Source: Candidatus Lustribacter sp. (GTDB lineage Bacteria > Vulcanimicrobiota > Vulcanimicrobiia > Vulcanimicrobiales > Vulcanimicrobiaceae). From it: a stretch of DNA of 64,000 nt. This document shows, piece after piece, positions 1 through 64,000 of the stretch. How positions within the stretch are numbered: position 1 is the first letter of the stretch; each line of letters opens with the position of its first letter. Below the pieces are notes generated by a model that worked only from the letters and a program-made list of their open reading frames with translations, was not told the DNA's origin and made no database searches. The DNA is taken from the NCBI GenBank assembly GCA_965277805.1, contig OZ255842.1, forward strand, positions 2,264,894 through 2,328,893, given 5' to 3'. The position numbers and the translations under genes are program-made.

Positions 1-81
1 GATAAAACTTGGGACCCGCTGAGCGTCGTCGATGAATCGTACTTGGATAAAGCGCTGAAGATCGCCGGCAAACTGCACTAA
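1..81 (+). CDS. 3' end of a secreted NMT1/SsuA-like substrate-binding protein gene (partial, continues upstream of the window)
   Basis: The in-frame tail DKTWDPLSVVDESYLDKALKIAGKLH* ends at TAA 79-81. It aligns with the C-terminus (NPAWDYHSVIDFSYLDKAIKTPSLFSH*) of the SBP at 17477-18505, which holds the equivalent position in the paralogous locus. Confidence 0.5.
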   Translation, partial: DKTWDPLSVVDESYLDKALKIAGKLH

Positions 82-95
82 GGAGCCCTTTTCCG

Positions 96-1031
96 ATGAG
101 CGCCCGCCGCATCAGCCTGCTCTACCGGGACGTCGATCGGCTCCCGTACCTTCACGCGCTCGCCCGCTGCGCGCGCGCGTACGATCTCGAAATCGAACTC
201 GTGCGCCATCGCCAAACCGGTCCCGAGGACTGGAGCGAAAAACTCAAGCGCGGCGAGGTCGATGCGATCTCCGAGAACTACTGGGCCCTGCAGCGCTTTC
301 GCGCGGCCGGGGAACCATTCGTCACGGTCGCATCCTCGGCGCACGAATGGCTCGAGTGGTTGCTGGTTCGTCCGGGGATCGCATCGCTGGAAGACCTGCG
401 CGGCAAGCGCATTGCCGTGCGCGACGTCGGGCCGCAACGCTCGTACCCCGGCGTCGTCCTGCGGCGGCTCGGCCTTGCCGGCGATGTCGAACAAGTTCTG
501 GTCACGGAAAAAGAAAACGGCCGTTGGGGCATGTGGAAAGCCGTCGTCGACGGGCGCTGCGATGCGTTCTTCATGCAGCCCGCTTACGGCGACGCCGCGC
601 TCGCGGCCGGCTTGCGCCCGATCGCCGTTCCGCCGTTCGCGTTCGAGGGCGGCTACATCATCCCGACGCTCACCGAAGCCTACGTTGCGGCGAATCCCGA
701 AACGGTGCGCGGCCTGGTGTTCGCCATGTTCGATGCGTGCCGCCGGGCGAAGCACGAATCCGGCTGGCTGCTGGAAGTCACGAAAGCCGACTCGCTCGGC
801 GATCTGGCCGAGCACTTCGACTTTCAGGACGATGCCGAGGTCGAGCGCTTCGTTGCGCACCAAATCGACGAGATCGCCGAGATTCCGATTCCGGCGCCCG
901 CCGGGTTGGTCAACGCGCTCGAGATCGCGAAGGCCCAATACGAGATTCCCGACGGCTTCAATCCGCTGGTGATGTGGGATCTCTCGTTCGTCCGCGAAGC
1001 CTTGGCTTCAACCGCCATTAAAGGACGCTGA
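96..1031 (+). CDS. Leaderless (cytoplasmic) periplasmic-binding-protein-fold protein, NMT1/SsuA-like, partner of HyuB-gamma
   Basis: 311 aa with AGGAG 10 nt upstream of the ATG and no signal peptide or hydrophobic N-terminus. It has the PBP type-2 pattern (..GKRIAVRDVGPQRS..). Its TGA at 1029-1031 lies one nt before the HyuB ATG at 1033. The paralogue at 11461-12402 is about two-thirds identical by eye. Confidence 0.75.
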   Translation: MSARRISLLYRDVDRLPYLHALARCARAYDLEIELVRHRQTGPEDWSEKLKRGEVDAISENYWALQRFRAAGEPFVTVASSAHEWLEWLLVRPGIASLEDLRGKRIAVRDVGPQRSYPGVVLRRLGLAGDVEQVLVTEKENGRWGMWKAVVDGRCDAFFMQPAYGDAALAAGLRPIAVPPFAFEGGYIIPTLTEAYVAANPETVRGLVFAMFDACRRAKHESGWLLEVTKADSLGDLAEHFDFQDDAEVERFVAHQIDEIAEIPIPAPAGLVNALEIAKAQYEIPDGFNPLVMWDLSFVREALASTAIKGR

Positions 1032-1032
1032 C

Positions 1033-3222
1033 ATGAGTACGGTAGCCGAACCCGCGCGCGTCACGCGCAAGGTCGACCCGGTGACCTTCGAGGTCATCCG
1101 GCACCGGCTCGTGGGAATTACCGAAGAACAAGCGGCGCGCTTGATGACGGTGTCGGGCTCGAAACACGTCACCGAAATGTCCGACTACAATGTGGGCCTC
1201 TATCTGCACGACGGCTCGGTCGCGGCGATGGGACGCACGATCCTCTACCACTCGTCGTCGATGGCCGCGCTCGTGCGCAGCGTGATCGCCGACTGCAGCG
1301 ACGAACCCGGCATCGCACCTGGCGACGTCTTCATCGTCAACGATCCCTGGAAGGGTTCGGTGCACGCGCCCGACATGGCGCTCATTACGCCGATTCACAT
1401 CGGCGAACAGCTGATCTTCTGGTCGGGCGCGATGATGCACATGTCCGACATCGGCGGCATGCATGAGGGCAGCGTGATGTTACCGGCGAGCGAAGCGTAT
1501 CAGGAAGGGCTCCTTCTTCCACCGCTCAAGCTCGTTTCCAAAGGCGTGATCCGCCAAGACGTGTGGCGCATGGTGCTCGGCAACTGCCGTCATGCCTCGA
1601 CGATGGGGCTCGATCTCAAGGGACTGATGGCAGCCAACAACGCGGCCGTGACCGGGCTGCAGCAACTCGGCGAGCGCTACGGCGTCGAAACGCTGCTAGA
1701 CGTCATGGCGTCGTTGATCGAACTCTCCGAAACGCGTCTGCGCGCGCGTTTGCGCGAACTTCCCGAAGCGACGGTCGAAGCGAGCGGGTACCTCGAATTC
1801 GATCCGGGGCTGGGCGACTGTCCGGTCGTGCATCTCGAACTCACCAAGCGCGGCGACGGCCTCACGCTCGATTTTTCCAAATCGTCGCCGCAAGTGCAGA
1901 GCTCGGTGAACTGCACGATCGGCGGCCTCATGGCGGGTGTCTCAGCCGGTCTCTTGCCGACGCTGGCCTACGACATTCCGTGGAACGAAGGCCTCTACCG
2001 TCCGCTCAACGTCATCTGCCCCGAAGGCAGGATCTGCAACGCTCGCCGGCCCGCAGCGCTCAGCGGCAACATCGCCGGTGCAGTGTGGGAAGCCGAAATG
2101 GCGACGACGGTTGCGCTCTCGCGCCTGGCGGCGTGTTCCGAAGACTACCGGCACGAGGCGCAAGCCTCATCGACGGCGCGTCCGGGTTCGCTCTTCTTCT
2201 TCGGCACCAATCAGCTCGGCGAACGTTTCGCCGGACGCACCTACGACGTGCTCGGTTCGGGCGGCGGCGCATACGCCGATCACGACGGGGTATCTTCGCA
2301 CGGCCACCACAGCATCGAGCGCCCGCTGATCAGCAACGTCGAATCACTTGAACTGGATCTGCCCATCCTTTATCTCCAGCGCCGCTGGGCGGCCGATAGC
2401 GGCGGCGCCGGAAAGCGGCGCGGCGGCTCGAGCATTCTCTCGATTTACAAACCGCATGGCGCGACGCCGACGTTCCAACGGCTCGGCTTCCGCTGGGAAG
2501 TGCCGGACGCGATGGGACTGTTCGGCGGCTATCCGGGTTCACAGATGGGCAGTGTGCTGATGCGTCGCACGAACGTCGCCCAAACGATGGCCGGCGGCCA
2601 CGTGCCGAACTTTGACGAGGTCGACGGAGAGCGATACGTCCTGCCGCCGCAGCGGCCGATGGCGATCGTGCTCGACACCGACGATGTCGTGCGCGCCGAT
2701 CCGCCGGGGCCGGCCGGTTGGGGCGATCCGCTCGAACGCAGCCTCGACGATCTCGACGTCGACGTCCAATTTCACGACGTCTCGCGCGCGGCCGCCGAAC
2801 GGCTCTACGGCTGCGTCTTCGATGCGACCGGAACGATCGATCGCACCGCCACCGCGCAGCGTCGCGCGGAGTTGCGTGATGAACGCAAGGCTTGGGTGAA
2901 GCGTAAAACGGGCAGTCGCGATGCGCACGGCAAGCTCGCGCGCCGCTTTCACCTAGGGGACGCGCTCGAGATCGCGCGCGACGAAGCGGGCGCCGACTGG
3001 ACCGTGTGCACGTGCGGTTTCGTGATCGCGCCGGCGGCAGAGAATTGGCGCGAGTATGCCGCCGCACGCGTCGCCCAACCCGATGACGTCGCCGTCAACA
3101 TGTTGGTGCACGCGCCGCTCGAACTGCGTCAGTATGCGTGCCCGGGTTGCGGCCGCCTCCATGCGGCCGATCTTTGCCGAGCCGGCGCCCCCGATCCGTA
3201 CGACATCCGGCTGGTGCTCTAG
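1033..3222 (+). CDS. Hydantoinase B/oxoprolinase (HyuB)-family large subunit with C-terminal acetone-carboxylase-gamma-like zinc-ribbon domain (paralogue 1)
   Basis: 729 aa. The HyuB-type core shows FEVIRHRL..SGSKHVTEMSDYNVGLY..VNDPW.GSVHAPD. The C-terminal tail (about 2992-3219) reads WTVCTCG..ENWREY..YACPGCGRLH..DPYDIRL, a CxC...CPxC pattern. Confidence 0.9.
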   Translation: MSTVAEPARVTRKVDPVTFEVIRHRLVGITEEQAARLMTVSGSKHVTEMSDYNVGLYLHDGSVAAMGRTILYHSSSMAALVRSVIADCSDEPGIAPGDVFIVNDPWKGSVHAPDMALITPIHIGEQLIFWSGAMMHMSDIGGMHEGSVMLPASEAYQEGLLLPPLKLVSKGVIRQDVWRMVLGNCRHASTMGLDLKGLMAANNAAVTGLQQLGERYGVETLLDVMASLIELSETRLRARLRELPEATVEASGYLEFDPGLGDCPVVHLELTKRGDGLTLDFSKSSPQVQSSVNCTIGGLMAGVSAGLLPTLAYDIPWNEGLYRPLNVICPEGRICNARRPAALSGNIAGAVWEAEMATTVALSRLAACSEDYRHEAQASSTARPGSLFFFGTNQLGERFAGRTYDVLGSGGGAYADHDGVSSHGHHSIERPLISNVESLELDLPILYLQRRWAADSGGAGKRRGGSSILSIYKPHGATPTFQRLGFRWEVPDAMGLFGGYPGSQMGSVLMRRTNVAQTMAGGHVPNFDEVDGERYVLPPQRPMAIVLDTDDVVRADPPGPAGWGDPLERSLDDLDVDVQFHDVSRAAAERLYGCVFDATGTIDRTATAQRRAELRDERKAWVKRKTGSRDAHGKLARRFHLGDALEIARDEAGADWTVCTCGFVIAPAAENWREYAAARVAQPDDVAVNMLVHAPLELRQYACPGCGRLHAADLCRAGAPDPYDIRLVL

Positions 3223-3224
3223 GC

Positions 3225-3932
3225 GTGTCCGACATCGCCGATTTGATCGCACGCGCTGTGCGCGTGTGCAACGCCGAGCACGTCATGGACTGGAACGGCC
3301 ACGTCAGCGGCCGCGACGAACGCGACCCCAACGTCATGTGGATCAACAACCGGCACTCGAGCCGTTCGACCTTGACGGCAACTGACATCGTGCCGTTCGA
3401 CATCGCCGCCGGCAAACGCATCGGCGAGGGCATCGAACCGCCGAGCGAATGGTACATCCACACCTGGATCTACCAGCTGCGGCCCGACGTGTCCGGCATC
3501 GTCCACTCGCATCCCGAGTCGATCGTTACGCTGTCCGCGCTCGGCCGTCTCCTCAAGCCGATCACTCAAACCGGCGTGCAAGCCGGCATCCCGGAAGACG
3601 GCGCGCCCGTGTTCGATAAGGTCGAGACCGTGCACACGCATGCGGACGGCGAAGCGCTCGCGCGCACCCTCGGCAACGCACCGATCGTCGTGCTGCGCCA
3701 GCATGGAGCGGTGACGGTCGGCAGCATGGTCGAGGAAGCCGTTAACCGCATGATCACGAGCGAAGGGAACGCGCGCCAGCTGCTGGCCGCACTGCAGATC
3801 GGCGAGCCAACGTACATTCGCGGCGAAGAATGGCAGCGCATCGGCGGCGGTGGACGCGATTCGAAGCACGGCGTGCTCAAACAGTGGACGTATTTCGAGG
3901 AGTCGGCACGCAAGAACGGCGCGCTGGATTAG
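3225..3932 (+). CDS. Class II aldolase/adducin-domain protein
   Basis: I chose the GTG start at 3225, just after the HyuB stop; the longer ORF from 3138 overlaps HyuB. It carries the HSHPES metal-binding His motif and LRQHGAVTVG, both typical of Aldolase_II. Confidence 0.85.
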   Translation: MSDIADLIARAVRVCNAEHVMDWNGHVSGRDERDPNVMWINNRHSSRSTLTATDIVPFDIAAGKRIGEGIEPPSEWYIHTWIYQLRPDVSGIVHSHPESIVTLSALGRLLKPITQTGVQAGIPEDGAPVFDKVETVHTHADGEALARTLGNAPIVVLRQHGAVTVGSMVEEAVNRMITSEGNARQLLAALQIGEPTYIRGEEWQRIGGGGRDSKHGVLKQWTYFEESARKNGALD

Positions 3933-3936
3933 CCCC

Positions 3937-4935
3937 ATGAGCACGCTCGAACTGAGTTGCGCGCTCACCGAAAACACGCACACCCAGGCGATCATCGCCG
4001 GTGAGATCGCCCCGGAAGCCATCACGTTTCATACGAGCGCGCTGTACCCGACGGAAGTGTTCTGGCGCCAGCTGCATCACGCCGAATTCGACGTCTCCGA
4101 AATTTCCATCGCCTCGCTCTTGATCGCACTCTCAAAAGGCCTCGACGACTGGGTCACGCTGCCGGTCTTCACCGTCCGCCGCTTTTTCCACACCGGGGTG
4201 ATGGTGCGCACCGATCGCGGCATCGACGCTCCCGCCGATCTCGCGGGCAAACGCGTCGGCGTGCCGGAATTTCAGCAGACCTCGGCGGTTTGGAGCCGAG
4301 GTATCCTGCGCGATGAGTTCGGGGTCGATCCCGCCTCGATGGAATGGTTCATGGAGCGCAACCCGGGACAGAGTCACGGCAGCGCCACCGGCTTCACGCC
4401 ACCGCCGGGCGTTCGCCTAACCTACATTCCGCGCGAAAAAAGCATCGGGCGAATGCTCGTCGACGGGGAACTCGACGCGCTGATCCATTTCAGCCCGGGC
4501 AACAACATCATCGACCGCACGACGGTCAATCCGCTCGCCCACCCGCAGGTCCGGCGCCTATTTCCGTCGCCGGAAGCCGAAGCAATCCGCTACTACCGCA
4601 AGAGCGGGATCTATCCGATCAACCACTTCGTCATCGTCCGGCGCTCGCTCACCGAACGATACCCGTGGATCGTGCTCAACATCTACAACGCGTTCTGCGC
4701 GGCGCAACAACGGCTTGCAACCCAACTCGCTGCGTTGATCGAACCCTACGCCGCCGTCGGTACCGTACCGGCGGAAACGATCGCGGCCATGAAGGCGGCG
4801 GACGTCATGCCGTACGGCGTCAAGGCCGGCCGCAAGGCGGTCGAGAGCATCGTGCGCTTCTTACACGCCGACGGTCTCATCGATCGTCCGCTCGCGCCGG
4901 CTGACATTTTCGCCCCGCAAACTCTTGATCTCTAG
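3937..4935 (+). CDS. PhtD (4,5-dihydroxyphthalate decarboxylase)-like leaderless PBP-fold protein
   Basis: The ATG at 3937 (MSTLELSCAL..) lies 4 nt after the preceding stop, and there is no signal peptide. It shares PVFTVRRFFH..DLAGKRVGVPEFQQTSAVWSRGILRDEFGVD..GIYPINH with the paralogues at 55249, 56264 and 38787-39810. Confidence 0.7.
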   Translation: MSTLELSCALTENTHTQAIIAGEIAPEAITFHTSALYPTEVFWRQLHHAEFDVSEISIASLLIALSKGLDDWVTLPVFTVRRFFHTGVMVRTDRGIDAPADLAGKRVGVPEFQQTSAVWSRGILRDEFGVDPASMEWFMERNPGQSHGSATGFTPPPGVRLTYIPREKSIGRMLVDGELDALIHFSPGNNIIDRTTVNPLAHPQVRRLFPSPEAEAIRYYRKSGIYPINHFVIVRRSLTERYPWIVLNIYNAFCAAQQRLATQLAALIEPYAAVGTVPAETIAAMKAADVMPYGVKAGRKAVESIVRFLHADGLIDRPLAPADIFAPQTLDL

Positions 4936-4944
4936 AGGATACAC

Positions 4945-5937
4945 ATGCCCGATTCACTCGATCACGCGGCCACCCAACGGCGCAAGTTTCGCGAGTTGCT
5001 CGCCCGGCCGAAGCTCACGGTAATGCCGGGCGGTTTCAGCCCGCTCTATGCGCGCATGGCCGAGGAGATAGGTTTCGAAGCGTTCTTCATCGCCGGTTCG
5101 CAGACGGCCGCGTTTTTGTACGGCGTACCCGATAACGGCATCATCGGTCTGCGCGAGATCGCCGATCACGTTCGCCAAGTCGCAGCGCGCGCGGGAATTC
5201 CGATTCTGGTTGATTGCGATACCGGCTACGGCAATGCGGTCAACGTGACTTACGCCGTCGAGGAGATTATCCGTACCGGGGCGGCTGCGCTGCAAATCGA
5301 GGATCAAGAGGCACCCAAGAAATCGGGCACGGTCGCCGGCCGGCGCTGCATTCCGATGGCCGAGGCCGTCGGCAAGATCGCGGCCGCGACCGCCGCGCGC
5401 GACGCGATGGAGCCGTCCTTCGTGATCTGCGCGCGCTGCGATGTGCTCGGCGCCGAAGGCGGTACGTTCGAAGATGCCGTGAAGCGTTCGGTCGCCTATG
5501 CGAAGGAAGGCCGAGCCGACCTCATCTGGCTCAACTCCGTTCAGAGCATCGAAGACGTGCATCGCGCGTGTAGCGAAATTCCGGTACCCGTACTGGTGGT
5601 ATGGGGCGGACCGCTGCCCGCGCCCACGCCCGCCGAATACGAACGCGCCGGGGCAAAGATAGCGCTCTATCCGGCCATTGCGGCAACGTCCGGCATGAAC
5701 GCCGCGTGGCGCGTGCTCAACGATCTGCACGAACGCGGTCCGCAAGCGATTTATGATTACTCGGCCGAAATTCGGGCCTCGAAGTGGGGGCCGGCCGACC
5801 AAAACGCGCTGGTAAAACTTGAACGCGTGCGTGCGATCGAAGATCAGTTCTTGCCCACCGAAGTGAAGCGCGATTACGATAAAACCTGGGGTCATGTCAG
5901 CATCCTGGCACCCGACGCCGGCGGCCCGGCACACTAA
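4945..5937 (+). CDS. Isocitrate lyase/PEP mutase-family enzyme (methylisocitrate lyase / oxaloacetate decarboxylase-like)
   Basis: 330 aa with GAGGA upstream of the ATG. Hallmarks of the ICL/PEPM family are present: ..FFIAGS..PILVDCDTGYGN..ALQIEDQ..PKKSG... Confidence 0.85.
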   Translation: MPDSLDHAATQRRKFRELLARPKLTVMPGGFSPLYARMAEEIGFEAFFIAGSQTAAFLYGVPDNGIIGLREIADHVRQVAARAGIPILVDCDTGYGNAVNVTYAVEEIIRTGAAALQIEDQEAPKKSGTVAGRRCIPMAEAVGKIAAATAARDAMEPSFVICARCDVLGAEGGTFEDAVKRSVAYAKEGRADLIWLNSVQSIEDVHRACSEIPVPVLVVWGGPLPAPTPAEYERAGAKIALYPAIAATSGMNAAWRVLNDLHERGPQAIYDYSAEIRASKWGPADQNALVKLERVRAIEDQFLPTEVKRDYDKTWGHVSILAPDAGGPAH

Positions 5938-5952
5938 GTGAGGAAGAGCCCG

Positions 5953-6912
5953 ATGCAATCTTCATTCCACCTGCACCGCGGAGCGTTCCTGAGCGGGCTC
6001 GCTGCCGCTGCACTTCCGTCCGTGCTCGGAGCGCAAGAGCTCACCAAGCTGCGCATCGCCGGTACTCCGGATCAGGATATCGTCGGCAGCTTCTGGGCGC
6101 AACAGAGCGGCATTTTCCAGCGCTACGGTATTGACGCCGACGTCACCACGATCAGCAGCGGCGCGGCGATTTCGGCGGCCGTGATCGGCGGCTCGCTCGA
6201 CATCGGCAAATCGAGCCTGCTGGCGTTGATTCAAGCGCACGCCAAGGGCATTCCGCTCGTCATCATCGCGGCCTCGCTGCTGTACAATGCCGCGAAACCG
6301 ATCACGGCCCTCGTCGTCGCGAAGGATTCACCCATTCACACCGGCCGCGATCTCAACGGCGCAACCGTGGCCGTGACCGCGCTCGGAGACTTCTACTCGA
6401 TGATGAACGCCGCGTGGATCGATACGCACGACGGCGATTCCAAATCCGTCCACTTCGTCGAGCTGCCGTCGCGCGCGGCCGCCGATGGAATCACCGCCGG
6501 CCGCGTCGCCGCAACCACGCTTACCGCACCGCTGCTCGATCAAGAACTGCAGAGCGGCAACTTCCGCGTGCTCGGCTACCCGTTCAGCGCCGCGGCGAAC
6601 GTGTTTCTGCTGACCGCCTACTTCTGCACGGCCGACTTCGCTGCTAGAAATCGCGCCGTTTTACCGCGCTTCCGGCGCGCGCTGGCCGAATCGGCCACCT
6701 ATGCCAATGCGCACCGCTCCGCCATGATTCCGGTCATCTCGAAGTATAGCGGCGTCGATCCGGCAACGCTGGCGGCGATGCCGGACGTGCCGTTGGCGCA
6801 ACCCAATCAGCTGCAGGCTCCGCTGATCCAGCCGCTGATCGACGTCGCCGTAAAATACAAGTCGATTCCCCAGGGCTTCAGCGCCAAGGAGCTGCTTGAC
6901 CCATCGATCTAG
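5953..6912 (+). CDS. Secreted NMT1/SsuA-like ABC substrate-binding protein
   Basis: The ATG at 5953 is preceded by AGGAAG; an alternative GTG lies at 5938. The signal-like N-terminus is MQSSFHLHRGAFLSGLAAAALPSVLGAQ. NMT1-type motifs follow: DSPIHTGRDLNGATVAV..WIDTHGGDSKSVHFVELP. Confidence 0.8.
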   Translation: MQSSFHLHRGAFLSGLAAAALPSVLGAQELTKLRIAGTPDQDIVGSFWAQQSGIFQRYGIDADVTTISSGAAISAAVIGGSLDIGKSSLLALIQAHAKGIPLVIIAASLLYNAAKPITALVVAKDSPIHTGRDLNGATVAVTALGDFYSMMNAAWIDTHDGDSKSVHFVELPSRAAADGITAGRVAATTLTAPLLDQELQSGNFRVLGYPFSAAANVFLLTAYFCTADFAARNRAVLPRFRRALAESATYANAHRSAMIPVISKYSGVDPATLAAMPDVPLAQPNQLQAPLIQPLIDVAVKYKSIPQGFSAKELLDPSI

Positions 6913-7844
6913 CGCAGGACCGCCGGATCGATCAAGTCGCGCGCTGGAAAGCTCGCGAAGTCGTTATATCGCGCGGTGATGTCGATCTGCGGTTGCACGA
7001 GCGCGGTAGTGAGGTCCACGCCATACGCTGCCCGAATCACGGACGTGATGGTGGCCGGATCGATCTGCGCGTATTTCACGAGGATCTCAGCGCTCCTGGC
7101 CTGATCGCGTTTGTCGTTGGCCCAGAGCGCCGTCTCGCGCATCGCCGCCGCGAACCGCGTCACCAGATCCGGATGCGCGGCGGCCCACTCAGGGGCAGCG
7201 AACCACACGGTGCGCAGGTTGACTTTTGCGATCGCATCATCGGCATACGCGAGCAGACGGCCGTCCTTTTTCGCCGGCGCGAGGAACGGTTCGGCGACAT
7301 ACGCTGCATCGACCCGGCCGGCTTCGAGCGCGGGGGCCATCGCGGGATAGGGAAGCTCGATGAACTTCACGGTGCTCGAGTCGCCACCGTTCTTGTCGAT
7401 CCACGCACGCGACGCGTACTCGGAGCCGGTCGCAAGACCGGGAACGGCAAAGACCTTTCCATTGAGATCCTTGGCGGTGTGAATAGGTGAGTTCTTCGCA
7501 ACGATCACTTGATTGACCGGCGCAGCGTCGGTCCACAACGCGGCCGGCGCAATCACCGTCAGCTTGATGCCTTTCGAATAGGCTTTCGAAAGCGCGCCGA
7601 CGTCGGAGTAGCCGATGTCGGCGGCGTTGCCGGCAACGGCCGCGACCATCGCACTACCGTTCTTACCCGGAATGAGCTCGACATTGAGGCCGTGCTTCTG
7701 AAATATTCCGAGGTCGAGTGCGTAGAACGGCTCGGCGCCCGAGTCGATGTACGTCGTCGTCAGCCGCACGACGGCTGGTGCTTGCGCTGCGCCGGCAACC
7801 GGCAGCAGCGCAAGGATCGTGCAGAGCAGTGCGCTCCTTCTCAT
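6909..7844 (-). CDS. Secreted NMT1/SsuA-like ABC substrate-binding protein
   Basis: The start was moved to the Met at 7844, giving MRRSALLCTILALLPVAGAAQA as a signal peptide. It has NSPIHTAKDLNGKVFAV..WIDKNGGDSSTVKFIELP. It converges on the previous gene with a 4-nt overlap. Confidence 0.8.
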   Translation of the reverse strand: MRRSALLCTILALLPVAGAAQAPAVVRLTTTYIDSGAEPFYALDLGIFQKHGLNVELIPGKNGSAMVAAVAGNAADIGYSDVGALSKAYSKGIKLTVIAPAALWTDAAPVNQVIVAKNSPIHTAKDLNGKVFAVPGLATGSEYASRAWIDKNGGDSSTVKFIELPYPAMAPALEAGRVDAAYVAEPFLAPAKKDGRLLAYADDAIAKVNLRTVWFAAPEWAAAHPDLVTRFAAAMRETALWANDKRDQARSAEILVKYAQIDPATITSVIRAAYGVDLTTALVQPQIDITARYNDFASFPARDLIDPAVLR

Positions 7845-7920
7845 TGTTGAGACCGACGTTCGCGGTGCTGGGGTCAGATTACTTGACTGGCCGGCGCCAA
7901 TGGCCTTAAAATTAAATTCC

Positions 7921-9114
7921 ATGTCGCTATCGCGCGAGCTGAACGAGCTCTTGACACAGGTCGGGCCGGGCACGCCGGGCGGAAACCTGCTGCGTTACTA
8001 TTGGATGCCCATCGCCCCGGCCGCCGAGATCACACCGGAACGGCCGAAAAAACGCGTCCGCGTTCTGGGCGAGAATCTCGTGCTCTTCCGCGACGGCGCC
8101 GGCCGTTTCGGCTTGGTTCCCGAGCAATGTCCGCATCGCAAGTGTTCGTTGTTTTTCGGGTTCGCGGAAGACGATGGGCTGCGCTGTCCCTATCATGGCT
8201 GGAAGTTTTCGACCGAGGGCGAGTGCATCGATCAGCCCTTCGAACCGCCCGGCTCCAATCTCAAAAAGCTCGCGCAGCGTCCGCCCTACAAGGTCGAGCA
8301 GCTCGCGGGCATCCTGTTTGCGTATCTGGGGCCCGAACCGGCGCCGCTGCTGCCGCGCTGGGATCTGATGGTTCGGAAGGACGGCTTGCGCTCGATCGTC
8401 GTGATGTCGCAGCACAGCCATAACTGGCTGCAGGCGCAAGAGAACTCGCACGATCCCGTGCATCCGTTCTACCTCCACGCCGGCCTGATGAAGGCCCACG
8501 GTGTCGAAGAGAAGTTCAAGGCCGAGGTCGCGTACTTCAGCCGGCCATTGGAAGGCTTCGATTTCGAACTGCGGCGCGAGCCGGGCTGGATCGGCTTGAT
8601 GAAAAAGCGCATTTTCGCAGACGAAAGCGTCGAGCAAGAGTCGGGCAATCCGGCCATCTTTCCCAACGTGCTCTTCGCACCTCACGGAAAACAAGTCGTG
8701 ATCCACTGGCGTACGCCGGTCGACGATGCGCATACGAACATCACCTGGCTGGAATTCACGCCGAATGCCGGCGGCATCGAGCTCGAGCAGCCCGATGACG
8801 AGATCCCGGTGCGATACGTCGCACACCCCAAACGCCCCGACGGCGAATATGATCTCACGACCTTCGAAACGCAAGACCAAATGGCGTGGGAAACGCAAGG
8901 CCCGATCGTCGACCGCGAAACCGAACTACTCGGCGCATCCGACCGCGGCATCACGATGTTCCGCAAGCTTCTGCGCGAACAAATCGAACGCGTTCAACGC
9001 GGGGAGGAACCCGAAGGACTCATCCGCGACCCGGCAATCAACACATCCATCTCATTCAAGGTCTCATCCGGCCAACGCACCATGCGCGAACGCCTAGAAT
9101 CCACCGCCGGCTAA
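7921..9114 (+). CDS. Rieske non-heme iron oxygenase, alpha-only (phthalate/VanA-like family)
   Basis: The Rieske motif is CPHRKCSLFFG..x..CPYHGW, and the mononuclear-iron motif is NWLQAQENSHDPVHPFYLH. The N-terminus ..LTQVGPGTPGGNLLRYYW is typical of this family. An alternative ATG lies at 7900. Confidence 0.85.
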   Translation: MSLSRELNELLTQVGPGTPGGNLLRYYWMPIAPAAEITPERPKKRVRVLGENLVLFRDGAGRFGLVPEQCPHRKCSLFFGFAEDDGLRCPYHGWKFSTEGECIDQPFEPPGSNLKKLAQRPPYKVEQLAGILFAYLGPEPAPLLPRWDLMVRKDGLRSIVVMSQHSHNWLQAQENSHDPVHPFYLHAGLMKAHGVEEKFKAEVAYFSRPLEGFDFELRREPGWIGLMKKRIFADESVEQESGNPAIFPNVLFAPHGKQVVIHWRTPVDDAHTNITWLEFTPNAGGIELEQPDDEIPVRYVAHPKRPDGEYDLTTFETQDQMAWETQGPIVDRETELLGASDRGITMFRKLLREQIERVQRGEEPEGLIRDPAINTSISFKVSSGQRTMRERLESTAG

Positions 9115-9117
9115 CGA

Positions 9118-9251
9118 CGCGGAGTGCAATTTTTTCTTGTCATGCCGAGCGGAGCGCCAAAGGGCGCGTAGTCGATGTACGCGCGAAAATTGCGCCTGGA
9201 GCCAGGGCAATGCCACGACGTTGTCCTTCAACCGACCACGCGCACTCCGCG
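9118..9251. repeat. Intergenic element bounded by 10-bp inverted repeats between convergent genes
   Basis: CGCGGAGTGC (9118-9127) is the reverse complement of GCACTCCGCG (9242-9251). Internal short GC hairpins occur, e.g. GCGCC-AAAG-GGCGC around 9154-9167. There is no convincing ORF. Confidence 0.3.
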
Positions 9252-9259
9252 CGCTTCCC

Positions 9260-11464
9260 TCAGGATCCCGCGGGGGCGAGCGCTGCAAGGTCTAGGCGGA
9301 TGTCATGAGGATCGCCTTCGTCTTTTCGGCAGATGTCTACGGAGTGCAGTAGACCGCAGGCCGGGCAGGCGTAGCGACGGGCCTCGAGTTTTGCATGCAC
9401 GATGAGGCCCATACCGAGTTCTTCGGCGTTTGCCGTCGCGTACGCGGCAGACGCACGCCAGTTTTCGCTTGCAGGCGCAAAGGCATGACCGCAGCGGCAG
9501 ACGGTCCAGAACGCGCCCGCATCGTCGCGGCGCACTTCAAGCCGGTCACCGATCCGGCAAGACCGTACGAGCGCACCTTTCGGTTCGGCCGTTCGCGGCA
9601 TGCGCACCGGCCAGGCGGTGCGTTCCGCGCGTAGCGCCGCGCGGCGTTGATCGCTTGCCGCAACGTCGATGTGCCCGTCCGCATCGAAGATGCAGCCGAA
9701 GAAACGCGATGCGGCTTCGCGCGTGATTGCGGCCTCGTCGAGATCGTGTGCGAGATCTTCGAAAGTGCGTTCGAGCGGATCGCCCCAGCCCGCACCGGCG
9801 GGCGGATCGGCACGGACGACGTCGCCCGCGCGGAGCACGAGCGTTTGCGGCGGCGGTTGCGGCGAAACATACGTTTCGCCGTCGATCTCATCGAAGAGCG
9901 GGATGTGTCCGCCCGCAAACGTAGCTTCGACGTCCGTATTCCGCAGCAGCACGCTGCCCATTTCCGATCCCGGGTAGCCGCCGAACACGCCGGTTGAATC
10001 GGGCACGTGCCAGGTGCGGCCGATGCGCTGGAAGGTCGGTTCCGAGCCGTGCGGCGTGTAGACGCCGACCACGCTCGAACCGCCGCGCCGCCGCCCGGCG
10101 CCGCCGCCGTCGGAGGCCCAACCGCGCCGCAGGTAAAGGATCGGCAGGTCTAGCTCGAGCGCTTCCACGTTGCTGATCTGCGCGCGCACGATGCCGTGAT
10201 GGCCGTGCGCGGACACGCCGTCGTGATCGGAATACGCGCCCGCGCCCGACGCCAACACGTCGAATGTGCGGCCGGCAAAACGTTCGCCGTTTTGATTCGT
10301 GCCGTAAAAGAACAGCGACCCGGGACGCCCGCACGATGCCGCCGCGGCTTCCGGCAAGTAGAGATCGGAGCAAGCCGCGAGGCGCGAGATCGCGAGCGTC
10401 GTCGCGAGGTCGACTTCCCAGACCGCACCGCTGATGTTCCCGCTGACCGCCGCCGGGCGCCGCGCGTTGCAGATGCGCCCTTCGGGGCACGTTACCTCCA
10501 GCACGCGATAGATGCCCGCGTTCCACGGAATGTCGTAAGCCAGCGTGGGCAGCAGCGCGCCGGAAATTCCCGCCATCAAACCGCCGAAGGTGCAGTTCGT
10601 CGAATTGGCAACTTGCGGCGAAGATTTCGAGTAATCGAGCAGCAGCCGGTCACCCGTTTTGGTCATTTCAACGTGCACGACCGGCACGTCTCCGAACGAC
10701 GGATCGTATTCGAGAAAACCCGCCGCCGTAACGGTCGCATCGGGCAGCTCGCGCAGACGCGCACGCAAACGTATTTCGGACGCGTCGCACAGCGCCGCCA
10801 TCACGCGGCGCAGCATCGGGACCCCATAGCGCCGCGCCAGTTGGCTCAACCCGTCGACTGCAGCCATGTTGGCAGCGAGCAGGCCTTTGAGATCGAGGCT
10901 CATCGTCGCCGGATGGCGGCAGTTACCGAGAATGAAGCGCCACAAATCGGTGCGCAGCGCTCCCCCTTCGACGAGCTTGAGCGGCGGCAGCAGCAGCCCT
11001 TCCTGAAACGCTTCGGTCGCCGGCAGCATGACGCTGCCTTCGTACAAGCCGCCGATGTCCGACATGTGCATCATCGCGCCGGCCCAGAAAAGCAGCTCGC
11101 CATCGATAAACACCGGCGTCATCAGTGCCATGTCCGGTGCGTGCACGGAGCCCGCCCAGGGATCGTTGACGACAAACGTATCGCCGGGCCCGATGTCCGG
11201 CGCGCAGTCGGCGATGACGCTCCGGCACAGTGCCGCCATGGTTGCGGCGTGGTGCAACACGGTCCGTCCCATCGCGGCGACCGAACCGTCGGCAAGGTAG
11301 AGACCGACGTTGTAATCCGACATCTCGGTGACGTGCTTCGAGCCGGAGATCGTCGTCAGGCGCGCCGCCGACTCATCCGTGATACCGAGAAGGCGGTGCC
11401 GGATCACCTCGAACGTGACCGCATCGGTCGCATCCGGGAGCGGCGGTTGTTGGAGCGTACTCAT
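9260..11464 (-). CDS. HyuB-family large subunit with C-terminal acetone-carboxylase-gamma-like zinc ribbon (paralogue 2)
   Basis: I chose the start MSTLQQ.. at 11464, which forms an ATGA overlap with the upstream stop (11461-11464). The core is about 70% identical by eye to 1033-3222. The tail (9263-9514) reads WTVCRCGH..ENWR..YACPACGLLH..DPHDIRL. Confidence 0.9.
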   Translation of the reverse strand: MSTLQQPPLPDATDAVTFEVIRHRLLGITDESAARLTTISGSKHVTEMSDYNVGLYLADGSVAAMGRTVLHHAATMAALCRSVIADCAPDIGPGDTFVVNDPWAGSVHAPDMALMTPVFIDGELLFWAGAMMHMSDIGGLYEGSVMLPATEAFQEGLLLPPLKLVEGGALRTDLWRFILGNCRHPATMSLDLKGLLAANMAAVDGLSQLARRYGVPMLRRVMAALCDASEIRLRARLRELPDATVTAAGFLEYDPSFGDVPVVHVEMTKTGDRLLLDYSKSSPQVANSTNCTFGGLMAGISGALLPTLAYDIPWNAGIYRVLEVTCPEGRICNARRPAAVSGNISGAVWEVDLATTLAISRLAACSDLYLPEAAAASCGRPGSLFFYGTNQNGERFAGRTFDVLASGAGAYSDHDGVSAHGHHGIVRAQISNVEALELDLPILYLRRGWASDGGGAGRRRGGSSVVGVYTPHGSEPTFQRIGRTWHVPDSTGVFGGYPGSEMGSVLLRNTDVEATFAGGHIPLFDEIDGETYVSPQPPPQTLVLRAGDVVRADPPAGAGWGDPLERTFEDLAHDLDEAAITREAASRFFGCIFDADGHIDVAASDQRRAALRAERTAWPVRMPRTAEPKGALVRSCRIGDRLEVRRDDAGAFWTVCRCGHAFAPASENWRASAAYATANAEELGMGLIVHAKLEARRYACPACGLLHSVDICRKDEGDPHDIRLDLAALAPAGS

Positions 11465-12402
11465 GCGGTCAGCGTCTCGCGCGCGAACGACAGATCCCAC
11501 ATCTCGAGCGGATTGAAGCCGTCGAGGCCGGCGTACTGCGCGCGCGCGATCTCGAGCGCGTTCGCCAAGCCCGCGATCGTCGGGAGTGGCGAGCCGCCAA
11601 CCTCAGCGACGAGATGCCCCACGATGCGCGCGATATCATCATCGCCGTTCATGGTGAAGTGTTCGCGCAAATCTGCGAGACACTCCGCGGTCACGAGGTC
11701 GAGCGTCCATCCCGGTTCGCTGCTTACGCGATGGTTGGCATCGTGCATCGCGTGCGCGAGCGCGCGAATCGCTTGCGGTGCTCGTGTTACCAAGGCTTCT
11801 GTCGTGGTCGGAATGACGTGGCCCCCTTCGAATGGGAACGGCGGCGTGGGAATCTGGTGCAGTCCGGCCGCGAGCGCGGCATCGGCGTAGGCCGGCGACA
11901 TAAAACAGGCATCACAGCGGCCATCGGCTACGGCTTTCCAAACGCCCCAACGACCGAGTTCCTTCTCCTCGACGACGACCTGTTCGATCTCGTGGAGCAG
12001 ACCGAGATGGCCGAAGGCGACCGTGGGCAGCGAACGTTGCGGGCCGTGATCGCGCACGGCGATGCGCTTTCCGCGCAGATCGTTCATCGACTCAATCGAT
12101 CCGCGCACGAGCAGCCATTCGGTCCACACGTGCGCAGCCGAAGCGACCGTGACAAACGGTGCGCCGGCTGCCCGCAGGCGTTGCAAGCCCCAGTAGTTCT
12201 CGGCCAGCACATCGACCTCACCGCGGCGGAGCTTTTCACTCCAATCCTCGCTGCCGGCTTGACGATGACGCACGAGTTCGACCTCGAGGCCGTACGGCGC
12301 GGCGCAACGCCGAAGCGCACACAGATAGGGCAACCGGTCGACATCGCGATAGAGCAGCGTCAGCCGCAACTCAGCGGGCGCGGATGACGACATTCCCACC
12401 AT
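11461..12402 (-). CDS. Leaderless PBP-fold (NMT1/SsuA-like) protein, partner of HyuB-gamma (paralogue of 96-1031)
   Basis: 313 aa with no signal peptide. Its sequence LLYRDVDRLPYL..GKRIAVRDHGPQRS..GRCDA.FM.PAY.DAALAAGL matches 96-1031. Its stop overlaps the HyuB-gamma start. An alternative Met lies at 12393. Confidence 0.75.
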   Translation of the reverse strand: MVGMSSSAPAELRLTLLYRDVDRLPYLCALRRCAAPYGLEVELVRHRQAGSEDWSEKLRRGEVDVLAENYWGLQRLRAAGAPFVTVASAAHVWTEWLLVRGSIESMNDLRGKRIAVRDHGPQRSLPTVAFGHLGLLHEIEQVVVEEKELGRWGVWKAVADGRCDACFMSPAYADAALAAGLHQIPTPPFPFEGGHVIPTTTEALVTRAPQAIRALAHAMHDANHRVSSEPGWTLDLVTAECLADLREHFTMNGDDDIARIVGHLVAEVGGSPLPTIAGLANALEIARAQYAGLDGFNPLEMWDLSFARETLTA

Positions 12403-14482
12403 GGTCTTTGACCGCGCGCTGGTTCGGCCCCAGCACGACGGTCGTCCCGAAGAATTCGAGAATCGCCGGCCCGTCGATGTCCGTATCCGCGGGGACGCGT
12501 TCGCCGCGATAGATCGCGGTCGGAACCATCTCTTTCTCGAACATCACGTTGCGATCGCCGAGCTTGGCACCGGCCAGCGATTGTTCGGCCGCTCCGTTCT
12601 CGGACGGCGACACGCTCGGTGAGGGCACGCGCCCTTCCACGCGGAACGTGTTGATCTCGATTCCGGCCTCGGCGAGACTCGTTCCCGGACCGTAGATCCG
12701 CTCGTAGCGCAGGTAGAAGTCGCGTATCAGCGCGTCGAGCGCCACGCGATCGAGCGGGTCGTTCGCGACCGGAACTGCCAACTCGTGCACTTGCTTGCGG
12801 AAACGGAAGTACAGGGTTCGCTTGAGCTGCAGCTGCGGATGCTCGTGCATGGCGGCGCGGCAGCGTTCTTCCAATTGCGCGAAGGTCCCGTTGATGCGCT
12901 CGAGGTCAAAGTGCTCGGCGGGATTCGGCGTTCCGGGCGGCGTGTGCTGAGGATCGCTGCGCTGAAAGCTGCGAAAACGATCGGACGATACCGCGCCGTA
13001 GCCGGAGTGTACGGTCGCCGTGTGCGGTACGACCACGGTGGAAATACCGGCCTCTTGCGCGATCGCGTAGCCGTGCGTCGGTCCAGCGCCGCCGTAGGCG
13101 AACATCACGAAGTCGCGCGGATCGTACCCCTGCTGAACGGTCAGCGTACGCACGAGATCCGCCATTTGGTTTTCCGCGACCGAACGGATTCCCGATGCGG
13201 CTTCCGTTACCGATAGGCCGAGCGGCTCGGCAATGTGCAGCCGGATCGCTTCTTCGGCCAGCTCGCGATAGAGCGGGATGGCCCCGCCGAGGAAATACTT
13301 CGGATCGATGATGCCGAGCACGACATCGGCGTCGGTAACCGTCGGCCGCGTTCCACCTGCACCGTAGCAGGCCGGCCCGGGCACGGCGCCCGCGCTTTCG
13401 GGACCGACCAGCAGCACGCCGTGCTCGATCGACGCGATGCTCCCGCCACCGGCGCCGATTGCGGTCACGCGAATCCGGGGCGAAGCGATATGGTAACTTC
13501 CGGTGATACTCTGCGTTGCGACCAGCGGTTCGCCGTCGACGATCAGACCGGCATCGAAGCTCGTGCCGCCCATGTCGCCGGTGATGACGTTGGGAAAACC
13601 GAGGCGGCGCGCGAGCGCGGCCGACGCGAGGACGCCGCCGGCCGGACCCGAGACCATGAGCTCGACCGCGCGACCGCCGGCCTCGCGCGCTTCGACCACG
13701 CCGCCGGCCGAATCCATTACGGTGAAGTCGCCGGTGAAACCGTTCTGCCGCAGACGATCCTCGAGCACTTGCACGTAACGGCGAATGATCGGTCCGAGGT
13801 ATGAATTGACCACGGTCGTCGCGGTGCGCTCATATTCGCCGATGATCGGTGCGATCTCGCAAGAGAGGGTGATGAAAACGTCCGGGCACTCTTCGCGAAT
13901 GATGCGCGCCGCTTCGATCTCGTGATCCGCACGAACGAACGACCAGAGAAAGCAGATCGCGACGGCATTCACGCCCGCCTCGCGAATCCGCTGCGCGGCC
14001 GCTTGCACTTGATCGAGCTGCAACGGAACGATCTCGGCGCCGGCGGAGTCGAGCCGCTCGTCGATTTCGATGATGTCTGCCCGCGGCACGAGCGGCACCG
14101 GATTGCGGCGTTCGCTGTAGTGGCTCGAGCGCTCGCCGATGCCCGTCCACGACCCCATCGCGCGCTGAATGAACATGGTATCGGCGAAGCCGCGCGTCGT
14201 AAGCAGTACGGTACGTTCGCCCTTGCGCTCGATGTAGGCGTTCGTTGCGGCGGTCGTCCCGTGCGCGAAGTAACTCACGCTGCGCGTGAACTGCTCGAGC
14301 GTCAAATCGTGATCGGCGGCCGCGAGCTTGAACCCTTCGAGCACCGCTTGACTGCGGTCGCTCGGCGTCGTCGGCACCTTGAATTGACGCAATGCGCCGG
14401 CTTCGTCGATCACCACCATGTCGGTAAACGTCCCGCCGATATCGGTCCCAACCAGGAACCGCCGCCCGTCAGTCGTTGGCAT
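12371..14482 (-). CDS. Hydantoinase A/oxoprolinase (HyuA)-family ATPase subunit (paralogue 1)
   Basis: The six-frame ORF runs to 15067, but its first 195 codons are Arg/Ser-rich shadow sequence. The real start is MPTTDGRRFLVGTDIGGTFTDMVV at 14482. It has the ASKHA-type motifs GTDIGGTFTD and ITGDMGGTSFD. Confidence 0.9.
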   Translation of the reverse strand: MPTTDGRRFLVGTDIGGTFTDMVVIDEAGALRQFKVPTTPSDRSQAVLEGFKLAAADHDLTLEQFTRSVSYFAHGTTAATNAYIERKGERTVLLTTRGFADTMFIQRAMGSWTGIGERSSHYSERRNPVPLVPRADIIEIDERLDSAGAEIVPLQLDQVQAAAQRIREAGVNAVAICFLWSFVRADHEIEAARIIREECPDVFITLSCEIAPIIGEYERTATTVVNSYLGPIIRRYVQVLEDRLRQNGFTGDFTVMDSAGGVVEAREAGGRAVELMVSGPAGGVLASAALARRLGFPNVITGDMGGTSFDAGLIVDGEPLVATQSITGSYHIASPRIRVTAIGAGGGSIASIEHGVLLVGPESAGAVPGPACYGAGGTRPTVTDADVVLGIIDPKYFLGGAIPLYRELAEEAIRLHIAEPLGLSVTEAASGIRSVAENQMADLVRTLTVQQGYDPRDFVMFAYGGAGPTHGYAIAQEAGISTVVVPHTATVHSGYGAVSSDRFRSFQRSDPQHTPPGTPNPAEHFDLERINGTFAQLEERCRAAMHEHPQLQLKRTLYFRFRKQVHELAVPVANDPLDRVALDALIRDFYLRYERIYGPGTSLAEAGIEINTFRVEGRVPSPSVSPSENGAAEQSLAGAKLGDRNVMFEKEMVPTAIYRGERVPADTDIDGPAILEFFGTTVVLGPNQRAVKDHGGNVVIRAR

Positions 14483-15266
14483 AGTCGTGATCCGGATGGT
14501 TGACGGCGCCGACACGCCAGTAACCACGGGTGACGATGCGCTCCTTATCGAGGCCCGAGCGTTCGACGATCGTTCCGCGCAAACGCCGCATCGCGATCGC
14601 TTCACAGCCCACGTAGACGCGGCCGGCGCCCGCCGGCCACGCGAACTTCTCGAGCTCGGCGAACAGTGCCGAGCCCGGCCCGCTGTCATCGCGCACGACC
14701 CAACGGATGTCGTTGCCGGGTGCGCCCGGCAGCGGCCGCTCCTCATCGGCAGTGAGCATCTCGATGAACGCGGTGACCTTGACGCTCGCCGGTAATACCT
14801 CAAGCAGCGTCTCGAGCGCCGGCAGCGCCGTCTCGTCGACCGCGAACACATACCAGGCGGCGGTTTCGTCGACTTCATAGCCGCGCGCGGGCCCGAGCAA
14901 CACGAGTTCCTGACCCCGTTGCGCCTGCATCGCCCAGGTCGAACCCGGACCGTCTCCGTGCAGTACGAAATCGACCTCGAGGCGTTGCGTTTGCGGATCG
15001 AAACGGCGCGGCGTATACGTGCGCGTGGTCGTCCGCCGCGGACCGTCCGGATCGTACGGCGGCACATTAGTTTGCCCCGGCTCCGGGAAGATCAGCTTCA
15101 AATGCGCGGCGGGACCGGACCACACGAAGCCCGCCAATTCTTGGCCTTCAAACGTAATGCGCCGAACCCGCGGGCTCAGGCGCTGCACGCCCGCAACGCT
15201 GATCCGGCGCGGCGTGCGCGGTTTGCGCTTGCGGGGCGAAGGCGCGGTTGATGTCGTTGTTTCCAA
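14469..15266 (-). CDS. Siderophore-interacting-protein (SIP/ViuB)-family FAD-binding reductase
   Basis: The TTG start at 15266 has AGGAGA 5-6 nt upstream. Motifs are RTYTPRRFD (RxYT FAD motif), VDETALPAL and RGYWRVG. It overlaps the HyuA start by 14 nt. Confidence 0.8.
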   Translation of the reverse strand: METTTSTAPSPRKRKPRTPRRISVAGVQRLSPRVRRITFEGQELAGFVWSGPAAHLKLIFPEPGQTNVPPYDPDGPRRTTTRTYTPRRFDPQTQRLEVDFVLHGDGPGSTWAMQAQRGQELVLLGPARGYEVDETAAWYVFAVDETALPALETLLEVLPASVKVTAFIEMLTADEERPLPGAPGNDIRWVVRDDSGPGSALFAELEKFAWPAGAGRVYVGCEAIAMRRLRGTIVERSGLDKERIVTRGYWRVGAVNHPDHDYAND

Positions 15267-15275
15267 GAAAGTCTC

Positions 15276-17462
15276 CTAAGCCAAGACGAGCCGGATGTCG
15301 TGTAAATCCGGACTTTCCTTGCGGGACACGTCGACCGCATGCAGACGTCCGCAGGCGGGGCACGCGTAGGCACGTCCCTCCATCGCCTCGTTGATCTTCA
15401 AGCCCATGCCGAGCTGATCGGCCGGAATGATCTTCCGTCCTGCGAACTCGCGCCAATTGTCCCGTGCGTGTGCGAGCGTATGCCCGCAGTTGCAGCGCGT
15501 CCAATAGTCGCCGGCCGCATCGCGGTCGACCTGCATGCGATCCCCGAGCGGCGCCACGCGTACGAGGTCGCCGGCCGGCTTCGCATCGAGCGTCTTCTTC
15601 CGCGGCCAAGCCTTGCGCTCGGCATGGATCTTCGCGCGCGATTCATCCGAACGCGCTGTATCGAGCGTTCCGTCGGCGCTCAGCACGCAGCCGTACAGCC
15701 GTTCCGCAGCCGCCGCTGAAATCGCGCCCGCGAGCAGGTCACGCTGCACTTCGGCGACAGGCCGGTCGAGCGGATCGCCCCAACCCGCACCGGTCGGCGG
15801 ATTCGCGCGGACGACGTCGGTGGCATCCAGCAGCATATTCATCGAGCGATCTGCGGGATCAATCCACTCGCCCTTCAGATCGCCGAAATCCGGAACCTGA
15901 CCCGATTTGAGCCGCTCGAGCACGTCGGTGTGCCGAATGAGATCGTGCCCGGTTTCCGAGCCCGGATAGCCGCCGAAGAGACCCAGCGAGTCGGGCGTCT
16001 TCCACTCCTGATTGATGTACTGAAACGTCGCTTGGGCTTTGTGCGGTGCGTAGACGCCAAGCAAGCTCAGGCCGCCGCGATGGCTGCCGGCGCCGCCGCT
16101 GTCCGTCGCCCAGCCGCGCCGCAGATACAAGATCGGGTAGTCGAGTTCGAGCACCTCGGCGTTGCTGATCAGCGTGCGCTCCATGCCGTGGTGACCTTGC
16201 GTCGAGACACCGTCGTGATCGGCATACGCACCGCCGCCCGACGCGATGACGTCGTACGTGCGCCCGCGGTAGCGTTCGCCGTGCTGGTTCATTCCGAAGA
16301 AGGCCAGCGTGCGCGGGCGTCCGCACGGCGCGGCCTGCGCCTCGCCCAGTAACGTGTCCGAGCACGCGACGATCCGCGATACGGCGATGAGCGTCGCGAC
16401 TTCTGATTCCCACACGGCGCCCGCGATGTTGCCGCTGACGGCGGCCGGACGCTTCGCGTTGCAAATACGGCCTTCGGGGCAAATGATCTCGAGCGGACGG
16501 AACAAGCCTTCGTTCCATGGGATGCCGAAGGCGAGCGTCGGCAAGAGCGCCGCCGCAACGCCGGCCTTGAGACCGCCCAGCGTACAGTTGATCGCGCTGC
16601 CGACTTGGGCCGTCGACCCGGAGAAATCCAAGTGCAAACGGTCGCCCTCTTTGCGCAGCGCGACGTGAACCTCGGGAACCTCCCCGCGCTGGGGATCGAA
16701 TTCCATATATCCGGAACCGGTCACGAGACCGTCGGGTAGTTCCATGATCCGGCGCCGAAAGCGCGCTTCGGATGACGAGATCAACCGCGCCATCGCGATC
16801 TGCAGCAGATCGGCGCCGTAACGTCGGACCAGGTTCTGAAGCCCGTCGCGCGCGGCGAGGTTGGAGGCGATCAAGCCGCGCAAATCGAGGCTCATCGTCG
16901 CCGGGTGGCGGCTGTTGTTGGTGATGAAATGCAGCAGATCGTTGCGAACGCGGCCGCCTTCCACGATCTTGATGGGCGGGATCTGCATGCCTTCCTGATA
17001 GCACTCGACGGCCGCTTGCACGAGGCTGCCCTCCGCCATTCCGCCGATGTCCGACATGTGCATGATCGCGCCGGCCCACAACACCAGCCGGCCGTCGATG
17101 TGCAAGGGCGCGAGCATGGCGACGTCGGGTGCGTGCAGCGAGCCCTTCCAAGGGTCGTTGACGATGAACATGTCGCCTTCGTTGATCCCGGGATCGACCG
17201 CGCAGTCTGCGATCACCGCGCGCACCATCTCAGCCATACAGGCGGAGTGGTGCAGCGAGGTGTGCCCCATAGCCGCGACCGATCCGTCGGCGAGATACAA
17301 ACCGACGTTGAAGTCGGACATTTCGGTCACTTGCTTCGAGCCCGAGATCGTCATCAAACGCGCGGCTTGTTCGCTCGTGATGCCGTGCAGCCGATGCCGG
17401 ATGACCTCGAAGGCAACCGGGTCGATGACCTCGTCTTCGCGGACCTTCTCAAATGTCGTCAC
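15276..17462 (-). CDS. HyuB-family large subunit with C-terminal acetone-carboxylase-gamma-like zinc ribbon (paralogue 3)
   Basis: The GTG start at 17462 has AGGAA upstream; the product is 728 aa. The core shows FEVIRHRL..SGSKQVTEMSDFNVGLY..VNDPWKGSLHAPD. The tail (15279-15509) reads WTRCNCGH..DNWREF..YACPACGRLH..DLHDIRL. Confidence 0.9.
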   Translation of the reverse strand: MTTFEKVREDEVIDPVAFEVIRHRLHGITSEQAARLMTISGSKQVTEMSDFNVGLYLADGSVAAMGHTSLHHSACMAEMVRAVIADCAVDPGINEGDMFIVNDPWKGSLHAPDVAMLAPLHIDGRLVLWAGAIMHMSDIGGMAEGSLVQAAVECYQEGMQIPPIKIVEGGRVRNDLLHFITNNSRHPATMSLDLRGLIASNLAARDGLQNLVRRYGADLLQIAMARLISSSEARFRRRIMELPDGLVTGSGYMEFDPQRGEVPEVHVALRKEGDRLHLDFSGSTAQVGSAINCTLGGLKAGVAAALLPTLAFGIPWNEGLFRPLEIICPEGRICNAKRPAAVSGNIAGAVWESEVATLIAVSRIVACSDTLLGEAQAAPCGRPRTLAFFGMNQHGERYRGRTYDVIASGGGAYADHDGVSTQGHHGMERTLISNAEVLELDYPILYLRRGWATDSGGAGSHRGGLSLLGVYAPHKAQATFQYINQEWKTPDSLGLFGGYPGSETGHDLIRHTDVLERLKSGQVPDFGDLKGEWIDPADRSMNMLLDATDVVRANPPTGAGWGDPLDRPVAEVQRDLLAGAISAAAAERLYGCVLSADGTLDTARSDESRAKIHAERKAWPRKKTLDAKPAGDLVRVAPLGDRMQVDRDAAGDYWTRCNCGHTLAHARDNWREFAGRKIIPADQLGMGLKINEAMEGRAYACPACGRLHAVDVSRKESPDLHDIRLVLA

Positions 17463-17476
17463 GTTGGATTCCTATG

Positions 17477-18505
17477 CTAGTGCGAGAACAGCGACGGGGT
17501 CTTGATCGCTTTGTCCAGATATGAGAAATCGATCACGCTGTGATAGTCCCAGGCTGGATTGGAGATGATTTGCTCGTCCTTGAGCACTTGAATGGCATTG
17601 GCAAACGCTTTCGGATCGAGCCTGGCATCGACCGGTGGCGTATTGCCGCGGAACGGTCCGGCGGCATAATACTCATACGCATCGGTGGCTGCGGCGACGC
17701 TGAGCGGACCGCCCTTCGCCAGCAGGTCGATCGCTTGCGCACGATTCTTTGGATCGAGGATGTAGTCACAACCCTTGGCCAGCGCGCCCATGAAGCGCAC
17801 GGCGGTATCAGGATTCGCCTTGAGCCAATTGCGGGTCGACATCACCAAGCCGTTGTTATACAGCTTCTGGCTCGCGCCGAAATGGGTCAGGGTGTGCATG
17901 CCGTTGAAATCGCCGCGATCGACGGGGTCGTTGATGTACGCGGCTGCAGCTTGGCCGCTCACGACCGCCGCGAGCCGGCCGGTGCTGGCACCGCCGATGT
18001 AGAGCGGCTTCCATTTGTCCTTGCCGACGTACCCGTTGATGAGCGCCGTACCGATCGCCTCGTTCGACGTGTTGTGCGCGGGCAGTGCGATCGTCTTCCC
18101 CACCAGCTGAGCGGGCGAGGTTATCGACGGCGGCGAGATTAGCGAAACCGGCGAACCTTCGCTGCTGCCCAACACGACGAGCTGGTCGCTCTGACCGTTC
18201 GCCGCCGGAATGACCGAGGCCGCGCCGGCCGTGACGATGTCGGCTTGCCCGCTGGTCAGTGCGCTGACGATCGCCGGATCGCCGTAAAGCACGACCGAGT
18301 TCCCGATGCGGATCCCGGCCTTCGCGAAATAGTTCCCTTGCTGCGCGCCGTAGATGCACCACGAGCCCAGTGTCGAGCCGTAGGTCGCGATGTTGACGGT
18401 CTTCAAATCGGGAGCTGCGTTCGTCTGCGCGACCGTCGCGGAATCCATGGAACCGAGTAACGTCAACGACACGGCGCCGCACAGCAACATCCGGGCAGTA
18501 ATCAT
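17477..18505 (-). CDS. Secreted NMT1/SsuA-like substrate-binding protein (first gene of the HyuB/HyuA operon)
   Basis: 342 aa with N-terminal signal MITARMLLCGAVSLTLLGSMDSATVAQ and AAGGGG upstream. It has the PBP pattern ..LVGKTIALPAHNTSNEA... Its C-terminus matches the partial gene at 1-81. Confidence 0.8.
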   Translation of the reverse strand: MITARMLLCGAVSLTLLGSMDSATVAQTNAAPDLKTVNIATYGSTLGSWCIYGAQQGNYFAKAGIRIGNSVVLYGDPAIVSALTSGQADIVTAGAASVIPAANGQSDQLVVLGSSEGSPVSLISPPSITSPAQLVGKTIALPAHNTSNEAIGTALINGYVGKDKWKPLYIGGASTGRLAAVVSGQAAAAYINDPVDRGDFNGMHTLTHFGASQKLYNNGLVMSTRNWLKANPDTAVRFMGALAKGCDYILDPKNRAQAIDLLAKGGPLSVAAATDAYEYYAAGPFRGNTPPVDARLDPKAFANAIQVLKDEQIISNPAWDYHSVIDFSYLDKAIKTPSLFSH

Positions 18506-18541
18506 GTCTTCGCCCCTTCACCAGGAGAGTATGCGTTTCCA

Positions 18542-18559
18542 TTAAAACTGAATTTCGTT
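18542..18559 (+). promoter_or_regulatory. Copy R3 of the conserved AT-rich motif (reads TTAAAA-CTGA-ATTTCGTT on the plus strand)
   Basis: The reverse complement AACGAAATTCAGTTTTAA matches all 14 fixed positions of AACGAAAT-N4-TTTTAA seen at 60780 and 60864. It lies in the divergent region between the SBP operon and the RidA gene. Confidence 0.4.
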
Positions 18560-18593
18560 ATTCCTCCGAATTACCGTGACTGGAGAACGCGCG

Positions 18594-18998
18594 ATGTCAA
18601 CTACCAGCGCAAAAACGCTGATTCCCGGACCCGAGGGCAAAACGATCCGCGGCGGCAACTGCTACGGCGTCAAGGCCGGCGGCTTTCTCTTTCTGTCGGC
18701 CGTGCGCGGCACGTTGCCGAACGACGGCGGCGTGCCGTCCGATCTCGAGGAACAAGCGCGTCAGCTCTTCCGCAACATCCAAGACACGCTCAAGCAATCC
18801 GGTGCGACGATGGATCAGGTCGTCAAGATGGCTGTCTACATGATCGATCTTGAAAACGACCGTCCGGTCTTCAACAAGGCCTGGAAAGAGTTTTTCGGCG
18901 ATCAGCCGCCGGCGCGCTTCGCGGTCCAGGTGACGGGCATCGGCAATCCCGGCGACGGCAGCCGTTTCCTCTGTGACGTTACGGCGCTGGCTCCGTAG
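18594..18998 (+). CDS. RidA/YjgF/L-PSP-family enamine/imine deaminase-like protein
   Basis: The ATG at 18594 has GGAG 8 nt upstream. Family-typical sequence includes ..GGFLFLSAVRG.., QARQLFRNIQDTLKQSGATMDQVVKMAVYM and ..PARFAVQV... Confidence 0.85.
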   Translation: MSTTSAKTLIPGPEGKTIRGGNCYGVKAGGFLFLSAVRGTLPNDGGVPSDLEEQARQLFRNIQDTLKQSGATMDQVVKMAVYMIDLENDRPVFNKAWKEFFGDQPPARFAVQVTGIGNPGDGSRFLCDVTALAP

Positions 18999-19010
18999 CA
19001 ACGCGCAGGG

Positions 19011-20105
19011 CTAGAGCGTGAGCTGTGGCGTGACGCCGTGCTTCTTCATCTCCTCGAGCCAGAGCGCGTGGATACGCGGATCCTGATCCGCGTATTCGAT
19101 TTGCCCACCACCGTCGCGCACGCTGGTGGCGAGGGCGCCCTGCCCCTCGGCGTCACCTTGCGAGGAGAGCTGCGAATCAGTTAGCGGGTAGCGCACGTTG
19201 CTGACGCCCGCTGCAATGTAGCGCGAGGGGTAGTTGCTCGTTACGAAGTGCTGGTGGAACTGGCCCTCGATGGGCGGAAAGACGACCCCGGGCTTCCAAT
19301 CGACGCGCGTGAATTCGGTTTCGCCCGCGAACCACAGCAGCGAATACCCCGTACCCGTCACTGTGAAGACGTGCCGGCCGGCGCCGTGCCGGTGCGCTTT
19401 CTTGTACGTTCCCGCTTGGATTTCCGAACAGTGAACGTGCATGTTTCCGTCGGCCAGAATGAAAACGATATTGGACGATCCCGTGCCGCGCTCGTTCCAA
19501 GCGTGCAACTCGATCGACGCCAGATCAGGGATGAAATTCGTTTCCCAGAAATTCCAACCGGGGCGGCCGGTGAAGAGTTCGCCGCCGCCGTCGTAGTCTT
19601 TGTCCTCGCCGATGCGTGCGCGGAAAAAATGCGGGTTGTCGAAGATGAAGGCATCGTCGTGAAAGAGCTTCATCATCAGCGGCAGCGACGTCGTCGAGGC
19701 GATGACGGCCCGGTTCCTGCCGTCGCCGTTGTGCAGCCGGTACGTCGCGTTCAGCGGAATCGCAAACATGCTGTTGTGTTGCCATTCGAAGCTGTGTTTG
19801 CGCCCATTGGGAAACTCCACCTGAGCGCTGCCGCGGCCTGCCACGACGTACATCACCTCTTCGTAGAGATGGCGCTGCGGTTCGGTCGACGCCCCGGGCG
19901 GCAAATCGATCAGGAAAAGATTGCAGAAATCGCCGCGCCCGCGCAAATGCACCGCCGCCGCGTTGGCACCCAAACGCGGCCAGTGTTTGGTTTCCACGTC
20001 CAGCAACTCGCACGAGATGCCTTCGTGAACGATGAGACCCTCGCGCGCCACCCACTCATTGTACGGGTTGATCCCGACCCGCACGCTCTTGCCGTCCGTT
20101 GCCAT
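19011..20105 (-). CDS. Bicupin protein (gentisate 1,2-dioxygenase-like fold)
   Basis: 364 aa with two cupin barrels. Only the C-terminal barrel has a full His cluster (AHRHGAGRHV ... QFHQHF); the N-terminal barrel has PQRH. Its start shares one nt with the HyuA stop (TGATG at 20103-20107). Confidence 0.7.
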   Translation of the reverse strand: MATDGKSVRVGINPYNEWVAREGLIVHEGISCELLDVETKHWPRLGANAAAVHLRGRGDFCNLFLIDLPPGASTEPQRHLYEEVMYVVAGRGSAQVEFPNGRKHSFEWQHNSMFAIPLNATYRLHNGDGRNRAVIASTTSLPLMMKLFHDDAFIFDNPHFFRARIGEDKDYDGGGELFTGRPGWNFWETNFIPDLASIELHAWNERGTGSSNIVFILADGNMHVHCSEIQAGTYKKAHRHGAGRHVFTVTGTGYSLLWFAGETEFTRVDWKPGVVFPPIEGQFHQHFVTSNYPSRYIAAGVSNVRYPLTDSQLSSQGDAEGQGALATSVRDGGGQIEYADQDPRIHALWLEEMKKHGVTPQLTL

Positions 20106-22210
20106 CAGCGTTCGCGGATGATGACGTTGCCGCCGTCATCTCCGAGCGCCGTCTGATTCGGACCGATGACCACGGTGGTGCCGAAGAACTCGAGAATCGC
20201 CGGACCCTCGATCGGCACGCGGGCGGGCACAGCTTCACCGCGATAGATGGCCGTTGCGACCATCTCTTTCTCGAACATCACGTCGCGCGATCCGAGCAGC
20301 GCTTTCTGCAGCGTCGCGCCGGCCTCGCGATTCGAACCGGACGGCGCATGCAGCGATGGGATGCGGCCTTCGACGCGGAACGTGTTGACCTCGATGCCGG
20401 CCTCGGCGAGGCTCGTTCCTTGACCGTAGATCCGTTCGTAGCGCGCATAGAATTCCGGCACCAGGGCATCGAGGTCGCTGCGTTCGAGTATGCCGCCCGG
20501 AACGGGCACGGCAAGCTCGTGTACTTGGCGCCGGAAACGGAAGTACAGCGTGCGCTTGAGCACGAGGTGCGGGCTGTCGTGCATCGCTTCGCGGCAGCGC
20601 TGCTCGAGCGCTTCGAACGTGGCGTTGATGCGCGCCAGGTCGAGGTGCTCGGCGGCGTTGCGCGAGCCCGGCGGCGTGTGCTGCGGATCGCTGCGCTGGA
20701 AACTTCGAAAACGATCCGACGACACGGCTCCGAAACCCGAATGCACCGTTGCCGTGTGCGGCACGACGACGGTCCGGATGCCGGCCTCGCGCGCTATGGC
20801 ATAGCCGTGCGTCGGTCCCGCTCCGCCATAGGCGAACATCACGAAATCGCGCGGGTCGTAGCCCTGTTGAATCGTCACGGCGCGCACGAGGTCGGCCATC
20901 TGGTTTTCGGCCACGGCGCGAATACCTGACGCCGCTTCCAGCAACGAGAGGCCCAGCGGTTCGGCGATGTACTCGCGGATCGCTTGCTCGGCGAGCTCGC
21001 GATAGAGTGGAATGCGCCCGCCGAGAAAATATTTCGGATCGATGATGCCGAGCACGACGTCGGCGTCGGTCACGGTCGGCCGACTTCCGCCCGCGCCGTA
21101 GCACGCGGGTCCCGGCACGGCGCCGGCGCTTTCCGGTCCCACAATCAGCACGCCGTCGTCGTCGACCGAAGCGATGCTCCCGCCGCCTGCACCGATCGCG
21201 GTGATGCGAATGCGCGGCGAGGCGATGTGGTAATTGCCGGTGATGCTTTGCGTCGCGACGAGCGGTTCGCCGTCGACGATGAGCGCGGCATCGAAACTCG
21301 TGCCGCCCATGTCGCCGGTGATGACGTTGGGAAAGCCGAGCTTGCGGGCCAGCGCCGCCGATGCCAGCACGCCGCCGGCCGGACCGGAAACCATCAGCTC
21401 GACCGCCCGCGCTCCGGCCTCCGCCGCTTCGACCACGCCGCCGGCCGAGTCCATGACCGTGAAATCGCCATGAAAACCGTTCGCACGCAGCCGGTTTTCG
21501 AGCAACTCTACGTAGCGCCGAATGATCGGGCCTAGGTATGAGTTGACCACGGTCGTCACCGTGCGCTCGTACTCGCCGATCACCGGTGCGATTTCGCTCG
21601 AGAGCGTGATGAAGACGTCGGGGCACTCTTCGCGGATGATGCGCGCGGCCTGCTGCTCGTGATCGGGCCGCACGAACGCCCAGAGGAAGCAAATCGAGAC
21701 CGCGCCGATGCCTTCGTCGCGAATGCGCTTGGCCGCGGCACGAATCTGATCGGCCTGCAGCGGTACGATCTCATCACCTTCCCAATCGACGCGTTCATCG
21801 ATCTCGATGATGTCTTCGCGCGGCACGATCGGCAGCGGATTGCGGCGCTCGCTGTAGTGGTCGGAGCGATTACCGATTCCGGTCCACGAACCCATCGCCC
21901 GCTGGACGAAGATCGTTTCCCCAAAACCGCGCGTGGTAAGCAACAGCGTACGCTCGCCCTTGCGTTCGATGTAGGCGTTCGTCGCCGCGGTCGTCCCATG
22001 GGCGAAGTAGTCGACGCTGCCCGTAAATTCTTCGAGCGTCATTCCGAACTCGGCCGCCGCCAATTTGAAGCCTTCGATGACCGCGAGGCTGCGGTCTTGC
22101 GGCGTGGTCGGCACCTTGAAGAGGCGCAGCGCGCCGGCACCATCGAGCACCACCATATCGGTGAACGTGCCGCCGATATCGGTCCCGACGGCAAAACGAG
22201 AATCGGTCAT
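20105..22210 (-). CDS. Hydantoinase A/oxoprolinase (HyuA)-family ATPase subunit (paralogue 2, no adjacent HyuB)
   Basis: 701 aa starting MTDSRFAVGTDIGGTFTDMVV. It is about 80% identical by eye to 12371-14482 over the first 140 residues. It forms an ATGA overlap with the upstream LigB-like gene (22207-22210). Confidence 0.9.
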   Translation of the reverse strand: MTDSRFAVGTDIGGTFTDMVVLDGAGALRLFKVPTTPQDRSLAVIEGFKLAAAEFGMTLEEFTGSVDYFAHGTTAATNAYIERKGERTLLLTTRGFGETIFVQRAMGSWTGIGNRSDHYSERRNPLPIVPREDIIEIDERVDWEGDEIVPLQADQIRAAAKRIRDEGIGAVSICFLWAFVRPDHEQQAARIIREECPDVFITLSSEIAPVIGEYERTVTTVVNSYLGPIIRRYVELLENRLRANGFHGDFTVMDSAGGVVEAAEAGARAVELMVSGPAGGVLASAALARKLGFPNVITGDMGGTSFDAALIVDGEPLVATQSITGNYHIASPRIRITAIGAGGGSIASVDDDGVLIVGPESAGAVPGPACYGAGGSRPTVTDADVVLGIIDPKYFLGGRIPLYRELAEQAIREYIAEPLGLSLLEAASGIRAVAENQMADLVRAVTIQQGYDPRDFVMFAYGGAGPTHGYAIAREAGIRTVVVPHTATVHSGFGAVSSDRFRSFQRSDPQHTPPGSRNAAEHLDLARINATFEALEQRCREAMHDSPHLVLKRTLYFRFRRQVHELAVPVPGGILERSDLDALVPEFYARYERIYGQGTSLAEAGIEVNTFRVEGRIPSLHAPSGSNREAGATLQKALLGSRDVMFEKEMVATAIYRGEAVPARVPIEGPAILEFFGTTVVIGPNQTALGDDGGNVIIRER

Positions 22211-23286
22211 CGCACCCCTGCCAAGGCCGGCGGGAACACCGCAAACGCCTTGGTCGAATTGAAGATATAGGATTCGCAGAAGTCGGTGAAGCTTGGCACC
22301 TGACCGATTTCAGTCATCGCCCCGGCTAAGCAAATCCAGTTGAGCATCTCGTGCTGGCCCGAGCCTTCCAAATCGCTGATGCCGAGTTTGCCCCAATTCT
22401 CGATACGATTCGTCTTGAGTTCGTCGTAGTGGATGCGATCCGAGGCGATGTCGGGATAGAGGCGCTGATGCTTCTTGGTCAACGAGCCGTGCGACCAGCT
22501 CGAGCTCGCCACGAGCGCGACCCGGTAGGGGCTTTCTTTGAAGAACCGTGCGGTAATTTGCCCCACTTCGAAACAGCGGCGCGGGCTCGGCGCAGGCGGG
22601 CTCAGTTCGCCCGTGCCTTCGCCGACGAGCGAAGCCGACGTCGTCATCAGCTCGTTGCCGTAGCAGTTGACGTGAAACGGCACCAGTGGAAACGGAAAGC
22701 CTTGCTGGTCGTAGTCGAGATACAAAACCGAATTGGCAAACGAATGCGGCAAGCCGCGCTCGTAGCGCATCTGCATCGAGTAGGCAATGTCGACGCCTTG
22801 GTCGAGCAGATGGCGGGCCAGTTGCGTGCCGGCTTTCTTATGCGAGCGCACCGGGATCGTGTAGTCGGCCGGCAGCCCCCAGGCATTGGTGGCCGTGCGA
22901 AATGCGCCGGTTTCCAAATCGGCCAGCGGCTGACACTTCATGTCGTCGACAAGAAAGATGCAGAACGCAGGGATGCAGTCTTTCTTAAAGTTTTCGTACT
23001 GGTCGTCGCCCCACATGACGATGAAATCCGGCGCGAACGCGTCGAGTTCGGCACGCAAGCGGCGGTAGCCGGCGATCAGTTTCTCGTGGTGCTTGCGCGC
23101 GGCCGTCTGCCCGTCGTCTTGACCCCACTCCGTGCGCATCTCCTCGGGCCAACGGCTGCGGTCGTCAAAGAGGTCGCGCGGAATGCGCCCCCGCTCGACC
23201 TGCGTTTGAAGATGACGCGGCCAAAACTCCGCCGGTACGGCCGGGCCGGGATAGTGACTCAGGCCGAGCCCCAGAATTTCGCCCAT
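22207..23286 (-). CDS. LigB/MhpB-superfamily (class III extradiol dioxygenase subunit B-like) protein
   Basis: 359 aa with AGGAG 7 nt upstream. LGLSHYPG, WGDDQYENFKKDCIPAFCIF and SSSWSHGSL align with recalled MhpB segments LSHSP, APDHYNGFFYDVMPPFCLG and GSGGLSHQP. Confidence 0.75.
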   Translation of the reverse strand: MGEILGLGLSHYPGPAVPAEFWPRHLQTQVERGRIPRDLFDDRSRWPEEMRTEWGQDDGQTAARKHHEKLIAGYRRLRAELDAFAPDFIVMWGDDQYENFKKDCIPAFCIFLVDDMKCQPLADLETGAFRTATNAWGLPADYTIPVRSHKKAGTQLARHLLDQGVDIAYSMQMRYERGLPHSFANSVLYLDYDQQGFPFPLVPFHVNCYGNELMTTSASLVGEGTGELSPPAPSPRRCFEVGQITARFFKESPYRVALVASSSWSHGSLTKKHQRLYPDIASDRIHYDELKTNRIENWGKLGISDLEGSGQHEMLNWICLAGAMTEIGQVPSFTDFCESYIFNSTKAFAVFPPALAGVR

Positions 23287-23306
23287 CGAAGACTCCTACG
23301 CTGAAA

Positions 23307-23324
23307 GACAAAATTTGATTTTAA
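23307..23324 (+). promoter_or_regulatory. Copy R4 (degenerate) of the AACGAAAT-N4-TTTTAA motif
   Basis: GACAAAATTTGATTTTAA matches 12 of the 14 fixed positions. It lies between the candidate -10 box and the SD of the LigB-like gene. Confidence 0.3.
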
Positions 23325-23353
23325 TTGTAGAATCGACGCGGGCGCGGCGTCAA
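23324..23353 (-). promoter_or_regulatory. Candidate sigma70-type promoter of the LigB-like/HyuA/bicupin operon
   Basis: On the minus strand this reads TTGACG (23348-23353), an 18-nt spacer, then TACAAT (23324-23329). It sits about 38 nt upstream of the ATG at 23286, in the 75-bp gap after the IclR stop. Confidence 0.4.
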
Positions 23354-23361
23354 CCTGTCGC

Positions 23362-24159
23362 CTAGGCCGTGCCGAGCTCCTCGCTCACGCGGGCGGCGGC
23401 TTCTTGCAGTGCGCGGCCGATCTCGTTGGCCCGGCTCAATGAAAGATCGGAAGCAAACGCGAGCGCCGTGATGCAGCCGATCGGGTAGCCGTCCGGGTTG
23501 ATGATCGCCGCCGCGCTCGCGCGCATGCCCTCGACCCAGTCGCCGTCGTCGACGGCGTAGCCACGCTTACGAATCGCGGCTAGCTCCGCTATCAGCGCCT
23601 TCGGCTCAACGATGCTCTTGGATGTGCACGGTTCGAGACCGCGCGCAACGTAGCGCTCGACTTCCTTTGGATCGAGGCGCGCCAGGCTCGCACGTCCGGG
23701 TGCAACGCAGTGCGCCGGAATACGTGAGCCCGGGCGCAGCATCAGGATCAGCGGCCGCGTTCCCTCGACGCTGTCGAGGTACACGACGTTGCCGTCTTCG
23801 TAGCGCATCAGCACCATCGTATGTTCGTAGTCGTAAGCGAGACGGCGCAGATATGGTCCGGCGATGCGCCGGATCGGATAGTGCGCCATCGCTCGCGTCG
23901 CGAGCATCGGCAAAAGCGAGCCCAGCCGGTACGTTTCCGAGCCCGGCAGCCGGCTCAGCAAATCTTCTTCTTCCATCGTCTGAATGACGCGATGCGCCGT
24001 CGCCGGCGAGAGGTCCAAGCGATCGCTGATATCTTGAAGCGACAACGTCGGCTCGGCGAGACTGAACAGCTTGAGAATTTCCACCGCGCGCCGAACCGCC
24101 TGCGTGCGCCGATTGAAGCTCGGTTCGCGTACGCTTTTCTTCTTGGAGGGTGCGGCCAT
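23362..24159 (-). CDS. IclR-family transcriptional regulator
   Basis: 265 aa. The N-terminal wHTH reads AVRRAVEILKLFS..LSLQDISDRLDLSPATAHRVIQTMEEEDLL, followed by a C-terminal IclR effector domain pattern. Confidence 0.9.
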   Translation of the reverse strand: MAAPSKKKSVREPSFNRRTQAVRRAVEILKLFSLAEPTLSLQDISDRLDLSPATAHRVIQTMEEEDLLSRLPGSETYRLGSLLPMLATRAMAHYPIRRIAGPYLRRLAYDYEHTMVLMRYEDGNVVYLDSVEGTRPLILMLRPGSRIPAHCVAPGRASLARLDPKEVERYVARGLEPCTSKSIVEPKALIAELAAIRKRGYAVDDGDWVEGMRASAAAIINPDGYPIGCITALAFASDLSLSRANEIGRALQEAAARVSEELGTA

Positions 24160-24281
24160 TGCCGCCGTTCGTTCGCTATGCCGGGACGGGAACCTTGAGA
24201 TTGGAGAAACCCTATTGCGTTTGCACGACGCCCACTTGACGCAAGTTTGCAGCCGATGCTAGATTAAAATCGGCTTTTATA

Positions 24282-25217
24282 ATGAAACGCACCGACTTCG
24301 TCCGCGCTACATTGGCTTCGACCGCGGCCTTCAGTCCGGGCGCGCTGCGGGCGCAAACGATCGAGCACTTTCCGGCTGCCGCAACGGCAACCGAAGGCGA
24401 TGCGATCATCTGGCTCGGTCAGTCGCTCGGCTATTTCGCGCGCGCAGGCATCGCGCTCGATCTCGAAGCCATGAGTTCGGGCGAAGTGGCGGCGGCCGCG
24501 CTCGTCGCCGGCAAGATCGTGCTGTGCAGCATGAATTCGATGTCGCTCGCGGTCGCGCACCAGAACGGCATCGACATCAGGGTCATCGCGTGCGGCGGCC
24601 AATGGGTGCGCGGTCGCAATGGCACGCAGTTGATGGTGCTGAAAGATTCCCCGATCAATTCCGGCAGCGCGCTTAACGGAAAGACGTTCGCGATCAACGT
24701 TCTGCGTGGGTCAGCTCAAATCTCGACCCTGGCATGGATCGACGCTCACGGCGGCGACTCGAGAACGACGCACTGGATCGAGATCCCGTTCGCCGCGATG
24801 CAGGCCGCGCTGGAATCCGGGCGCATCGATGCGGCGCCGATTCCGCAGCCGTTTGCGACCACCGCACTCGCGACGTGCCGTTCGTTGGGTCTGCCGAACG
24901 ATGCCGTGGGCCCTAATTATCTGATCGGCGTGTATACCGCAATGAGCGCGTGGATCGCAGGCCATGCCGATGTCGCGCGCCGGATGCAATCCGCACTCTT
25001 CGCGTGCGCGCATTGGTATAACAACAATCCGGCGGCTTCGGTCGACGCCGTCGCTGCCATCACTAAACAAGAGCCTGTCCAAGTTGCCAACTCGACCCGT
25101 TCGTTCTTCGGCGAACGCCTCGGCCCGGATCTGCTTCAGCCGGTTATCGACGTCGGCGCAAAGTACGGCATCCTCAAAAGGCGGTTCGCCGCATCGGAGA
25201 TCATCGCCCAATTATGA
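24282..25217 (+). CDS. Secreted NMT1/SsuA-like substrate-binding protein
   Basis: 311 aa with signal-like N-terminus MKRTDFVRATLASTAAFSPGALRAQ. It has DSPINSGSALNGKTFAI..WIDAHGGDSRTTHWIEIP. Confidence 0.8.
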   Translation: MKRTDFVRATLASTAAFSPGALRAQTIEHFPAAATATEGDAIIWLGQSLGYFARAGIALDLEAMSSGEVAAAALVAGKIVLCSMNSMSLAVAHQNGIDIRVIACGGQWVRGRNGTQLMVLKDSPINSGSALNGKTFAINVLRGSAQISTLAWIDAHGGDSRTTHWIEIPFAAMQAALESGRIDAAPIPQPFATTALATCRSLGLPNDAVGPNYLIGVYTAMSAWIAGHADVARRMQSALFACAHWYNNNPAASVDAVAAITKQEPVQVANSTRSFFGERLGPDLLQPVIDVGAKYGILKRRFAASEIIAQL

Positions 25218-26176
25218 TCGGTAACGGCTGCATCGACGTCCATGCCCACGCGTTCAGCTCCGAGTATGTCCAACTGCTCGAGCAACTCGGTGCCCGGTCC
25301 GAGGTGATGTCGACGACGCGTAACGTCTTCTCGGCCTCACAGCAGGACGATGTTGCGCTCCGGCTCGCCGCGATGGACTGGGGCGGCGTCGAGCGCCAGG
25401 TGCTCTCGATGTCGGCGGCCACGCCGTACTTTGAAGACCTCGCCGCCGCGCAGCGCGCCGCGCGCTTCATCAACGACGAGCACGCCGAACTGTGCCGTCG
25501 CCATCCCGACCGCTTCTCGTTCTTCTGCGTGCTGCCGATGCCGCACGTCGACGCCTCGCTCGAGGAGCTGCGCCGCTGCATCGAGGAACTCGGCGCTGCG
25601 GGCGTCACGTTCACGACGCAGATCGGGGACCGCGCGCTCACGGATCCGGCGTTCACGGAGATCTTCGCCGAGCTCGACAGGCGCAGCGTGGTAACGTTCC
25701 TCCACCCACCCGGCCTTGCATGCGCATCTCCGGTCATTAAAAATAGCGGCCTGAGCTGGTCGCTCGGAGCGCCCATCGAAGATGCGGTCTGCGCGATGCA
25801 GCTGATGAACGCCGATTTCCCGCGCCGCTACCCGCAACTCAAAGTGATCCTGCCGCACCTCGGCGGCTTCATCGCGTTCTTGCGTTATCGCCTCGGACGC
25901 AGCGCCGATAAGACGATACCGTTGCCGGCCGACCAGATGCGCGCGTTTTGGTATGATACCGCCAACGGCGAGCCGGCGGCACTCCGCGCCTCGATCGAGT
26001 GCTATGGCCTCGAGCGGCTCGTTTTCGGCACGGACTATCCGTATTGGACGCCCGGCGCGGGCTACGAGCAGGCCGTGCACTACATCGAGCAAATCGGCCT
26101 GGGGCCCGCGGAGCTGGCCGCAATCCGTTACGGTAACGCGAAAAAGCTCTTCGGGCATGTGCTGGCAAGCAATTGA
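25214..26176 (+). CDS. Amidohydrolase_2-family metal-dependent hydrolase/decarboxylase (ACMSD/LigW-like)
   Basis: It forms an ATGA overlap with the upstream SBP. The CIDVHAHAF metal motif is at the N-terminus and FGTDYPYW lies near the C-terminus. Confidence 0.8.
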   Translation: MIGNGCIDVHAHAFSSEYVQLLEQLGARSEVMSTTRNVFSASQQDDVALRLAAMDWGGVERQVLSMSAATPYFEDLAAAQRAARFINDEHAELCRRHPDRFSFFCVLPMPHVDASLEELRRCIEELGAAGVTFTTQIGDRALTDPAFTEIFAELDRRSVVTFLHPPGLACASPVIKNSGLSWSLGAPIEDAVCAMQLMNADFPRRYPQLKVILPHLGGFIAFLRYRLGRSADKTIPLPADQMRAFWYDTANGEPAALRASIECYGLERLVFGTDYPYWTPGAGYEQAVHYIEQIGLGPAELAAIRYGNAKKLFGHVLASN

Positions 26177-26201
26177 GAGCCCTCGAAGCAGTGTTGTCGT
26201 C

Positions 26202-27086
26202 GTGAGCCGCCGGTTCGACGTCCCGTTTCCGCCGGACCCCAATCCCCGCAAGCCACGATTTCGCGTTCCGCCGGGCAGTTGGGACACACATTTCCACCTC
26301 TACGGGCCGCCCGACCGGTTTCCATATGCAGAGAACCGCGTGCGCACGCCGCCGGCGGCGCCGATCGAGCACTGGTGGAGCATGAGCGCCGCAATTGGAA
26401 TCTCCCGCGGAGTGACGGTCACGCCGGGCATTCATGGCTCGAACAACGACGCAACGCTCGACGCGATCGAGCGCTCGGACGGCCGCCTCGTCGGCATGAT
26501 CCGTGCCGATAGCGCACTCACCGCGCAAGATATTGCCCGGCTTCATAAGCGCGGCATCCGAGGCATGCGTTTTGCATTCGCCACGCACCGCACGAACTCG
26601 TTCGACGAAGCGCAGCTGCGCTTGAATCTCGCTCATATCGAGCCCTCGAGTTGGGTCGTCGCGTTCTTACTCGATGGCGGTGCGCTGGAACGCCATGCCG
26701 ACACGATCGCGAGCGTACCGCTGCCGGTCGTCATCGATGGATTCGCGGGCATTTTGCCCCGGCTCGGCGTCGACCAACCGATCCTACGGACGCTGCTCGA
26801 TCTGTTACGGCGTCCGAACGTTCATCTGAAGATCATGTGCCCCGACCGGGAGCTGCATGCCGGCGAGCGGTATGAAGATGTCGTCGCGCTCGTGCGAACG
26901 ATCGTGGCGAGCGCGCCGGACCGGATCATGTGGGGATCCGATTGGCCGCATTCGTATCTCTTCGAAGCCGGCAAGATTCCGAACGACGGTGATCTGCTGA
27001 GCATGCTGGCGGACTTTGCCCCCGACGAATCCGTACGCCGGAAGATCCTCGTCGACAATCCAACGCGGCTGTTCGACATCGGTTAG
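26202..27086 (+). CDS. Amidohydrolase_2-family hydrolase (2-pyrone-4,6-dicarboxylate hydrolase LigI-like)
   Basis: I chose the GTG at 26202 because the long ORF from 25953 overlaps the previous gene. Motifs are WDTHFHLYGP, HLKIM and WGSDWPH. Confidence 0.75.
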   Translation: MSRRFDVPFPPDPNPRKPRFRVPPGSWDTHFHLYGPPDRFPYAENRVRTPPAAPIEHWWSMSAAIGISRGVTVTPGIHGSNNDATLDAIERSDGRLVGMIRADSALTAQDIARLHKRGIRGMRFAFATHRTNSFDEAQLRLNLAHIEPSSWVVAFLLDGGALERHADTIASVPLPVVIDGFAGILPRLGVDQPILRTLLDLLRRPNVHLKIMCPDRELHAGERYEDVVALVRTIVASAPDRIMWGSDWPHSYLFEAGKIPNDGDLLSMLADFAPDESVRRKILVDNPTRLFDIG

Positions 27087-27112
27087 CCGGCCGTATCCAA
27101 AAGGCAGATAGC

Positions 27113-28057
27113 ATGCGTAGAGCTCGCTTTGCGGCCGCGGTCGCTGCAACAACACTTATGCCGGTGCCCGCGTTCGCACAGTCGCTTTCGCTGCCCGCCG
27201 TGCGGATTGCGACCGTCCCAATCGACAGTGGCATGCAGGTCCGCTACGCACAAGACCTTGGCTCATTCGCAAAGGCGGGGCTGAGCGTCGAGGTTCAAGC
27301 GATCACGAACGGCTCGCAGATCACGGCGGCGGTCATCGCGGGTACCATCGACATCGGCTTTTCGAACCTGCTCTCGGTGATCCAGGCATACGAGCGCGGC
27401 ATTCCGATCGTCGCCCTCTTTCCAGCCGGACTTTATAGTTCAGAACGGCCCAACGGCGGTCTGGTCGTTGCCAAAGACTCGACAATCGCATCGGCCAAGG
27501 ACTTGAACGGCAAGACGATCGGGATTTCCACGCTCGGCAATATGACGCAGCTCGCCCCTATGGCCTGGATCGATCAGCACGGCGGCGATTACAAAAGCGT
27601 GCGCTGGATTGAAATTCCGGCATTTCCGGCGCTGCAAGCCGCGGTCGAACAACACCGGATCGATGCCGCGTTCTTAAGCGATCCCATCTTCACGGCGGCC
27701 AAACAAACGGATCGGCTCCTTGCGAACGCGCTCGACGCGATCGGACCGCGCTTCGTGACCGGAACCTGGTTCTCCACGAAGCAGTGGGCCGAGCAGCACC
27801 CTGACCTCGTTGCGCGATTCATTGCCGCGATGAAGGAGGCGTCGCATTGGGCGAATACCCATCCGCGAGACGCCGTGCCGCTGATCGCCAAATACACGAA
27901 CGTACCGCTCGACGTCGTATCCAGCGAGCCGGTGACGGTTCTCGGCGAAGGGCTGATTTCGAGTGATTACAAGCCACTACTCGATGCCGCATCAAAATAT
28001 GGTCTCGTGCCGAGACCGATCTCCGTTGGGGAACTCATCGTTCGCCCGCCTCGTTAG
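27113..28057 (+). CDS. Secreted NMT1/SsuA-like substrate-binding protein
   Basis: 314 aa with signal MRRARFAAAVAATTLMPVPAFAQS. It has DSTIASAKDLNGKTIGI..WIDQHGGDYKSVRWIEIP. Confidence 0.8.
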   Translation: MRRARFAAAVAATTLMPVPAFAQSLSLPAVRIATVPIDSGMQVRYAQDLGSFAKAGLSVEVQAITNGSQITAAVIAGTIDIGFSNLLSVIQAYERGIPIVALFPAGLYSSERPNGGLVVAKDSTIASAKDLNGKTIGISTLGNMTQLAPMAWIDQHGGDYKSVRWIEIPAFPALQAAVEQHRIDAAFLSDPIFTAAKQTDRLLANALDAIGPRFVTGTWFSTKQWAEQHPDLVARFIAAMKEASHWANTHPRDAVPLIAKYTNVPLDVVSSEPVTVLGEGLISSDYKPLLDAASKYGLVPRPISVGELIVRPPR

Positions 28058-29093
28058 GGAATTGTAGGCGATGCGCAGTCCGTTCCGATATCCCCGGCTG
28101 CCCGGTCCGGCGCACGTTCTGAATGAGCCTGTTATTATATTCTTCCGCTTCGACTTCATCATAGCGCGGCGGATTCGACGCATCGTGACACGTCGGCAAG
28201 CAGCGGATCAGTGAGCTTCCATGCGGATAGGTAAAAAACGGCAGCGACACCCGCGGCTTTCCGGCTAGATTCAGCGCCCGATGCAGCGTCGACATATAGA
28301 GATCGTTTGTCCACATCGCGAGCATGTCGCCGATGTTGACGACGAACGTGTTCGGAATAGGCGGAACATCGATCCACTGGCCCGCTGAATTTTTGGCTTG
28401 CAAACCACCAACGGTATCCTGGAGCAAGATCGTAAACGCGCCGTAATCCGTATGTGGCGAGAAGCTCCACTGATTCTCTTGGAGCTGCGCTTGGTCGACC
28501 GGCGGATAGTAGTTCAGGAGCAGGTTTGCTCCAAGATAGCGGAACATCTCGTCGAAAAACGCTTCGTCGAGCCCTAAACTCAGCGCGAGAGCACGCGCCA
28601 GCGTGCGTGCCAGGTTCGAGCACGTTCGCATATACGACTTCATGAAGTCCTCGAAACCCGGTGCGAGCTTCGGGTCGGGCCACTGACTGTTGCCCGCGTT
28701 ATAGTTTCCGTTTGCCGGCTCGCCCGCAATGAGTTCGCGACTCATCGTAAAGCGCTCTTTGATGTCCGGCGCCGCCACCGTGCGCTCCACTCCGCCGACT
28801 TGCACGAAACCGCGGCCGGCCGGACTATTCACGCTCGAAACGCTGAGCTTGTCCTCAAGCGGCAGCGCAAAAAAGCGATGTGACAATTGGAGTGCGCGTT
28901 CCAGCTCCGCTTCGCTTAGCCCGTGCCCGACGAGGTAAAAGAAGCCGATGCTGATGCACGCCTCGCGCAGCTGCGCGGCCACTTCGGAACGCTCTGCTAA
29001 TGTGCCGCCGTTCACGAACGGAGCGAGATCGATGACCGGCAAAGCGGTTACGGCTTGTCGCTCTACTCCGGAAGGAATCGCATGACCCTGCAT
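28035..29093 (-). CDS. 2-oxoglutarate/Fe(II)-dependent oxygenase (isopenicillin-N-synthase-like)
   Basis: 352 aa. The DIOX_N-type N-terminus reads LPVIDLAPF..LREACISIGFFYLVGHG. The catalytic region reads FSPHTDYGAFTILLQD ... STLHRA. Confidence 0.85.
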   Translation of the reverse strand: MQGHAIPSGVERQAVTALPVIDLAPFVNGGTLAERSEVAAQLREACISIGFFYLVGHGLSEAELERALQLSHRFFALPLEDKLSVSSVNSPAGRGFVQVGGVERTVAAPDIKERFTMSRELIAGEPANGNYNAGNSQWPDPKLAPGFEDFMKSYMRTCSNLARTLARALALSLGLDEAFFDEMFRYLGANLLLNYYPPVDQAQLQENQWSFSPHTDYGAFTILLQDTVGGLQAKNSAGQWIDVPPIPNTFVVNIGDMLAMWTNDLYMSTLHRALNLAGKPRVSLPFFTYPHGSSLIRCLPTCHDASNPPRYDEVEAEEYNNRLIQNVRRTGQPGISERTAHRLQFPNEAGER

Positions 29094-29111
29094 TCCGCCT
29101 ACCTCTGATCG

Positions 29112-29891
29112 TTAGTGATGGGTTAGGCCACCGTTGACCGCGATTGCTTGACCGGTGACGAAACCGCTCGCGGGGCTGGCAAGGAAGAGCACGAGCCCGA
29201 CGATATCCTGGGGTGTTTCGGGACGCTGGATGCACTGATTCGCGGCGATCCTGGCGGCGACTTGATCGTCGAAGCCGGCCCGAGGAATCTCGGTCGTCGT
29301 GGCGCCGGGGATGATCGTATTGACCGTGATATTGAACTTGCCCAATTCGGTCGAAAGCGCATTCGTCATGCCCAGCAATGCCGATTTCGAGGTGACGTAG
29401 TGCAAGTAATTCGGGGTACCTTGCCAAATTGACGACGTCGCGATATTGATGATGCGGCCCCACTGTGCCGCGCGCATCACCGGGGCGACCGCCCGGCTGC
29501 AGTAATACGGGCCGTTGACGTTAACGCGCAAGACGGTGTCCCAATCTTCGAGCGGGATCTCGTCGAACGGCCCCTTCTTCAGGGTCGAAAAGATCGCAGC
29601 ATTGTTGATCAGAATGTCGACACGACCGAAGGTGCTCGTAACGGTCTCGACCATCTTCGTGCACGCCTCGAGATCGGCGACGTCGACCTCTACGGCGAGA
29701 GCGCGTCCACCGGCATCGACAATCCCCTTTTCGACGCGCTTTGCATTTTCGAGATTGAGCTCGGCGATGACCGGTATAGCCCCCGCCGCAGCAAATGCCA
29801 GCGCGTATTCGCGTCCGATCCCTTGGCCGGCTCCCGTAACGATTGCGACCCGGTCCGTGAGATCCCGAAGGTCGCCGGTCAGCATTGCCAC
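29112..29891 (-). CDS. Short-chain dehydrogenase/reductase (SDR)
   Basis: The GTG at 29891 has AGGAG 7 nt upstream. It carries the TGAGQGIG cofactor motif, the NNAA motif and a YxxxK region (YVTSK). Confidence 0.9.
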   Translation of the reverse strand: MAMLTGDLRDLTDRVAIVTGAGQGIGREYALAFAAAGAIPVIAELNLENAKRVEKGIVDAGGRALAVEVDVADLEACTKMVETVTSTFGRVDILINNAAIFSTLKKGPFDEIPLEDWDTVLRVNVNGPYYCSRAVAPVMRAAQWGRIINIATSSIWQGTPNYLHYVTSKSALLGMTNALSTELGKFNITVNTIIPGATTTEIPRAGFDDQVAARIAANQCIQRPETPQDIVGLVLFLASPASGFVTGQAIAVNGGLTHH

Positions 29892-29949
29892 GCATTGACT
29901 CCTGAAGAGCGGGAAGGTATTTGGCTTTTGGGCAGTCGCGCTGCCGTTC

Positions 29950-31101
29950 CTATTGCTTAACGAGCACCCAGTCGCTCTTCGGCACGTCCCACCGCATCAC
30001 GACGAGATTATCGGCCGTCAGCCCGCGTTGGTTGCCGCCGCGAAAGTCATAAACACCCGCGATGCCGGCGAAGCCGTGTAAATTTTCGATGTACGAATGG
30101 ACCTGAGCACTCGTGGCATCAGCACCTAACGTGCGGAGCGCTTGAACGAGAATCAACCCGGCGTCCCAAAGGAAGCCGCTTTGCAGACTTACCGGGTAAT
30201 TTGATGCGCGCATCGCCTCATAAAATGCGCGCTGCGGTGCACCCAGTTTGCCGCCCGGCGCTGCCGACGGCAACATATACCTCAGCCCGGGGAAGTAGAG
30301 TTCCTTCGGCATGATCGACGCGAATTGCCGGATCTCACCGTAGGTCATGTTGCCCGAGGTCGTCACCATCGGCAGATCTAAGCCCGCGTCGCTCACGCCA
30401 TGCAGCAGCGTGCCGAATGGTGCGTTCGGCGCCCAGAGGAACACCACTTGCGGTTGGGCCGCCTTGATATCAGCGATTTGTGCGCCGACCGAGAGATCCG
30501 TGGGATTGAAGTGTTCGCGCCGGACCAATTTCAACTGCTTGTTCTCGGGCATCGCCAACGCCACGTCCATGGCCGCGTCGGCTTCTTGCCCGGAGGCGTC
30601 GGTGAGCGTGATGCTGGCGATACGATTCCAGCCGCGATCGCGCGCATAACGAACGAGTGCGATCACTTGGTCGCTATTCGAAACGCTGCCGGAAAAAAGG
30701 TAGCTGTCTTTCGCCGGATGGACCGCCGGCGATTGGCAGTACTGCACAGGACCGTTCTTAAGCAACGGCTCAGTTGCGCGACAACTGCCGACGACGCCTG
30801 GCCCAAGCATCCACTGGACGTGTTTTGCGATCAACTGATTCGTGAGTTCGACGGCCGTCTTGGCATCCGACCCCTCATCGAGGAATTGGAACCTGATCGG
30901 CTGCCCTTTGATGCCGCCCTGCGCATTTACCATCGACTGCAACGCGAGAAGAGCGTTTTGATTGTCCTTCCCGGAAAAGGCCGCCGAGCCGGTCAACGGC
31001 AGGATCGCATAGATATCGATCGGCTCGTTGAGCGTAGCCGGGGAGGCTGCCGATGCGCCGGCGAGCACGAGGGTAATGGCAAGAGCCATGAATTGAGTCA
31101 C
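29950..31101 (-). CDS. Secreted LivJ-type (Peripla_BP_6) substrate-binding protein
   Basis: The GTG at 31101 has GGGAG upstream. The signal is ..MALAITLVLAGASAASPA. The pattern ILPLTGSAAFSGKDNQNAL..INAQGGIKGQPI is typical of the family. Confidence 0.8.
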   Translation of the reverse strand: MTQFMALAITLVLAGASAASPATLNEPIDIYAILPLTGSAAFSGKDNQNALLALQSMVNAQGGIKGQPIRFQFLDEGSDAKTAVELTNQLIAKHVQWMLGPGVVGSCRATEPLLKNGPVQYCQSPAVHPAKDSYLFSGSVSNSDQVIALVRYARDRGWNRIASITLTDASGQEADAAMDVALAMPENKQLKLVRREHFNPTDLSVGAQIADIKAAQPQVVFLWAPNAPFGTLLHGVSDAGLDLPMVTTSGNMTYGEIRQFASIMPKELYFPGLRYMLPSAAPGGKLGAPQRAFYEAMRASNYPVSLQSGFLWDAGLILVQALRTLGADATSAQVHSYIENLHGFAGIAGVYDFRGGNQRGLTADNLVVMRWDVPKSDWVLVKQ

Positions 31102-31142
31102 GTGTTCACTCCCTATCGTTCAAAACACGGCCGGCTTTTCAC

Positions 31143-32111
31143 CTAACGCAAAGATAACGGCGTCAAGAGATCGCGGGCTGGAAACGCGGCTTTGATTGCG
31201 CCGAAGCGTGCGGCAACATCGATAACAGGCTGCACTAATTCGGGCGTCGTCTGTGAGGCAAAATACGGCCTTTGCGCCGCGAGCATATCGGCGACGGACA
31301 GCGGCGTGTATTTCGCGAATAATTTGACCGCCTCGTCCGCGTGCGCATTAGCCCATGCCGACGCCTTGCTCAAGGCATCTGTAAGGCGCTTCGCAAGATC
31401 CGGATGCTGCTGCACCCAGCTCGTCGTGGTAAACCAACCGGCAGCGACGAACGTCGGCGCGATCGAGTTGTAGGTGTACGCAACTCGTCGTAACCCGGCT
31501 TGTGCTTTCGCGGTGGCCGCGTTGCCGGGATCGATTTCGATCGCATCGACGCGACCCAACAACGCGCTATCGACCAGCATCGGAATCGACGTCTCCACGA
31601 AATGGACGGTCGTCGAGTCGCCGCCATTGTGGTCGATCCAGTTACGTAGCGCGTAGAACGATGTGTTACTCAGGCTCAAGACCGCGGTCGTCTTGCCGTC
31701 CAAGTCTTTTCCGGTGCGGATCGGCGAATTCTTCGCCACTTCGAGCAGGCCATCTGTGGGATCACTCGACCGGTAAAGCTCGGTTCCCAGGAGCATGCTT
31801 ACCGGGAGGCCTTTGTCATGCGCGACGATCAACGAGATCACGTTCGAGAAGCCCACGTCGACCGAGCCCGACACGACGGCCGCGGTGATAGCGGCGCCGT
31901 TTTGCAACGACGTGAATTCAGCCTTGATTCCGGCTTCTTGAAAATAGCCAAGGTCGCTAGCATAGTACGTAACGGCTGCAGTCTCCGTCGTAATGACCGC
32001 TATGCGCACCGTCGCGAGATCGGCTTGTCCGCGTGCCCAAGCGCCGGTGTCTACAACGCCGCCGAGCAAAGGGGCTGTCGCGGCCAACGATATCCACGCC
32101 GCCCGTCTCAT
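31143..32111 (-). CDS. Secreted NMT1/SsuA-like substrate-binding protein
   Basis: 322 aa with N-terminal signal MRRAAWISLAATAPLLGG... It has NSPIRTGKDLDGKTTAV..WIDHNGGDSTTVHFVE. It forms an ATGA overlap with the upstream FAH gene. Confidence 0.8.
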   Translation of the reverse strand: MRRAAWISLAATAPLLGGVVDTGAWARGQADLATVRIAVITTETAAVTYYASDLGYFQEAGIKAEFTSLQNGAAITAAVVSGSVDVGFSNVISLIVAHDKGLPVSMLLGTELYRSSDPTDGLLEVAKNSPIRTGKDLDGKTTAVLSLSNTSFYALRNWIDHNGGDSTTVHFVETSIPMLVDSALLGRVDAIEIDPGNAATAKAQAGLRRVAYTYNSIAPTFVAAGWFTTTSWVQQHPDLAKRLTDALSKASAWANAHADEAVKLFAKYTPLSVADMLAAQRPYFASQTTPELVQPVIDVAARFGAIKAAFPARDLLTPLSLR

Positions 32112-32791
32112 TTGATCGTGATCGTCAAATCGGTGAGGCCGTCGACGTGTCCTTGAAGACGATCCCCGCGCACGACCGCGTTGACGCCGTCGGGCGTCCC
32201 GGTAAAGATGATGTCACCCGGCGCGAGTTCCACCAACTCGGAGAGGAACGACAGCATTTCCGGCACGTTCCAGATCATGTCTCCAAGTGCGCCGTGCTGA
32301 CGCACCGAATCGTTCACCTTGAGCCAAATCGCGGCGCCGGCCGGCAAATGGCCGACGGCGTCAACCGGCGAGAGCGGACCGCATGGCGCGGATTGATCGA
32401 AACCTTTGGACATGTCCCACGGACGGCGCAGCGCTTTGGCTTCGTCCTGAAGATCACGACGCGTCATGTCCAAGCCCACCGCATAGCCGAACACGAGATC
32501 GAGCGCACGCTCCACCGGCACGTTGCTGCCGCCGGCCTTGAGCGCGACGACCAGCTCGATCTCGTGGTGGTAGTTGTTCGTTTTGGCCGGATACGGAACC
32601 GTGCTTTCGCACGTTACGGCGTCGGTCGGTTTCATGAAGAAAAAGGGTGGCTCGCGATCGGGATCGGCACCCATCTCGCGGGCGTGCGCGGCGTAATTAC
32701 GGCCAACGCAATAGATGCGGCGCACCGGAAAGCGATCGCCGCCGGCGACGGGAATCGTGGTCATCGCGGGGGCCGCAACGGTTGTGGTCAT
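32108..32791 (-). CDS. Fumarylacetoacetate hydrolase (FAH)-family hydrolase/isomerase
   Basis: The start at 32791 has GGAG 5 nt upstream. Motifs are RIYCVGRNYAAHA, FFFMKP, HHEIELVV and GDIIFTGTP. Confidence 0.85.
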   Translation of the reverse strand: MTTTVAAPAMTTIPVAGGDRFPVRRIYCVGRNYAAHAREMGADPDREPPFFFMKPTDAVTCESTVPYPAKTNNYHHEIELVVALKAGGSNVPVERALDLVFGYAVGLDMTRRDLQDEAKALRRPWDMSKGFDQSAPCGPLSPVDAVGHLPAGAAIWLKVNDSVRQHGALGDMIWNVPEMLSFLSELVELAPGDIIFTGTPDGVNAVVRGDRLQGHVDGLTDLTITIK

Positions 32792-32828
32792 CGTATCTCC
32801 AGTCGGAATAATAAGCATATTGACATGG

Positions 32829-33572
32829 TTAGAGGTGCTCCGCGATCCGGCACTTCCACGACTCCCACGGACGGTCGACGAAACGATCGGAATGCGCGCC
32901 CATGCGTTGCAGCTCGAAGGCGTTGAGGTAGTTCGGGCTTGGTCCCAGCTTGAGCGCATCGAGCACCAGACGTGCGTTGACTTCGGTGTAAATCGCGCGA
33001 AAGACCAGTTGCGGAAGATTGGCGGCGACGACCGTCTCGCCGTGCCCGCGCATCAGCACTACCGGTCCGTCGCCAAGCACCCGGGCGACGGCCGCGCCCA
33101 AAGCGTTGCTTTGGATCAACATGCCGTTGTCTTCGCCTGCCGTTGCGCGGATTTCGAACACCGGCACGGGGCCGCGCAAGAAGCCGGCCTGATGGCAGAT
33201 CGCGCGCAACGGCACATCGCTGACACCGAACGGGATTACGCCGGGCGAGTGCGTGTGCACGACGCACTGCACGTCGGGCCGCGCGCGGTAGATCTCGCCG
33301 TGGATAAAGCGCTCGCCGTAAAGCCGTTGGCCGTCGGGCAGCTGTTCGAGGAGCTCGCTGTTCTCATGGAGTTCGCACACGTCGGCGGCGCTAACCAAGT
33401 CGGGAGCGCGCGAGACCGAGATGAAGAAATGCTTTGGGTTCGCCGCCGAACGCACGCTGACGTGACCGTAGCCGTCGAGCACGTCCTGATCGGCCAGGAT
33501 GCGATTCGCGACCACGAGATCGGCGATGCGGTCCGCATCTTCGGCCGTCACGGCGGCACGGTTAGAGAGCAT
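32829..33572 (-). CDS. Class II aldolase/adducin-domain protein
   Basis: 247 aa with GYGHVSVR, VVHTHSP and LMRGHGETVV, the Aldolase_II hallmarks. Confidence 0.85.
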   Translation of the reverse strand: MLSNRAAVTAEDADRIADLVVANRILADQDVLDGYGHVSVRSAANPKHFFISVSRAPDLVSAADVCELHENSELLEQLPDGQRLYGERFIHGEIYRARPDVQCVVHTHSPGVIPFGVSDVPLRAICHQAGFLRGPVPVFEIRATAGEDNGMLIQSNALGAAVARVLGDGPVVLMRGHGETVVAANLPQLVFRAIYTEVNARLVLDALKLGPSPNYLNAFELQRMGAHSDRFVDRPWESWKCRIAEHL

Positions 33573-34506
33573 TGGGCGCGATCAGGTCCTTGGCGGCAAA
33601 CGCTTTCGGAATAGCGCCGTACCTCGCCGATGCGTCGATCAGCGGCTGAATCATCGCCCCATCGAGCTTCAACGCGAACACGGTGCGCGCCATCGTCGGG
33701 CTGACGGCGACCTTGGTATACTTCGTGATCAGCGCGCCCGATTCGCTCTGCTGCGTGTTCGCCCAGGCGGCCGTCTGCGCCATCGCTTTCTGAAAGCGCT
33801 TCACAATGTCGGGATGGGCTTGCGCCCACGCGCCGGACGCAAACCAGCCGCCGATGAGGAAATCGTTCGCGATGCCGTTGAAGCAGGCGGCGAGCACGCG
33901 CACCGTGCCCGCCGACACGGCCGCGCTAAGCGAGGGTTCGGCGATCACCGCGGCGTCGATGCGCCCCACGTTGAGAGCGTCCGGCATCTGCGGAAACGGC
34001 ATTTCCACGAATTTGATCGACGCCGGATCGACACCGTTTTGCGCGAGCCAGGCATACGCGCCGACTTGGGTGATGTTCTTCACCCCGTTGCCGGCGACGA
34101 TCCTCCCGGTCAAGTCCTTGGCGGCTTTGTACGGTGATTTCGCGCCCACCACGAGTTCCGCCGACGGCGCCTTGCTCGAGTACTGTCCGGCTCCGGCGAT
34201 CAGCACCACGTCAGTTCCGGCCGCATGCGCGGCGCAGAGCGACACCAGGTTCGATTGCGCAATGTCGATCGAGCCGGCGAGTACGGCGGCCACGATTGCG
34301 GCGCCGTTGGAAACAACCTGAATGTCGCCGTCGAGGCCATTAGCCTTGAGAAACCCTTTGTCTTCCGCCATGAAGATTTGCGCGTCGGACGGCGGCGTCG
34401 CGACCCTGATCGTTGTCAGGGCTTGCGCCTCCGCCTCACACGCCTTAACGGCGCCGTACGGCAGCAGCGCCGTCAGTGCCAGCCTCGCAAAGTGCCGCCG
34501 CTTCAC
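33562..34506 (-). CDS. Secreted NMT1/SsuA-like substrate-binding protein
   Basis: The ORF runs to 34884, but the real start is the GTG at 34506 (VKRRHFARLALTALLPYGAVKA..). That start forms a GTGA overlap with the upstream stop. It has KSPYKAAKDLTGRIVA..WLAQNGVDPASIKFVEMP. Confidence 0.8.
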   Translation of the reverse strand: MKRRHFARLALTALLPYGAVKACEAEAQALTTIRVATPPSDAQIFMAEDKGFLKANGLDGDIQVVSNGAAIVAAVLAGSIDIAQSNLVSLCAAHAAGTDVVLIAGAGQYSSKAPSAELVVGAKSPYKAAKDLTGRIVAGNGVKNITQVGAYAWLAQNGVDPASIKFVEMPFPQMPDALNVGRIDAAVIAEPSLSAAVSAGTVRVLAACFNGIANDFLIGGWFASGAWAQAHPDIVKRFQKAMAQTAAWANTQQSESGALITKYTKVAVSPTMARTVFALKLDGAMIQPLIDASARYGAIPKAFAAKDLIAPNAL

Positions 34507-35171
34507 GCGACGATCGCCTCGATGGTCTTGGTCAAAAACGCGCACGTGCGCTCGTCGGCTCGTTTCGCCGCCTCCGCGAAGTACTGCTCCTGGTGGGGGT
34601 TGGCAAAACCGTGGTCGGCGCCGCTGTACACGTGCATCTCGAATTGGGGATACGGATCGAACGCCGTCGCGAATCGCTCGCGGATCTTGGGCGGCGTGAA
34701 GTGATCGCGTTCGCCGACGTGCAGCAGCGTCGGTGATGCCGAGGCCGAGACCTCGCCGAGGTAGCGGTCGATGCGCGTGCCGTAGTATGCGACGGCCGCG
34801 TCGACGAAGCCGTCGCACGCGCAGCGGTACGCGAGCGTGCCGCCGAGGCAGTAGCCGATGACGCCGGCGCGCCCATCCGACCACGGCAACGCGCGCAGTT
34901 CTGCGACGCCGTCACGGATGTCGGCAAGCGCCGTGCCGTAATCGAGCTTCTCGTGCAGCGCGCGGGCTTGACGCTTCCCCGGATCGTCGTAGCCGAGCGC
35001 CGTTCCCGGCGCGTAGCGCCAGTACAAGTCGAACAGCAGCACGCCGTAGCCACGCGCGACGAACGTCTGAGCCAGCTCGCGCATCGCCTCGTTGACACCG
35101 AATACTTCCGGCAACATCACGAGCGCCGGGTGCGGCCCATCACGCTCGGGTGCGAACAGCAGGCCGTTCAT
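34503..35171 (-). CDS. Dienelactone hydrolase (carboxymethylenebutenolidase)-family protein
   Basis: I chose the start at 35171 (MNGLLFAPERDGPHPALVMLPEVFGVN), which shares one nt with the upstream stop (TGATG); an alternative Met lies at 35195. The nucleophile elbow is GYCLGG and HGF lies near the C-terminus. Confidence 0.8.
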   Translation of the reverse strand: MNGLLFAPERDGPHPALVMLPEVFGVNEAMRELAQTFVARGYGVLLFDLYWRYAPGTALGYDDPGKRQARALHEKLDYGTALADIRDGVAELRALPWSDGRAGVIGYCLGGTLAYRCACDGFVDAAVAYYGTRIDRYLGEVSASASPTLLHVGERDHFTPPKIRERFATAFDPYPQFEMHVYSGADHGFANPHQEQYFAEAAKRADERTCAFLTKTIEAIVA

Positions 35172-36334
35172 CAGTGCGGCCGGCGTTCGAGCCATGTCTT
35201 GGCCTTCACGTCCCACTGCGCGATGATCGCTTCGTTCGGGCCGAGCCCGCGCTGGGAGCCGTCGCTGAAATCGTAGATGCCGTCGATACCCGGGAAGCTC
35301 GTGAGGTGCACGATATAGTCGCGCACTTGCGCCGCGTTCGCCGTAGGCCCGAGCGCACGCACCGCCGCGATCACGATGCGGCCCGCATCCCACACGTTGC
35401 CGGCGCTCGAGTCGGCCTTGATCCCGGCCTTTTGCAGCGATTGCTGAAAGCCCGCGATCACCGGCCCGCTGGCGCCTTTCGTGGCCGCGCTCGCGCTGAA
35501 GTACTTGAAGCCGACGAAATACGGGCCTGGCATCCGCGGCGGCAGCGCCTCCATCTGCTGGAACGTCATGTTCGCGGTGGAGGAAAAGAGCGGAATCGTC
35601 AGCCCTGCGTCGTTATAGCCGCGCACGAGCGTGGTGAATGCAGCTCCCGAAGCCCAGCAGAAGCAGACTTGGGCGCCGGCCTGACGCAGGTGAGACATTT
35701 GCGCTGCGACGTTGAGGTCGGCCGCGTTGAAGTGATCGTTGACGACGACGTCGAGATCTTTGTTTTCGGGCAGCGCGATCGCCGCTTTGAACGCCTTCTC
35801 CGAATCCTGACCGGTCGAGTCGACCGACCAGATTGCACCGAAGTGTTTGAGCCCGATCGACCGGAAATAACGGATGGCGACGAGCTGGATGTCGCGCGCA
35901 TCGATGCCCCCGGAGAACATATAACTTCCGTCCGGCGGGTGCGGGCCCGGAGACGTGCAGTACGCCACCGGACCTTGCGTGAGCACGGGCATAACCGCGA
36001 AGCAATTTTGCGTCAGGTCCGGGCCGATGAGGGCCGGCGCTTTTTCCGCCATCGCCTGGTTCACGAGTTGCAAGGCGACTTGCGGGTTGGACTGATCGTC
36101 GACAAACGTGAAGTGCACCGTGTTCGCATTGGGTTCCGTGCTGTTGGAGATCTGCTCGAGCAGTTCCAACAACTGGCGCTGACCGTTCCCCTGGAACGCC
36201 AAGCTGCCGGTGAGCGAGAGGATCGCGGGAATCGTGATGACGGGTAGTTTGCCGAGCGCGCGCTGCGGCGGTGCCGCGGCGGTAGCGAAGACGACCAGCA
36301 CGAAAACGGCGAACGTTCGCAGCAGAGTTCTCAA
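35171..36334 (-). CDS. Secreted LivJ-type (Peripla_BP_6) substrate-binding protein
   Basis: The TTG start forms a TTGA overlap with the ferredoxin stop. The signal is MRTLLRTFAVFVLVVFATAAA. It has ILSLTGSLAFQGNG. Confidence 0.8.
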   Translation of the reverse strand: MRTLLRTFAVFVLVVFATAAAPPQRALGKLPVITIPAILSLTGSLAFQGNGQRQLLELLEQISNSTEPNANTVHFTFVDDQSNPQVALQLVNQAMAEKAPALIGPDLTQNCFAVMPVLTQGPVAYCTSPGPHPPDGSYMFSGGIDARDIQLVAIRYFRSIGLKHFGAIWSVDSTGQDSEKAFKAAIALPENKDLDVVVNDHFNAADLNVAAQMSHLRQAGAQVCFCWASGAAFTTLVRGYNDAGLTIPLFSSTANMTFQQMEALPPRMPGPYFVGFKYFSASAATKGASGPVIAGFQQSLQKAGIKADSSAGNVWDAGRIVIAAVRALGPTANAAQVRDYIVHLTSFPGIDGIYDFSDGSQRGLGPNEAIIAQWDVKAKTWLERRPH

Positions 36335-36642
36335 GCCTTTACCTCCACGGTGTCATCGGTGACGCGTACGTCGTACACGCCCAGCGCGCAATCGGCCGGC
36401 GGCCCCGACGCCTCACCCGTCCGCACATCGAAGCGGCCGGCATGCAAGGGGCACTCGATGTCGTTTCCGACCAGCAGACCGTTGGACAGCAGCGCTTGGC
36501 CGTGCGTGCAGATGTTATCGGTCGCATAGACGTTGCCGTCGACGTAGTAGACGGCGATCGATTTGTCACCGACCGTCGCCCCCACGATCCGCCGCTTGAT
36601 CAGCGTCGGCAGCGAAGCGACGGTCGTCCACGCGGCGCTCAC
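36331..36642 (-). CDS. Rieske [2Fe-2S] ferredoxin component
   Basis: I chose the GTG at 36642 because the ORF from 36693 overlaps the oxygenase by 41 nt; the product is 103 aa. The Rieske motif is CTHGQALLSNG..x..CPLHAGRF. Confidence 0.8.
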   Translation of the reverse strand: MSAAWTTVASLPTLIKRRIVGATVGDKSIAVYYVDGNVYATDNICTHGQALLSNGLLVGNDIECPLHAGRFDVRTGEASGPPADCALGVYDVRVTDDTVEVKA

Positions 36643-36652
36643 CGCGTGCGCT

Positions 36653-37927
36653 CTAGATTTCCGCTCCGGTCGGGCCTTCGCCGACGCGCGCATAGGCGGC
36701 TTGCAGGATGCGGTTGCGATCGTCTTCGCCGATCCAGAGGTAGTCGCCGTTGCGCACGATCATGTCGTCGGCCGGGGCCGTGCGGATCACGCCCATCGGG
36801 TCCTCACCGCGCTGCACCGCCGCAACTTGTTCGAGCAGCATCTTGCGCAGCAGCACGATGCCGTCGTCGATGATGGAGAGGTGCTCTTTGTCGCGATCGA
36901 CGATCTCGCCGAGGCTCTCGAGGATCGTGCCGTCCTGTTCGGGCGCTTCGGCCGGAATCGTATAGCCGAGATCGTGCCGGCCCTCTTTGTATTCCTTGTA
37001 CGGTTCGGCCTTGAGCGGCTGACCGAGACTCGTGCGCTGCTCAACCGGTGAGGCGTGCTCGCCGGTCGGACGGTAATGCACGCGAATGTGCATCGTGTGC
37101 GTGTCGTCGATCGGCACCGACCAGCGCGCGCTCGCGGCCGGCGGCCAATCCTCTTTCTGGCGGTCGTTGCCGTAGCTCACCGCCGCGTCACCGGCGAAGA
37201 CGACACCCGGCATCGTGATCGGATGATCGCGGTAGTTCCACTCCCCGGCCTTGCGGCCGCCGCGCACCGCTTTGTAGATGCAGCCGTACTCGGTGCGCTC
37301 GAACCACGCTTTCTCCGGCACGACCGTCATCGGACGCCATAAGTCGGCGTGCAAGAAGCTCACGTGGAACGGATCGATACCGTTCTCCACACCCTGCAGC
37401 CAATTGCAATCGTTGAAGTGCTGGATGATCGGATTGCGCCAGCCTTCTGCCGTGAGGATATGGAACCGCGGCAGCACCGGCACCGGCGCCGGGCCCATGT
37501 AGGCCCACAGGCAGCCGCCGAGTTCTTCAACCGGATACGCTTTCTGCTTGATCGAATTGCGCAGTTCGTCATCGAGGTCGCCCGGCGTCTCGACCACGGT
37601 GCCTTCTTTATCGAAGAGCCAGCCGTGATAGCGACAGCGCAGCCCTTGTGCGTTCACGCGCCCGAAGCAGAGATTTGCGCGCCGATGCGCGCACAGCGAG
37701 TCGATCAAGCCCGGCTCCCCGCTTGCGGAGCGGAAGAGTACAAGGTCTTCGCCGAGCAAACGGATCAGCGTCGGTTTGTCCTTGAGATCGTCCGAGAGTG
37801 CGACGGGCCACCAGTAGCGGCGCAGCAGTTCGCCCATCGGCGTTCCCGGGCCGACGCGAGTGAGGATCTCGTTCTCTTCCGCCGTCGTGTGAAAGCGGCG
37901 CACGGCGGATTTGGTCGTCATCGTCAT
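36653..37927 (-). CDS. Rieske non-heme iron oxygenase, alpha-only (phthalate/VanA-like family)
   Basis: 424 aa. The N-terminus reads LTRVGPGTPMGELLRRYWWP, the Rieske motif is CAHRRANLCFG..CRYHGW, and the iron motif is NWLQGVENGIDPFHVSFLH. Confidence 0.85.
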   Translation of the reverse strand: MTMTTKSAVRRFHTTAEENEILTRVGPGTPMGELLRRYWWPVALSDDLKDKPTLIRLLGEDLVLFRSASGEPGLIDSLCAHRRANLCFGRVNAQGLRCRYHGWLFDKEGTVVETPGDLDDELRNSIKQKAYPVEELGGCLWAYMGPAPVPVLPRFHILTAEGWRNPIIQHFNDCNWLQGVENGIDPFHVSFLHADLWRPMTVVPEKAWFERTEYGCIYKAVRGGRKAGEWNYRDHPITMPGVVFAGDAAVSYGNDRQKEDWPPAASARWSVPIDDTHTMHIRVHYRPTGEHASPVEQRTSLGQPLKAEPYKEYKEGRHDLGYTIPAEAPEQDGTILESLGEIVDRDKEHLSIIDDGIVLLRKMLLEQVAAVQRGEDPMGVIRTAPADDMIVRNGDYLWIGEDDRNRILQAAYARVGEGPTGAEI

Positions 37928-37956
37928 GTCGGTAGGTCGCCTTTTTGCAGGAGCGT

Positions 37957-37977
37957 GCGTTCTTCCTGATAGAACGC
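37957..37977. promoter_or_regulatory. Perfect 7-bp inverted repeat in the IclR/oxygenase divergent region (candidate operator)
   Basis: GCGTTCT-tcctgat-AGAACGC lies in the 89-bp gap between 37927 (minus-strand operon start) and the IclR gene start. Confidence 0.35.
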
Positions 37978-38016
37978 TATTGCTGACAGTAGACCACTAA
38001 ACGATAGGGCGCACGA

Positions 38017-38772
38017 GTGAGGATGTCAAGGAAGACCGAGGGCGACGAATCCGCGCCGGCCGGGGGCGTGGCCGCCGTCGACCGCGCGTTGACGATTCTG
38101 GCGGTGTTCGAGCACGCGGCCGGTCCGCTGACGCTCGGCGATATCGCGCGCGGCGCGGCGCTCTATAAGAGCACGACGCTGCGATTGCTGGCCTCGCTGT
38201 TGCGCCATCGTCTCATCGTACGCATGGACGACGGCCGCTATCAGGTTGGGCCCGCGCTTTACCGCTTGGGCAGCCGCTTCGAACGCTCGCTGTGCATCGA
38301 AGAACACGCAAGCCCGATCTTACAGGAACTCGCCGCGCTCACCGGCGAGAGCGTGGCATTGTATGCACGCCAGGGCGAACACCGCTTGTGTTTGCTGCGC
38401 GTGGAATCCGCGCGCGCAATCCGGCACACGATCGACGTCGGCGAGTTGCGCCCCCTCGCGATCGGCGCCTCAGGTGCCGTGCTCCAACGCTTTGCGAACG
38501 GCTCGGCGGAAACGCCCGCGCCCGAATTTGTAACGCTCCCCGCAATGGTGCTCGGCACGCAGGACCCGGAACTCGCCGGCATGGCGATGCCGATCTTCGG
38601 CATCGGCGACACCCTCGTCTGCGCTCTCTCCATCTCCGGCCCCATGACGCGCTTCGACAGCGAATTTCTTGCAAACTCAACGCGGCTCATTATAAGCGCG
38701 GCCACCGAACTTACCGCTCGGTTAGGCGGCGACGCACAGGCCTTCTCCGCGCTTTCGTCTCGCCGCGACTAA
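38017..38772 (+). CDS. IclR-family transcriptional regulator
   Basis: The wHTH reads AVDRALTILAVFEH..LTLGDIARGAALYKSTTLRLLASLLRHRLI, followed by a C-terminal IclR effector domain. The GTG at 38017 has AGGG upstream; an alternative ATG lies at 38023. Confidence 0.9.
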   Translation: MRMSRKTEGDESAPAGGVAAVDRALTILAVFEHAAGPLTLGDIARGAALYKSTTLRLLASLLRHRLIVRMDDGRYQVGPALYRLGSRFERSLCIEEHASPILQELAALTGESVALYARQGEHRLCLLRVESARAIRHTIDVGELRPLAIGASGAVLQRFANGSAETPAPEFVTLPAMVLGTQDPELAGMAMPIFGIGDTLVCALSISGPMTRFDSEFLANSTRLIISAATELTARLGGDAQAFSALSSRRD

Positions 38773-38786
38773 GTTTGTGTCATCCG

Positions 38787-39810
38787 CTACGCGCCGACGT
38801 CGACGAAGATGTCGTCGATGTTGACCATGCGCGTCGCGATGCTCTGCTCGAACAGGTATCTCGCGAGCGTTTCCAACGTCTTGCGATTCGGCTCGAGTCC
38901 GTAGACGAACGGATCTCCACCGAAGACGTCGTCGATCTCCTCGATATCCGGGATCATCCAAGGTAACATATAGCGCAGCGTGCCTTGGTAGCGCATCTTT
39001 TCGCGCGCCAGGTCCTTCGATCGCGTAAATGCGTCGAACAAGCTGCGGGCGATGAACGGATGTTCCTCATAGACCTCCCGGCGGATCACGGCAGTATGCA
39101 TGATCGGGAAGATGCCGGTGCGCCGGAAGTAGTCGCGCTCGACCGCGCGCACATCGGGGAACAGGCGCCGCAACGCGGGGTTGGCGCGCATGGCATCCGG
39201 CACGTCGGCGCCGATGTACGCATCGATTCGGCCATCGGCAATGAGGTTCTCTAGCGGCTCTCCGCTGGTCCCCTCTTGGATCGTGAAGCGTTCACGCAGC
39301 CGCTGGAGCTGCTCCGCGCTTCCGATGTCGCGGAACGGCGTCTCTTGGACCCATTGAACGCGGCTGAGGTCGACTCCGTATTCGTCTTGCAGAAGGCCGC
39401 GTATCCAAACTGCAGCCGACATCGGAAAGTGCGTCACCCCGATTCGACGCCCTTCGAGATCCTTCGGGTGTTCGATCCCGGCGTCACGACGAACGATGAT
39501 CATGCCGTGTCGAAAAGACGCGCGACGGGAAAACCGGAATCCCGACGAACGGAGGCGTTCCGGCGGCGTTGCGTCGCACGAAGTCGGAGCTGGACATCTC
39601 CGATGCTTGGTACTTACCCTCCAGCATCCCGTCGAAGACGTCGCGCGGCGTGTCGCACGGGACGAAGGTCAAGTCGATCCCGTCCGCCTTTACCTCGCCC
39701 GAGTAAAGCGGAACCATCCGGTCATAGAGCCCGCAGGCAAAAGTCAAAGGAACGTTTGGCAACCTAGTGTCCTTTCCGGATTGGATTAACTTGTAGACGG
39801 CCCAACCCAC
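38787..39810 (-). pseudogene. PhtD-like PBP-fold gene disrupted by a +1 frameshift in an A4/T4 run
   Basis: The two ORFs 39484-39810 and 38787-39503 are the N- and C-terminal parts of one PhtD-like protein. Removing one T from the TTTT run (plus-strand AAAA at 39513-39516) gives ..PSRVFRHGMIIVRRDAGI... That matches ..VRRFFHTGVMVRTDRGI.. in the intact paralogue at 3937-4935. The likely true start is the TTG at 39762. Confidence 0.7.
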
Positions 39811-41177
39811 ACGGTTTGAATATTCATGAACTCGCGGATGCCGAGGTACGAGAGCTCGCGGCCATAGCCGCTGTGCTTCACGCCCCCAAACGGCAGACGC
39901 GGATCGGATGCGGTCATTCCGTTGATGAACACAGCGCCCGATTCAATCCGCCGCGCAAGCCGCTTTCCGCGCTCCGGGTCGCCCGTCCACAACGCGCCGC
40001 CGAGACCAAAGGTCGAGTCGTTCGCCAGGTCGATCGCGTGCTCGGAATCGCGCGCGCGAATCACCGCTGCAACCGGCCCGAACGTCTCCTCGCGAAAAAC
40101 CGCCATCGTATCGTCGACGTCGACGAGCACGGTCGCCGGGAAGAACGCCCCCGGCCCCTCAGGCAGGCTGCCGCCGAGCACGACGCGCGCGCCCTTGGCG
40201 ACGGACGCGTCGATCTGCTTCACGAGATCATCGCGCAGGTCAACGCGCGCTAACGGCCCCATCACGGTCGTGCGCTGCTCCGGATCGCCGGTCGCGTATA
40301 CCTTAGACGCCTCGACGAACGCCGCGACGAACCTGTCGTAGACGGCATCCTCAACGATGAACCGCTTCCCGCAGATACAACTCTGGCCGGCATTCTGAAA
40401 CCGTGCCTTGGCCGCCGTCTTCGCAGCAGCCGGAATGTCGGCATCCGCCAGTACGACGAACGCATCGGAGCCGCCGAGCTCGAGCACGTGCTTCTTCAGC
40501 GCACGACCGCTCTCGCTCGCCACCGAAACGCCGGCCGTCTCGCTTCCGGTAATCGTCACCGCAGCGATGCGGTCATCGGCAATCAGCGCCTTCACCTCGG
40601 CTCCCGGCACAACCAGCGTCGTGAACGTGCCCGCCGGAAAGCCCGTCTCGCGAAACACTTCCTCGATATCGAGCGCGCAGCGCGTCACGTTGCTGGCATG
40701 CTTGAGCACGCCCGCGTTGCCGGCCATGAGCGCCGGGGCTGCGAACCGGAAGACTTGCCAATACGGAAAATTCCACGGCATCACGGCCAAGACGATGCCG
40801 AGCGGCTGATAAGCGATATAGCTTTCGGTCGCGGTTGAATCGACGCGTTCGTCCGCCAAAAACCGTTCCGCGTTATCGGCGTAGAACTCGCACGCCCAGG
40901 CGCACTTCTCTACCTCGGCCTCGGCGTCGGCAATCGGTTTGCCCATCTCACGCGTCGCGTTGAGCGCGAAGCGCGCCGCGTGAGCCCGGAGATACGCAGC
41001 GGCTTTTTTCATCAACCCGGCGCGGTCGTCGAAGCTGCGCTGCGCCCACAAACGTTGCGCCGCGACGGCGCGGTCGAGCGCGGCGTCGATCTCCCCTTGC
41101 GTGTGAAGCCGGAACGTTTCGAGCGACTTCCCGTTCGCCGGGTTCACGGAAGCGACAGTTTTCGTTGCAGTCGTCAC
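39786..41177 (-). CDS. NAD(P)+-dependent aldehyde dehydrogenase (succinate-semialdehyde dehydrogenase-like)
   Basis: I chose the GTG at 41177, 4 nt after the upstream stop. Motifs are WNFPYWQ, ELGGSDAF (catalytic Glu) and NAGQSCICGKRF (catalytic Cys). Confidence 0.9.
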   Translation of the reverse strand: MTTATKTVASVNPANGKSLETFRLHTQGEIDAALDRAVAAQRLWAQRSFDDRAGLMKKAAAYLRAHAARFALNATREMGKPIADAEAEVEKCAWACEFYADNAERFLADERVDSTATESYIAYQPLGIVLAVMPWNFPYWQVFRFAAPALMAGNAGVLKHASNVTRCALDIEEVFRETGFPAGTFTTLVVPGAEVKALIADDRIAAVTITGSETAGVSVASESGRALKKHVLELGGSDAFVVLADADIPAAAKTAAKARFQNAGQSCICGKRFIVEDAVYDRFVAAFVEASKVYATGDPEQRTTVMGPLARVDLRDDLVKQIDASVAKGARVVLGGSLPEGPGAFFPATVLVDVDDTMAVFREETFGPVAAVIRARDSEHAIDLANDSTFGLGGALWTGDPERGKRLARRIESGAVFINGMTASDPRLPFGGVKHSGYGRELSYLGIREFMNIQTVWVGPSTS

Positions 41178-41181
41178 GTGA

Positions 41182-42087
41182 TTACTCCGCGCTCCGCGAA
41201 AAATCAACGGTCCGGCGCGCCATCGTCATCTCCTGAGTCGACGGGGCGGTGTAGCCCCAGAGATCGCGTCGCCCCGGTGGGAACTCTTTCGCCCATTCTT
41301 CGGGCTTGCGCACGCGATAGCTGTCATCGACTTGTAGAAACTCCGTAGAGTACTCAATCGGAAGATCCTCGGGCCCGACGAAGTAGGCGAAAATGTTGTT
41401 GCCTGGGCCGTGGCGTCCCGGCCCCCAACCCGGCAGCAGGTCGTTTTCGCGCAAACGGCCGAGCCCGCGCATCAGCGAATCGAAGTTCGGCAGTTCGAAC
41501 GCGACGTGATCGAGAGTCGTGACCGGCGACGGCACGAGCGCGATGCTGTGGTGATCGCTATTGTAGTTGACGAAGTGAATCGTGCGCGTGCGATCGATGA
41601 TCCGTCCGCCGAGCGCGTTGACGTAGAAGTCCTCGAGGCGCTCCACTTGGCGCGTGCAGATGGTGATGTGCGAGAGCTTGCGCGGGAGATCGATGCCGTC
41701 GGTCACCTCGGCGTGCGTTGCGTCGCCGGCGACGATATAGAGCAGACGGCCTTCCGGATCGCGCACGAAGAACCCATAACCGCCCCCCGGTTCGTCCGAT
41801 TCGCCGGGGGCGGTCAAGCCGTCACTCTTCTGCAGCGCCAGCCGCGCATGGATGGCATCGACCGCATGCCGGTCGTGCGCCCACAGGTCCATGCGCAGCA
41901 CTTCCGTCTGCGGCCGCTTGTGGAGCGCCAGAACGTAGTGCGGTTCGGCCGTGCCCCGCAGATAGATCGCGGCATCGTCCTGGTCGACGGCCGAAAGCCC
42001 CCACGCTTTGGTGAAGAACTCGCTCGCCTGCTCGAGATCGACGACGCCGAAATGAATTGACCTGAGGGCGCGAATTGAATCGCTCAT
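41182..42087 (-). CDS. VOC-superfamily type I extradiol dioxygenase (catechol 2,3-dioxygenase-like)
   Basis: 301 aa with two glyoxalase-like modules. It shows ..HFGVVDL.., LSHITICT, DHHSIAL, LDHVAFE and GPGRHGPGNN.FAYF..P. It forms an ATGA overlap with the upstream hydrolase. Confidence 0.8.
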   Translation of the reverse strand: MSDSIRALRSIHFGVVDLEQASEFFTKAWGLSAVDQDDAAIYLRGTAEPHYVLALHKRPQTEVLRMDLWAHDRHAVDAIHARLALQKSDGLTAPGESDEPGGGYGFFVRDPEGRLLYIVAGDATHAEVTDGIDLPRKLSHITICTRQVERLEDFYVNALGGRIIDRTRTIHFVNYNSDHHSIALVPSPVTTLDHVAFELPNFDSLMRGLGRLRENDLLPGWGPGRHGPGNNIFAYFVGPEDLPIEYSTEFLQVDDSYRVRKPEEWAKEFPPGRRDLWGYTAPSTQEMTMARRTVDFSRSAE

Positions 42088-42914
42088 AGGATGTTCTCCA
42101 TTCGTGATAATTCGTTAGCCGGATGCGCGCCTAACCATTCGAACAAGATCTGGTTGAACAGCTGCGGATGCTCTACATTCGGCAGGTGCCGGGCGTCTTC
42201 AATAATGCGGAACTCGCCGCGCTGTACCCGACGAGCGATGTCTTGGTTTTCATCGAGATCCGAGCCGAGATCGTCGGCTCCGCAGAGCACCAGCGTCGCG
42301 GCCGTAATCTGCGAAAGGCGATCCACCCAGCTAAAATTCTGAATCGCCGCCGCGCAGCCGATGTACCCTTGCGGCGACGTTGCCGCCACGGTGTCGTGAA
42401 TCTGCTGCCATAGCTGCGGACGGCGCCGGCGGCATTCCGGACTCAGCCACCGCATCATGGTATCCGCCGCCAGCGGCAGGGTCGAATTCTGGGCCTGCAC
42501 CTCGGTGATCCGCGGTCCCCACCGGTCGAGCGCATCCGCAGGCGATGCGGCACGCGTATCGCTCAGAACCATCGAGGCCACGCGTTCCGCATGCAGGATC
42601 GCGACGCCGAGCGCGATCATGCCGCCAATCGAGAGCCCGCAAAAATGCGCGCGCTCGACCTGCACCTGGTCGAGCACTAGCACCGCATCCGCGACGAGCT
42701 GCTCCATCCGGTAGTTGCCCGGCGCGGGATCGCTGCCGCCGTGGCCGCGCATGTCCACGCGCAGCACCCGGTAACCTGCCCGGAGCAGAGCCGATACCTG
42801 ATCCATCCACATCCCGCTATCCGCCGCCAGCGGATGCGCAAGGTATACCGTCTCGGCGTCCTCCGGTCCGGCGAGGTCGTAGTAGATCCGTCGTCCATGA
42901 CTTGAAAGCAGCAT
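42084..42914 (-). CDS. Alpha/beta hydrolase (3-oxoadipate enol-lactonase / meta-cleavage hydrolase-like)
   Basis: The real start is MLLSSHGRRIYYDL at 42914; the ORF extension to 43283 overlaps the permease gene. The nucleophile elbow is GLSIGG, and the C-terminal region has ARHLPNVEHP. Confidence 0.85.
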   Translation of the reverse strand: MLLSSHGRRIYYDLAGPEDAETVYLAHPLAADSGMWMDQVSALLRAGYRVLRVDMRGHGGSDPAPGNYRMEQLVADAVLVLDQVQVERAHFCGLSIGGMIALGVAILHAERVASMVLSDTRAASPADALDRWGPRITEVQAQNSTLPLAADTMMRWLSPECRRRRPQLWQQIHDTVAATSPQGYIGCAAAIQNFSWVDRLSQITAATLVLCGADDLGSDLDENQDIARRVQRGEFRIIEDARHLPNVEHPQLFNQILFEWLGAHPANELSRMENIL

Positions 42915-42916
42915 AA

Positions 42917-43789
42917 CTAGTGCGACTCCTCCCAACGGCTGCCGATGATGCCTTGCGGCCGGATTGCGAGCAGCACGAGCAAAATCGCGAACGAAATCAC
43001 GGTCTCGTAGTTCGACGAAACGTAACGCGCGACCAACGCATTGACCAGACCCAGCAGCAAGCCGCCGACGAGTGCGCCCGGCAGACTGCCGAACCCGCCC
43101 AAGACCGCCGCAACGAATCCGAACACGCCGTACGTCAGTCCCGCATCGACCGAAGTAAACTGCGCCGGCGTAATCATCGCCCCGCCGAGACCGCCCAGCA
43201 TTGCGGTGAAGGCGAAGGCCGTCGCTCCCATCCGCTCGGGCGAGATGCCCAGCAGCTGGCTCGTATCGCGGCTCGCTGCGCACGCGCGCATCGCGCGCCC
43301 CATGATGCTGTAACGTAGGATGGCGCTGAACGCCGCCATCAGCGCGAGCGTCGCGAGCGCGACGATGACGTATTGTCCGTCGATGTGGTTCCCGTCGAAA
43401 TTAAGAGTGAATCCCGCGATCCAAGACGGCAGCGTTTGCGGCATCGCGCCGAACACGGCGAGCGCACCCGTGCTGATGATCGCGCCATAGACGATCGTCG
43501 CAAGCAGCACGACGTAGGCCGGGCTGCGCCGCCGCCACAGCGGCAGCACGACGGCGATCCACAGCACGAGACCGGTGAACGCGGCGCTCAGAACGCCCAA
43601 GAGCACGGCCAACGGATACGGAAGCCCCGCGACGGAGTAGTACCACCACGTCGAGAAACCGCCGACCATCACGTAACTGCCCTGCGCAAAATTGACGACT
43701 CCGGTCGTGCGGTAGATGAGCGAATAGCCGACCGCGACGAGCGCGTAGATGCAGCCCGTCGCGATGCCCGTCGCGACGATCAAGCTCAT
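42917..43789 (-). CDS. Branched-chain-amino-acid-type ABC transporter permease (LivH-like)
   Basis: 290 aa, polytopic and hydrophobic. The N-terminus IATGCIYALVAVGYSLIYRTTGVVNFAQG is typical of LivH. Confidence 0.9.
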   Translation of the reverse strand: MSLIVATGIATGCIYALVAVGYSLIYRTTGVVNFAQGSYVMVGGFSTWWYYSVAGLPYPLAVLLGVLSAAFTGLVLWIAVVLPLWRRRSPAYVVLLATIVYGAIISTGALAVFGAMPQTLPSWIAGFTLNFDGNHIDGQYVIVALATLALMAAFSAILRYSIMGRAMRACAASRDTSQLLGISPERMGATAFAFTAMLGGLGGAMITPAQFTSVDAGLTYGVFGFVAAVLGGFGSLPGALVGGLLLGLVNALVARYVSSNYETVISFAILLVLLAIRPQGIIGSRWEESH

Positions 43790-44583
43790 ACCTCGCTCCC
43801 TTCAACCGCGGAATCGCCGAGATAAGCGTCGCGCACGGCGGGGTCGCGACGGACGTCGTCCGGAAGACCTGACGCGATGACCGAGCCGAAATTCATCACG
43901 GTCATCCGATCGGAGAGGCCGAACACAAACGGAACGTCGTGATCGACCAAGAGCATGCCGATGCCCTCGCTGCGAAACCGGCGAATGAGATCGGCCAGCC
44001 GGTTGCGCTCGATGTCGTTGAGCCCGGCTGCGGGCTCGTCCAGCAGCAGGACGCGCGGGTGCATAGCGATGGCGCGCGCGATCTCGAGGAAACGGAGTTG
44101 ACCGAAGGTAAGATTGCGCGCGTCTGTGCCGGAAAGCGCGTCGAGTTCGAACACGCGCAGCAGGCGTTCGGCCTCGTTCACCATCGCCTTCGCCTCGTGC
44201 CGCATCGCCGGGGTGCGCGCCAACACCGCGCCGAGCCGCGCATGATAGCGCGTGTGCAGTCCCACGAGCACGTTTTCAAACACGCTGAGTCCGGCCAGCG
44301 GCGTCGCCTGCTGGAACGTACGCGAGATCCCCAAACGCGCGATCCCCGACGGCGAAAGCCGGGAAAGATCCTGCGCTCCGAATCGCAAACTTCCGCCGTC
44401 GGCACGCACGAAGCCCGTAATCAGCCCGATCGTCGTCGATTTGCCGGCGCCGTTAGGCCCGATCAACCCATGCACCTGGCCGGCCGCAACCTCGAGCGAG
44501 AGCTCGGAGACGGCGACGAGCCCGCCGTAGCGCTTCGTGATGCCGCTCAAAACCAGATCGGCGGTTGCAGTCCCCGCGGTCAA
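43786..44583 (-). CDS. Liv-type ABC transporter ATP-binding protein (LivG-like)
   Basis: It has Walker A GPNGAGKST, ISRTFQ, LLLDEPAAGL and DHDV. There is no Met, so the start is the TTG at 44583 (TTGA overlap with the LivM-like stop) or the GTG at 44610. The N-terminal 340 codons of the 607-aa ORF are an out-of-frame shadow of the permease gene. Confidence 0.85.
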   Translation of the reverse strand: MTAGTATADLVLSGITKRYGGLVAVSELSLEVAAGQVHGLIGPNGAGKSTTIGLITGFVRADGGSLRFGAQDLSRLSPSGIARLGISRTFQQATPLAGLSVFENVLVGLHTRYHARLGAVLARTPAMRHEAKAMVNEAERLLRVFELDALSGTDARNLTFGQLRFLEIARAIAMHPRVLLLDEPAAGLNDIERNRLADLIRRFRSEGIGMLLVDHDVPFVFGLSDRMTVMNFGSVIASGLPDDVRRDPAVRDAYLGDSAVEGSEV

Positions 44584-45566
44584 TGCGCCGGCTCCCGTCG
44601 CCGCAACCACGCCGGCAGCATCTCGCTCAGCGGTGCGGTTTCGCCCGTCCGTCCGAAAAAGCCCGACGGCCAGAGCACGATCAGCGCGAGCAGTACCACG
44701 AAGAAGACCAGGCTCTGATACTTCTCGAGCCCAGCGAGGACTTGCGGCGCGAACGTGAGCAGGGCCGCGCCGACGATCGGGCCGGCGTACGAACCGCGGC
44801 CGCCGATGAAGAGCATCAATAGCACGTTCAAGACCACGCTGACGTCGTACAGATCCGGACCGGCAAACGAGGTGAACTCGACATAGAGCGAGCCGGCGAC
44901 CGACGCAATGACGGCGGCGATCGCGAACGCCGTGAGCTTCGCCCGCGTGATGTTGATGCCGAGCGAGATCGCGATCTCTTGGCCCGTCGCCAGCGCGCGC
45001 CACGCGCGGCCCAAGTGCGATCGCGCGAGCAACGCGAAGATGGCGAGCGCGATGCCGCACGCCGCCCAGCTGAGCACGTAAAACGGCAGCGCCCCATTTA
45101 AGGCAAACGTGCCGATGGCGAGCGGCGGCACGCCCGAGATACCGACGCTGCCGTTGGTGAGCGGCGTCGCGGCGGTCACGAATGAGTTCGTGCCGAGGGC
45201 CAGCGCAAACGTCGCCATCGCAAGGTAGTGTCCGCGCAAACGCAGGAGCGGGGCGCCGATGATGAGCGACGCAGCGAACGCGAGGATCGCCGAGGCCGCC
45301 AGCGCGAGTAGCGGATTGACGCCGAGCTTCGTCGTGAGGACCGCGCTGCCGTAGCCGCCGATCGCCATGAACGCCGTCTGTGCGAAGCTCACCTGACCGG
45401 CGAGGCCGAGCACGATGTTGAGCGAGATCACGACCATCGCATAGAGCGCGGTAATCGTCAGGCTGTAGATGACGAGCCGCCCGCCGATGAAGGGCGCCAA
45501 GACGACGACGGCAGCGATGAGGATCATCACGACGCGTTCGACCGTGTTGTGCCGCGCGATGTCCAT
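44580..45566 (-). CDS. Branched-chain-amino-acid-type ABC transporter permease (LivM-like)
   Basis: 328 aa and polytopic. It has LNIVLGLAGQVSFAQTAFMAIGGY and RLRGHYLAMATFA, typical of LivM. Confidence 0.9.
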   Translation of the reverse strand: MDIARHNTVERVVMILIAAVVVLAPFIGGRLVIYSLTITALYAMVVISLNIVLGLAGQVSFAQTAFMAIGGYGSAVLTTKLGVNPLLALAASAILAFAASLIIGAPLLRLRGHYLAMATFALALGTNSFVTAATPLTNGSVGISGVPPLAIGTFALNGALPFYVLSWAACGIALAIFALLARSHLGRAWRALATGQEIAISLGINITRAKLTAFAIAAVIASVAGSLYVEFTSFAGPDLYDVSVVLNVLLMLFIGGRGSYAGPIVGAALLTFAPQVLAGLEKYQSLVFFVVLLALIVLWPSGFFGRTGETAPLSEMLPAWLRRREPAH

Positions 45567-46294
45567 CAGGCCACCGCCTTGCCGAGATAGAGCGCAGCCA
45601 ATTCGTCAACCGTCGGCCGCCGCGCCGCTTGGAACACGGCGCGCCCGTTCTGCAGCACGATCGTAGCCTCGCGCTCGGAACTCAGCGGCACCGCCTTCTG
45701 CTCAACCAGCACGATCGCAAGGCCGCGTCCGAGCAGCATGCGCAACGCATCGTACACGTGCGCCACCGCGAGCGGTGCGAGGCCTAACGACGGCTCGTCC
45801 AGCAGCAGGACTTCAGGCTTCGCCAGGAGCGCCCGCGCGATCGCCAGCATCTGCATCTGGCCGCCGCTCAACGTACTGCAATCCTGATGCAAGCGCTCAC
45901 GCAGCACCGGAAATAGGGCGAACGCTTCGTCCAGATCCGCATCACGCGTCCCGCGTTTCTCAACTGCCGCAGAGTGGCGGCCGAGTTCGAGATTGTCGAG
46001 CACCGACAGGCCCTGCAACACGCCGCGGCCTTCGGGCACGAGCGCGATGCCGGCCCGCACGCGCCGGAACGCCGGCAGCGCGCTGATCGTTCGTCCGCGT
46101 AAAGAAACCGTTCCGGATTGCAACGGCACGGCGCCGGCCAAGGCGCGCACGAGGGTCGTTTTTCCCGCCCCATTCGGGCCGAGAATCACGGTCAAACTCG
46201 CGGGCGCGACCGCGAGCGAGATCGCATGCAGCGCGTCCACGCGACCGTAACGGACCGATATCTCGCTCGCGCCTAGGAGCGCCGGCTCCGCCAT
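45566..46294 (-). CDS. Liv-type ABC transporter ATP-binding protein (LivF-like)
   Basis: 242 aa with Walker A GPNGAGKTT, VPEGRGV, signature LSGGQMQML and LLLDEPSLGLAP. Confidence 0.9.
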   Translation of the reverse strand: MAEPALLGASEISVRYGRVDALHAISLAVAPASLTVILGPNGAGKTTLVRALAGAVPLQSGTVSLRGRTISALPAFRRVRAGIALVPEGRGVLQGLSVLDNLELGRHSAAVEKRGTRDADLDEAFALFPVLRERLHQDCSTLSGGQMQMLAIARALLAKPEVLLLDEPSLGLAPLAVAHVYDALRMLLGRGLAIVLVEQKAVPLSSEREATIVLQNGRAVFQAARRPTVDELAALYLGKAVA

Positions 46295-46316
46295 AACCGT
46301 CGCCGTGCTGTCCGCG

Positions 46317-47516
46317 CTAGCTCCCAGTCATCCGAACGTTGGGCTCGCTGAAGACGATCCCGATGCTACCGTCGGCGTTGAACTTCGCGATGCGCGACGG
46401 GGTCGCCGTCGCGGCCTGTCCGGTGTGATCGGCGGGCGTGAATTTGTAGAGCGCATTGCACCCTTGCACGGAGACCTTCTCGAGCGCCGCATGAATGTCG
46501 GGGCCTTTGGCCGACTTGGCCTGCGACACTGCGCGGTCGAGAACGCGCACCGCATCCCAGCCGAACGCGGCGCCGGAAATCGTCGCCATGCTCTTACCGG
46601 CCTTCGTATAGGCGCCGATGAAGGCGGCACACGCGGCCTTGGTCGCCGGGTTGTCGATGTTCGGATAAAGTTGCACGCCGGTCGCGTAGAAAACCGTGTT
46701 AGGGTACGCCGTCGCAACGTTCTTGTGAGTCGGCACGTCGTCGTCGCCCTGGACGAGCGGCACGGTCAGTCCGACCGCAGCTGCGGCCTTGCCCTCAACG
46801 ATGTGCGGCGCGCCGGTGAGGATGTCGAGCACGGCCTGCGCCCCGCTCGCCTTAACCCCGGACATCTGCGGCGTCATGTCGGTCAGCGACGGCTCGATAG
46901 CCTGCGAGTACACCACTTCCATGCCGAGCGCGTTAGCGCGCGCGGTCATGAATTTGGCCGCGCCTTGTCCGTACGGCGTCTGCGAATAGAGTAGCGCGAT
47001 TTTCTTCGCATGCAGCGTCTTGCTTGCGTAATCGACTTGGAGCGCATCGCCGAGCGCGTCACCGTGGGCGTTGATGAGGTTGACTGTAAACGCCCAGACC
47101 GGATTCGGCGGCAGCAGCGAGAACACGATTTGCGGCACCTGCGCGCGTTCGAGGATCGGCTCGATCGCTGTGTTCTGCGCCGAGCTTCCGCCGGTCAACA
47201 TGACGCTCACGCCGAACTGGTTGATCAGTTGGTTCGTCACCGTGACGCCGGTCGTCGCGTTCGAGGCATTGTCGAGCACGTGCAGGTTGATCTGGCGCCC
47301 GTCGATGCCGCCTTTGGCATTGAGCTCGTCGACGCCAAGCTTCACCCCATCGACGAATTGGCCATCGTAGCCGGCCAGGTAACCCGTGAGCCCGACCGGC
47401 ACGCCGACCTCGATCGGATCCTTGGCCGCGCCAAACGAGGCAGCGCCCGGCACGGTCAATGCGGCAACTAGGATGACGGCGGCCAGTGAACGGCCCCCGC
47501 GCGTCGCTCTCAACAT
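46317..47516 (-). CDS. Secreted LivJ-type (Peripla_BP_6) substrate-binding protein
   Basis: 399 aa with AGGAGG upstream and signal ..SLAAVILVAALTVPGAASFGAA. It has VGVPVGLTGYLAGYDGQFVDGVKLGVDELNAKGGIDGRQI. Confidence 0.85.
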   Translation of the reverse strand: MLRATRGGRSLAAVILVAALTVPGAASFGAAKDPIEVGVPVGLTGYLAGYDGQFVDGVKLGVDELNAKGGIDGRQINLHVLDNASNATTGVTVTNQLINQFGVSVMLTGGSSAQNTAIEPILERAQVPQIVFSLLPPNPVWAFTVNLINAHGDALGDALQVDYASKTLHAKKIALLYSQTPYGQGAAKFMTARANALGMEVVYSQAIEPSLTDMTPQMSGVKASGAQAVLDILTGAPHIVEGKAAAAVGLTVPLVQGDDDVPTHKNVATAYPNTVFYATGVQLYPNIDNPATKAACAAFIGAYTKAGKSMATISGAAFGWDAVRVLDRAVSQAKSAKGPDIHAALEKVSVQGCNALYKFTPADHTGQAATATPSRIAKFNADGSIGIVFSEPNVRMTGS

Positions 47517-47585
47517 CTTTGCCTCCTACCATTCGAGCCGCACCGGCAAGACGCGGCGCGGGCAGTCGAACGGCCCATATCGCCC

Positions 47586-47614
47586 AGGTTAGCGAACCGT
47601 CAATACAATGTCAA
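47586..47614 (-). promoter_or_regulatory. Candidate promoter of the liv/meta-cleavage operon within tandem TTGAC repeats
   Basis: On the minus strand this reads TTGACA (47609-47614), a 17-nt spacer, then TAACCT (47586-47591). The -35 box is part of the tandem ATTGT(A)TTGAC units at 47599-47620. This is the only AT-rich patch in the gap. Confidence 0.3.
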
Positions 47615-47622
47615 CAATATCG

Positions 47623-48303
47623 CTAACGAGATGGGTAACCGTGCTCCATGGCCCTCAGCAGCTCGGCCAGAACGTTCGTCACATGGAGGCGCATCGCGCG
47701 TTCGGCAGCCGGTCCGTCACCGGCAGCGATCGCCTCGACGATCGCGATATGCTCGGGCAGCGAGCGCGAGGGCCGGCCCGGGTTGAGAAGGCTGCGAATC
47801 TGGTAACGCACGGCCTGCACCTGCAGCGCCTCGACCTCGCGCTCCGCCAACGGCTGGTCGGCGATCGCGAAAATTGTCTTATGAAGAACAGAATTCAGCT
47901 TCGAATAAGCGAACAGGTCGCCGGCCGCGAGGACGTCCTCCATCTGCGCGAGGATCTTCTGCAGCTGCGCGATGCCCTCGGGCGTTCGGCGCTGCGCCGC
48001 TCGATCGGCCACGAAACCCTCGATCACCGCACGCAATTCGAGAATCTGAATCGCTTCCGACTGCGTGAATACGCGAACGCGCGCCCCAAAGTTGGGCTGG
48101 CGGACGATCAGGCCTTCCTGTTCGAGGCGGGCGAAGGCGGTGCGCAAATAGCCGCGGGTGGTGCCATGTCGGGCAATGATCTCGGCTTCGACGAGCCGCT
48201 CGTTCGGAAGGAGCGCGCCCTCCATGATATCGGCTTTGAGCTGCTCGTAAATCCGAACGTCCGGCCGCGGCGCGACACCAGCCGATCCTGCTAACGCTTC
48301 CAC
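47623..48303 (-). CDS. GntR-family (FadR/FCD subfamily) transcriptional regulator
   Basis: 226 aa with a GTG start. The wHTH reads IYEQLKADIMEGALLPNERLVEAEIIARHGTTRGYLRTAFARLEQEGLI, followed by a C-terminal all-helical FCD-like domain. Confidence 0.9.
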   Translation of the reverse strand: MEALAGSAGVAPRPDVRIYEQLKADIMEGALLPNERLVEAEIIARHGTTRGYLRTAFARLEQEGLIVRQPNFGARVRVFTQSEAIQILELRAVIEGFVADRAAQRRTPEGIAQLQKILAQMEDVLAAGDLFAYSKLNSVLHKTIFAIADQPLAEREVEALQVQAVRYQIRSLLNPGRPSRSLPEHIAIVEAIAAGDGPAAERAMRLHVTNVLAELLRAMEHGYPSR

Positions 48304-48421
48304 GGTGTACCTATTCTTCCGAGACCGGCACGGTCATGCACAAGGGGAAGGTCGCAGCGGAACGAACACGATGGTTAACAATTTCGTTTACGAGCGTATT
48401 TTCCTGCCCTAAGGGGGAACC

Positions 48422-49441
48422 ATGCAGCCATATGATCGGGAAGGCACCAAGGCCTGGGCCCGTGCCAACATGCGGGGTGTCTGCAATGTGCTGATGCCGT
48501 CGTTCTCGGCCGATCTGAAGAGGCTCAACGAGGAAGGCATCCGCCACGACGTCCGCATGTGTAAGTCGCTCGGCTTCTGGGGCACGCTGGCGGTATCGGA
48601 GTGCGGCACAACGATCGAGGAGTACGTCCGTTTCGTCGAGATTGCCGTCGACGAAGCCGGCAAGGATTTCCACATCATGTTCCACGCCAGCTTCGATACG
48701 CTCGAAGATACGATTCGCGCCGGTAAGGCCTGTGCGGCTGCCGGCGCCGACACGATGCTGCTTTCCTATGCGCCCACGTTCTATCCGACGAGCGAAGACG
48801 ACGTCTATGCGTATTCGATAAAAGCAATGGAAGAGATTCCGCTTGCGACAGTCCTCTTTGCCGTGCACTTGTGGGATTTTGCCCGGCTGCACCCGGCGGA
48901 AATGTCACCGCAACTCGTCTCACGCCTCGCCGATCACCCGCGTGCGGTCGCATTCAAATGCGAAGGCGGCGGCAACACCAACGCGCCGCACGTCGACGCG
49001 CTGCGCCTGTGCGGCGACAGGCTACTCATTTCCGATCCACGCGAAGGCAACGCGCCCGGCCACATCAAGTGGTTCGGCATGCAATGGATGGGAACGAGCA
49101 TCTTTCAGTTTTTCGGCGATAACGTACCGAAGTATTTCAACCTGATGCATGAAGAGCGCTGGGATGAGGCCATGGAGATTTTCTGGTGCATCCAGCCGGC
49201 TCGCGCCGCCCGCCTCGCATTTTCTGCTACCTATTTGGGCGGCGCGCATTTCATCCACCGTTTGAGCTGGAAGTACATGGAGTGGCTCGTCGGCTTCAAC
49301 GGCGGTCCCCTGCGTCTCCCGACGATGCGCCTAACCGACGCCGCAACCCGCCGTCTCGCCGAGGGCCTGATCCGCAGCAAGATCATCGAGAAAGCCCCGG
49401 GCACGCTCGGCGACTTCTACGTCGGTCGCAACCCAACCTAA
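48422..49441 (+). CDS. Dihydrodipicolinate synthase/N-acetylneuraminate lyase (DHDPS)-family protein, divergent
   Basis: 339 aa with AAGGGGGA upstream. The TIM-barrel DHDPS-like layout has a candidate Schiff-base Lys in ..AVAFKCEGG... The canonical GTTGE and PYY motifs are replaced by VSECG and APTFY. Confidence 0.65.
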   Translation: MQPYDREGTKAWARANMRGVCNVLMPSFSADLKRLNEEGIRHDVRMCKSLGFWGTLAVSECGTTIEEYVRFVEIAVDEAGKDFHIMFHASFDTLEDTIRAGKACAAAGADTMLLSYAPTFYPTSEDDVYAYSIKAMEEIPLATVLFAVHLWDFARLHPAEMSPQLVSRLADHPRAVAFKCEGGGNTNAPHVDALRLCGDRLLISDPREGNAPGHIKWFGMQWMGTSIFQFFGDNVPKYFNLMHEERWDEAMEIFWCIQPARAARLAFSATYLGGAHFIHRLSWKYMEWLVGFNGGPLRLPTMRLTDAATRRLAEGLIRSKIIEKAPGTLGDFYVGRNPT

Positions 49442-49470
49442 ATGTCATCTCCTATCCCGAGGGTCCAATC

Positions 49471-50502
49471 ATGCTTCTGATCGATGACGCTGCCATCGAG
49501 AAAACGATGGCGTCGGTCAACGTCCTCGACGATCTCGAACGCATGCTGACGCGTTCCGACGCCGGCGCACTCGAGCTCCCCGCCCGTCTCACGATCAACG
49601 ACAAACAAGGCGGCTTCCTGCGCCTGATGCCGGCCATCAACTACGACATCGGTTATGCCGGGTTCAAAGCGATGAACATGCACCCGCAGTTCGGCGTGCG
49701 CTACATGATCGCGATGATCCGGCTCGACACGGGGGAACTCGAAGCGCTGCTCGATGCCGACTGGATCACCGCATGCCGCACCTCGGCAACGGCGGCGATC
49801 GCCGTTCGTCACCTCAAACCACCGGTCGAAGACACCGTCGCCGTCATCGGCTCGGGAACGCAGGCGCGCGCCCTGCTCGATGCGGCGTCGCTCGTGCTCA
49901 AACCGAAACGCGTGCTCGTCTTCTCGCCGACGGCTGAAAATCGCGAGCGCTTCGCCGCCGAGGCCGCCAAGGAACTCGGCCTGACCGTCACCGCCGTGGC
50001 GACCGCCGATGAGGCCATTCGCCCGGCCGACATCGTGCTGAGCGCATTTCGCGCAAAATCCACTCCCGTAATCCAGCTTGACGCCGTGCGCCCCGGCGCA
50101 CTGGTCTGCGGCATAAGCTCGGTGCGCCCACAGCACCGCGAAGTCGACGTCGAGCTGTGGCAAAACAGCCGCGTGGTCGTGGATGATCTGGCGCACGTCC
50201 GCGAGTCCGGCGACGGCAAAGCCGCAACCGAACGCGGTCTCACGGCGGAGACCGACGTCGCCGAGCTGTGGCAAATCCTCGGCAATCCGGCACTGGGCCG
50301 CCGTTCTCCCGACGAACGCGTGCTCTTCAAATCAGTCGGTACCGCCGAGCAAGACATCGCGCTTGCCGCGCTCGTCCTCAAGCGCGCGAAAGCGCTCGGC
50401 TTGGGCCAAGACGTTGGGGGGTTCCCGGCTTTGCGTCCGATCCAATCGGAAGCCGATCGTGCCGCCATCGCAGCACAGACCGCAGGAGCACAACAGAAAT
50501 GA
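49471..50502 (+). CDS. Ornithine cyclodeaminase/mu-crystallin-family NAD(P)-dependent enzyme
   Basis: The real start is the ATG at 49471 (MLLIDDAAIEKT..). It has ITACRTSATAA, the Rossmann motif VIGSGTQA and FKSVGTAEQDIA. Confidence 0.85.
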   Translation: MLLIDDAAIEKTMASVNVLDDLERMLTRSDAGALELPARLTINDKQGGFLRLMPAINYDIGYAGFKAMNMHPQFGVRYMIAMIRLDTGELEALLDADWITACRTSATAAIAVRHLKPPVEDTVAVIGSGTQARALLDAASLVLKPKRVLVFSPTAENRERFAAEAAKELGLTVTAVATADEAIRPADIVLSAFRAKSTPVIQLDAVRPGALVCGISSVRPQHREVDVELWQNSRVVVDDLAHVRESGDGKAATERGLTAETDVAELWQILGNPALGRRSPDERVLFKSVGTAEQDIALAALVLKRAKALGLGQDVGGFPALRPIQSEADRAAIAAQTAGAQQK

Positions 50503-51425
50503 AACGACAGACATTTGTCTCGGCCTCGCTCGGAGCGCTCTTCGCCGCCTCGAGCCGCATTGCAGCGGCGGACGACGCTACGGCCATTCGGATCGCCTGC
50601 ACGCCGGCCACGGCAACGTCGGAGGCCTACATCACCGATCAGCTCGGCTATTTTAAAAAAGCCGGTCTCAACGTGACGGTAACGCAGATCGCTCAAAATC
50701 CGTTAATTCTCGATGCCGTCGTAACCGGATCGCAAGATATCGGGGTCGCGACGCCGCTAACCGTCGGGAACGCGATTCTGCACGGCCTTCCGTTGCGAGC
50801 GATCGGCACCGGCATGCTGTATACAGAGAGCCAAACTGCGCTCTGCGTCGCGAAGGATTCACCGATCACGAATGCCCAGGGCCTGCAAGGCGCCGTTGTC
50901 GGCGTCGCCGTGATGAACGAAATCCAGTCGCTCGGGGTTCTGTCCTATCTCGACAAGTATCACGTCGATAAACAGTCCGTGCATTTCATCGAAGCCCCGA
51001 TGCAGTCGATGGCCGGTGCGCTCAAGCGCGGTGCGATTCAAGCCGCCGTGATCGGCGAGCCCTTTATAACGGCGTCGCGCGATGACATACGGATTATTCC
51101 CCGTGCCTTCGATGCGCTCGGAAATGAATTCGGATTCCACGTCTGGTACACGCGGTCCGATTTCGCCAAGAAGAACTCGGCCGCGCTCACGACGATGATG
51201 CAGCAAGTGTACGCCGCTGCAAAGCTTTGCAACACGAAACCGGCGGCGGTGGAGAGCCTGATGGGGGCGTGGTCTAAGCTGACTCCGGAAGTCGAGCACC
51301 GTGTTGCCCAACCGGTCTTCGCCACCGAGATGACAGAGCAGCAGTTCAAAAAAATCCTGGAGCTGGCTACCGGCTACAAGCTTTTCCCCCGTCCACTGAC
51401 CTACCGCGAACTCACCACCAACTAG
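50499..51425 (+). CDS. Secreted NMT1/SsuA-like substrate-binding protein
   Basis: The ATG at 50499 forms an ATGA overlap with the OCD stop. The signal is MKRQTFVSASLGALFAASSRIAAA. It has DSPITNAQGLQGAVVGV and ..HVDKQSVHFIEAP. Confidence 0.8.
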   Translation: MKRQTFVSASLGALFAASSRIAAADDATAIRIACTPATATSEAYITDQLGYFKKAGLNVTVTQIAQNPLILDAVVTGSQDIGVATPLTVGNAILHGLPLRAIGTGMLYTESQTALCVAKDSPITNAQGLQGAVVGVAVMNEIQSLGVLSYLDKYHVDKQSVHFIEAPMQSMAGALKRGAIQAAVIGEPFITASRDDIRIIPRAFDALGNEFGFHVWYTRSDFAKKNSAALTTMMQQVYAAAKLCNTKPAAVESLMGAWSKLTPEVEHRVAQPVFATEMTEQQFKKILELATGYKLFPRPLTYRELTTN

Positions 51426-51436
51426 CGGGGAAGCGC

Positions 51437-52447
51437 ATGTACCACCACTTCCTCTGGGAAGATATCGGCAACGGCATCTGGTTCGGAAAGGCGCATCCCC
51501 ACTCGTTTCAGAGCGGAAATACGGTAATCATCGCTCTTCCGACCGGCGGTTCGCTCGTCGTCGACCCGCAAGTCGCGTCGTTCGTCGGCCGCGAAATCGT
51601 CGCGAAGGCGAATGCGGTCGGTGCCGGCCCGGTCAAGTACGTCGTCGATACGCATCTGCACCAAGACCACTGCGGCGGCAATGCGGCGTTCAAGCAGGCC
51701 TACCCCGGCGTCAAGATCATTGCTCATGCGAACACGTGCGCGACGATACCGCTCAAAACGATCCCACGTATGAAATCGCGTCTCGCGGGCCAAAGGGCGC
51801 AACTCGAAGGCCTCCGGCAGTGCCGCGCCGGCATGTCTGCCGGCGACCCGGAAACCGCTGCCCTCGATCTCAAGATCGAAGGCTTCCGACGTTACCTCGA
51901 AGAGGCAGAGCACTTCGACTGGGTGTTGCCGGATACCAAGCTCGACCTCGAGCCGGGCGGAACGTACGTCATAAATGATGGCGACCGCCGCATCGAAATC
52001 GGCTACTTCGGCCGCGCCCACACCGACGGCGCTCTCGTCGTCTTCCTTCCGAACGACAAAGTCATCGCCAGCGGCGATATCTGGCTCGAGAACACCGGCT
52101 TCATGATGCTCGATGCGGGCCTCGACGGCCGTGACGGTTCCGTGATCGAGACTCCGGTCACGCAAAACGCGATCCGCAAGCTGAACTTCGATACGACTCT
52201 CCCGGGGCACGACGATATCCTTCGAGGCAAAACAGCCCTCGACGCAGCGATCGCCAGCAGCACGCAATTCGTCGACCAAATCAAAACCCGATACGCCGGC
52301 GGCGAAGAAATCGAAACCATCCTTACCAACATGCCGCCGCCGCCCGACACCAACACGTTCTTTCAGGCCTGGTGGCGCCGCACCGTTATCCGCGGCTTCG
52401 AAGAACTAGAACTCCGCCGTCAACTCGGTCTGTCGTTGCCATCCTGA
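51437..52447 (+). CDS. Metallo-beta-lactamase-fold hydrolase
   Basis: 336 aa. It has the HLHQDHCGG (HxHxDH) motif and a later GHD motif. Confidence 0.85.
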   Translation: MYHHFLWEDIGNGIWFGKAHPHSFQSGNTVIIALPTGGSLVVDPQVASFVGREIVAKANAVGAGPVKYVVDTHLHQDHCGGNAAFKQAYPGVKIIAHANTCATIPLKTIPRMKSRLAGQRAQLEGLRQCRAGMSAGDPETAALDLKIEGFRRYLEEAEHFDWVLPDTKLDLEPGGTYVINDGDRRIEIGYFGRAHTDGALVVFLPNDKVIASGDIWLENTGFMMLDAGLDGRDGSVIETPVTQNAIRKLNFDTTLPGHDDILRGKTALDAAIASSTQFVDQIKTRYAGGEEIETILTNMPPPPDTNTFFQAWWRRTVIRGFEELELRRQLGLSLPS

Positions 52448-52488
52448 AACTCGTCGAGGTGGCGAGCCCGGCGGCGAAATCACAGCGG

Positions 52489-53511
52489 CTAGACCGGACC
52501 TTTCGCCGCCAGGATCGCTGCATCGCGCGCGATCGACATGTCGGCCACTTTATCCAGCGGCAGCACCGCCTTCTGCACCCCGAGCGCGACGTTGAGCTGC
52601 TGCATGTAGTTGATGCGCTCGGGCGAGAGGACGATCGCGGTATTGAACGCTTTGTTCTCTTGGATCCAGTCCCACAGGTCGGTCGCGAGTTCTTCCGTGT
52701 CGGGCCCTACGCCGTCCTTATACGCATCGATCCACGCTTGTTTCGATGACGGGCCGTCGACGTATTTGTACGCGCGCCCGTAGGCGGCTAACGTTTTCAC
52801 CAGCAAATCCCGCTTGCCGGTGATCGCTGAGATCGGCGAAAATGCGCCCTGATTGGTGAATTGCGGAATCACCTTGGCGAAGTCGCAGAGCACGCGAACG
52901 CCGAGCTTCACGGCCGTGCGCGAGAACTCGTGCTGTGCCGCACCCGCATCGACTTTCTTGGCCGCTACCGCTTTGAAGATGTCGGAACTGCTGCCGATGT
53001 TGACGAAGTTAACCTTATTGAGGTCGACGCCATATTTGCGCAGCACCGCGGCCGTCGAGGTGTTCAAGAGCGCGCCGAGAGCCCCGGTGCCGATCGACTT
53101 GCCTTCCAAGTCTTTCACCGTTTTGATCGCCGGGTTACCCGTGTACATCGCGAAGCTGACCGGCAGGATCGCGCTACCCACGAGCTTGATCTGCGCACCG
53201 TTTTCGATTGCGGTGAAGACTTGACTGAAGCCCGTGAGGATCGCGATGTCGGACATGCCGTTCACGACCGAAGCCATGAGTTTGACGCCGTCGGAGACGT
53301 TTTGCGTATCTTCGCTGATGCCCAGGGCCTGAAAATACTTGCGGTTTTTGATCAGGGCTTGCAACGCGAACGAATCGTTCGAGCCCGTGTTGATGATGTT
53401 GACCGTTTCGCCGGCCGCCCGGACGACGGCCGGCGCAGCTGCAAATGCAGCGGCGGCAGCAAGTCCGGTCAAGAATCCCGGGCGCGTCGATGTGGTGTCT
53501 ACGTCAGGCAT
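52489..53511 (-). CDS. Secreted NMT1/SsuA-like substrate-binding protein (adjacent, divergent to the only NitT/TauT-type ABC genes)
   Basis: 340 aa with signal ..TRPGFLTGLAAAAAFAAAPAVVRAAG. It has the PBP type-2 pattern ..VKDLEGKSIGTGALG... Confidence 0.8.
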   Translation of the reverse strand: MPDVDTTSTRPGFLTGLAAAAAFAAAPAVVRAAGETVNIINTGSNDSFALQALIKNRKYFQALGISEDTQNVSDGVKLMASVVNGMSDIAILTGFSQVFTAIENGAQIKLVGSAILPVSFAMYTGNPAIKTVKDLEGKSIGTGALGALLNTSTAAVLRKYGVDLNKVNFVNIGSSSDIFKAVAAKKVDAGAAQHEFSRTAVKLGVRVLCDFAKVIPQFTNQGAFSPISAITGKRDLLVKTLAAYGRAYKYVDGPSSKQAWIDAYKDGVGPDTEELATDLWDWIQENKAFNTAIVLSPERINYMQQLNVALGVQKAVLPLDKVADMSIARDAAILAAKGPV

Positions 53512-53601
53512 TTGAACGTTTCCAATCGCTGCGTTCGCAACATTTATAGGTGGGCTTCCAAAGGAATACGTCGGCGGAAAGGGCGACTGATTCCTGTTGT
53601 G

Positions 53602-54420
53602 ATGATCGATCCCGCTCGCTCGAACACCGCGAAGCTCTCGGTTCGCTCGGTCTCGAAGACGTTTCGGGTCGCAGGCGAAGACAAGTCGTTCCGGCTGTTG
53701 CCGGTGCTGCGCAATATCAGTTTCGACGTATTCGAAACCGAGATCGTCTCACTCATCGGTGAGAGTGGCAGCGGCAAGACGACGATGTTGCGCATCGTCC
53801 AAGGCTTGATCAAAGCGGATTCCGGCGAAATTGCCGTTAGCGGTAAGCCCATTCGGGGGCCGGGCTACGACCGCGGGATCGTGTTTCAGCAAGCGAACCT
53901 GCTGCCGTGGCTCAACGCCCAGAGCAACGTGGAGTTCGGGCTCGAGTTGAAAGGCATCCCCAAAGTCGAGCGCTCCGAGCGAGCGCGCGCGTTGTTGCAG
54001 CTCGTCGGCCTCACCGAATTTGCCCGTCAGTACCCGCATCAGCTCTCAGGCGGGATGCAGCAGCGCATCGGCGTTGCCCGCGCTCTTGCGATCGACCCGG
54101 AAATTCTGCTCATGGACGAGCCGTTCAGCGCGCTCGATGCGCAAACGCGCGAATCACTTCAACACGAGCTGCTCAGCATCCACGTCAAAACGCGAAAGAC
54201 GATTCTCTTCGTCACCCACGATCTAGATGAAGCGGTGTACCTCAGCGACCGCGTGATCGTCATGGGCTCCCGGCCGGGTCACGTCAAGGACGTCATCGAC
54301 GTACCGTTTGCGCGTCCGCGTCCGAGTCTCACGGAGATGCGCGGTAACCCCACCTTTCTTGAGCTGCGCGATCACATCTGGCAGCGGATTCGCCCGCCGG
54401 AAACAGTCGGCGTCCAATGA
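53602..54420 (+). CDS. NitT/TauT (SsuB/TauB)-family ABC transporter ATP-binding protein
   Basis: The real start is the ATG at 53602. It has Walker [19 protein letters not shown], signature LSGGMQQR and Walker [12 protein letters not shown]. Confidence 0.9.
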
Positions 54421-55256
54421 ACGCCGACGTTGAAGCGAGCACGCTGCCGCCCGAGGAGCTGCTTGAAACGATCGGCCCCGACGACGTCTTCGCCAAACGC
54501 AAGCGTCGCTACATCGTCATTCGCATCTGCTCGATCATCTTCGCGTTCGCCATCTGGGAAGTGTTCGGACGGCAAGTCAATCCGCTCTTCATGTCCTACC
54601 CGAGTAAAATCGTGCTCGGCGCCCTCTCGCTGATCCAAGCCGGGACACTGCAAGCCGCATTGCTCGAGAGCTTGCGCACGCTCGTGCTGGGTTACGCCGG
54701 CGGTGCGTTGTTCGGTGTTCTCGTCGGCCTTGCGGTCGGACGTTATCGTGAAGTCGAGGCTGCGCTGGATTGGCTGATCAACGCCTTCTACGCAACGCCG
54801 CTGGTCGCATTGATTCCGCTCGTGATCCTCTGGTTCGGCCTCGGATTTACGGCGAAGCTGTTCATCGTCTTCCTATTCACGCTTTTTCCGGTGTTGATCA
54901 ACACCTCGATCGGCGTGCGAAACGTGAACCGCTCCCTTATCGACGTGGGCGTTGCGTTCGTCGCCAACGAGCGCCAGATCTTCACGCGCATCATCCTGCC
55001 GGCGTCCCTGCCCTACGTCATGGCCGGCCTGCGCCTAGGCATCGGCCGCGCCATCATCGGCATGGTGACTGCCGAGTTCTTTACGGCGATCAGCGGCCTC
55101 GGCGGTCTGGTCGTCAAGTACGGCAACCAATTCCGCACCGACGAAATGCTCGTTCCGGTTATCATCCTCATGTGCCTCGGCGTTATCCTCACCGGGTCGC
55201 TGCAGCGCGCCGAACAACTCATCGCTCCCTGGAAGAGTAACGAGAACAATGAATAG
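54417..55256 (+). CDS. NitT/TauT (SsuC/TauC)-family ABC transporter permease
   Basis: It forms an ATGA overlap with the ATPase gene. The product is 279 aa and polytopic. The EAA-loop region reads DVGVAFVANERQIFTRIILPASLPYVMAGLRLG. Confidence 0.9.
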   Translation: MNADVEASTLPPEELLETIGPDDVFAKRKRRYIVIRICSIIFAFAIWEVFGRQVNPLFMSYPSKIVLGALSLIQAGTLQAALLESLRTLVLGYAGGALFGVLVGLAVGRYREVEAALDWLINAFYATPLVALIPLVILWFGLGFTAKLFIVFLFTLFPVLINTSIGVRNVNRSLIDVGVAFVANERQIFTRIILPASLPYVMAGLRLGIGRAIIGMVTAEFFTAISGLGGLVVKYGNQFRTDEMLVPVIILMCLGVILTGSLQRAEQLIAPWKSNENNE

Positions 55257-56241
55257 CCCGATGAAGACGTTCACCATCGCCGTCAATCCTTATCCCCACG
55301 TGGCTGCTCTGAGGGACGGGCGCATCGCGCCTGCGGGGGCGAAGCTCGATTTCATCGAGGTCAACCCGATGATCGCGGCCTATCGCAAGATGGTTCGCAA
55401 TCTCGAATACGATATTTGTGAAGTCGCGGTCACGACGTACGTCGTCGCGAAGGCCTTCAACAAAGGGTTCACCGCCCTCCCGATCCCGCTCAACCATCTG
55501 TTCCATTTCGGCGATATCCAAGTCGGACTGGACACGGGCATCAACGCACCGGCCGACTTGGTCGGCAAGCGGGTCGGCGTGCGAGCCTACACCGTGACGA
55601 CCGGCGTTTGGGTGCGCGGCATCCTGCAGAGCGAATACGGGGTCGACCCGGCGAAGATCACCTGGATTACCGACGACGAAGAGCACGTAGAGGAATTCAT
55701 CGCACCGCCCAACGTGCTGGCGTCGGAGGGCGTGAGCCTGGTCGATCTCTTTCAAGAGGGCAAGATCGATGCGGCGTTTTCCGGCCGGGCCGGACTCGGC
55801 CGTTCGGGCGCGCCGCGCGAGGGCTGGGAAAAAGGGAATGCCGCGACGCCCGCCGTCCTGTCGACGCGCGAGTTTCGCGCTCTCTTTCCGAATGCCGGCG
55901 AACTCGACGCCGCATGGTTCAAACGCACCGGAATCTACCCGATGCACGGGGTGGTGTGTTTGCGCGACTCCGTCATCGCAACAAACCCGGACCTGCCACG
56001 CGCCCTTTTCGACGCGTTCACGCGCGCCAAGGACGAATATCTCGCCGCCCTTGCCAAACGCGGCCCGCAAGATGCCGAAGACAAAAAATGGCTCGGCATG
56101 CAAGAGATCGTCGGAGCTGACCCGCTACCATACGGGCTTCAGGCCAATATCAAGACGATCGACGCGCTCATCGATTTCGCGTTGAAGCAAAAGCTGATCT
56201 CGAAGCGCTACGCACCCGAAGAACTCTTTTACCCCATCTGA
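55249..56241 (+). CDS. PhtD (4,5-dihydroxyphthalate decarboxylase)-like leaderless PBP-fold protein
   Basis: 330 aa with no signal peptide. It has ..DLVGKRVGVRAYTVTTGVWVRGILQSEYGVD..TGIYPMHG... It overlaps the permease stop by 8 nt. Confidence 0.7.
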   Translation: MNSPMKTFTIAVNPYPHVAALRDGRIAPAGAKLDFIEVNPMIAAYRKMVRNLEYDICEVAVTTYVVAKAFNKGFTALPIPLNHLFHFGDIQVGLDTGINAPADLVGKRVGVRAYTVTTGVWVRGILQSEYGVDPAKITWITDDEEHVEEFIAPPNVLASEGVSLVDLFQEGKIDAAFSGRAGLGRSGAPREGWEKGNAATPAVLSTREFRALFPNAGELDAAWFKRTGIYPMHGVVCLRDSVIATNPDLPRALFDAFTRAKDEYLAALAKRGPQDAEDKKWLGMQEIVGADPLPYGLQANIKTIDALIDFALKQKLISKRYAPEELFYPI

Positions 56242-56263
56242 ATCCAGAACAGGAACCGATCTC

Positions 56264-57211
56264 ATGGCTGAAACCAAAACGCTTACGCTCAAAACCTTAC
56301 TCGACACGTATGGCCATACGCAGGCAATCAAAGACGGCACGCTGATCTCGCCGCGGCTGGCGTTTGATTTCGTCGACATCAAGCCGGTTAGCAGCGGGTT
56401 CGGGAACATGGCCGAACATCAAGAATTCGATTTTTCCGAGATGGCGATCGTTACGTTCATTCAAGCTCTCGCGCTCGGCAAGCCGATCTCATTGCTGCCG
56501 GCGGTGATGCTGAACCGCTTTCATCACGGTTCGATCGTAAAAAAGACCGGCGGTACCGTTAGCGGGCCGAGGGATCTCAACGGCAAGAAGATCGGGGTTC
56601 GGGCATACACGCAGACGACCGGCGTGTGGGTCCGCGGCATTCTGGGCGCGGAGTACGGGGTGGACCTCGACAGCATCACCAACGTCACCAATGAAGGCGG
56701 GCACCTCAAAGACTACGTGGAGCCGAAGAATGTCGTGCGTTCGCCGGGCGGGAAAAAAATGCTCGACATGCTCCTCGACGGCGACATCGATGCCTGGATC
56801 GCCGGCCGCGAAGCGCCGAAAACTCCAGCCATTGAGCCGCTGATTCCCAACGCGAGCGAAGCTGCGCTCGAATGGTTCGCGCGGGTCCAGGCCTTCCCGA
56901 TCAACCACATGGTGGTGCTCAAAAACTCGACGATCGACGCGAACCCGTGGCTGCCGGCCGAGTTATTCGGCCTGCTCAAAAGCGGTAAAGCCGCTTATCT
57001 GGCCGATCTCAAGACGCGCCCGGCGACCGATCCCGACGAAGAGTACCGCAAGAAGCTGCTGATGGCCGGCGGCGATCCGCTACCGTTCGGCATCGAGGCG
57101 TTGCGCAAGTCGCTGACGGTCGTGATCGACTATGCGTTGGCCCAGAAGCTGATTCCGCGCCGCTATAGCGTCGACGAACTGTTCGATCCGCGCACGCGGG
57201 ACCTGGCTTGA
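56264..57211 (+). CDS. PhtD-like leaderless PBP-fold protein (tandem paralogue)
   Basis: 315 aa with AGGAA upstream. It has ..DLNGKKIGVRAYTQTTGVWVRGILGAEYGVD..FPINHMV... Confidence 0.7.
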   Translation: MAETKTLTLKTLLDTYGHTQAIKDGTLISPRLAFDFVDIKPVSSGFGNMAEHQEFDFSEMAIVTFIQALALGKPISLLPAVMLNRFHHGSIVKKTGGTVSGPRDLNGKKIGVRAYTQTTGVWVRGILGAEYGVDLDSITNVTNEGGHLKDYVEPKNVVRSPGGKKMLDMLLDGDIDAWIAGREAPKTPAIEPLIPNASEAALEWFARVQAFPINHMVVLKNSTIDANPWLPAELFGLLKSGKAAYLADLKTRPATDPDEEYRKKLLMAGGDPLPFGIEALRKSLTVVIDYALAQKLIPRRYSVDELFDPRTRDLA

Positions 57212-58161
57212 ACAAGCGCGCATTCCTCAGTTTGACCGCCGGTGCCGCGGGCGGAGCGCTGCTCCCTGCGCGCTCCGGCGTGCGCGCGCAAGAGAACCCG
57301 ACGATTCGTATCGGCACGCTCATTTCGGATAACGCCGCGGTGCCGCTCTACGGCGTCGATACGAACATGTTTGCACAAGCCGGGCTGAACGTCGTCGTGC
57401 AGCCATTCACGAACTACGGCGCGCTTCAAGGGGCGATCGCCGGCAAGGCACTCGATGTGGGCATCCTCGATACGCTTGCTGCCGCCGTCGGCGCGTCGCG
57501 TGGGATTCCGTTCACGATCTTCGCCGCGGCGTCGACGCAGATCGCAAAAACGCCGACGATGTTATTATGCGTAGCCAAAGCCTCACCATTGCGGTCGGGG
57601 CGGGAACTCGAGGGCAAAACGATCGCGGTCGCGAGCCTCGGCGGCTCGGCCGAAGCGACGCTGCGGGCATGGCTCGGGAAAGAGGGCGTCGAGCAGAACA
57701 AATTTGGGTTGATCGAACTGCCGCTGCCGCAAATGGCTCCGGCGCTCGAACGCGGCACGGTCGCCGCCGCCGAAATCTTTGAGCCCGCGCTCACCGTTGC
57801 GCGACTCGCCGGCGCCCGTCCGTTCGGGCGCGTCTACGATGCGGTCGCACCGCAATTCTATCCCAACGTTTGGGTTACGACCACCGAGTACGTCCAAGCC
57901 AACGGCCCGCTGATGAAGCGGCTCGCCGCAACGGTCTACAAGATCGCCGCTTGGGCCAACGCACATCAACGCGAGTCCGGCGCGATCCTCATGAAGTATT
58001 CCAAGCTCGATCCGGAGGTCGTCGCCGCGATGACGCGCACCCAGTACAGCACGTCCCTCGAGCCCAAACTACTTCAGCCCCTAATTGAGGTTGGGGCGAA
58101 GTTCGGCATGCTGGCCGCGCCGATGAACGGGGCAATGCTGATCGCACCCGGTTTTCACTAG
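57208..58161 (+). CDS. Secreted NMT1/SsuA-like substrate-binding protein
   Basis: The TTG start forms a TTGA overlap. The signal is MNKRAFLSLTAGAAGGALLPARSGVRAQ. It has ASPLRSGRELEGKTIAV. Confidence 0.8.
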   Translation: MNKRAFLSLTAGAAGGALLPARSGVRAQENPTIRIGTLISDNAAVPLYGVDTNMFAQAGLNVVVQPFTNYGALQGAIAGKALDVGILDTLAAAVGASRGIPFTIFAAASTQIAKTPTMLLCVAKASPLRSGRELEGKTIAVASLGGSAEATLRAWLGKEGVEQNKFGLIELPLPQMAPALERGTVAAAEIFEPALTVARLAGARPFGRVYDAVAPQFYPNVWVTTTEYVQANGPLMKRLAATVYKIAAWANAHQRESGAILMKYSKLDPEVVAAMTRTQYSTSLEPKLLQPLIEVGAKFGMLAAPMNGAMLIAPGFH

Positions 58162-58178
58162 CGAGGAGTACCGCTACC

Positions 58179-58925
58179 ATGAGTGCCGAGAAGCCCGCGC
58201 CGCGCAGTCCGTGGTCCTACATTCAGCCCTGGGACATTGATTCGATCGCGGTCGATATTCAGGATGAAGAACAGCGTCGCGGTTGGATGCGCGCGATGTT
58301 CGTTGCAGGCGGACTACCCTACATGTGGCGCGAGCTGGCGCAACCGATGCGTGACGTGGTGTACGGCCTGCTGGAACTTAGGGCGGAAGACCGCGTGCTC
58401 ATGATCGGCGAAGGCGTCGAGCCGTGCGGCTTTGCCGATGACATCCGGAAGCGCATCGGCCAGAACGGCGTGCTCGACGTCTTCGAGATTATTCGCGACG
58501 GCCGCGCCGCAGTTCAGACGCGGAAGATCGGCCGCAACGGCAAGATCGGCTGCTGGCGCTGGGAGTATGCGAGCGGCGTGCCCGATAACACGTATGACGC
58601 GGTGGCCGTCATGCAATCGGCCCAACACTGCGACGATTGGAACGAAACGGGCGCCGAACTCGTTCGCGTGTTACGTCCCGGCAGAATGATCGTTTCGGCT
58701 GAAATGTGCCTCGACGGCGATCGCTTCACCGGTCGGGTAAACGCCGACGTCCATATCCGGCAGTGGTACGACAAGATGTTTCCCGGCGGGCGCAGCGAGA
58801 TTTCCAATTACAGTGGCGAAGAGCTGCTGGCCTTGATCGGCCCGCACGTTAGCGGCGGACAGTGTATGGATTGGCGCGGCATCGAAGTGTTCTGGGGCCG
58901 GAAAGCCGCCCACGACCCCGTCTAG
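58179..58925 (+). CDS. Class I methyltransferase-fold protein with atypical SAM loop (function unknown)
   Basis: 248 aa. The motif I-like segment RVLMIGEGVEPCG is followed by an acidic beta-2 end (LDVFEI), then ..YDAVAVMQSAQH.. and LVRVLRPGRMIV. The Gly-rich loop is non-canonical. Confidence 0.45.
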   Translation: MSAEKPAPRSPWSYIQPWDIDSIAVDIQDEEQRRGWMRAMFVAGGLPYMWRELAQPMRDVVYGLLELRAEDRVLMIGEGVEPCGFADDIRKRIGQNGVLDVFEIIRDGRAAVQTRKIGRNGKIGCWRWEYASGVPDNTYDAVAVMQSAQHCDDWNETGAELVRVLRPGRMIVSAEMCLDGDRFTGRVNADVHIRQWYDKMFPGGRSEISNYSGEELLALIGPHVSGGQCMDWRGIEVFWGRKAAHDPV

Positions 58926-59881
58926 GCGATGATATCCTGTGCCGGAAAACTCTTTGGGATGACCTGATATTTGGCCGAAGCATCGATGACCGGCTGGATA
59001 TCGCGCGGTTCGAGACCCGAAAAATAATGCGAACGCGGACCGCGTGCGATCGCCGCAGCGTCGACGCCGGTATACTTCGCAAGAATCGGAGCCGTTTCCC
59101 GAGGATGCGCGTTACTGTATGCCGTCGCTTTTGCCAAGGCGGTGGCGAAGGCCCGAATGGTAGCAGAATTTTTTTGCGCATAGCCGGGAGTCGAAATCCA
59201 CGCTGCGGCGAGGTAGCGCGATGCAATGCCTTGCGATGGATCACCCAACGTCCGGCACAGGCCACTATCCAAGAGATTCGAAAGCAGCGGAAGGCCCACG
59301 CCGGCAGCGTCGATCCGGCCGGCGTCGAGGCCGGGGCCGATACCCGGACCGTTTAGCTCGGTGAATTGGACCGTCTCCGAGCGACCCCCGGTCTGATCGA
59401 CCCAGCGCCGGATGTTAACGTACATCTCGCTCTGGAGCGCCGGTACGGCGATGATTTTGCCACCCAAATCGGCTGGGTGCTGATACAGCGCGCCCGCCTT
59501 TACGACGAGGCCGGTCGTGATCGGATCCGCCTTGTCGTAGATTACTGCGCCCGCAACAAGCGTCAACGGAATACTGTGCGTGTGAGCCGTCAGCAGGGAG
59601 AACAAACTCGACAGCCCGATGTCGAGCGACCCGCCGATGATGGCCGCCGCAACGGCCGAACCGCTGGGGATCACCTCAATCGATACGTCGAGTCCGGCAT
59701 CGGCGAACAGCCCCGCGGCCTGCGCGTAGACGGCCGGTGTCGCGGGATCGAAGTTCAAGATTCCGAGGCGTACGTGACCTTCAGCCGCGATCGCAGGCCG
59801 GCGCGGACCAAGCGCGGCGACGCCCATCGGCAGCGCTGCCAGACCGGCGATCACATTGCGGCGGCTGTGCAAGCTTCTCAT
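58922..59881 (-). CDS. Secreted (Tat-type signal) NMT1/SsuA-like substrate-binding protein
   Basis: 319 aa with the twin-arginine-like signal MRSLHSRRNVIAGLAALPMGVAALG. It has the PBP pattern ..PADLGGKIIAV..WVDQTGGRSETVQFTEL. It forms an ATGA overlap with the upstream hydrolase. Confidence 0.8.
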   Translation of the reverse strand: MRSLHSRRNVIAGLAALPMGVAALGPRRPAIAAEGHVRLGILNFDPATPAVYAQAAGLFADAGLDVSIEVIPSGSAVAAAIIGGSLDIGLSSLFSLLTAHTHSIPLTLVAGAVIYDKADPITTGLVVKAGALYQHPADLGGKIIAVPALQSEMYVNIRRWVDQTGGRSETVQFTELNGPGIGPGLDAGRIDAAGVGLPLLSNLLDSGLCRTLGDPSQGIASRYLAAAWISTPGYAQKNSATIRAFATALAKATAYSNAHPRETAPILAKYTGVDAAAIARGPRSHYFSGLEPRDIQPVIDASAKYQVIPKSFPAQDIIA

Positions 59882-60753
59882 GCGCTGGCGAGAGCTTTCT
59901 TTTGAATCAAGTCATCGACGATCTGAGCGACCTTCTCGGGCTGATCGGTCTGCGCTTGGTGCCCGGCCTGCGGTATCCAGTGGAATTTTACATCCGGAAG
60001 AATCGCTTCGAGTTTTTTGCCGAGTTCCGGCGGTGCGAAGATATCGTCGTGGCCCCAGATGAAAACGGTCGGGATTGCCTTCGCCAAGAGCGGTAACGTT
60101 TCGCGCATATCAAAGCTTGCGAACAACAACGGGTTGTTGCGTACGGCAGCGATGGATTTGTCGGAGGCCGCGAACGCGTCCATTGCGCCCGGGCGCGTCG
60201 CGGAGGCTTGACGCAAGTCGATCAGCGCGTCGGTCACCACCTCCGGCCGCGCGCATAGACCTTTCATGAGCCGTTCCATTCCGGCCCGCGTTCCATCATA
60301 GCCTTGAAGAAGTTTCATCCCCTCGGTTTGGCCGAGCGGGATGCCGAGCGCCGAACCGATGGTGAGGCTCGATAGCAGGACGACGTTTTCGACGCGGTCC
60401 GGATGGGTGATCGCATAGCGCGCGACACACCATGCTCCTTGAGAGTTCCCGAGCAGCGTCGCTTTCTCGATGCAAAGCGTCTCGAGGAACGCAGCAGCAT
60501 GATCGACGCGGCTCTGCAAGCCGTCGTGCAACGGAACCGGATCGGTAAGACCGTACGCTCCGACGGAGTCGAGCCCGATGACGCGGTAGCGGTCGCCGAG
60601 CAACTCGAAGAGCCGGCCGAGGCCCGCGGCTCCGGACGAGCCGTGGCCGCCGCCGTGCATGCCCAGGATCACCGGACCGTCGCCGCCGCTCTCGGTGTAA
60701 TGCGTCTTGACCCCGTTGACCATGACGAACCGGGACCTGCGTTCTGCAGTCAT
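59878..60753 (-). CDS. Alpha/beta hydrolase, meta-cleavage-product hydrolase (BphD/MhpC)-like
   Basis: I chose the ATG at 60753 (GGAG 6 nt upstream) over the TTG at 60780, which lies inside motif R1. It has VNGVKTHYTESG, the oxyanion region GMHGGG, the nucleophile elbow GNSQG and GHQAQ near the C-terminus. Confidence 0.85.
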   Translation of the reverse strand: MTAERRSRFVMVNGVKTHYTESGGDGPVILGMHGGGHGSSGAAGLGRLFELLGDRYRVIGLDSVGAYGLTDPVPLHDGLQSRVDHAAAFLETLCIEKATLLGNSQGAWCVARYAITHPDRVENVVLLSSLTIGSALGIPLGQTEGMKLLQGYDGTRAGMERLMKGLCARPEVVTDALIDLRQASATRPGAMDAFAASDKSIAAVRNNPLLFASFDMRETLPLLAKAIPTVFIWGHDDIFAPPELGKKLEAILPDVKFHWIPQAGHQAQTDQPEKVAQIVDDLIQKKALASA

Positions 60754-60779
60754 TATCGCTCCATTCTCGGGCTTTTGCA

Positions 60780-60797
60780 AACGAAATCATATTTTAA
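60780..60797 (+). promoter_or_regulatory. Copy R1 of the conserved AT-rich motif AACGAAAT-N4-TTTTAA
   Basis: AACGAAATCATATTTTAA differs at one position (inside N4) from R2, which starts 84 bp downstream. It lies in the 155-bp divergent region between the hydrolase and amidohydrolase genes. Confidence 0.45.
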
Positions 60798-60863
60798 TCA
60801 ACTAGGCAACCCCTCCTGGCGGGAAGAACGGCAGGGGTGTCCGCGCGAACGGTCAAACTTTAT

Positions 60864-60881
60864 AACGAAATGATATTTTAA
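60864..60881 (+). promoter_or_regulatory. Copy R2 of the conserved AT-rich motif AACGAAAT-N4-TTTTAA
   Basis: AACGAAATGATATTTTAA lies 27 nt upstream of the GTG at 60909. Confidence 0.45.
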
Positions 60882-60908
60882 CATCGTGGATCAAGAAAGG
60901 GAACGCCG

Positions 60909-62066
60909 GTGAGAGCTGGACATCGCGTCTGGGACGCCGACACGCACGTACGCCCAACGCTCGAAACCCTCGAACCTTACTACGACCCGGCTTTGCGCGC
61001 GCGAGTCGGTGAACTGGAAGACTACAAAGATGAGGTGATCGGCACCGAGCGCGTCACGCGCAAGGTGGGCAATCACGATTACACCTTCCCCGGCTACCTC
61101 GTCTTCCGGCGTACTCTTGGATACGATGTTCGCGATTCGGTGCCGCAGCGCGGCAGCGGCAAGAAGTTCATGGGCACCGAAGCCCCGAGCGCCAACACCG
61201 AAGACGACGACCCGGACGCACGTCTGCGTGATATGGACCGCGAAGGTGTCGACGTACAGTTGCTCGTGCCCGGTCAGCCCAACCCGGTTGGACTAACCGA
61301 CTTGGAGTTGCAGCTCGGCTTCGTGCGCGCATTCAACCGCTACGTCGCGGACTTCGCGTCCAAGGCTCCCGAACGGCTGAAGGTGCTCCTACCGGTGCTC
61401 GGCACCGCTCCCGAGGCCTGCGCCCAAGAGATTCGGCGTTACGCCGGCCAGCGCTGGATGGTCGGGGTGTGGCCGGTCGTCGGTAACGATCTACCGCTCG
61501 ATCATCCGTCGCTGGCACCGATTTGGGAAGCGTGCGATGAAGCGGGGCTCGCCGTCGTGCACCACTCGCTGTCGAACGTCGCGCCCTACTTCCCCGGCTA
61601 TCGCGATCTCTGGGATAGCCGCACGCTCGGACGCGCCGCATCGCATCCGTGGGGTGCGATGCGCGCGCTCGGCGCCTTCCTCGGCGGCGGTTTGCTCGAA
61701 AAGTATCAAAACTTGCGTTTCGGTATCCTCGAGAGCGGGTGCGGCTGGTTGCCGTTCTGGGCGCGACGCGTCGACGATCAAATCGAGTATCTCGGCGGCG
61801 CTGCCCCGTTAAAGGAAACGGTCGAGGAGCAGATGCGCGGGGGCCGCTTCTTCGCAAGCTTGGAGATGGCGGAAAAGGAAGACATGGTGAAGATGGTCGT
61901 CGATTTTCTCGGCGACGGCGTCCTCATGTACGCTTCCGACTATCCGCATCCGGAATGCCGCTATCCCGAATCGGTCGACACGTTCCTGGGCTGGTCGACG
62001 ATGTCGGAGAGCCTGAAAAATAAGTTGCTCTGGGAGAACGCGGTGAAGTTCTACGGTGAACCATAA
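60909..62066 (+). CDS. Amidohydrolase_2-family metal-dependent hydrolase/decarboxylase
   Basis: The GTG start has AGGGA upstream; the product is 385 aa. It has the N-terminal WDADTHV motif, ..VVHHS.. and ASDYPHPE near the C-terminus. Confidence 0.8.
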   Translation: MRAGHRVWDADTHVRPTLETLEPYYDPALRARVGELEDYKDEVIGTERVTRKVGNHDYTFPGYLVFRRTLGYDVRDSVPQRGSGKKFMGTEAPSANTEDDDPDARLRDMDREGVDVQLLVPGQPNPVGLTDLELQLGFVRAFNRYVADFASKAPERLKVLLPVLGTAPEACAQEIRRYAGQRWMVGVWPVVGNDLPLDHPSLAPIWEACDEAGLAVVHHSLSNVAPYFPGYRDLWDSRTLGRAASHPWGAMRALGAFLGGGLLEKYQNLRFGILESGCGWLPFWARRVDDQIEYLGGAAPLKETVEEQMRGGRFFASLEMAEKEDMVKMVVDFLGDGVLMYASDYPHPECRYPESVDTFLGWSTMSESLKNKLLWENAVKFYGEP

Positions 62067-62079
62067 CGTGGAGTCGACG

Positions 62080-62421
62080 ATGACTCGCGTTTTCTCACTG
62101 GAGCAATTGCCGCCCGGAATGGCTCGAATGGAACCCATTGGCGAACAGTACATCGCCTTCTTCAACATCGACGGCACGATCTACGCCGTCGACGACACCT
62201 GCCCGCATCTCGGCGGCCCGCTACACGATGGAAACGTCGACCCCGACGAGCTGCTTGTCACCTGCCCGCTTCATAACTGGCGCTTCAGTCTCTGCGACGG
62301 CACGATGCGTCCGGGGCGGCGGCGCATTGCGACATACGATGTCGAGATCCGGGACGGTAATGTCTACGTTAATACCGCGCCGCGACCCGTGGTCCCGGCC
62401 GATCAGCCCCCAGCGCCCTAG
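62080..62421 (+). CDS. Small Rieske [2Fe-2S] protein (ferredoxin/NirD-like)
   Basis: The ATG at 62080 has GGAG 6 nt upstream. The Rieske motif is CPHLGGPLHDG..x..CPLHNWRF. Confidence 0.8.
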   Translation: MTRVFSLEQLPPGMARMEPIGEQYIAFFNIDGTIYAVDDTCPHLGGPLHDGNVDPDELLVTCPLHNWRFSLCDGTMRPGRRRIATYDVEIRDGNVYVNTAPRPVVPADQPPAP

Positions 62422-63530
62422 TTCGACGGAACCTTCTGCTTGGCCGCCGAGCCGACGATGTGCGAGACGCTTCCGATGCCGTCCGCTTTCAGCAGAGCGA
62501 GCAATTCTTCGTTCACCCGGCGAGCCAGCGACGGGCCCTGAAAGATCAGCGCCGTCACGAACTGGACGAGGCTCGCGCCGGCCTTCAACGCAGCGTACGC
62601 GTCGTGCCCGGAGCGAATGCCGCCCGACGCGATGAGCGCATAGCGCGCCGGATCGGCGCGCACGTACCACTCGCGTACGGACTCGAGCATCGCCGGAAGG
62701 CCGAGCGCCGGGCTCGATAGCGACCCCGTCAACGCTTCCCATGTCGATGCAGGCGTGTTGAGCCCCACGTACGGGCGCGCGCTGATCGTGTTGACCCGAA
62801 AACCGCGCACAAACGGGAAATCGTCCGTGACGCGCAGCACCGATTCGATCGCATCGAACGGAACGCGGATCTTGATGAACACCGGCGGCAAACTGCCGGT
62901 TGCGCCGATCGCCTCCAACAGGCGCCGCAAATTGTCCATGCGCGCAAGCGGATGCACGCCCGGCGCGTTCGCGCATTCCGCGCTGATGGCGAGAAAGCGC
63001 CCCAGCGGAGCAAACGTCGCGGCCGCTGATGCTAATTCGGCGATCACCTCAGCCGGCTCAACGGGGCGGCCCGTGTTCGTCTCGACGATGTTCACGCCCA
63101 ACGGCACTGCGCTGTCGGCAAGTGCGACGCGGCGCGCCACGACCTCGGCCCCGTCGTTGGGCACACCGTAGTTCACGATTACCGCTTCGTCCGCCGGCAG
63201 ACGGAACACGCGCGGCCGCGCCGGATTGCCCGCCGACGGCCAACGTGAAACCGAACCGATCTCGAGAAAGCCGAAGCCCATGCGCGAGAGCAGCGCGATG
63301 CCCTCGCCGCTCTTGTCATAGCCGGCGCCCAAACCGACCGGGTTCGGGAACCTGATCCCGGCCACGTCCGTCACCAAGCGCGCATCCTGCGGCGCACCCC
63401 AACGCTTTTGCGCGAACGCGCGCGCCGCGGGAACGCGTCCCGCGAGCGCGCTCGCCTGCATGGCGAGATGATGCGCCCGTTCCGGATCGAGCCGGAACAG
63501 GATCGGCTTGACGTGACGGTAGAGGCTCAT
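62418..63530 (-). CDS. Dihydroorotate dehydrogenase (class 2-like) family flavoenzyme, divergent paralogue
   Basis: 370 aa. It aligns along its whole length with recalled E. coli PyrD: LFRLDPERAH, NPVGLGAGYDKSGE, FLEIGSV, KIRVP, SGGI and GASLVQF..IFQGP. The catalytic-loop region reads ISAECANAPG instead of NISSPNTPG. It forms an ATGA overlap with the upstream SBP gene. Confidence 0.85.
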   Translation of the reverse strand: MSLYRHVKPILFRLDPERAHHLAMQASALAGRVPAARAFAQKRWGAPQDARLVTDVAGIRFPNPVGLGAGYDKSGEGIALLSRMGFGFLEIGSVSRWPSAGNPARPRVFRLPADEAVIVNYGVPNDGAEVVARRVALADSAVPLGVNIVETNTGRPVEPAEVIAELASAAATFAPLGRFLAISAECANAPGVHPLARMDNLRRLLEAIGATGSLPPVFIKIRVPFDAIESVLRVTDDFPFVRGFRVNTISARPYVGLNTPASTWEALTGSLSSPALGLPAMLESVREWYVRADPARYALIASGGIRSGHDAYAALKAGASLVQFVTALIFQGPSLARRVNEELLALLKADGIGSVSHIVGSAAKQKVPSN

Positions 63531-64000
63531 GCCTTCCAGATCAGCTCGCTCGCCGGGAAGCCTTCATCGAGGAACTTGTACTTCGCGGCGAAGTCAATCG
63601 TCGGCTGCAGTTCCGCCGGCACCGTGGTCTCGGCGTACACCGAGCGCACCATGTGCGCGAGCGTATCGGGATCGACCTTGGCGTACTTCTCGAGGATCAC
63701 GGCGCTCTTGGCGTGATTGGCGTTGCCCCACGCCGCCGCTTCGCGAATGGCTGCGGCGAAGCGCGTCACCGTGTCGACGTTCGCCGCCGCCCACTGCTTG
63801 CTCGTGAAATACGCAGCGCCGAGGAACCGCTTCGCGATCGCCTCGTACGGACGTCCGATCAGCTTCGTCGAATCGCGCAGCGCGGTCGCATAGGGTTCCA
63901 CGATGAAGGCGGCGTCGATGCGCCCCGCTTTCATGGCATCGCCGCACGCGATGTAGGGAATCTCGACCCATTTGACTTTCGCCGGGTCGCCGCCGTGCTG
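63527..64000 (-). CDS. NMT1/SsuA-like substrate-binding protein (partial; 5' end beyond the window)
   Basis: The reading frame stays open to the window edge: ..QHGGDPAKVKWVEIPYIACGDAMKAGRIDAAFIVEPYAT... The C-terminal ..AKYKFLDEGFPASELIW is typical of the SBP paralogues here. Confidence 0.75.
   Translation of the reverse strand, partial: QHGGDPAKVKWVEIPYIACGDAMKAGRIDAAFIVEPYATALRDSTKLIGRPYEAIAKRFLGAAYFTSKQWAAANVDTVTRFAAAIREAAAWGNANHAKSAVILEKYAKVDPDTLAHMVRSVYAETTVPAELQPTIDFAAKYKFLDEGFPASELIWKA

What the first reader, a model, noticed from the sequence alone, without database searches (positions are those of the whole stretch)
1033..3222. HyuB-like subunit fused to an acetone-carboxylase-gamma-like Cys4 zinc ribbon, in all three paralogues
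All three HyuB-family ORFs (1033-3222 +, 9260-11464 -, 15276-17462 -) are 728-734 aa long. That is clearly longer than the roughly 520-580 aa I recall for plain HyuB/OplB proteins. Their C-termini share WT(V/R)C.CG(H/F) .. (E/D)NWR .. YACP.CG.LH .. D(P/L)(Y/H)DIRL, at coordinates 2992-3219, 9263-9514 and 15279-15509. This CxC...CPxC arrangement and its flanking residues match my recollection of the separate ~19 kDa gamma subunit of acetone carboxylase (..WTVRCECGH..DNWK..FCPECGTLH..), which is a structural Zn site. In the characterised acetone and acetophenone carboxylases, gamma is a separate polypeptide. Here there is no stand-alone gamma ORF and the module is fused in every copy. This argues for carboxylase-type enzymes rather than simple hydantoinase or 5-oxoprolinase, with a subunit architecture I do not know as characterised.
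Basis: partly seen in the sequence, partly recalled or inferred. Interest (0 to 1): 0.75.

Follow-up and report, generated by a model that had tools for sequence, protein, structure and literature searches.

The report
HyuB enzyme subunit with fused zinc-ribbon
Three paralogous genes each encode the metal-binding subunit of an ATP-dependent hydantoinase/ketone-carboxylase-type enzyme joined to the small zinc-ribbon "gamma" subunit so far described only in acetone and acetophenone carboxylases; this layout is real, widespread and uncharacterised, and it sits next to aromatic ring-cleavage genes, but it does not show that the enzymes are carboxylases.

Summary
ORFs 1033-3222(+), 9260-11464(-) and 15276-17462(-) encode 729/734/728-aa proteins. 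Each has a full Hydantoinase_B domain plus a C-terminal Acetone_carb_G domain above Pfam's gathering score. The four Cys are invariant in 35 homologues. A profile of the tails hits acetone carboxylase gamma (E=2.7e-12), and Foldseek agrees. The window has no stand-alone gamma ORF.

The fusion is not rare. It occurs in at least 48 GTDB species (Actinomycetota, Chloroflexota, Eremiobacterota) and on an alphaproteobacterial megaplasmid. At least 78 of the 150 best gamma-like cluster representatives are fused to a HyuB core. Unfused A-B-gamma operons and a 1430-aa A-B-gamma triple fusion also exist. I found no characterised member.

In an NJ tree the HyuB cores form a third deep lineage. It is not nested in (Acx,Apc) or (caprolactamase,N-methylhydantoinase), and it is slightly more similar to the hydrolases (30% vs 23-24% identity).

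Within 10 kb, HyuA is present in 46/48 loci and a LigB-type extradiol dioxygenase in 43/48. Dienelactone hydrolase, alpha/beta-hydrolases and IclR are frequent. No beta-ketoacid-CoA genes are conserved.

The "carboxylase rather than hydrolase" reading is therefore only partly supported. My estimate: hydrolytic outcome about 0.4, carboxylation about 0.35. This is a new variant of a known kind, of moderate interest.

The parts
1033..3222 (+). HyuB-gamma copy 1 (729 aa). HyuB core is residues 1-~612, linker ~613-635, gamma-like Zn ribbon residues ~636-729 (nt ~2938-3219). Cys4 codons are at 3007, 3013, 3139 and 3148. Metal-site residues are D51, H111, D114 and H136.
9260..11464 (-). HyuB-gamma copy 2 (734 aa, 67% identical to copy 1). 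The gamma-like domain lies at nt ~9278-9550. Its ATG at 11464 overlaps the stop of the upstream NMT1-like gene (ATGA). The ORF can also be read from the GTG at 11500.
15276..17462 (-). HyuB-gamma copy 3 (728 aa, 58% identical to copy 1). The gamma-like domain lies at nt ~15291-15551.
12371..14482 (-). HyuA (ATP-binding alpha-type subunit) of cluster 2. The probable start is the ATG at 14482 (703 aa); the mechanical ORF runs on to 15067.
   Evidence: Pfam Hydant_A_N/Hydantoinase_A/Hydant_A_C. 81% identical to the other HyuA from 14461 onward. Start codon read.
20105..22210 (-). HyuA of cluster 3 (701 aa).
   Evidence: Pfam. NCBIfam CapA 546 bits, ApcC 393 bits, both below cut-off. PDB: CapA 393, Apc-alpha 390, NMHase 375, Acx-beta 307 bits.
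96..1031 (+). Cytoplasmic NMT1/THI5-like (class II periplasmic-binding-protein fold) protein, 311 aa, with no signal peptide. It ends 1 nt before HyuB-gamma copy 1. It is a possible accessory partner.
   Evidence: Present in 14/48 related loci.
11461..12402 (-). Second cytoplasmic NMT1/THI5-like paralogue (313 aa, 64% identical). It lies between HyuA-2 and HyuB-gamma-2 and overlaps both neighbours.
22207..23286 (-). LigB-family (class III extradiol dioxygenase-like) protein, immediately upstream of HyuA-3 in the same orientation.
   Evidence: Pfam LigB, NCBIfam class III extradiol families. A LigB-family gene lies within 10 kb in 43/48 related loci.
19011..20105 (-). Cupin-family protein (possible ring-cleavage dioxygenase) between HyuA-3 and HyuB-gamma-3.
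   Evidence: Cupin Pfam hits. There is only a faint match to 5-aminosalicylate 1,2-dioxygenase. It is not conserved elsewhere (1/48).
18576..18998 (+). RidA/YjgF-family protein (enamine/imine deaminase family) inside cluster 3.
   Evidence: RidA co-occurs with the cytoplasmic NMT1-like gene in 10 related loci.
17477..18505 (-). Secreted NMT1-family solute-binding protein with a signal peptide, just upstream of HyuB-gamma copy 3. It looks like an ordinary transporter component, not the cytoplasmic type.
23362..24159 (-). IclR-family regulator flanking cluster 3.
   Evidence: IclR is present in 33/48 related loci.

Best explanation
[quoted passage not shown] This family is a third, uncharacterised deep lineage. 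Its gamma Zn ribbon is a separate polypeptide in acetone and acetophenone carboxylases but is covalently attached here to the C-terminus of the HyuB-type subunit.

How it most likely works:
1. A HyuA-type alpha subunit binds ATP and phosphorylates the enol or iminol tautomer of a carbonyl substrate. This is inferred by homology. HyuA is adjacent in clusters 2 and 3.
2. The activated intermediate passes to the HyuB core. There a divalent metal held by D51/H111/D114/H136 catalyses the second half-reaction. The ligands are shown to be conserved; the chemistry is inferred.
3. The Cys4 gamma module binds structural Zn and clamps the beta core. The fusion simply makes that 1:1 association obligatory. 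It arose by read-through of overlapping hyuB and gamma genes, as still seen unfused in L055.

The enzyme belongs to a conserved catabolic module built around a LigB/LigA extradiol ring-cleavage dioxygenase. The module also carries dienelactone hydrolase, alpha/beta-hydrolases, a PhtC-like decarboxylase and an IclR regulator. The substrate is therefore an aromatic compound, or a ring-cleavage product, bearing an activatable carbonyl.

For the outcome of step 2, I lean slightly to ATP-driven hydrolytic opening of a stable cyclic amide-type bond (about 0.4) over carboxylation (about 0.35). The substrate is unknown.
For: Architecture and homology:
- Pfam shows both domains.
- The tail matches AcxC by PDB profile at E=2.7e-12.
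- AF2 gives pTM 0.88 with tail pLDDT >90, and Foldseek matches the Acx gamma chains.
- The Cys4 and the D/H/D/H ligands are invariant in 35 sequences. They align residue for residue with CapB Asp41/His99/Asp102/His124, Apc-beta Asp65/His123/Asp126/His148 and Acx Glu89/His150/Asp153/His175.

Partner subunit and origin of the fusion:
- HyuA lies within 10 kb in 46/48 loci.
- An unfused hyuA-hyuB-gamma operon has an ATGA overlap.
- A triple fusion exists.

Third lineage:
- In the NJ tree the fused clade has 100% support, (Acx,Apc) 98% and (Cap,NMH) 94.5%. The fused clade joins at the central node.

Catabolic module:
- LigB-family 43/48, LigA 31/48, DLH 32/48, aldolase-II/PhtC-like 31/48, IclR 33/48.
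- The same module occurs on a Niveispirillum megaplasmid.

Lean towards hydrolysis:
- Identity is higher to CapB/NMHase (30/29%) than to Apc/Acx (23/24%).
- The core has the length of a hydrolase-type (Hyd) beta subunit.
- There is a single alpha type and no alpha'.
- No conserved CoA ligase or thiolase is present.
- RidA appears in one context type.
- The literature holds that gamma is remote from the active sites.
Against: - Every enzyme of this family characterised so far that has a gamma subunit is a carboxylase, and every characterised hydrolase lacks it.
- The gene order A-B-gamma is colinear with acxABC.
- The most parsimonious reading of the unrooted tree puts a single gamma gain or loss on the branch separating Cap/NMH from the rest. 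That would group this lineage with the carboxylases.
- In two of the three window copies a cytoplasmic member of the nitrate/sulfonate/bicarbonate-binding fold family is translationally coupled to the gene.
- No substrate, metal content or activity has been measured.
- The tree uses only four reference sequences and NJ distances.
Confidence: 0.45

Rival explanations
1. One reading: these are biotin-independent, ATP-dependent carboxylases of the Acx/Apc kind. HyuA would phosphorylate both an enolisable (or phenolic) substrate and bicarbonate, and the C-C bond would form at the HyuB metal site. The product would be a carboxylated aromatic that feeds the LigAB-type (or, in the window, cupin-type) ring-cleavage dioxygenase. 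The cytoplasmic NMT1-like protein would act as an accessory subunit, analogous in role to Apc-epsilon, or as a bicarbonate or substrate chaperone.
For: - Gamma is present in both characterised carboxylase types and in none of the characterised hydrolases.
- The tail is clearly Acx-gamma-like.
- The A-B-gamma order is colinear with acxABC.
- The unrooted tree is compatible with a gamma-bearing clade of Acx + Apc + this lineage.
- A cytoplasmic PBP-fold protein of the bicarbonate/nitrate/sulfonate-binder superfamily is translationally coupled in two copies and linked in 14/48 loci.
- Ring-cleavage dioxygenases of types that often act on hydroxybenzoates are adjacent.
- A distant fused homologue on Rhodococcus opacus pCP105 sits next to two acyl-CoA ligases, as Apc sits next to benzoylacetate-CoA ligase.
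Against: - The lineage is not nested with Acx/Apc, and its identity to them (23-24%) is lower than to the hydrolases.
- NCBIfam ApcD scores 161-171 bits against a cut-off of 1500, and there is no Acx model hit.
- There is no alpha' paralogue. The two HyuA genes are 81% identical and each sits in its own cluster.
- The first metal ligand is Asp as in CapB and Apc, not Glu as in Acx.
- The conserved module has no CoA ligase, CoA transferase or thiolase.
- A PhtC-like decarboxylase is conserved in the module.
- The NMT1-like protein shows only a generic PBP fold and no specific similarity to bicarbonate binders. It is absent from 34/48 loci.
- The role of gamma in carboxylation is undemonstrated.
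Confidence: 0.35
2. The enzyme carries out some other ATP-dependent transformation of an enolisable intermediate. Examples are phosphorylation-driven elimination or aromatisation, isomerisation, or metabolite repair of a spontaneously cyclised ring-cleavage product. The gamma module would serve as a docking or regulatory element for another protein, such as LigAB or the NMT1-like protein, rather than as a mere clamp.
For: - The linkage to LigB is very tight (43/48) without any conserved hydroxylase to make a catechol. This leaves the order of reactions open.
- Several hydrolases already exist in the module.
- Mus et al. note similarity of gamma to Yippee-like Zn domains and call its role unclear.
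Against: No precedent exists in the family. All characterised members either hydrolyse or carboxylate. There is no direct evidence for protein docking.
Confidence: 0.15
3. The long ORFs are artefacts: an assembly or frameshift read-through joining hyuB to a separate gamma gene, or a chance Cys-rich tail.
For: Unfused hyuB-gamma pairs with overlapping stop and start codons exist elsewhere, so a single indel could mimic a fusion.
Against: - Three diverged paralogues (58-67% identity) in one window all have the fusion.
- So do homologues in 48 species-level genomes, including complete genomes of cultured strains.
- At least 78 of the 150 best representative clusters are fused to a HyuB core.
- The linker and tail are conserved.
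- The AF2 tail has pLDDT >90.
Confidence: 0.01

Closest known systems
Acetone carboxylase AcxABC (Xanthobacter autotrophicus; PDB 5M45/5SVB/5SVC)
   Same: - A HyuA-like ATP-binding subunit, a HyuB-like metal subunit and a Cys4-Zn gamma module.
- The gene order A-B-gamma is the same.
- The tail profile hits AcxC at E=2.7e-12 over AcxC residues 52-145.
- The His/Asp/His metal ligands align.
   Different: - Gamma is a separate 168-aa chain in Acx.
- The window proteins lack its N-terminal ~50 residues and the C-terminal segment beyond ~residue 145. Mus et al. say that a helix at the gamma C-terminus contacts the HyuA-like subunit.
- The HyuB core is only 24% identical and ~150 aa shorter.
- The first metal ligand is Asp, not Glu89.
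- The clade is not nested with Acx.
- The genomic context is aromatic ring cleavage, not acetone or acetoacetate metabolism.
Acetophenone carboxylase Apc (Aromatoleum aromaticum; PDB 5L9W)
   Same: - A beta subunit with the Asp/His/Asp/His site.
- A gamma subunit with four Cys. The tail profile hits 5l9w_C at E=0.036.
- An aromatic substrate context.
- An extra ~32-34 kDa dissociable subunit (epsilon) is needed in Apc. Here a ~34 kDa cytoplasmic protein is coupled in two copies.
   Different: - Apc needs alpha' and epsilon and has the gene order apcABCDE.
- No alpha' exists here.
- The NMT1-like protein gave no hit to any acetophenone-carboxylase model in NCBIfam at E<=0.001.
- Identity to Apc-beta is 23%, and NCBIfam ApcD scores 161-171 bits against a cut-off of 1500.
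- Gamma is fused here and separate in Apc.
Caprolactamase CapAB (Pseudomonas jessenii; PDB 6YRA) and N-methylhydantoinase (PDB 7HK5/9H03)
   Same: - These are the highest sequence similarities of both the HyuB core (178 and 162 bits; 30 and 29% identity) and HyuA (393 and 375 bits).
- The core ends at the same point as CapB.
- The metal ligands are the same.
- There is a single alpha type.
   Different: - These hydrolases have no gamma module.
- NCBIfam CapB scores 206-212 bits against a cut-off of 1000.
- The fused clade is not nested with them in the tree.
Other arrangements of the same three modules in public data (uncharacterised)
   Same: - An unfused HyuA(705)-HyuB(650)-gamma(101) operon (L055).
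- A single-chain HyuA-HyuB-gamma protein of 1430 aa (P0208/L057).
- A fused 769-aa homologue on Rhodococcus opacus pCP105.
   Different: The gene neighbourhoods differ. L055 has MarR and SDR genes. L057 has aldehyde dehydrogenase, SDR and a PBP-like gene. pCP105 has acyl-CoA ligases and SDRs. No LigB-family match was found in these loci. They probably act on different substrates.

Membership tests
Hydantoinase B/oxoprolinase superfamily (PF02538) | Full-length match to the Hydantoinase_B profile | tested here: met
   E=5e-115 to 2e-119, covering profile positions 1-519 of 519 in all three copies.
Hydantoinase B/oxoprolinase superfamily (PF02538) | Conserved Asp/His/Asp/His metal site | tested here: met
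   D51, H111, D114 and H136 are invariant in 35 sequences. They align to CapB D41/H99/D102/H124 and Apc-beta D65/H123/D126/H148.
Hydantoinase B/oxoprolinase superfamily (PF02538) | A partner HyuA-type ATP-binding subunit encoded nearby | tested here: met
   HyuA lies at 12371-14482 and 20105-22210, and within 10 kb in 46/48 related loci. Copy 1 has no adjacent HyuA in the window.
Acetone carboxylase gamma subunit family (PF08882) | Profile match above the gathering score | tested here: met
   25.1, 23.3 and 26.8 bits against 21. The family profile hits AcxC at E=2.7e-12.
Acetone carboxylase gamma subunit family (PF08882) | Four conserved Zn-binding cysteines (CxC...CxxC) | tested here: met
   C659/C661/C703/C706 are invariant. 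They align with the CxC and CxxC motifs of AcxC, which Mus et al. number Cys74/76/124/127. Zn binding itself was not measured.
Acetone carboxylase gamma subunit family (PF08882) | A separate ~15-20 kDa polypeptide | tested here: not met
   The module is fused to HyuB in all three copies, and the window has no stand-alone ORF. Only the core of AcxC (residues ~52-145) is represented.
Acetone carboxylase (AcxABC) | Orthology of the HyuB-like subunit to AcxB (alpha, ~776 aa, Glu89 ligand) | tested here: not met
   98 bits and 24% identity, with Asp at the Glu89 position. The clade is not grouped with Acx in the tree.
Acetone carboxylase (AcxABC) | ATP converted to AMP + 2 Pi with bicarbonate incorporation, dependent on Mn or Fe | not testable with these tools
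   This needs enzymology.
Acetophenone carboxylase (Apc) | Five-subunit composition with alpha' and epsilon, in the apcABCDE order | tested here: not met
   There is only one HyuA type per cluster, and the two are 81% identical. No ApcA-like second paralogue is present. NCBIfam ApcD reaches 161-171 bits against a cut-off of 1500.
Caprolactamase / Hyd-type lactamases | NCBIfam equivalog score, and a two-subunit alpha-beta composition without gamma | tested here: not met
   CapB scores 206-212 bits against a cut-off of 1000, and CapA 546 against 1000. A gamma module is present.
   The fused clade joins at the central node between (Cap,NMH) and (Acx,Apc). The tree is unrooted, uses four references and is NJ only.

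The most novel reading that the evidence does not exclude
The HyuA/HyuB-gamma pair, with the cytoplasmic PBP-fold protein in some lineages, is a third type of biotin-independent, ATP-dependent carboxylase. It would be used by aerobic soil bacteria (Actinomycetota, Chloroflexota, Eremiobacterota, some Alphaproteobacteria). It would carboxylate an enolisable or phenolic aromatic compound so that a LigAB-type dioxygenase can cleave it. This would be a new entry route into aromatic ring cleavage and a new CO2-fixing reaction.
Probability: 0.3. Interest if true: 0.8.

Novelty: new variant of a known kind. Interest (0 to 1): 0.5.

Why it matters
The structural literature treats the gamma Zn-ribbon subunit as a hallmark that separates acetone and acetophenone carboxylases from the two-subunit hydantoinase/lactamase enzymes (PMC5214803). 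This lineage breaks that simple picture. It is a large, phylogenetically distinct group with hydrolase-like cores, and it carries gamma as a covalent domain.

Because beta and gamma are tethered 1:1, the family is a convenient system for asking what gamma does. Tail deletion and Cys-to-Ser variants would be direct tests.

The near-universal linkage to a LigB/LigA extradiol dioxygenase, lactone/ester hydrolases and an IclR regulator holds across phyla. It defines an uncharacterised aromatic catabolic module with an ATP-consuming step. If that step is a carboxylation, it would be a new biotin-independent CO2-fixing reaction in aerobic aromatic degradation. If it is a hydrolysis, it would show that gamma is not carboxylase-specific.

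Either result would improve annotation of many genes now labelled only "hydantoinase B/oxoprolinase family protein".

Tried and rejected
1. Five full-text literature searches looked for a characterised fused member or a HyuAB+LigAB pathway. They returned only the Acx, Apc and caprolactamase papers and unrelated work. The skatole-cluster SktIJ of Rhodococcus ruber is described there only as caprolactamase-like, and I did not analyse its sequence.

2. NCBIfam equivalogs gave no assignment. All scores were far below the cut-offs.

3. I tried to decide carboxylase versus hydrolase by similarity and phylogeny. HyuA is equidistant from CapA, Apc-alpha and NMHase. The HyuB tree places the clade at the central node. 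Neither result is decisive.

4. The metal ligands do not discriminate. The Asp/His/Asp/His site is shared by CapB and Apc-beta.

5. I considered the cytoplasmic NMT1-like protein as an Apc-epsilon or bicarbonate-binder analogue. It gave no hit to any acetophenone-carboxylase model in NCBIfam. Profile and fold searches give only a generic class II PBP fold (SsuA, Thi5, ThiY, DszB, PqqT), with no specific match.

6. I considered specific substrates: benzoxazolinone or aminophenol, oxindole or quinolinone lactams, acetovanillone-type aryl methyl ketones, phenol-type carboxylation, and ellagic acid or coumarin lactones. None could be supported. Plain lactones seem unlikely, because they lack an enolisable or iminol tautomer for HyuA-type phosphorylation (my own chemical reasoning).

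7. The look-up of encoding contigs found no record for the window's own protein. The genome is known only as a 5.53-Mb contig whose nearest relative is a Candidatus Lustribacter MAG at 84% identity.

8. My simple ORF caller produced antisense shadow ORFs in the high-GC actinobacterial loci (clusters c7, c9, c12, c21). I therefore replaced the cluster counts with tblastn counts.


Full report
**1. Observation**

They are 1033-3222(+), 729 aa; 9260-11464(-), 734 aa; and 15276-17462(-), 728 aa. Copies 2 and 3 are 67% and 58% identical to copy 1.

Pfam gives a full-length Hydantoinase_B match (E about 1e-115, residues ~14-565) in each. It also gives an Acetone_carb_G (PF08882) match at residues ~638-729 in each, at 25.1, 23.3 and 26.8 bits against a gathering score of 21.

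- One tail alone hits the acetone carboxylase gamma subunit 5m45_C (residues 55-135) at E=5e-5.
- A profile of 19 tails hits it at E=2.7e-12 (AcxC residues 52-145). The same profile hits the acetophenone carboxylase gamma chain 5l9w_C at E=0.036.
- An AlphaFold2 model of copy 1 has mean pLDDT 83 and pTM 0.88, with pLDDT above 90 over residues ~620-729.
- Foldseek matches the core to NMHase, Acx-alpha, Apc-beta and CapB (E 1e-34 to 1e-37). It matches the tail to the Acx gamma chains (E about 3e-5, probability 1.0).
- In an alignment of 35 homologues down to 48% identity, C659, C661, C703 and C706 are invariant. So are W672, R673, P704, G707 and D724.
- A six-frame HMM scan of the whole window finds only these three tails. 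The next best hit scores 9.7 bits, so there is no stand-alone gamma gene.

**2. Anatomy**

The HyuB core aligns end to end with caprolactamase CapB (6yra_B residues 3-579) up to query residue 612. The extra length is a ~25-residue basic linker (consensus ...RRAxLRxERRxWPxxR...) plus a ~95-residue beta-rich Zn-ribbon core.

Compared with AcxC (168 aa), the N-terminal ~50 residues and the C-terminal segment beyond ~residue 145 are missing. Mus et al. describe a helix at the gamma C-terminus that contacts the HyuA-like subunit.

The metal-site residues D51/H111/D114/H136 are invariant. They align with CapB D41/H99/D102/H124, Apc-beta D65/H123/D126/H148 and Acx E89/H150/D153/H175.

**3. Surroundings in the window**

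- Cluster 2 reads HyuA (12371-14482; the ATG at 14482 was read, and the mechanical ORF runs to 15067), then a 313-aa NMT1/THI5-like protein (11461-12402), then HyuB-gamma (9260-11464). The genes overlap one another (ATGA at 11461-11464).
- Cluster 3 reads LigB-like (22207-23286), HyuA (20105-22210), a cupin (19011-20105), RidA on the opposite strand (18576-18998), a secreted NMT1-family binding protein (17477-18505), then HyuB-gamma (15276-17462). An IclR regulator lies at 23362-24159.
- Copy 1 is preceded, 1 nt upstream, by the 311-aa NMT1-like paralogue (96-1031). It has no adjacent HyuA. The fragment at the window edge is not HyuA, and the orthologous Lustribacter locus has binding-protein genes there.
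- The two NMT1-like proteins next to copies 1 and 2 lack signal peptides. They belong to a very small family: only 46 homologues at E<=1e-5 among 5.8 billion clusters. At least nine have the same longest-contig length as a HyuB-gamma hit, which suggests they share a contig. Their model (pLDDT 94.5) shows a generic class II periplasmic-binding-protein fold, with SsuA, Thi5, ThiY, DszB and PqqT as neighbours.
- The rest of the window is an aromatic catabolic island. It holds two LigXa-like Rieske oxygenases, a VOC-type dioxygenase, an aldehyde dehydrogenase, two Amidohydro_2 proteins, a class II aldolase-like protein, a 2OG oxygenase and many solute-binding proteins.

**4. Distribution of the fusion**

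All 120 best hits to copy 1 are ~720-750 aa. They come from Eremiobacterota (Ca. Lustribacter, 84% identity), Chloroflexota MAGs and many Actinomycetota. Where named, they are called only "hydantoinase B/oxoprolinase family protein" or "N-methylhydantoinase B". Some lack a precomputed PF08882 hit but still carry the tail with all four Cys.

- A scan of one genome per GTDB species returned 48 loci.
- tblastn on plasmids adds a 41%-identical copy on a Niveispirillum cyanobacteriorum (Alphaproteobacteria) megaplasmid. It also adds a distant (30%) 769-aa fused homologue on Rhodococcus opacus pCP105.
- An exhaustive HMM search with the tail profile finds 614 representative clusters (50% identity) at E<=1e-3 and 101 at E<=1e-10.
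- Of the best 150, 12 are full-length fusions and 66 are contig-end fragments that still carry the HyuB C-terminus plus tail. The other 72 are short proteins without a detectable core. Some of these begin inside the linker and so are fragments. Others are genuine ~100-aa stand-alone gammas.
- One of the stand-alone gammas lies in an unfused HyuA(705)-HyuB(650)-gamma(101) operon, where gamma overlaps the hyuB stop by ATGA.
- P0208 is a single 1430-aa HyuA-HyuB-gamma chain.

The fusion is thus one common state in a spectrum. It is easily explained by loss of the stop codon between overlapping hyuB and gamma genes, in the same A-B-gamma order as acxABC.

**5. Relationship to characterised enzymes**

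| Comparison | Result |
|---|---|
| HyuB core vs PDB (bits) | CapB 178, NMHase 162, Apc-beta 148, Acx-alpha 98 |
| HyuA vs PDB (bits) | CapA 393, Apc-alpha 390, NMHase 375, Acx-beta 307 |
| NCBIfam, HyuB-gamma | CapB 206-212 (cut-off 1000); ApcD 161-171 (cut-off 1500) |
| NCBIfam, HyuA | CapA 546 (cut-off 1000) |

I transcribed the aligned parts of four PDB reference sequences and checked every block length against the printed coordinates. I then built an NJ tree of HyuB cores (608 columns, 200 bootstraps).

- The fused clade is monophyletic (100%).
- (Acx,Apc) has 98% support and (Cap,NMH) 94.5%.
- The fused clade joins at the central node.
- Identities of copy 1 are 30% (Cap), 29% (NMH), 23% (Apc) and 24% (Acx).

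It is a third deep lineage, and the unrooted topology cannot say which side it belongs to. A single gain or loss of gamma on the Cap/NMH branch is the most parsimonious reading, but that rests on only four references.

**6. Conserved gene neighbourhood**

I counted neighbours by tblastn within ±10 kb of HyuB-gamma in the 48 species-level loci:

| Neighbour | Loci (of 48) |
|---|---|
| HyuA | 46 |
| LigB-family dioxygenase | 43 (four of the five exceptions are truncated loci) |
| IclR | 33 |
| Dienelactone hydrolase | 32 |
| LigA | 31 |
| Class II aldolase-like protein | 31 |
| Alpha/beta-hydrolase | 28 |
| Cytoplasmic NMT1-like protein | 14 |
| RidA | 11 (10 together with the NMT1-like gene) |

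- The best NCBIfam match of the class II aldolase-like protein is 3,4-dihydroxyphthalate decarboxylase PhtC, at 101 bits against a cut-off of 200.
- Typical Actinomycetota order: HyuA, HyuB-gamma, LigB, LigA, regulator, ABC transporter, IclR, DLH, two alpha/beta-hydrolases, class II aldolase-like, FAA hydrolase, acetaldehyde dehydrogenase.
- The Niveispirillum megaplasmid has IclR, HyuA, HyuB-gamma, DLH, two alpha/beta-hydrolases, LigB, LigA.
- The Nonomuraea LigB is nearest to protocatechuate 4,5-dioxygenase beta (96 bits) and to MhpB-type 2,3-dihydroxyphenylpropionate dioxygenase (91 bits).
- No hydroxylase, CoA ligase, CoA transferase or thiolase is conserved in the module.
- By contrast, the distant pCP105 homologue sits beside two acyl-CoA ligases and SDRs. 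That context does resemble Apc plus benzoylacetate-CoA ligase.

**7. Literature**

- Weidenweber et al. [quoted passage not shown] They place a probable Zn site at four Cys of Apc-gamma. They describe gamma as enveloping beta and being far from the proposed active sites.
- Mus et al. 2017 (PMC5543143) give the Acx-gamma Zn ligands as Cys74/76/124/127. They state that the role of gamma is unclear and that it contacts mostly the HyuB-like subunit.
- Marjanovic et al. 2021 (PMC8453981) show that the gamma-less caprolactamase needs bicarbonate for activity. They discuss carboxyphosphate as a possible intermediate.

None of the five full-text searches found a paper on a fused HyuB-gamma or on a HyuAB-LigAB module.

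**8. Interpretation**

Shown:
- The domain architecture.
- Homology of the tail to the Acx/Apc gamma subunit.
- Conservation of the Cys4 and of the catalytic metal ligands.
- Wide distribution of the fusion.
- Separate phylogenetic position of the lineage.
- Tight linkage to HyuA and to a LigB-type dioxygenase module.

Inferred by homology:
- HyuA phosphorylates an enol or iminol tautomer with ATP.
- The intermediate is processed at the HyuB metal site.
- The tail binds structural Zn and clamps the beta core.

Unresolved: whether the second half-reaction is hydrolysis or carboxylation, and what the substrate is.

For carboxylation:
- Gamma has so far been found only in carboxylases.
- The gene order is colinear with acxABC.
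- The parsimony reading of the tree groups this lineage with the gamma-bearing carboxylases.
- A PBP-fold partner of the bicarbonate/nitrate/sulfonate-binder superfamily is coupled in some lineages.

For hydrolysis:
- The cores are closer to the hydrolases and have a hydrolase-type (Hyd) length.
- There is a single alpha type.
- No beta-keto-acid handling genes are present.
- A decarboxylase-like gene and (in part) RidA are in the module.
- Gamma is remote from catalysis in the known structures.

I put hydrolytic opening of a stable cyclic amide-type bond at about 0.4, carboxylation at about 0.35, another ATP-dependent reaction at about 0.15, and an artefact at 0.01 or less.

**9. Verdict**

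Its functional inference is plausible but not established. Its impression that the architecture is unusual needs tempering: the architecture is uncharacterised but common.

This is a new variant (beta-gamma fusion, third lineage) of a known enzyme kind. It is of moderate interest for two reasons. It contradicts the textbook split between gamma-bearing carboxylases and gamma-less hydrolases. It also defines a conserved, experimentally tractable aromatic catabolic module that contains an ATP-consuming step.

Noticed in passing
window 96-1031 (+) and 11461-12402 (-): These are two cytoplasmic (no signal peptide) NMT1/THI5-like PBP-fold proteins, translationally coupled to HyuB-gamma copies 1 and 2. 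The family is tiny (46 homologues at E<=1e-5) and found almost only in metagenomes. It appears linked to HyuB-gamma: at least nine homologues have the same longest-contig length as a HyuB-gamma hit. The fold is generic (SsuA/Thi5/ThiY/DszB-like). The function is unknown; it may be an accessory subunit, an enzyme or a substrate chaperone.
   Followed up: partly
L044, L006/L018 and most Actinomycetota loci; L058 (Niveispirillum megaplasmid, 5773-14701): A conserved cross-phylum module contains IclR, HyuA, HyuB-gamma, dienelactone hydrolase, two alpha/beta-hydrolases, LigB and LigA, often with a PhtC-like class II aldolase-family decarboxylase and lower meta-cleavage genes. No hydroxylase is conserved, so how the dioxygenase substrate arises is unexplained.
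   Followed up: partly
L057 8001-12293 (P0208, GCA_030416875.1): A single 1430-aa chain carries Hydant_A_N, Hydantoinase_A, Hydant_A_C, Hydantoinase_B and Acetone_carb_G. It is a complete alpha-beta-gamma triple fusion. It lies next to an IclR gene, an aldehyde dehydrogenase, an SDR and a PBP-like (Phosphonate-bd) gene.
   Followed up: partly
L055 3933-8306: This is an unfused operon of HyuA (705 aa), HyuB (650 aa) and gamma (101 aa). The gamma start overlaps the hyuB stop by 4 nt. It looks like the likely precursor state of the fusion. MarR genes and an SDR flank it.
   Followed up: no
L059 6800-13612 (Rhodococcus opacus pCP105): A distant (30% identity) 769-aa HyuB carries a gamma-like tail (21.5 bits). 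It is preceded by HyuA and followed by an SDR and an acyl-CoA ligase. A second adenylate-forming enzyme and an FAD oxidoreductase lie upstream. This context resembles a ketone carboxylase pathway more than the window's does.
   Followed up: no
window 3850-4935 (+) and 4945-5937 (+): Another NMT1-like ORF has no obvious signal peptide; its real start is probably the internal MSTLELS.... It is followed by a PEP-mutase/isocitrate-lyase-family protein whose best match is methylisocitrate lyase at 198 bits, below the cut-off. The Lustribacter orthologous locus places the PEP_mutase gene directly after HyuB-gamma.
   Followed up: no
window-wide (e.g. 5938-6912, 17477-18505, 24282-25217, 27113-28057, 31143-32111, 33562-34884, 52489-53511): There is an unusual number of NMT1-family solute-binding protein paralogues: at least nine, most with signal peptides. 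Three Peripla_BP_6 binding proteins sit in the same 64 kb. This suggests uptake of many related small aromatic or heterocyclic substrates.
   Followed up: no
window 7747-9114 (+) and 36653-37927 (-): Two Rieske oxygenases have a LigXa-like C-terminal domain, the family of the lignin-biphenyl O-demethylase oxygenase. Also present are Amidohydro_2 proteins (25214-26176, 60909-62066), a VOC-type dioxygenase (41182-42087) and an aldehyde dehydrogenase (39786-41207). The region looks like a lignin-derived aromatic catabolic island in an Eremiobacterota genome.
   Followed up: no
window 12371-15067 (-): The mechanical ORF for HyuA-2 is 898 aa. Homology to HyuA-3 begins only at 14461, and an in-frame ATG at 14482 gives a 703-aa protein. 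The 195-codon N-terminal extension is Arg/Ser-rich and is probably not translated.
   Followed up: yes

What the first reader, a model, noticed from the sequence alone, without database searches (positions are those of the whole stretch)
9260..18505. Six-gene operon: SBP / HyuB-gamma / SIP flavin reductase / HyuA / leaderless PBP-fold protein / HyuB-gamma
Six co-directional minus-strand genes are separated by at most 14 nt or overlap. The overlaps are a 14-nt SIP/HyuA overlap, a 32-nt HyuA/PBP-like overlap and an ATGA at 11461-11464. The operon encodes two different HyuB-gamma subunits but only one HyuA, plus two proteins not known to me as parts of hydantoinase/carboxylase complexes. Acetophenone carboxylase has a core with paralogous large subunits (alpha-alpha'-beta-gamma) plus a roughly 34 kDa accessory subunit. 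I do not remember which fold is duplicated there, nor the fold of the accessory subunit. The 311-313 aa PBP-like proteins here are about that size. The locus may encode a multi-subunit ATP-dependent carboxylase or ring-opening enzyme of new composition, with a dedicated uptake SBP.
Basis: inference. Interest (0 to 1): 0.75.

Follow-up and report, generated by a model that had tools for sequence, protein, structure and literature searches.

The report
ATP-dependent ring enzyme with binding-protein-fold partner
The six-gene operon is real, but what recurs across several bacterial phyla is a smaller unit: an ATP-using hydantoinase/carboxylase-type enzyme whose second subunit carries a fused zinc-ribbon and is paired with a rare cytoplasmic protein that has the fold of a transporter binding protein, set among aromatic-ring degradation genes and undescribed in the literature I could search.

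Summary
**Observation:** confirmed. Six minus-strand genes (18505-9260) are separated by 14 and 9 nt, or overlap by 14, 32 and 4 nt (ATGA).

**Interpretation:** partly supported.
- The leaderless NMT1-fold protein belongs to a rare family (58 clusters among 5.8 billion proteins).
- Its motif-bearing clade lies within 10 kb of HyuA/HyuB in 27 of about 42 loci. These span Eremiobacterota, Actinomycetota, Chloroflexota, Binatia and Alphaproteobacteria.
- It co-diversified with the gamma-fused HyuB.
- The SIP reductase appears in no related locus.
- "Two HyuB, one HyuA" comes from the chosen boundaries. A second HyuA lies at 20105-22210, and a third HyuB-gamma plus a second PBP-like gene lie at 96-3222.
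- HyuB duplications are lineage-specific.
- Neither extra protein resembles the gene at the acetophenone carboxylase epsilon position.

**Best reading:** paralogous copies of a HyuA / HyuB-gamma / PBP-fold module act on a ring-derived intermediate in an aerobic aromatic-catabolic island. Usual neighbours are a LigB-like dioxygenase, an alpha/beta-hydrolase, RidA and Amidohydro_2.

**Open:** substrate, reaction type and any physical association. This is a new variant of a known kind, of moderate interest.

The parts
17477..18505 (-). First gene of the operon. Periplasmic NMT1/SsuA-type solute-binding protein, 342 aa, with an N-terminal leader.
   Evidence: Pfam NMT1 5e-14. NCBIfam gives only weak SsuA/taurine-family hits. 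The leader MITARMLLCGAVSLTLLGS is visible. No permease or ATPase gene is adjacent.
15276..17462 (-). HyuB-gamma paralogue 2 (g2), 728 aa. Hydantoinase_B fused to an acetone-carboxylase-gamma-like zinc ribbon.
   Evidence: Pfam 2.4e-119 and 6.5e-6. The CxC...CxxC motif is intact. It is 86% identical to the HyuB-gamma of metagenome locus L002. It is 58-59% identical to g1 and g3.
14469..15266 (-). SIP/ViuB-family flavin reductase, 265 aa. Specific to this locus.
   Evidence: Pfam FAD_binding_9 8e-31 and SIP 1.8e-30. It belongs to a large family of 1853 hits. It is absent from all related loci. Of its three closest homologues examined, none is next to HyuAB, and one follows a Rieske gene.
12371..14482 (-). 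HyuA paralogue 1 (A1), 703 aa. The ATP-binding ASKHA-type subunit.
   Evidence: All three Pfam HyuA domains are present. The phosphate motifs DIGGTFTD and DMGGT, and the alpha-type fingerprint ERLDSAG, are seen; the motifs come from PMC8453981 and PMC5214803. PDB scores: CapA 382 bits, Apc alpha 359, N-methylhydantoinase 354.
11461..12402 (-). Leaderless NMT1-fold protein PBP1, 313 aa. The rare conserved partner.
   Evidence: 58 clusters among 5.8e9 proteins. 30 representatives at E<=1e-30 among 1.84e9. Invariant motifs are YRDxDR, ENYW, GRWGxWK and NPLxMWDLSFA. AF2 pLDDT is 93.6. Foldseek matches class II PBPs: SsuA, ThiY, THI5, PqqT and DszB, with TM about 0.6.
9260..11464 (-). HyuB-gamma paralogue 1 (g1), 734 aa counted from the ATG of the ATGA overlap.
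   Evidence: Pfam 4e-114 and 8.1e-5. The alignment with its paralogues begins at M13 of the longest ORF. The public annotation calls the same 734-aa product.
18597..18998 (+). RidA/Rid-family deaminase gene on the opposite strand. It separates the operon from the upstream unit.
   Evidence: Pfam Ribonuc_L-PSP 7.2e-18. NCBIfam Rid family 1.8e-16. RidA genes also neighbour the module in L002, L003, L083 and L084.
19011..20105 (-). Divergent cupin, 364 aa, last gene of the upstream unit.
   Evidence: Pfam gives weak cupin hits. There are faint hits to 5-aminosalicylate and gentisate 1,2-dioxygenases.
20105..22210 (-). HyuA paralogue 2 (A2), 701 aa, 81% identical to A1.
   Evidence: Pfam, identity. 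The LigB-like-HyuA pairing recurs in L002 at 85% and 88% identity.
22207..23286 (-). Divergent LigB-like (class III extradiol dioxygenase-like) protein, 359 aa, overlapping HyuA2 by 4 nt.
   Evidence: Pfam LigB 2.1e-9. NCBIfam hits to 3-carboxyethylcatechol 2,3-dioxygenase at 1e-12, far below cut-off. Found in about 24 related loci. A promoter-like site lies at 23353-23324.
23362..24159 (-). IclR-family regulator.
   Evidence: Pfam. NCBIfam BhcR/PcaR-like. 93% identical in L002.
96..1031 (+). Second leaderless NMT1-fold protein (PBP2), 311 aa, 64% identical to PBP1.
   Evidence: (P0006).
1033..3222 (+). HyuB-gamma paralogue 3 (g3), 729 aa, immediately after PBP2.
   Evidence: Pfam 5e-115 and 2.2e-5. 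66% identical to g1. The same operon without any HyuA occurs in L085 and L086.
3937..4935 (+). Leaderless PBP-fold enzyme homologous to 4,5-dihydroxyphthalate decarboxylase.
   Evidence: PDB 9jp7 at E=1.1e-49. SsuA-family hit 3.6e-7.
7747..9114 (+). LigXa-like Rieske oxygenase, convergent with the operon. A candidate electron acceptor for SIP.
   Evidence: Pfam Rieske 2.7e-18 and LigXa_C 9.9e-11. A close SIP homologue follows a Rieske gene in L081.

Best explanation
The six genes form one operon inside a large aerobic aromatic-catabolic island, probably of an Eremiobacterota genome. The operon is not a new five-protein complex. It holds paralogous copies of a smaller conserved module with three parts.

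**The module**
- HyuA, the ATP-binding kinase-type subunit.
- HyuB, with a fused gamma-type zinc ribbon.
- A dedicated cytoplasmic protein with the fold of an NMT1/SsuA transporter binding protein.

**Proposed mechanism** (inferred from solved relatives, not shown here)
1. HyuA uses ATP to phosphorylate the enol or iminol oxygen of an enolisable carbonyl or cyclic amide in an aromatic or ring-derived intermediate.
2. The activated intermediate passes to HyuB-gamma. There it is either hydrolysed, which opens the ring, or carboxylated.
3. The PBP-fold protein acts directly with HyuB-gamma. It binds an anionic aromatic or heterocyclic ligand in its inter-lobe cleft and either presents the substrate or processes the product.

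HyuA is interchangeable between HyuB-gamma/PBP pairs, because some pairs are encoded with no HyuA nearby.

**The other two genes**
- SIP is a local addition. It most likely supplies electrons to the neighbouring Rieske oxygenase.
- The SBP serves uptake through an ABC transporter encoded elsewhere.
For: **Operon and domains:**

**The PBP-like protein is a real, rare family**
- It is rare, leaderless and strongly conserved, with eight invariant charged residues at strand ends and helix starts, where PBPs bind ligands.
- The fold is confirmed.

**Linkage to HyuA/HyuB**
- 27 of about 42 motif-bearing loci have HyuA and/or HyuB within 10 kb. This covers every subclade except Dehalococcoidia.
- The PBP-like gene is directly adjacent to, or overlaps, HyuB in the window (twice) and in L002, L003, L005, L010, L013, L015, L018, L022, L030 and L085.
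- PBP-like and HyuB trees are congruent within Eremiobacterota: PBP1 with g1, PBP2 with g3 and L005, and the L002/L009 type with g2.
- SBP-PBP-HyuB-gamma operons with no HyuA within 10 kb exist.

**Enzyme features**
- The ATP-binding motifs are present in HyuA (PMC8453981).
- The four-Cys gamma site is intact.
- HyuA and HyuB are roughly equidistant from lactamases and from Apc.

**Pathway neighbours and SIP**
- A LigB-like protein, an alpha/beta-hydrolase, RidA and Amidohydro_2 recur as neighbours.
- SIP is not conserved with the module.
Against: - No physical interaction, transcript, substrate or activity was tested.
- A Dehalococcoidia/SAR202 subclade carries all four motifs but sits between Amidohydro_2 and Rieske genes, with no HyuAB within 10 kb.
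- A cultured Niveispirillum plasmid has IclR, HyuA, HyuB-gamma and a LigB-like gene with no PBP-like gene. The partner is therefore not universally required by gamma-fused HyuB.
- In several actinobacterial loci, one to three genes separate the PBP-like gene from HyuAB.
- PBP-fold proteins can be stand-alone enzymes. One such enzyme lies in this same island.
- Hydrolase versus carboxylase cannot be decided from sequence. PMC5214803 states that no consensus motif separates them.
Confidence: 0.42

Rival explanations
1. The PBP-fold protein is an independent enzyme of the same pathway, for example a cofactor-free aromatic decarboxylase or lyase like 4,5-dihydroxyphthalate decarboxylase or DszB. 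It acts before or after the HyuAB step without touching the HyuAB complex. Co-localisation would then reflect only a shared pathway.
For: - A true 4,5-dihydroxyphthalate decarboxylase homologue with the same fold, also leaderless, lies in the same island and in related loci.
- DszB, THI5 and MqnD appear among the structural matches.
- Many charged residues are invariant.
- Motif-bearing members in Dehalococcoidia have no HyuAB nearby.
- Niveispirillum has HyuA and HyuB-gamma without the PBP-like gene.
Against: - No invariant Cys, His or Lys is present, unlike the catalytic residues I recall for DszB and THI5 (my recollection; for the family).
- The gene overlaps both HyuA and HyuB-gamma and was co-duplicated with HyuB-gamma.
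- Similarity to the decarboxylase family is at fold level only: hhalign probability 79% in forced global mode, and no phmmer hit.
Confidence: 0.3
2. One reading: all five soluble proteins (two different HyuB-gamma, one HyuA, SIP and the PBP-like protein) assemble into one multi-subunit ATP-dependent carboxylase. The PBP-like protein would be the counterpart of acetophenone carboxylase epsilon.
For: - All five genes are translationally coupled in one operon.
- Two HyuB per HyuA also occur in L010, L018, L022 and L030.
- HyuB forms the central dimer in solved relatives, so a mixed HyuB pair is sterically conceivable (PMC5214803).
Against: - SIP is absent from every related locus.
- Most relatives have 1:1:1 gene counts. 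HyuB duplicates are recent and lineage-specific rather than two conserved orthologue classes.
- A second HyuA and a third HyuB-gamma lie nearby.
- Apc duplicates HyuA, not HyuB.
- The protein at the ApcE position is unrelated to either candidate.
Confidence: 0.05
3. An ordinary hydantoinase, oxoprolinase or lactamase pair sits beside unrelated neighbours. The PBP-like gene would be a transporter binding protein that lost its leader, or whose start was miscalled.
For: - Source annotations name close relatives 'N-methylhydantoinase A/B' and 'ABC-type ... substrate-binding protein'.
- The best NCBIfam matches are to caprolactamase subunits.
Against: - NCBIfam scores are far below the equivalog cut-offs (544 and 206 bits against 1000).
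- A gamma domain is present, and it is reported absent from all hydrolase complexes.
- The leaderless state and four private motifs are conserved in 40 members from several phyla.
- There is no detectable similarity to the operon's own SBP (E=1.6).
- Linkage to HyuAB is conserved.
Confidence: 0.1

Closest known systems
[quoted passage not shown]
   Same: - HyuA-like and HyuB-like subunits, plus a four-Cys gamma element bound to the HyuB-like subunit.
- An aromatic substrate context.
- Dependence on an extra, loosely associated protein of about 30 kDa.
- HyuA carries the alpha-type fingerprint ERxDSxG.
   Different: - No alpha' paralogue: both HyuA copies are alpha-type and 81% identical.
- Gamma is fused to HyuB instead of being a separate gene.
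- The gene order is not apcABCDE.
- The ApcE-position protein (faint URO-D-like) is unrelated to the PBP-like or SIP proteins.
- NCBIfam scores of 161-392 bits fall far below cut-offs of 1250-1500.
Acetone carboxylase Acx (alpha beta gamma)2 (PDB 5SVB, 5M45)
   Same: A three-element composition of HyuA-like, HyuB-like and gamma zinc ribbon, with no alpha' subunit.
   Different: - It is the most distant of the solved relatives (HyuB E about 3e-28).
- Gamma is a separate gene, acxC.
- It has no PBP-fold partner.
- Its substrate is aliphatic.
Caprolactamase CapAB and related ATP-dependent lactamases, including the IaaCE gamma-lactamase of indoleacetate degradation (PDB 6YRA; PMC8453981)
   Same: - It is the highest-scoring characterised relative for both subunits.
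- ATP-dependent activation of a cyclic amide fits the RidA and hydrolase neighbours.
- IaaCE sets a precedent for opening a lactam fused to an aromatic ring.
   Different: - These are two-subunit enzymes without gamma.
- The equivalog cut-off of 1000 bits is not reached (544 and 206 bits).
- No PBP-fold partner is described for them.
Cytoplasmic PBP-fold enzymes: 4,5-dihydroxyphthalate decarboxylase (PDB 9JP7), DszB desulfinase, THI5
   Same: - Leaderless proteins of about 310-350 aa with an NMT1/SsuA-type class II binding-protein fold.
- They are found in aromatic catabolism.
- A true 4,5-dihydroxyphthalate decarboxylase homologue is encoded 7 kb away.
   Different: - No sequence-level match for the PBP-like protein. 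The relationship is at fold level only.
- The family has its own invariant motifs.
- None of the known enzymes is linked to HyuAB.

Membership tests
Hydantoinase/oxoprolinase-ketone carboxylase superfamily (HyuA/HyuB) | HyuA with Hydant_A_N, Hydantoinase_A and Hydant_A_C domains. HyuB with the Hydantoinase_B domain. | tested here: met
   All domains score far above the Pfam gathering cut-offs for both HyuA and all three HyuB copies.
Hydantoinase/oxoprolinase-ketone carboxylase superfamily (HyuA/HyuB) | ATP phosphate-binding motifs DxGGTxTD and DxGGT in the HyuA subunit (PMC8453981). | tested here: met
   HyuA1 contains GTDIGGTFTD and GDMGGTS (sequence; motif definition).
Acetophenone carboxylase (Apc) | A second, divergent HyuA-like subunit (alpha', about 30% identical to alpha) that lacks the R/KERiDsxG fingerprint. 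| tested here: not met
   The two HyuA copies are 81% identical. Both match ApcC (alpha) much better than ApcA (alpha'). HyuA1 carries ERLDSAG.
Acetophenone carboxylase (Apc) | An epsilon subunit (ApcE) homologue. | tested here: not met
   I used the gene after apcD in Neopusillimonas aromaticivorans (L082 10752-11626), stitched across a frameshift. Its apcD product is 87% identical to A. aromaticum ApcD. hhalign against the PBP-like family gives probability 0.3%. BLASTP against SIP is not significant. The only family signal is URO-D at E=0.004. Caveat: orthology to ApcE is inferred from position and size.
Acetophenone carboxylase (Apc) | NCBIfam equivalog scores above cut-off (ApcA 1250, ApcC 1500, ApcD 1500 bits). 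| tested here: not met
   Observed scores are 217-223, 367-392 and 161-171 bits.
Acetone carboxylase (Acx) | A gamma element with four conserved Cys (zinc site). | tested here: met
   Pfam Acetone_carb_G scores 23-27 bits against a cut-off of 21. CxC...CxxC is present in all gamma-fused HyuB copies. Here it is a C-terminal domain, not a separate subunit.
Acetone carboxylase (Acx) | acxABC gene order with a separate acxC, and close similarity of the large subunits. | tested here: not met
   Gamma is fused and the gene order differs. Acx is the weakest PDB relative (E 3e-28 for HyuB and 1e-86 for HyuA).
Caprolactamase / ATP-dependent lactamases (CapAB) | NCBIfam equivalog cut-off of 1000 bits for CapA and CapB, and a two-subunit enzyme without gamma. 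| tested here: not met
   Scores are 544-546 and 206-212 bits. A gamma domain is present.
Carboxylase versus hydrolase activity within the superfamily | Incorporation of bicarbonate into product versus hydrolysis of a cyclic amide. | not testable with these tools
An enzyme assay is needed.
NMT1/SsuA/THI5 class II periplasmic-binding-protein fold | Sequence and fold match. | tested here: met
   Pfam NMT1 scores 23.5 bits against a cut-off of 20.5. SsuA_fam gives 2.6e-8. Foldseek gives E 1e-15 to 1e-12 against SsuA, ThiY, THI5 and PqqT, with probability 1.00.
ABC-transporter solute-binding protein (functional class) | A signal peptide or lipobox, and a cognate permease and ATPase. | tested here: not met
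   No leader is present in any of the 40 members, and strand 1 starts at residue 12. In the window the gene is flanked by HyuA and HyuB, not by transporter genes.
4,5-dihydroxyphthalate decarboxylase family | Sequence homology to PDB 9JP7. | tested here: inconclusive
   phmmer finds no hit for PBP1. Profile-profile comparison in global mode gives probability 79%, E 1.9e-6 and 18% identity. The neighbour at 3937-4935 is the clear homologue (E 1.1e-49).
SIP/ViuB flavin reductases | FAD_binding_9 and SIP domains. | tested here: met
   Pfam 8e-31 and 1.8e-30. Linkage to the HyuAB module was tested and not found.

The most novel reading that the evidence does not exclude
The leaderless NMT1-fold protein is an obligate third component that binds HyuB-gamma. 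It would convert a HyuAB-type kinase/hydrolase scaffold into a new class of ATP-dependent enzyme acting on aromatic or N-heterocyclic rings. One version has it holding the anionic ring substrate or bicarbonate at the HyuB active site. Interchangeable HyuB-gamma/PBP cassettes sharing one HyuA would then set substrate specificity.
Probability: 0.2. Interest if true: 0.8.

Novelty: new variant of a known kind. Interest (0 to 1): 0.55.

Why it matters
Few members of the HyuA/HyuB superfamily have been characterised: acetone and acetophenone carboxylases, oxoprolinase, hydantoinases and caprolactamase. How the carboxylases couple ATP use to chemistry is still unclear, and so is the role of the Apc epsilon subunit.

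A branch with a fused gamma domain and a conserved binding-protein-fold partner would add a new architecture and probably a new substrate class. The branch is embedded in aerobic ring-cleavage pathways of Eremiobacterota, Actinomycetota, Chloroflexota and Binatia.

It would also be another case of a transporter binding protein recruited to a cytoplasmic role. Cultured carriers exist, including Phytohabitans kaempferiae, Paractinoplanes toevensis, Dactylosporangium and Cryptosporangium, so the idea can be tested directly.

Tried and rejected
1. **PBP-like or SIP as the Apc epsilon counterpart.** Rejected after I retrieved an Apc operon and compared the ApcE-position gene. I had a vague recollection that ApcE is ViuB/SIP-like; the data did not bear it out.
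2. **A conserved heteromer of two HyuB orthologue classes.** Rejected because the duplicates are sister pairs within lineages.
3. **SIP as a conserved component.** Rejected.
4. **Literature searches.** Searches for a described HyuAB system linked to extradiol, lignin or protocatechuate pathways, or to SIP, found nothing relevant. Jobst et al. 2010 is not held.
5. **Fusion proteins as Rosetta-stone evidence.** P0423 carries only an NMT1 domain.
6. **Unbiased clustering of neighbour ORFs.** Naive ORF calling in high-GC DNA produced spurious antisense ORFs, so I relied on targeted tblastn instead.
7. **Distant relatives.** The 25-34% identical group was first counted as the same family. The tree and motif check show it is a sister family lacking three of the four motifs.
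8. **Neighbours of distant members.** These were uninformative.
9. **Look-up of the source contig by exact protein.** It found nothing.
11. **Complex prediction.** Not attempted.

Full report
**1.

Six minus-strand ORFs occupy 18505-9260. I recomputed the boundaries and spacing.

| Gene | Coordinates | Spacing to the next gene |
|---|---|---|
| SBP | 17477-18505 | 14-nt gap |
| HyuB-gamma 2 (g2) | 15276-17462 | 9-nt gap |
| SIP | 14469-15266 | 14-nt overlap |
| HyuA1 | 12371-14482 | 32-nt overlap |
| PBP-like (PBP1) | 11461-12402 | 4-nt ATGA overlap |
| HyuB-gamma 1 (g1) | 9260-11464 | last gene |

- GC3 is 0.74-0.80 for all six genes.
- Pfam supports every assignment. Both HyuB proteins have a C-terminal Acetone_carb_G domain just above the gathering score.
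- The SBP has a hydrophobic leader. PBP1 has none.
- An existing public annotation of the same 5.53-Mb contig calls identical products, including the 734-aa g1 that starts at the ATGA.
- Terminator-like hairpins are no more frequent than in shuffled sequence.

**2. The boundaries were too narrow**

- *Upstream.* A plus-strand RidA gene (18597-18998) separates the operon from a second minus-strand unit. That unit reads IclR (23362-24159), LigB-like (22207-23286), a second HyuA (20105-22210, 81% identical to HyuA1) and a cupin (19011-20105).
- *Left end of the window.* A plus-strand operon runs in this order:
  - a second leaderless PBP-like gene (96-1031, 64% identical to PBP1);
  - a third HyuB-gamma (1033-3222, 66% identical to g1);
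  - a PhtC-like class II aldolase-fold protein;
  - a 4,5-dihydroxyphthalate decarboxylase homologue (3937-4935; PDB 9JP7, E=1e-49);
  - a PEP-mutase/isocitrate-lyase-family protein.
- *Gene counts.* The window therefore holds 3 HyuB-gamma, 2 HyuA and 2 PBP-like genes. 'Two HyuB, one HyuA' is a product of the chosen frame.
- *Rest of the window.* It is an aromatic-catabolic island. It carries two LigXa-like Rieske oxygenases, two Amidohydro_2 genes, an FAA hydrolase, an aldehyde dehydrogenase and about ten NMT1-type SBP genes.

**3. The PBP-like protein is a distinct, rare, cytoplasmic family**

- A search of 5.8 billion proteins found 58 clusters.
- A profile search of 1.84 billion representatives found 30 at E<=1e-30 and 176 at E<=1e-10.
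- Tblastn found no match in 72,556 plasmids.
- Forty aligned members all lack a leader. They share four private motifs: YRDxDR, ENYW, GRWGxWK and NPLxMWDLSFA.
- The invariant residues R19, D20, D22, R23, E68, R117, R151 and E267 sit at strand ends and helix starts in the model. Binding proteins of this fold hold their ligands at such positions.
- The AF2 model is confident (pLDDT 93.6, pTM 0.90).
- The model matches SsuA, ThiY, TauA, PqqT, THI5 and, further down the list, DszB and MqnD. TM is about 0.6 and identity at most 17%.
- No solved structure is a sequence relative.
- PBP1 has no detectable similarity to the operon's own SBP.

**4. Gene-neighbourhood conservation**

A scan of GTDB species representatives returned 74 loci. 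I screened them, together with loci fetched from metagenomes, using tblastn with all window proteins. A tree with a motif check shows a deep split.

- *Sister family.* One clade is 25-34% identical to PBP1 and comes mostly from Binatia and Alphaproteobacteria. It lacks three of the four motifs. It sits beside cupin and Rieske genes and never beside HyuAB. I treat it as a sister family.
- *Motif-bearing clade.* It contains about 42 loci, and 27 of them have HyuA and/or HyuB within 10 kb. This holds in every subclade: Eremiobacterota, Actinomycetota (Micromonosporaceae, Streptosporangiaceae and others), Chloroflexota, Binatia/'delta', and Stellaceae and other Alphaproteobacteria.
- *Exception.* One Dehalococcoidia/SAR202 group shows Amidohydro_2, PBP-like and Rieske genes in that order, without HyuAB.
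- *Other unlinked cases.* These are short contigs, or a second copy on a contig that does carry HyuAB.
- *Recurring neighbours.* With Pfam-annotated gene calls these are a LigB-like protein, an alpha/beta-hydrolase, RidA, Amidohydro_2 and NMT1-type ABC transporters.
  - Streptosporangiaceae-like contig (L083): HyuB, HyuA, LigB, Abhydrolase_1, RidA, PBP-like.
  - Eremiobacterota MAG (L084): HyuB-gamma and HyuA divergent from SBP, Abhydrolase_1, RidA, LigB, PBP-like.
- *SIP.* It occurs in none of these loci. Its three closest homologues examined lie elsewhere, one directly after a Rieske gene.

**5. The PBP-like gene tracks HyuB rather than HyuA**

- It is adjacent to, or overlaps, HyuB in the window (twice) and in at least ten other loci.
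- In close relatives L085 and L086 the operon reads SBP, PBP-like, HyuB-gamma, aldolase II, PhtD-like, PEP mutase. No HyuA lies within 10 kb. HyuA must therefore act in trans.
- Within Eremiobacterota the HyuB and PBP-like trees are congruent. PBP1 pairs with g1, PBP2 pairs with g3 and L005, and the L002/L009-type PBP pairs with g2. This indicates duplication of the pair as a unit.
- The window lacks the PBP type that pairs with g2, so its operon looks like a mosaic.
- HyuB duplications recur independently: two HyuB-gamma in L010, and tandem HyuB-HyuB in L018, L022 and L030. In each case the copies are sisters. This argues for diversification of the subunit that handles the activated intermediate. 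It argues against an ancient beta/beta' heteromer.

**6. What kind of HyuAB enzyme this is**

- HyuA has the phosphate-binding motifs and the alpha-type fingerprint (PMC8453981 and PMC5214803).
- HyuA is about equally similar to CapA (382 bits), Apc alpha (359) and N-methylhydantoinase (354).
- HyuB is about equally similar to N-methylhydantoinase (2e-54), CapB (5e-46) and Apc beta (3e-45). Acetone carboxylase is far behind (3e-28).
- All NCBIfam equivalog cut-offs are missed by a wide margin.
- The fused gamma domain keeps its four Cys in every gamma-fused member. PMC5214803 reports gamma as absent from all hydrolase complexes, but also as distant from the active sites and not obviously catalytic.
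- PBP-linked HyuB proteins in Stellaceae, Binatia and L003 are short (about 575 aa) and lack gamma.
- Gamma-fused HyuB also occurs without a PBP-like gene, in a cultured Niveispirillum plasmid (40% identity) and more distantly in haloarchaea and Rhodococcus.
- The enzyme is thus a separate branch of the superfamily. Sequence alone cannot say whether it carboxylates or hydrolyses.

**7. Comparison with acetophenone carboxylase**

- Apc duplicates the HyuA-like subunit (alpha and alpha', 30% identical). It needs a 32-34 kDa epsilon subunit of unknown role (PMC5214803).
- I rebuilt part of the Apc delta sequence from a PDB alignment. I used it to find close homologues and fetched the Apc operon of Neopusillimonas aromaticivorans.
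- The gene after apcD is frameshifted in that assembly and encodes about 291 aa. It has only a faint URO-D-like signal.
- It is unrelated to the PBP-like family (hhalign probability 0.3%) and to SIP.
- Neither extra protein in the window is an epsilon homologue. The functional analogy of a loosely attached accessory protein remains possible but untested.

**8. Most likely mechanism**

*Shown:*
- the operon structure;
- the domain content;
- the fold;
- the family's rarity;
- conserved linkage and co-diversification of PBP-like with HyuB(-gamma) and HyuA;
- the absence of conservation of SIP.

*Inferred from solved relatives:*
- HyuA phosphorylates an enol or iminol oxygen with ATP.
- HyuB-gamma then processes the activated intermediate.

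*Inferred from context:*
- The substrate is an aromatic or ring-derived, probably anionic, compound.
- The RidA, alpha/beta-hydrolase and Amidohydro_2 neighbours, and the similarity to lactamases, lean towards a nitrogen-containing or lactam intermediate.
- The gamma domain and the many decarboxylase-family neighbours keep a carboxylation or decarboxylation-linked reaction open.
- The PBP-fold protein most likely binds that ligand and works directly with HyuB-gamma.
- A stand-alone catalytic role, as in the 4,5-dihydroxyphthalate decarboxylase encoded nearby, is a serious rival.
- SIP most plausibly reduces the adjacent LigXa-like Rieske oxygenase.

**9. Verdict**

There is a conserved, undescribed accessory protein linked to an unusual HyuAB branch. 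It is not a five-protein complex, it does not contain SIP, and it is not Apc-like in composition. I rate it a new variant of a known kind, of moderate interest, and directly testable in cultured actinomycetes.

Noticed in passing
window 96-3222 (+): A second leaderless PBP-like gene (311 aa) sits immediately before a third HyuB-gamma (729 aa). The same operon occurs in metagenome contigs L085 and L086 with no HyuA within 10 kb.
   Followed up: yes
window 3937-4935 (+): A leaderless NMT1/SsuA-fold protein is homologous to 4,5-dihydroxyphthalate decarboxylase (PDB 9JP7, E=1e-49). It lies next to a PhtC-like class II aldolase-fold protein (3138-3932; 3,4-dihydroxyphthalate decarboxylase model, 1.4e-23). 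A second PhtC-like gene is at 32829-33572. Homologues recur in loci L001, L005, L006, L008 and L010.
   Followed up: partly
window, whole: About ten NMT1-type solute-binding protein genes are scattered through 64 kb: 5938-6912, 6909-7973, 17477-18505, 24282-25217, 27113-28057, 31143-32111, 33562-34884, 57208-58161 and others. Among the ORFs I scanned, the only BPD_transp_1 permease is at 54417-55256. This is an unusually high ratio of binding proteins to transporters.
   Followed up: no
window 18597-18998 (+): A RidA/Rid-family deaminase gene lies on the opposite strand, between the cupin and the SBP. RidA genes accompany the HyuAB/PBP-like module in four other loci. This hints at an enamine or imine intermediate.
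   Followed up: partly
window 7747-9114 (+) and 36653-37927 (-): Two LigXa-like Rieske oxygenases have no ferredoxin or reductase gene beside them among the neighbouring ORFs I scanned. The SIP-family reductase in the operon may serve the first one.
   Followed up: no
window 25214-26176 and 25953-27086 (+): Two Amidohydro_2 ORFs overlap in their longest forms. The second matches the 4-sulfomuconolactone hydrolase model at 1e-88, below its cut-off. Its true start is probably further downstream.
   Followed up: no
L082 10752-12705 (Neopusillimonas aromaticivorans CP128233): In this acetophenone carboxylase operon, the ApcE-position gene shows a faint URO-D-like signal. It is followed by a CobW-family GTPase, a putative zinc chaperone. 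That is notable because Apc binds zinc. The assembly has many frameshifts in the apc genes.
   Followed up: partly
L087 (Niveispirillum cyanobacteriorum plasmid NZ_CP025613, 325308-345470): A cultured alphaproteobacterium carries IclR divergent from HyuA (51% identity) and HyuB-gamma (40%), followed by a LigB-like gene and a class II aldolase-like gene. It has no PBP-like gene. The plasmid record is unannotated here.
   Followed up: partly
L043-L075 (Binatia and Alphaproteobacteria MAGs): A sister family of leaderless NMT1-fold proteins keeps only the C-terminal MWDL motif. It is consistently adjacent to a roughly 360-aa cupin like the one at window 19011-20105, often with a Rieske gene. Some members occur as tandem pairs.
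   Followed up: partly
window 42001-46000: AT skew rises to 0.16-0.18 across the branched-chain-type ABC transporter genes. Elsewhere in the window it stays within about +/-0.09.
   Followed up: no
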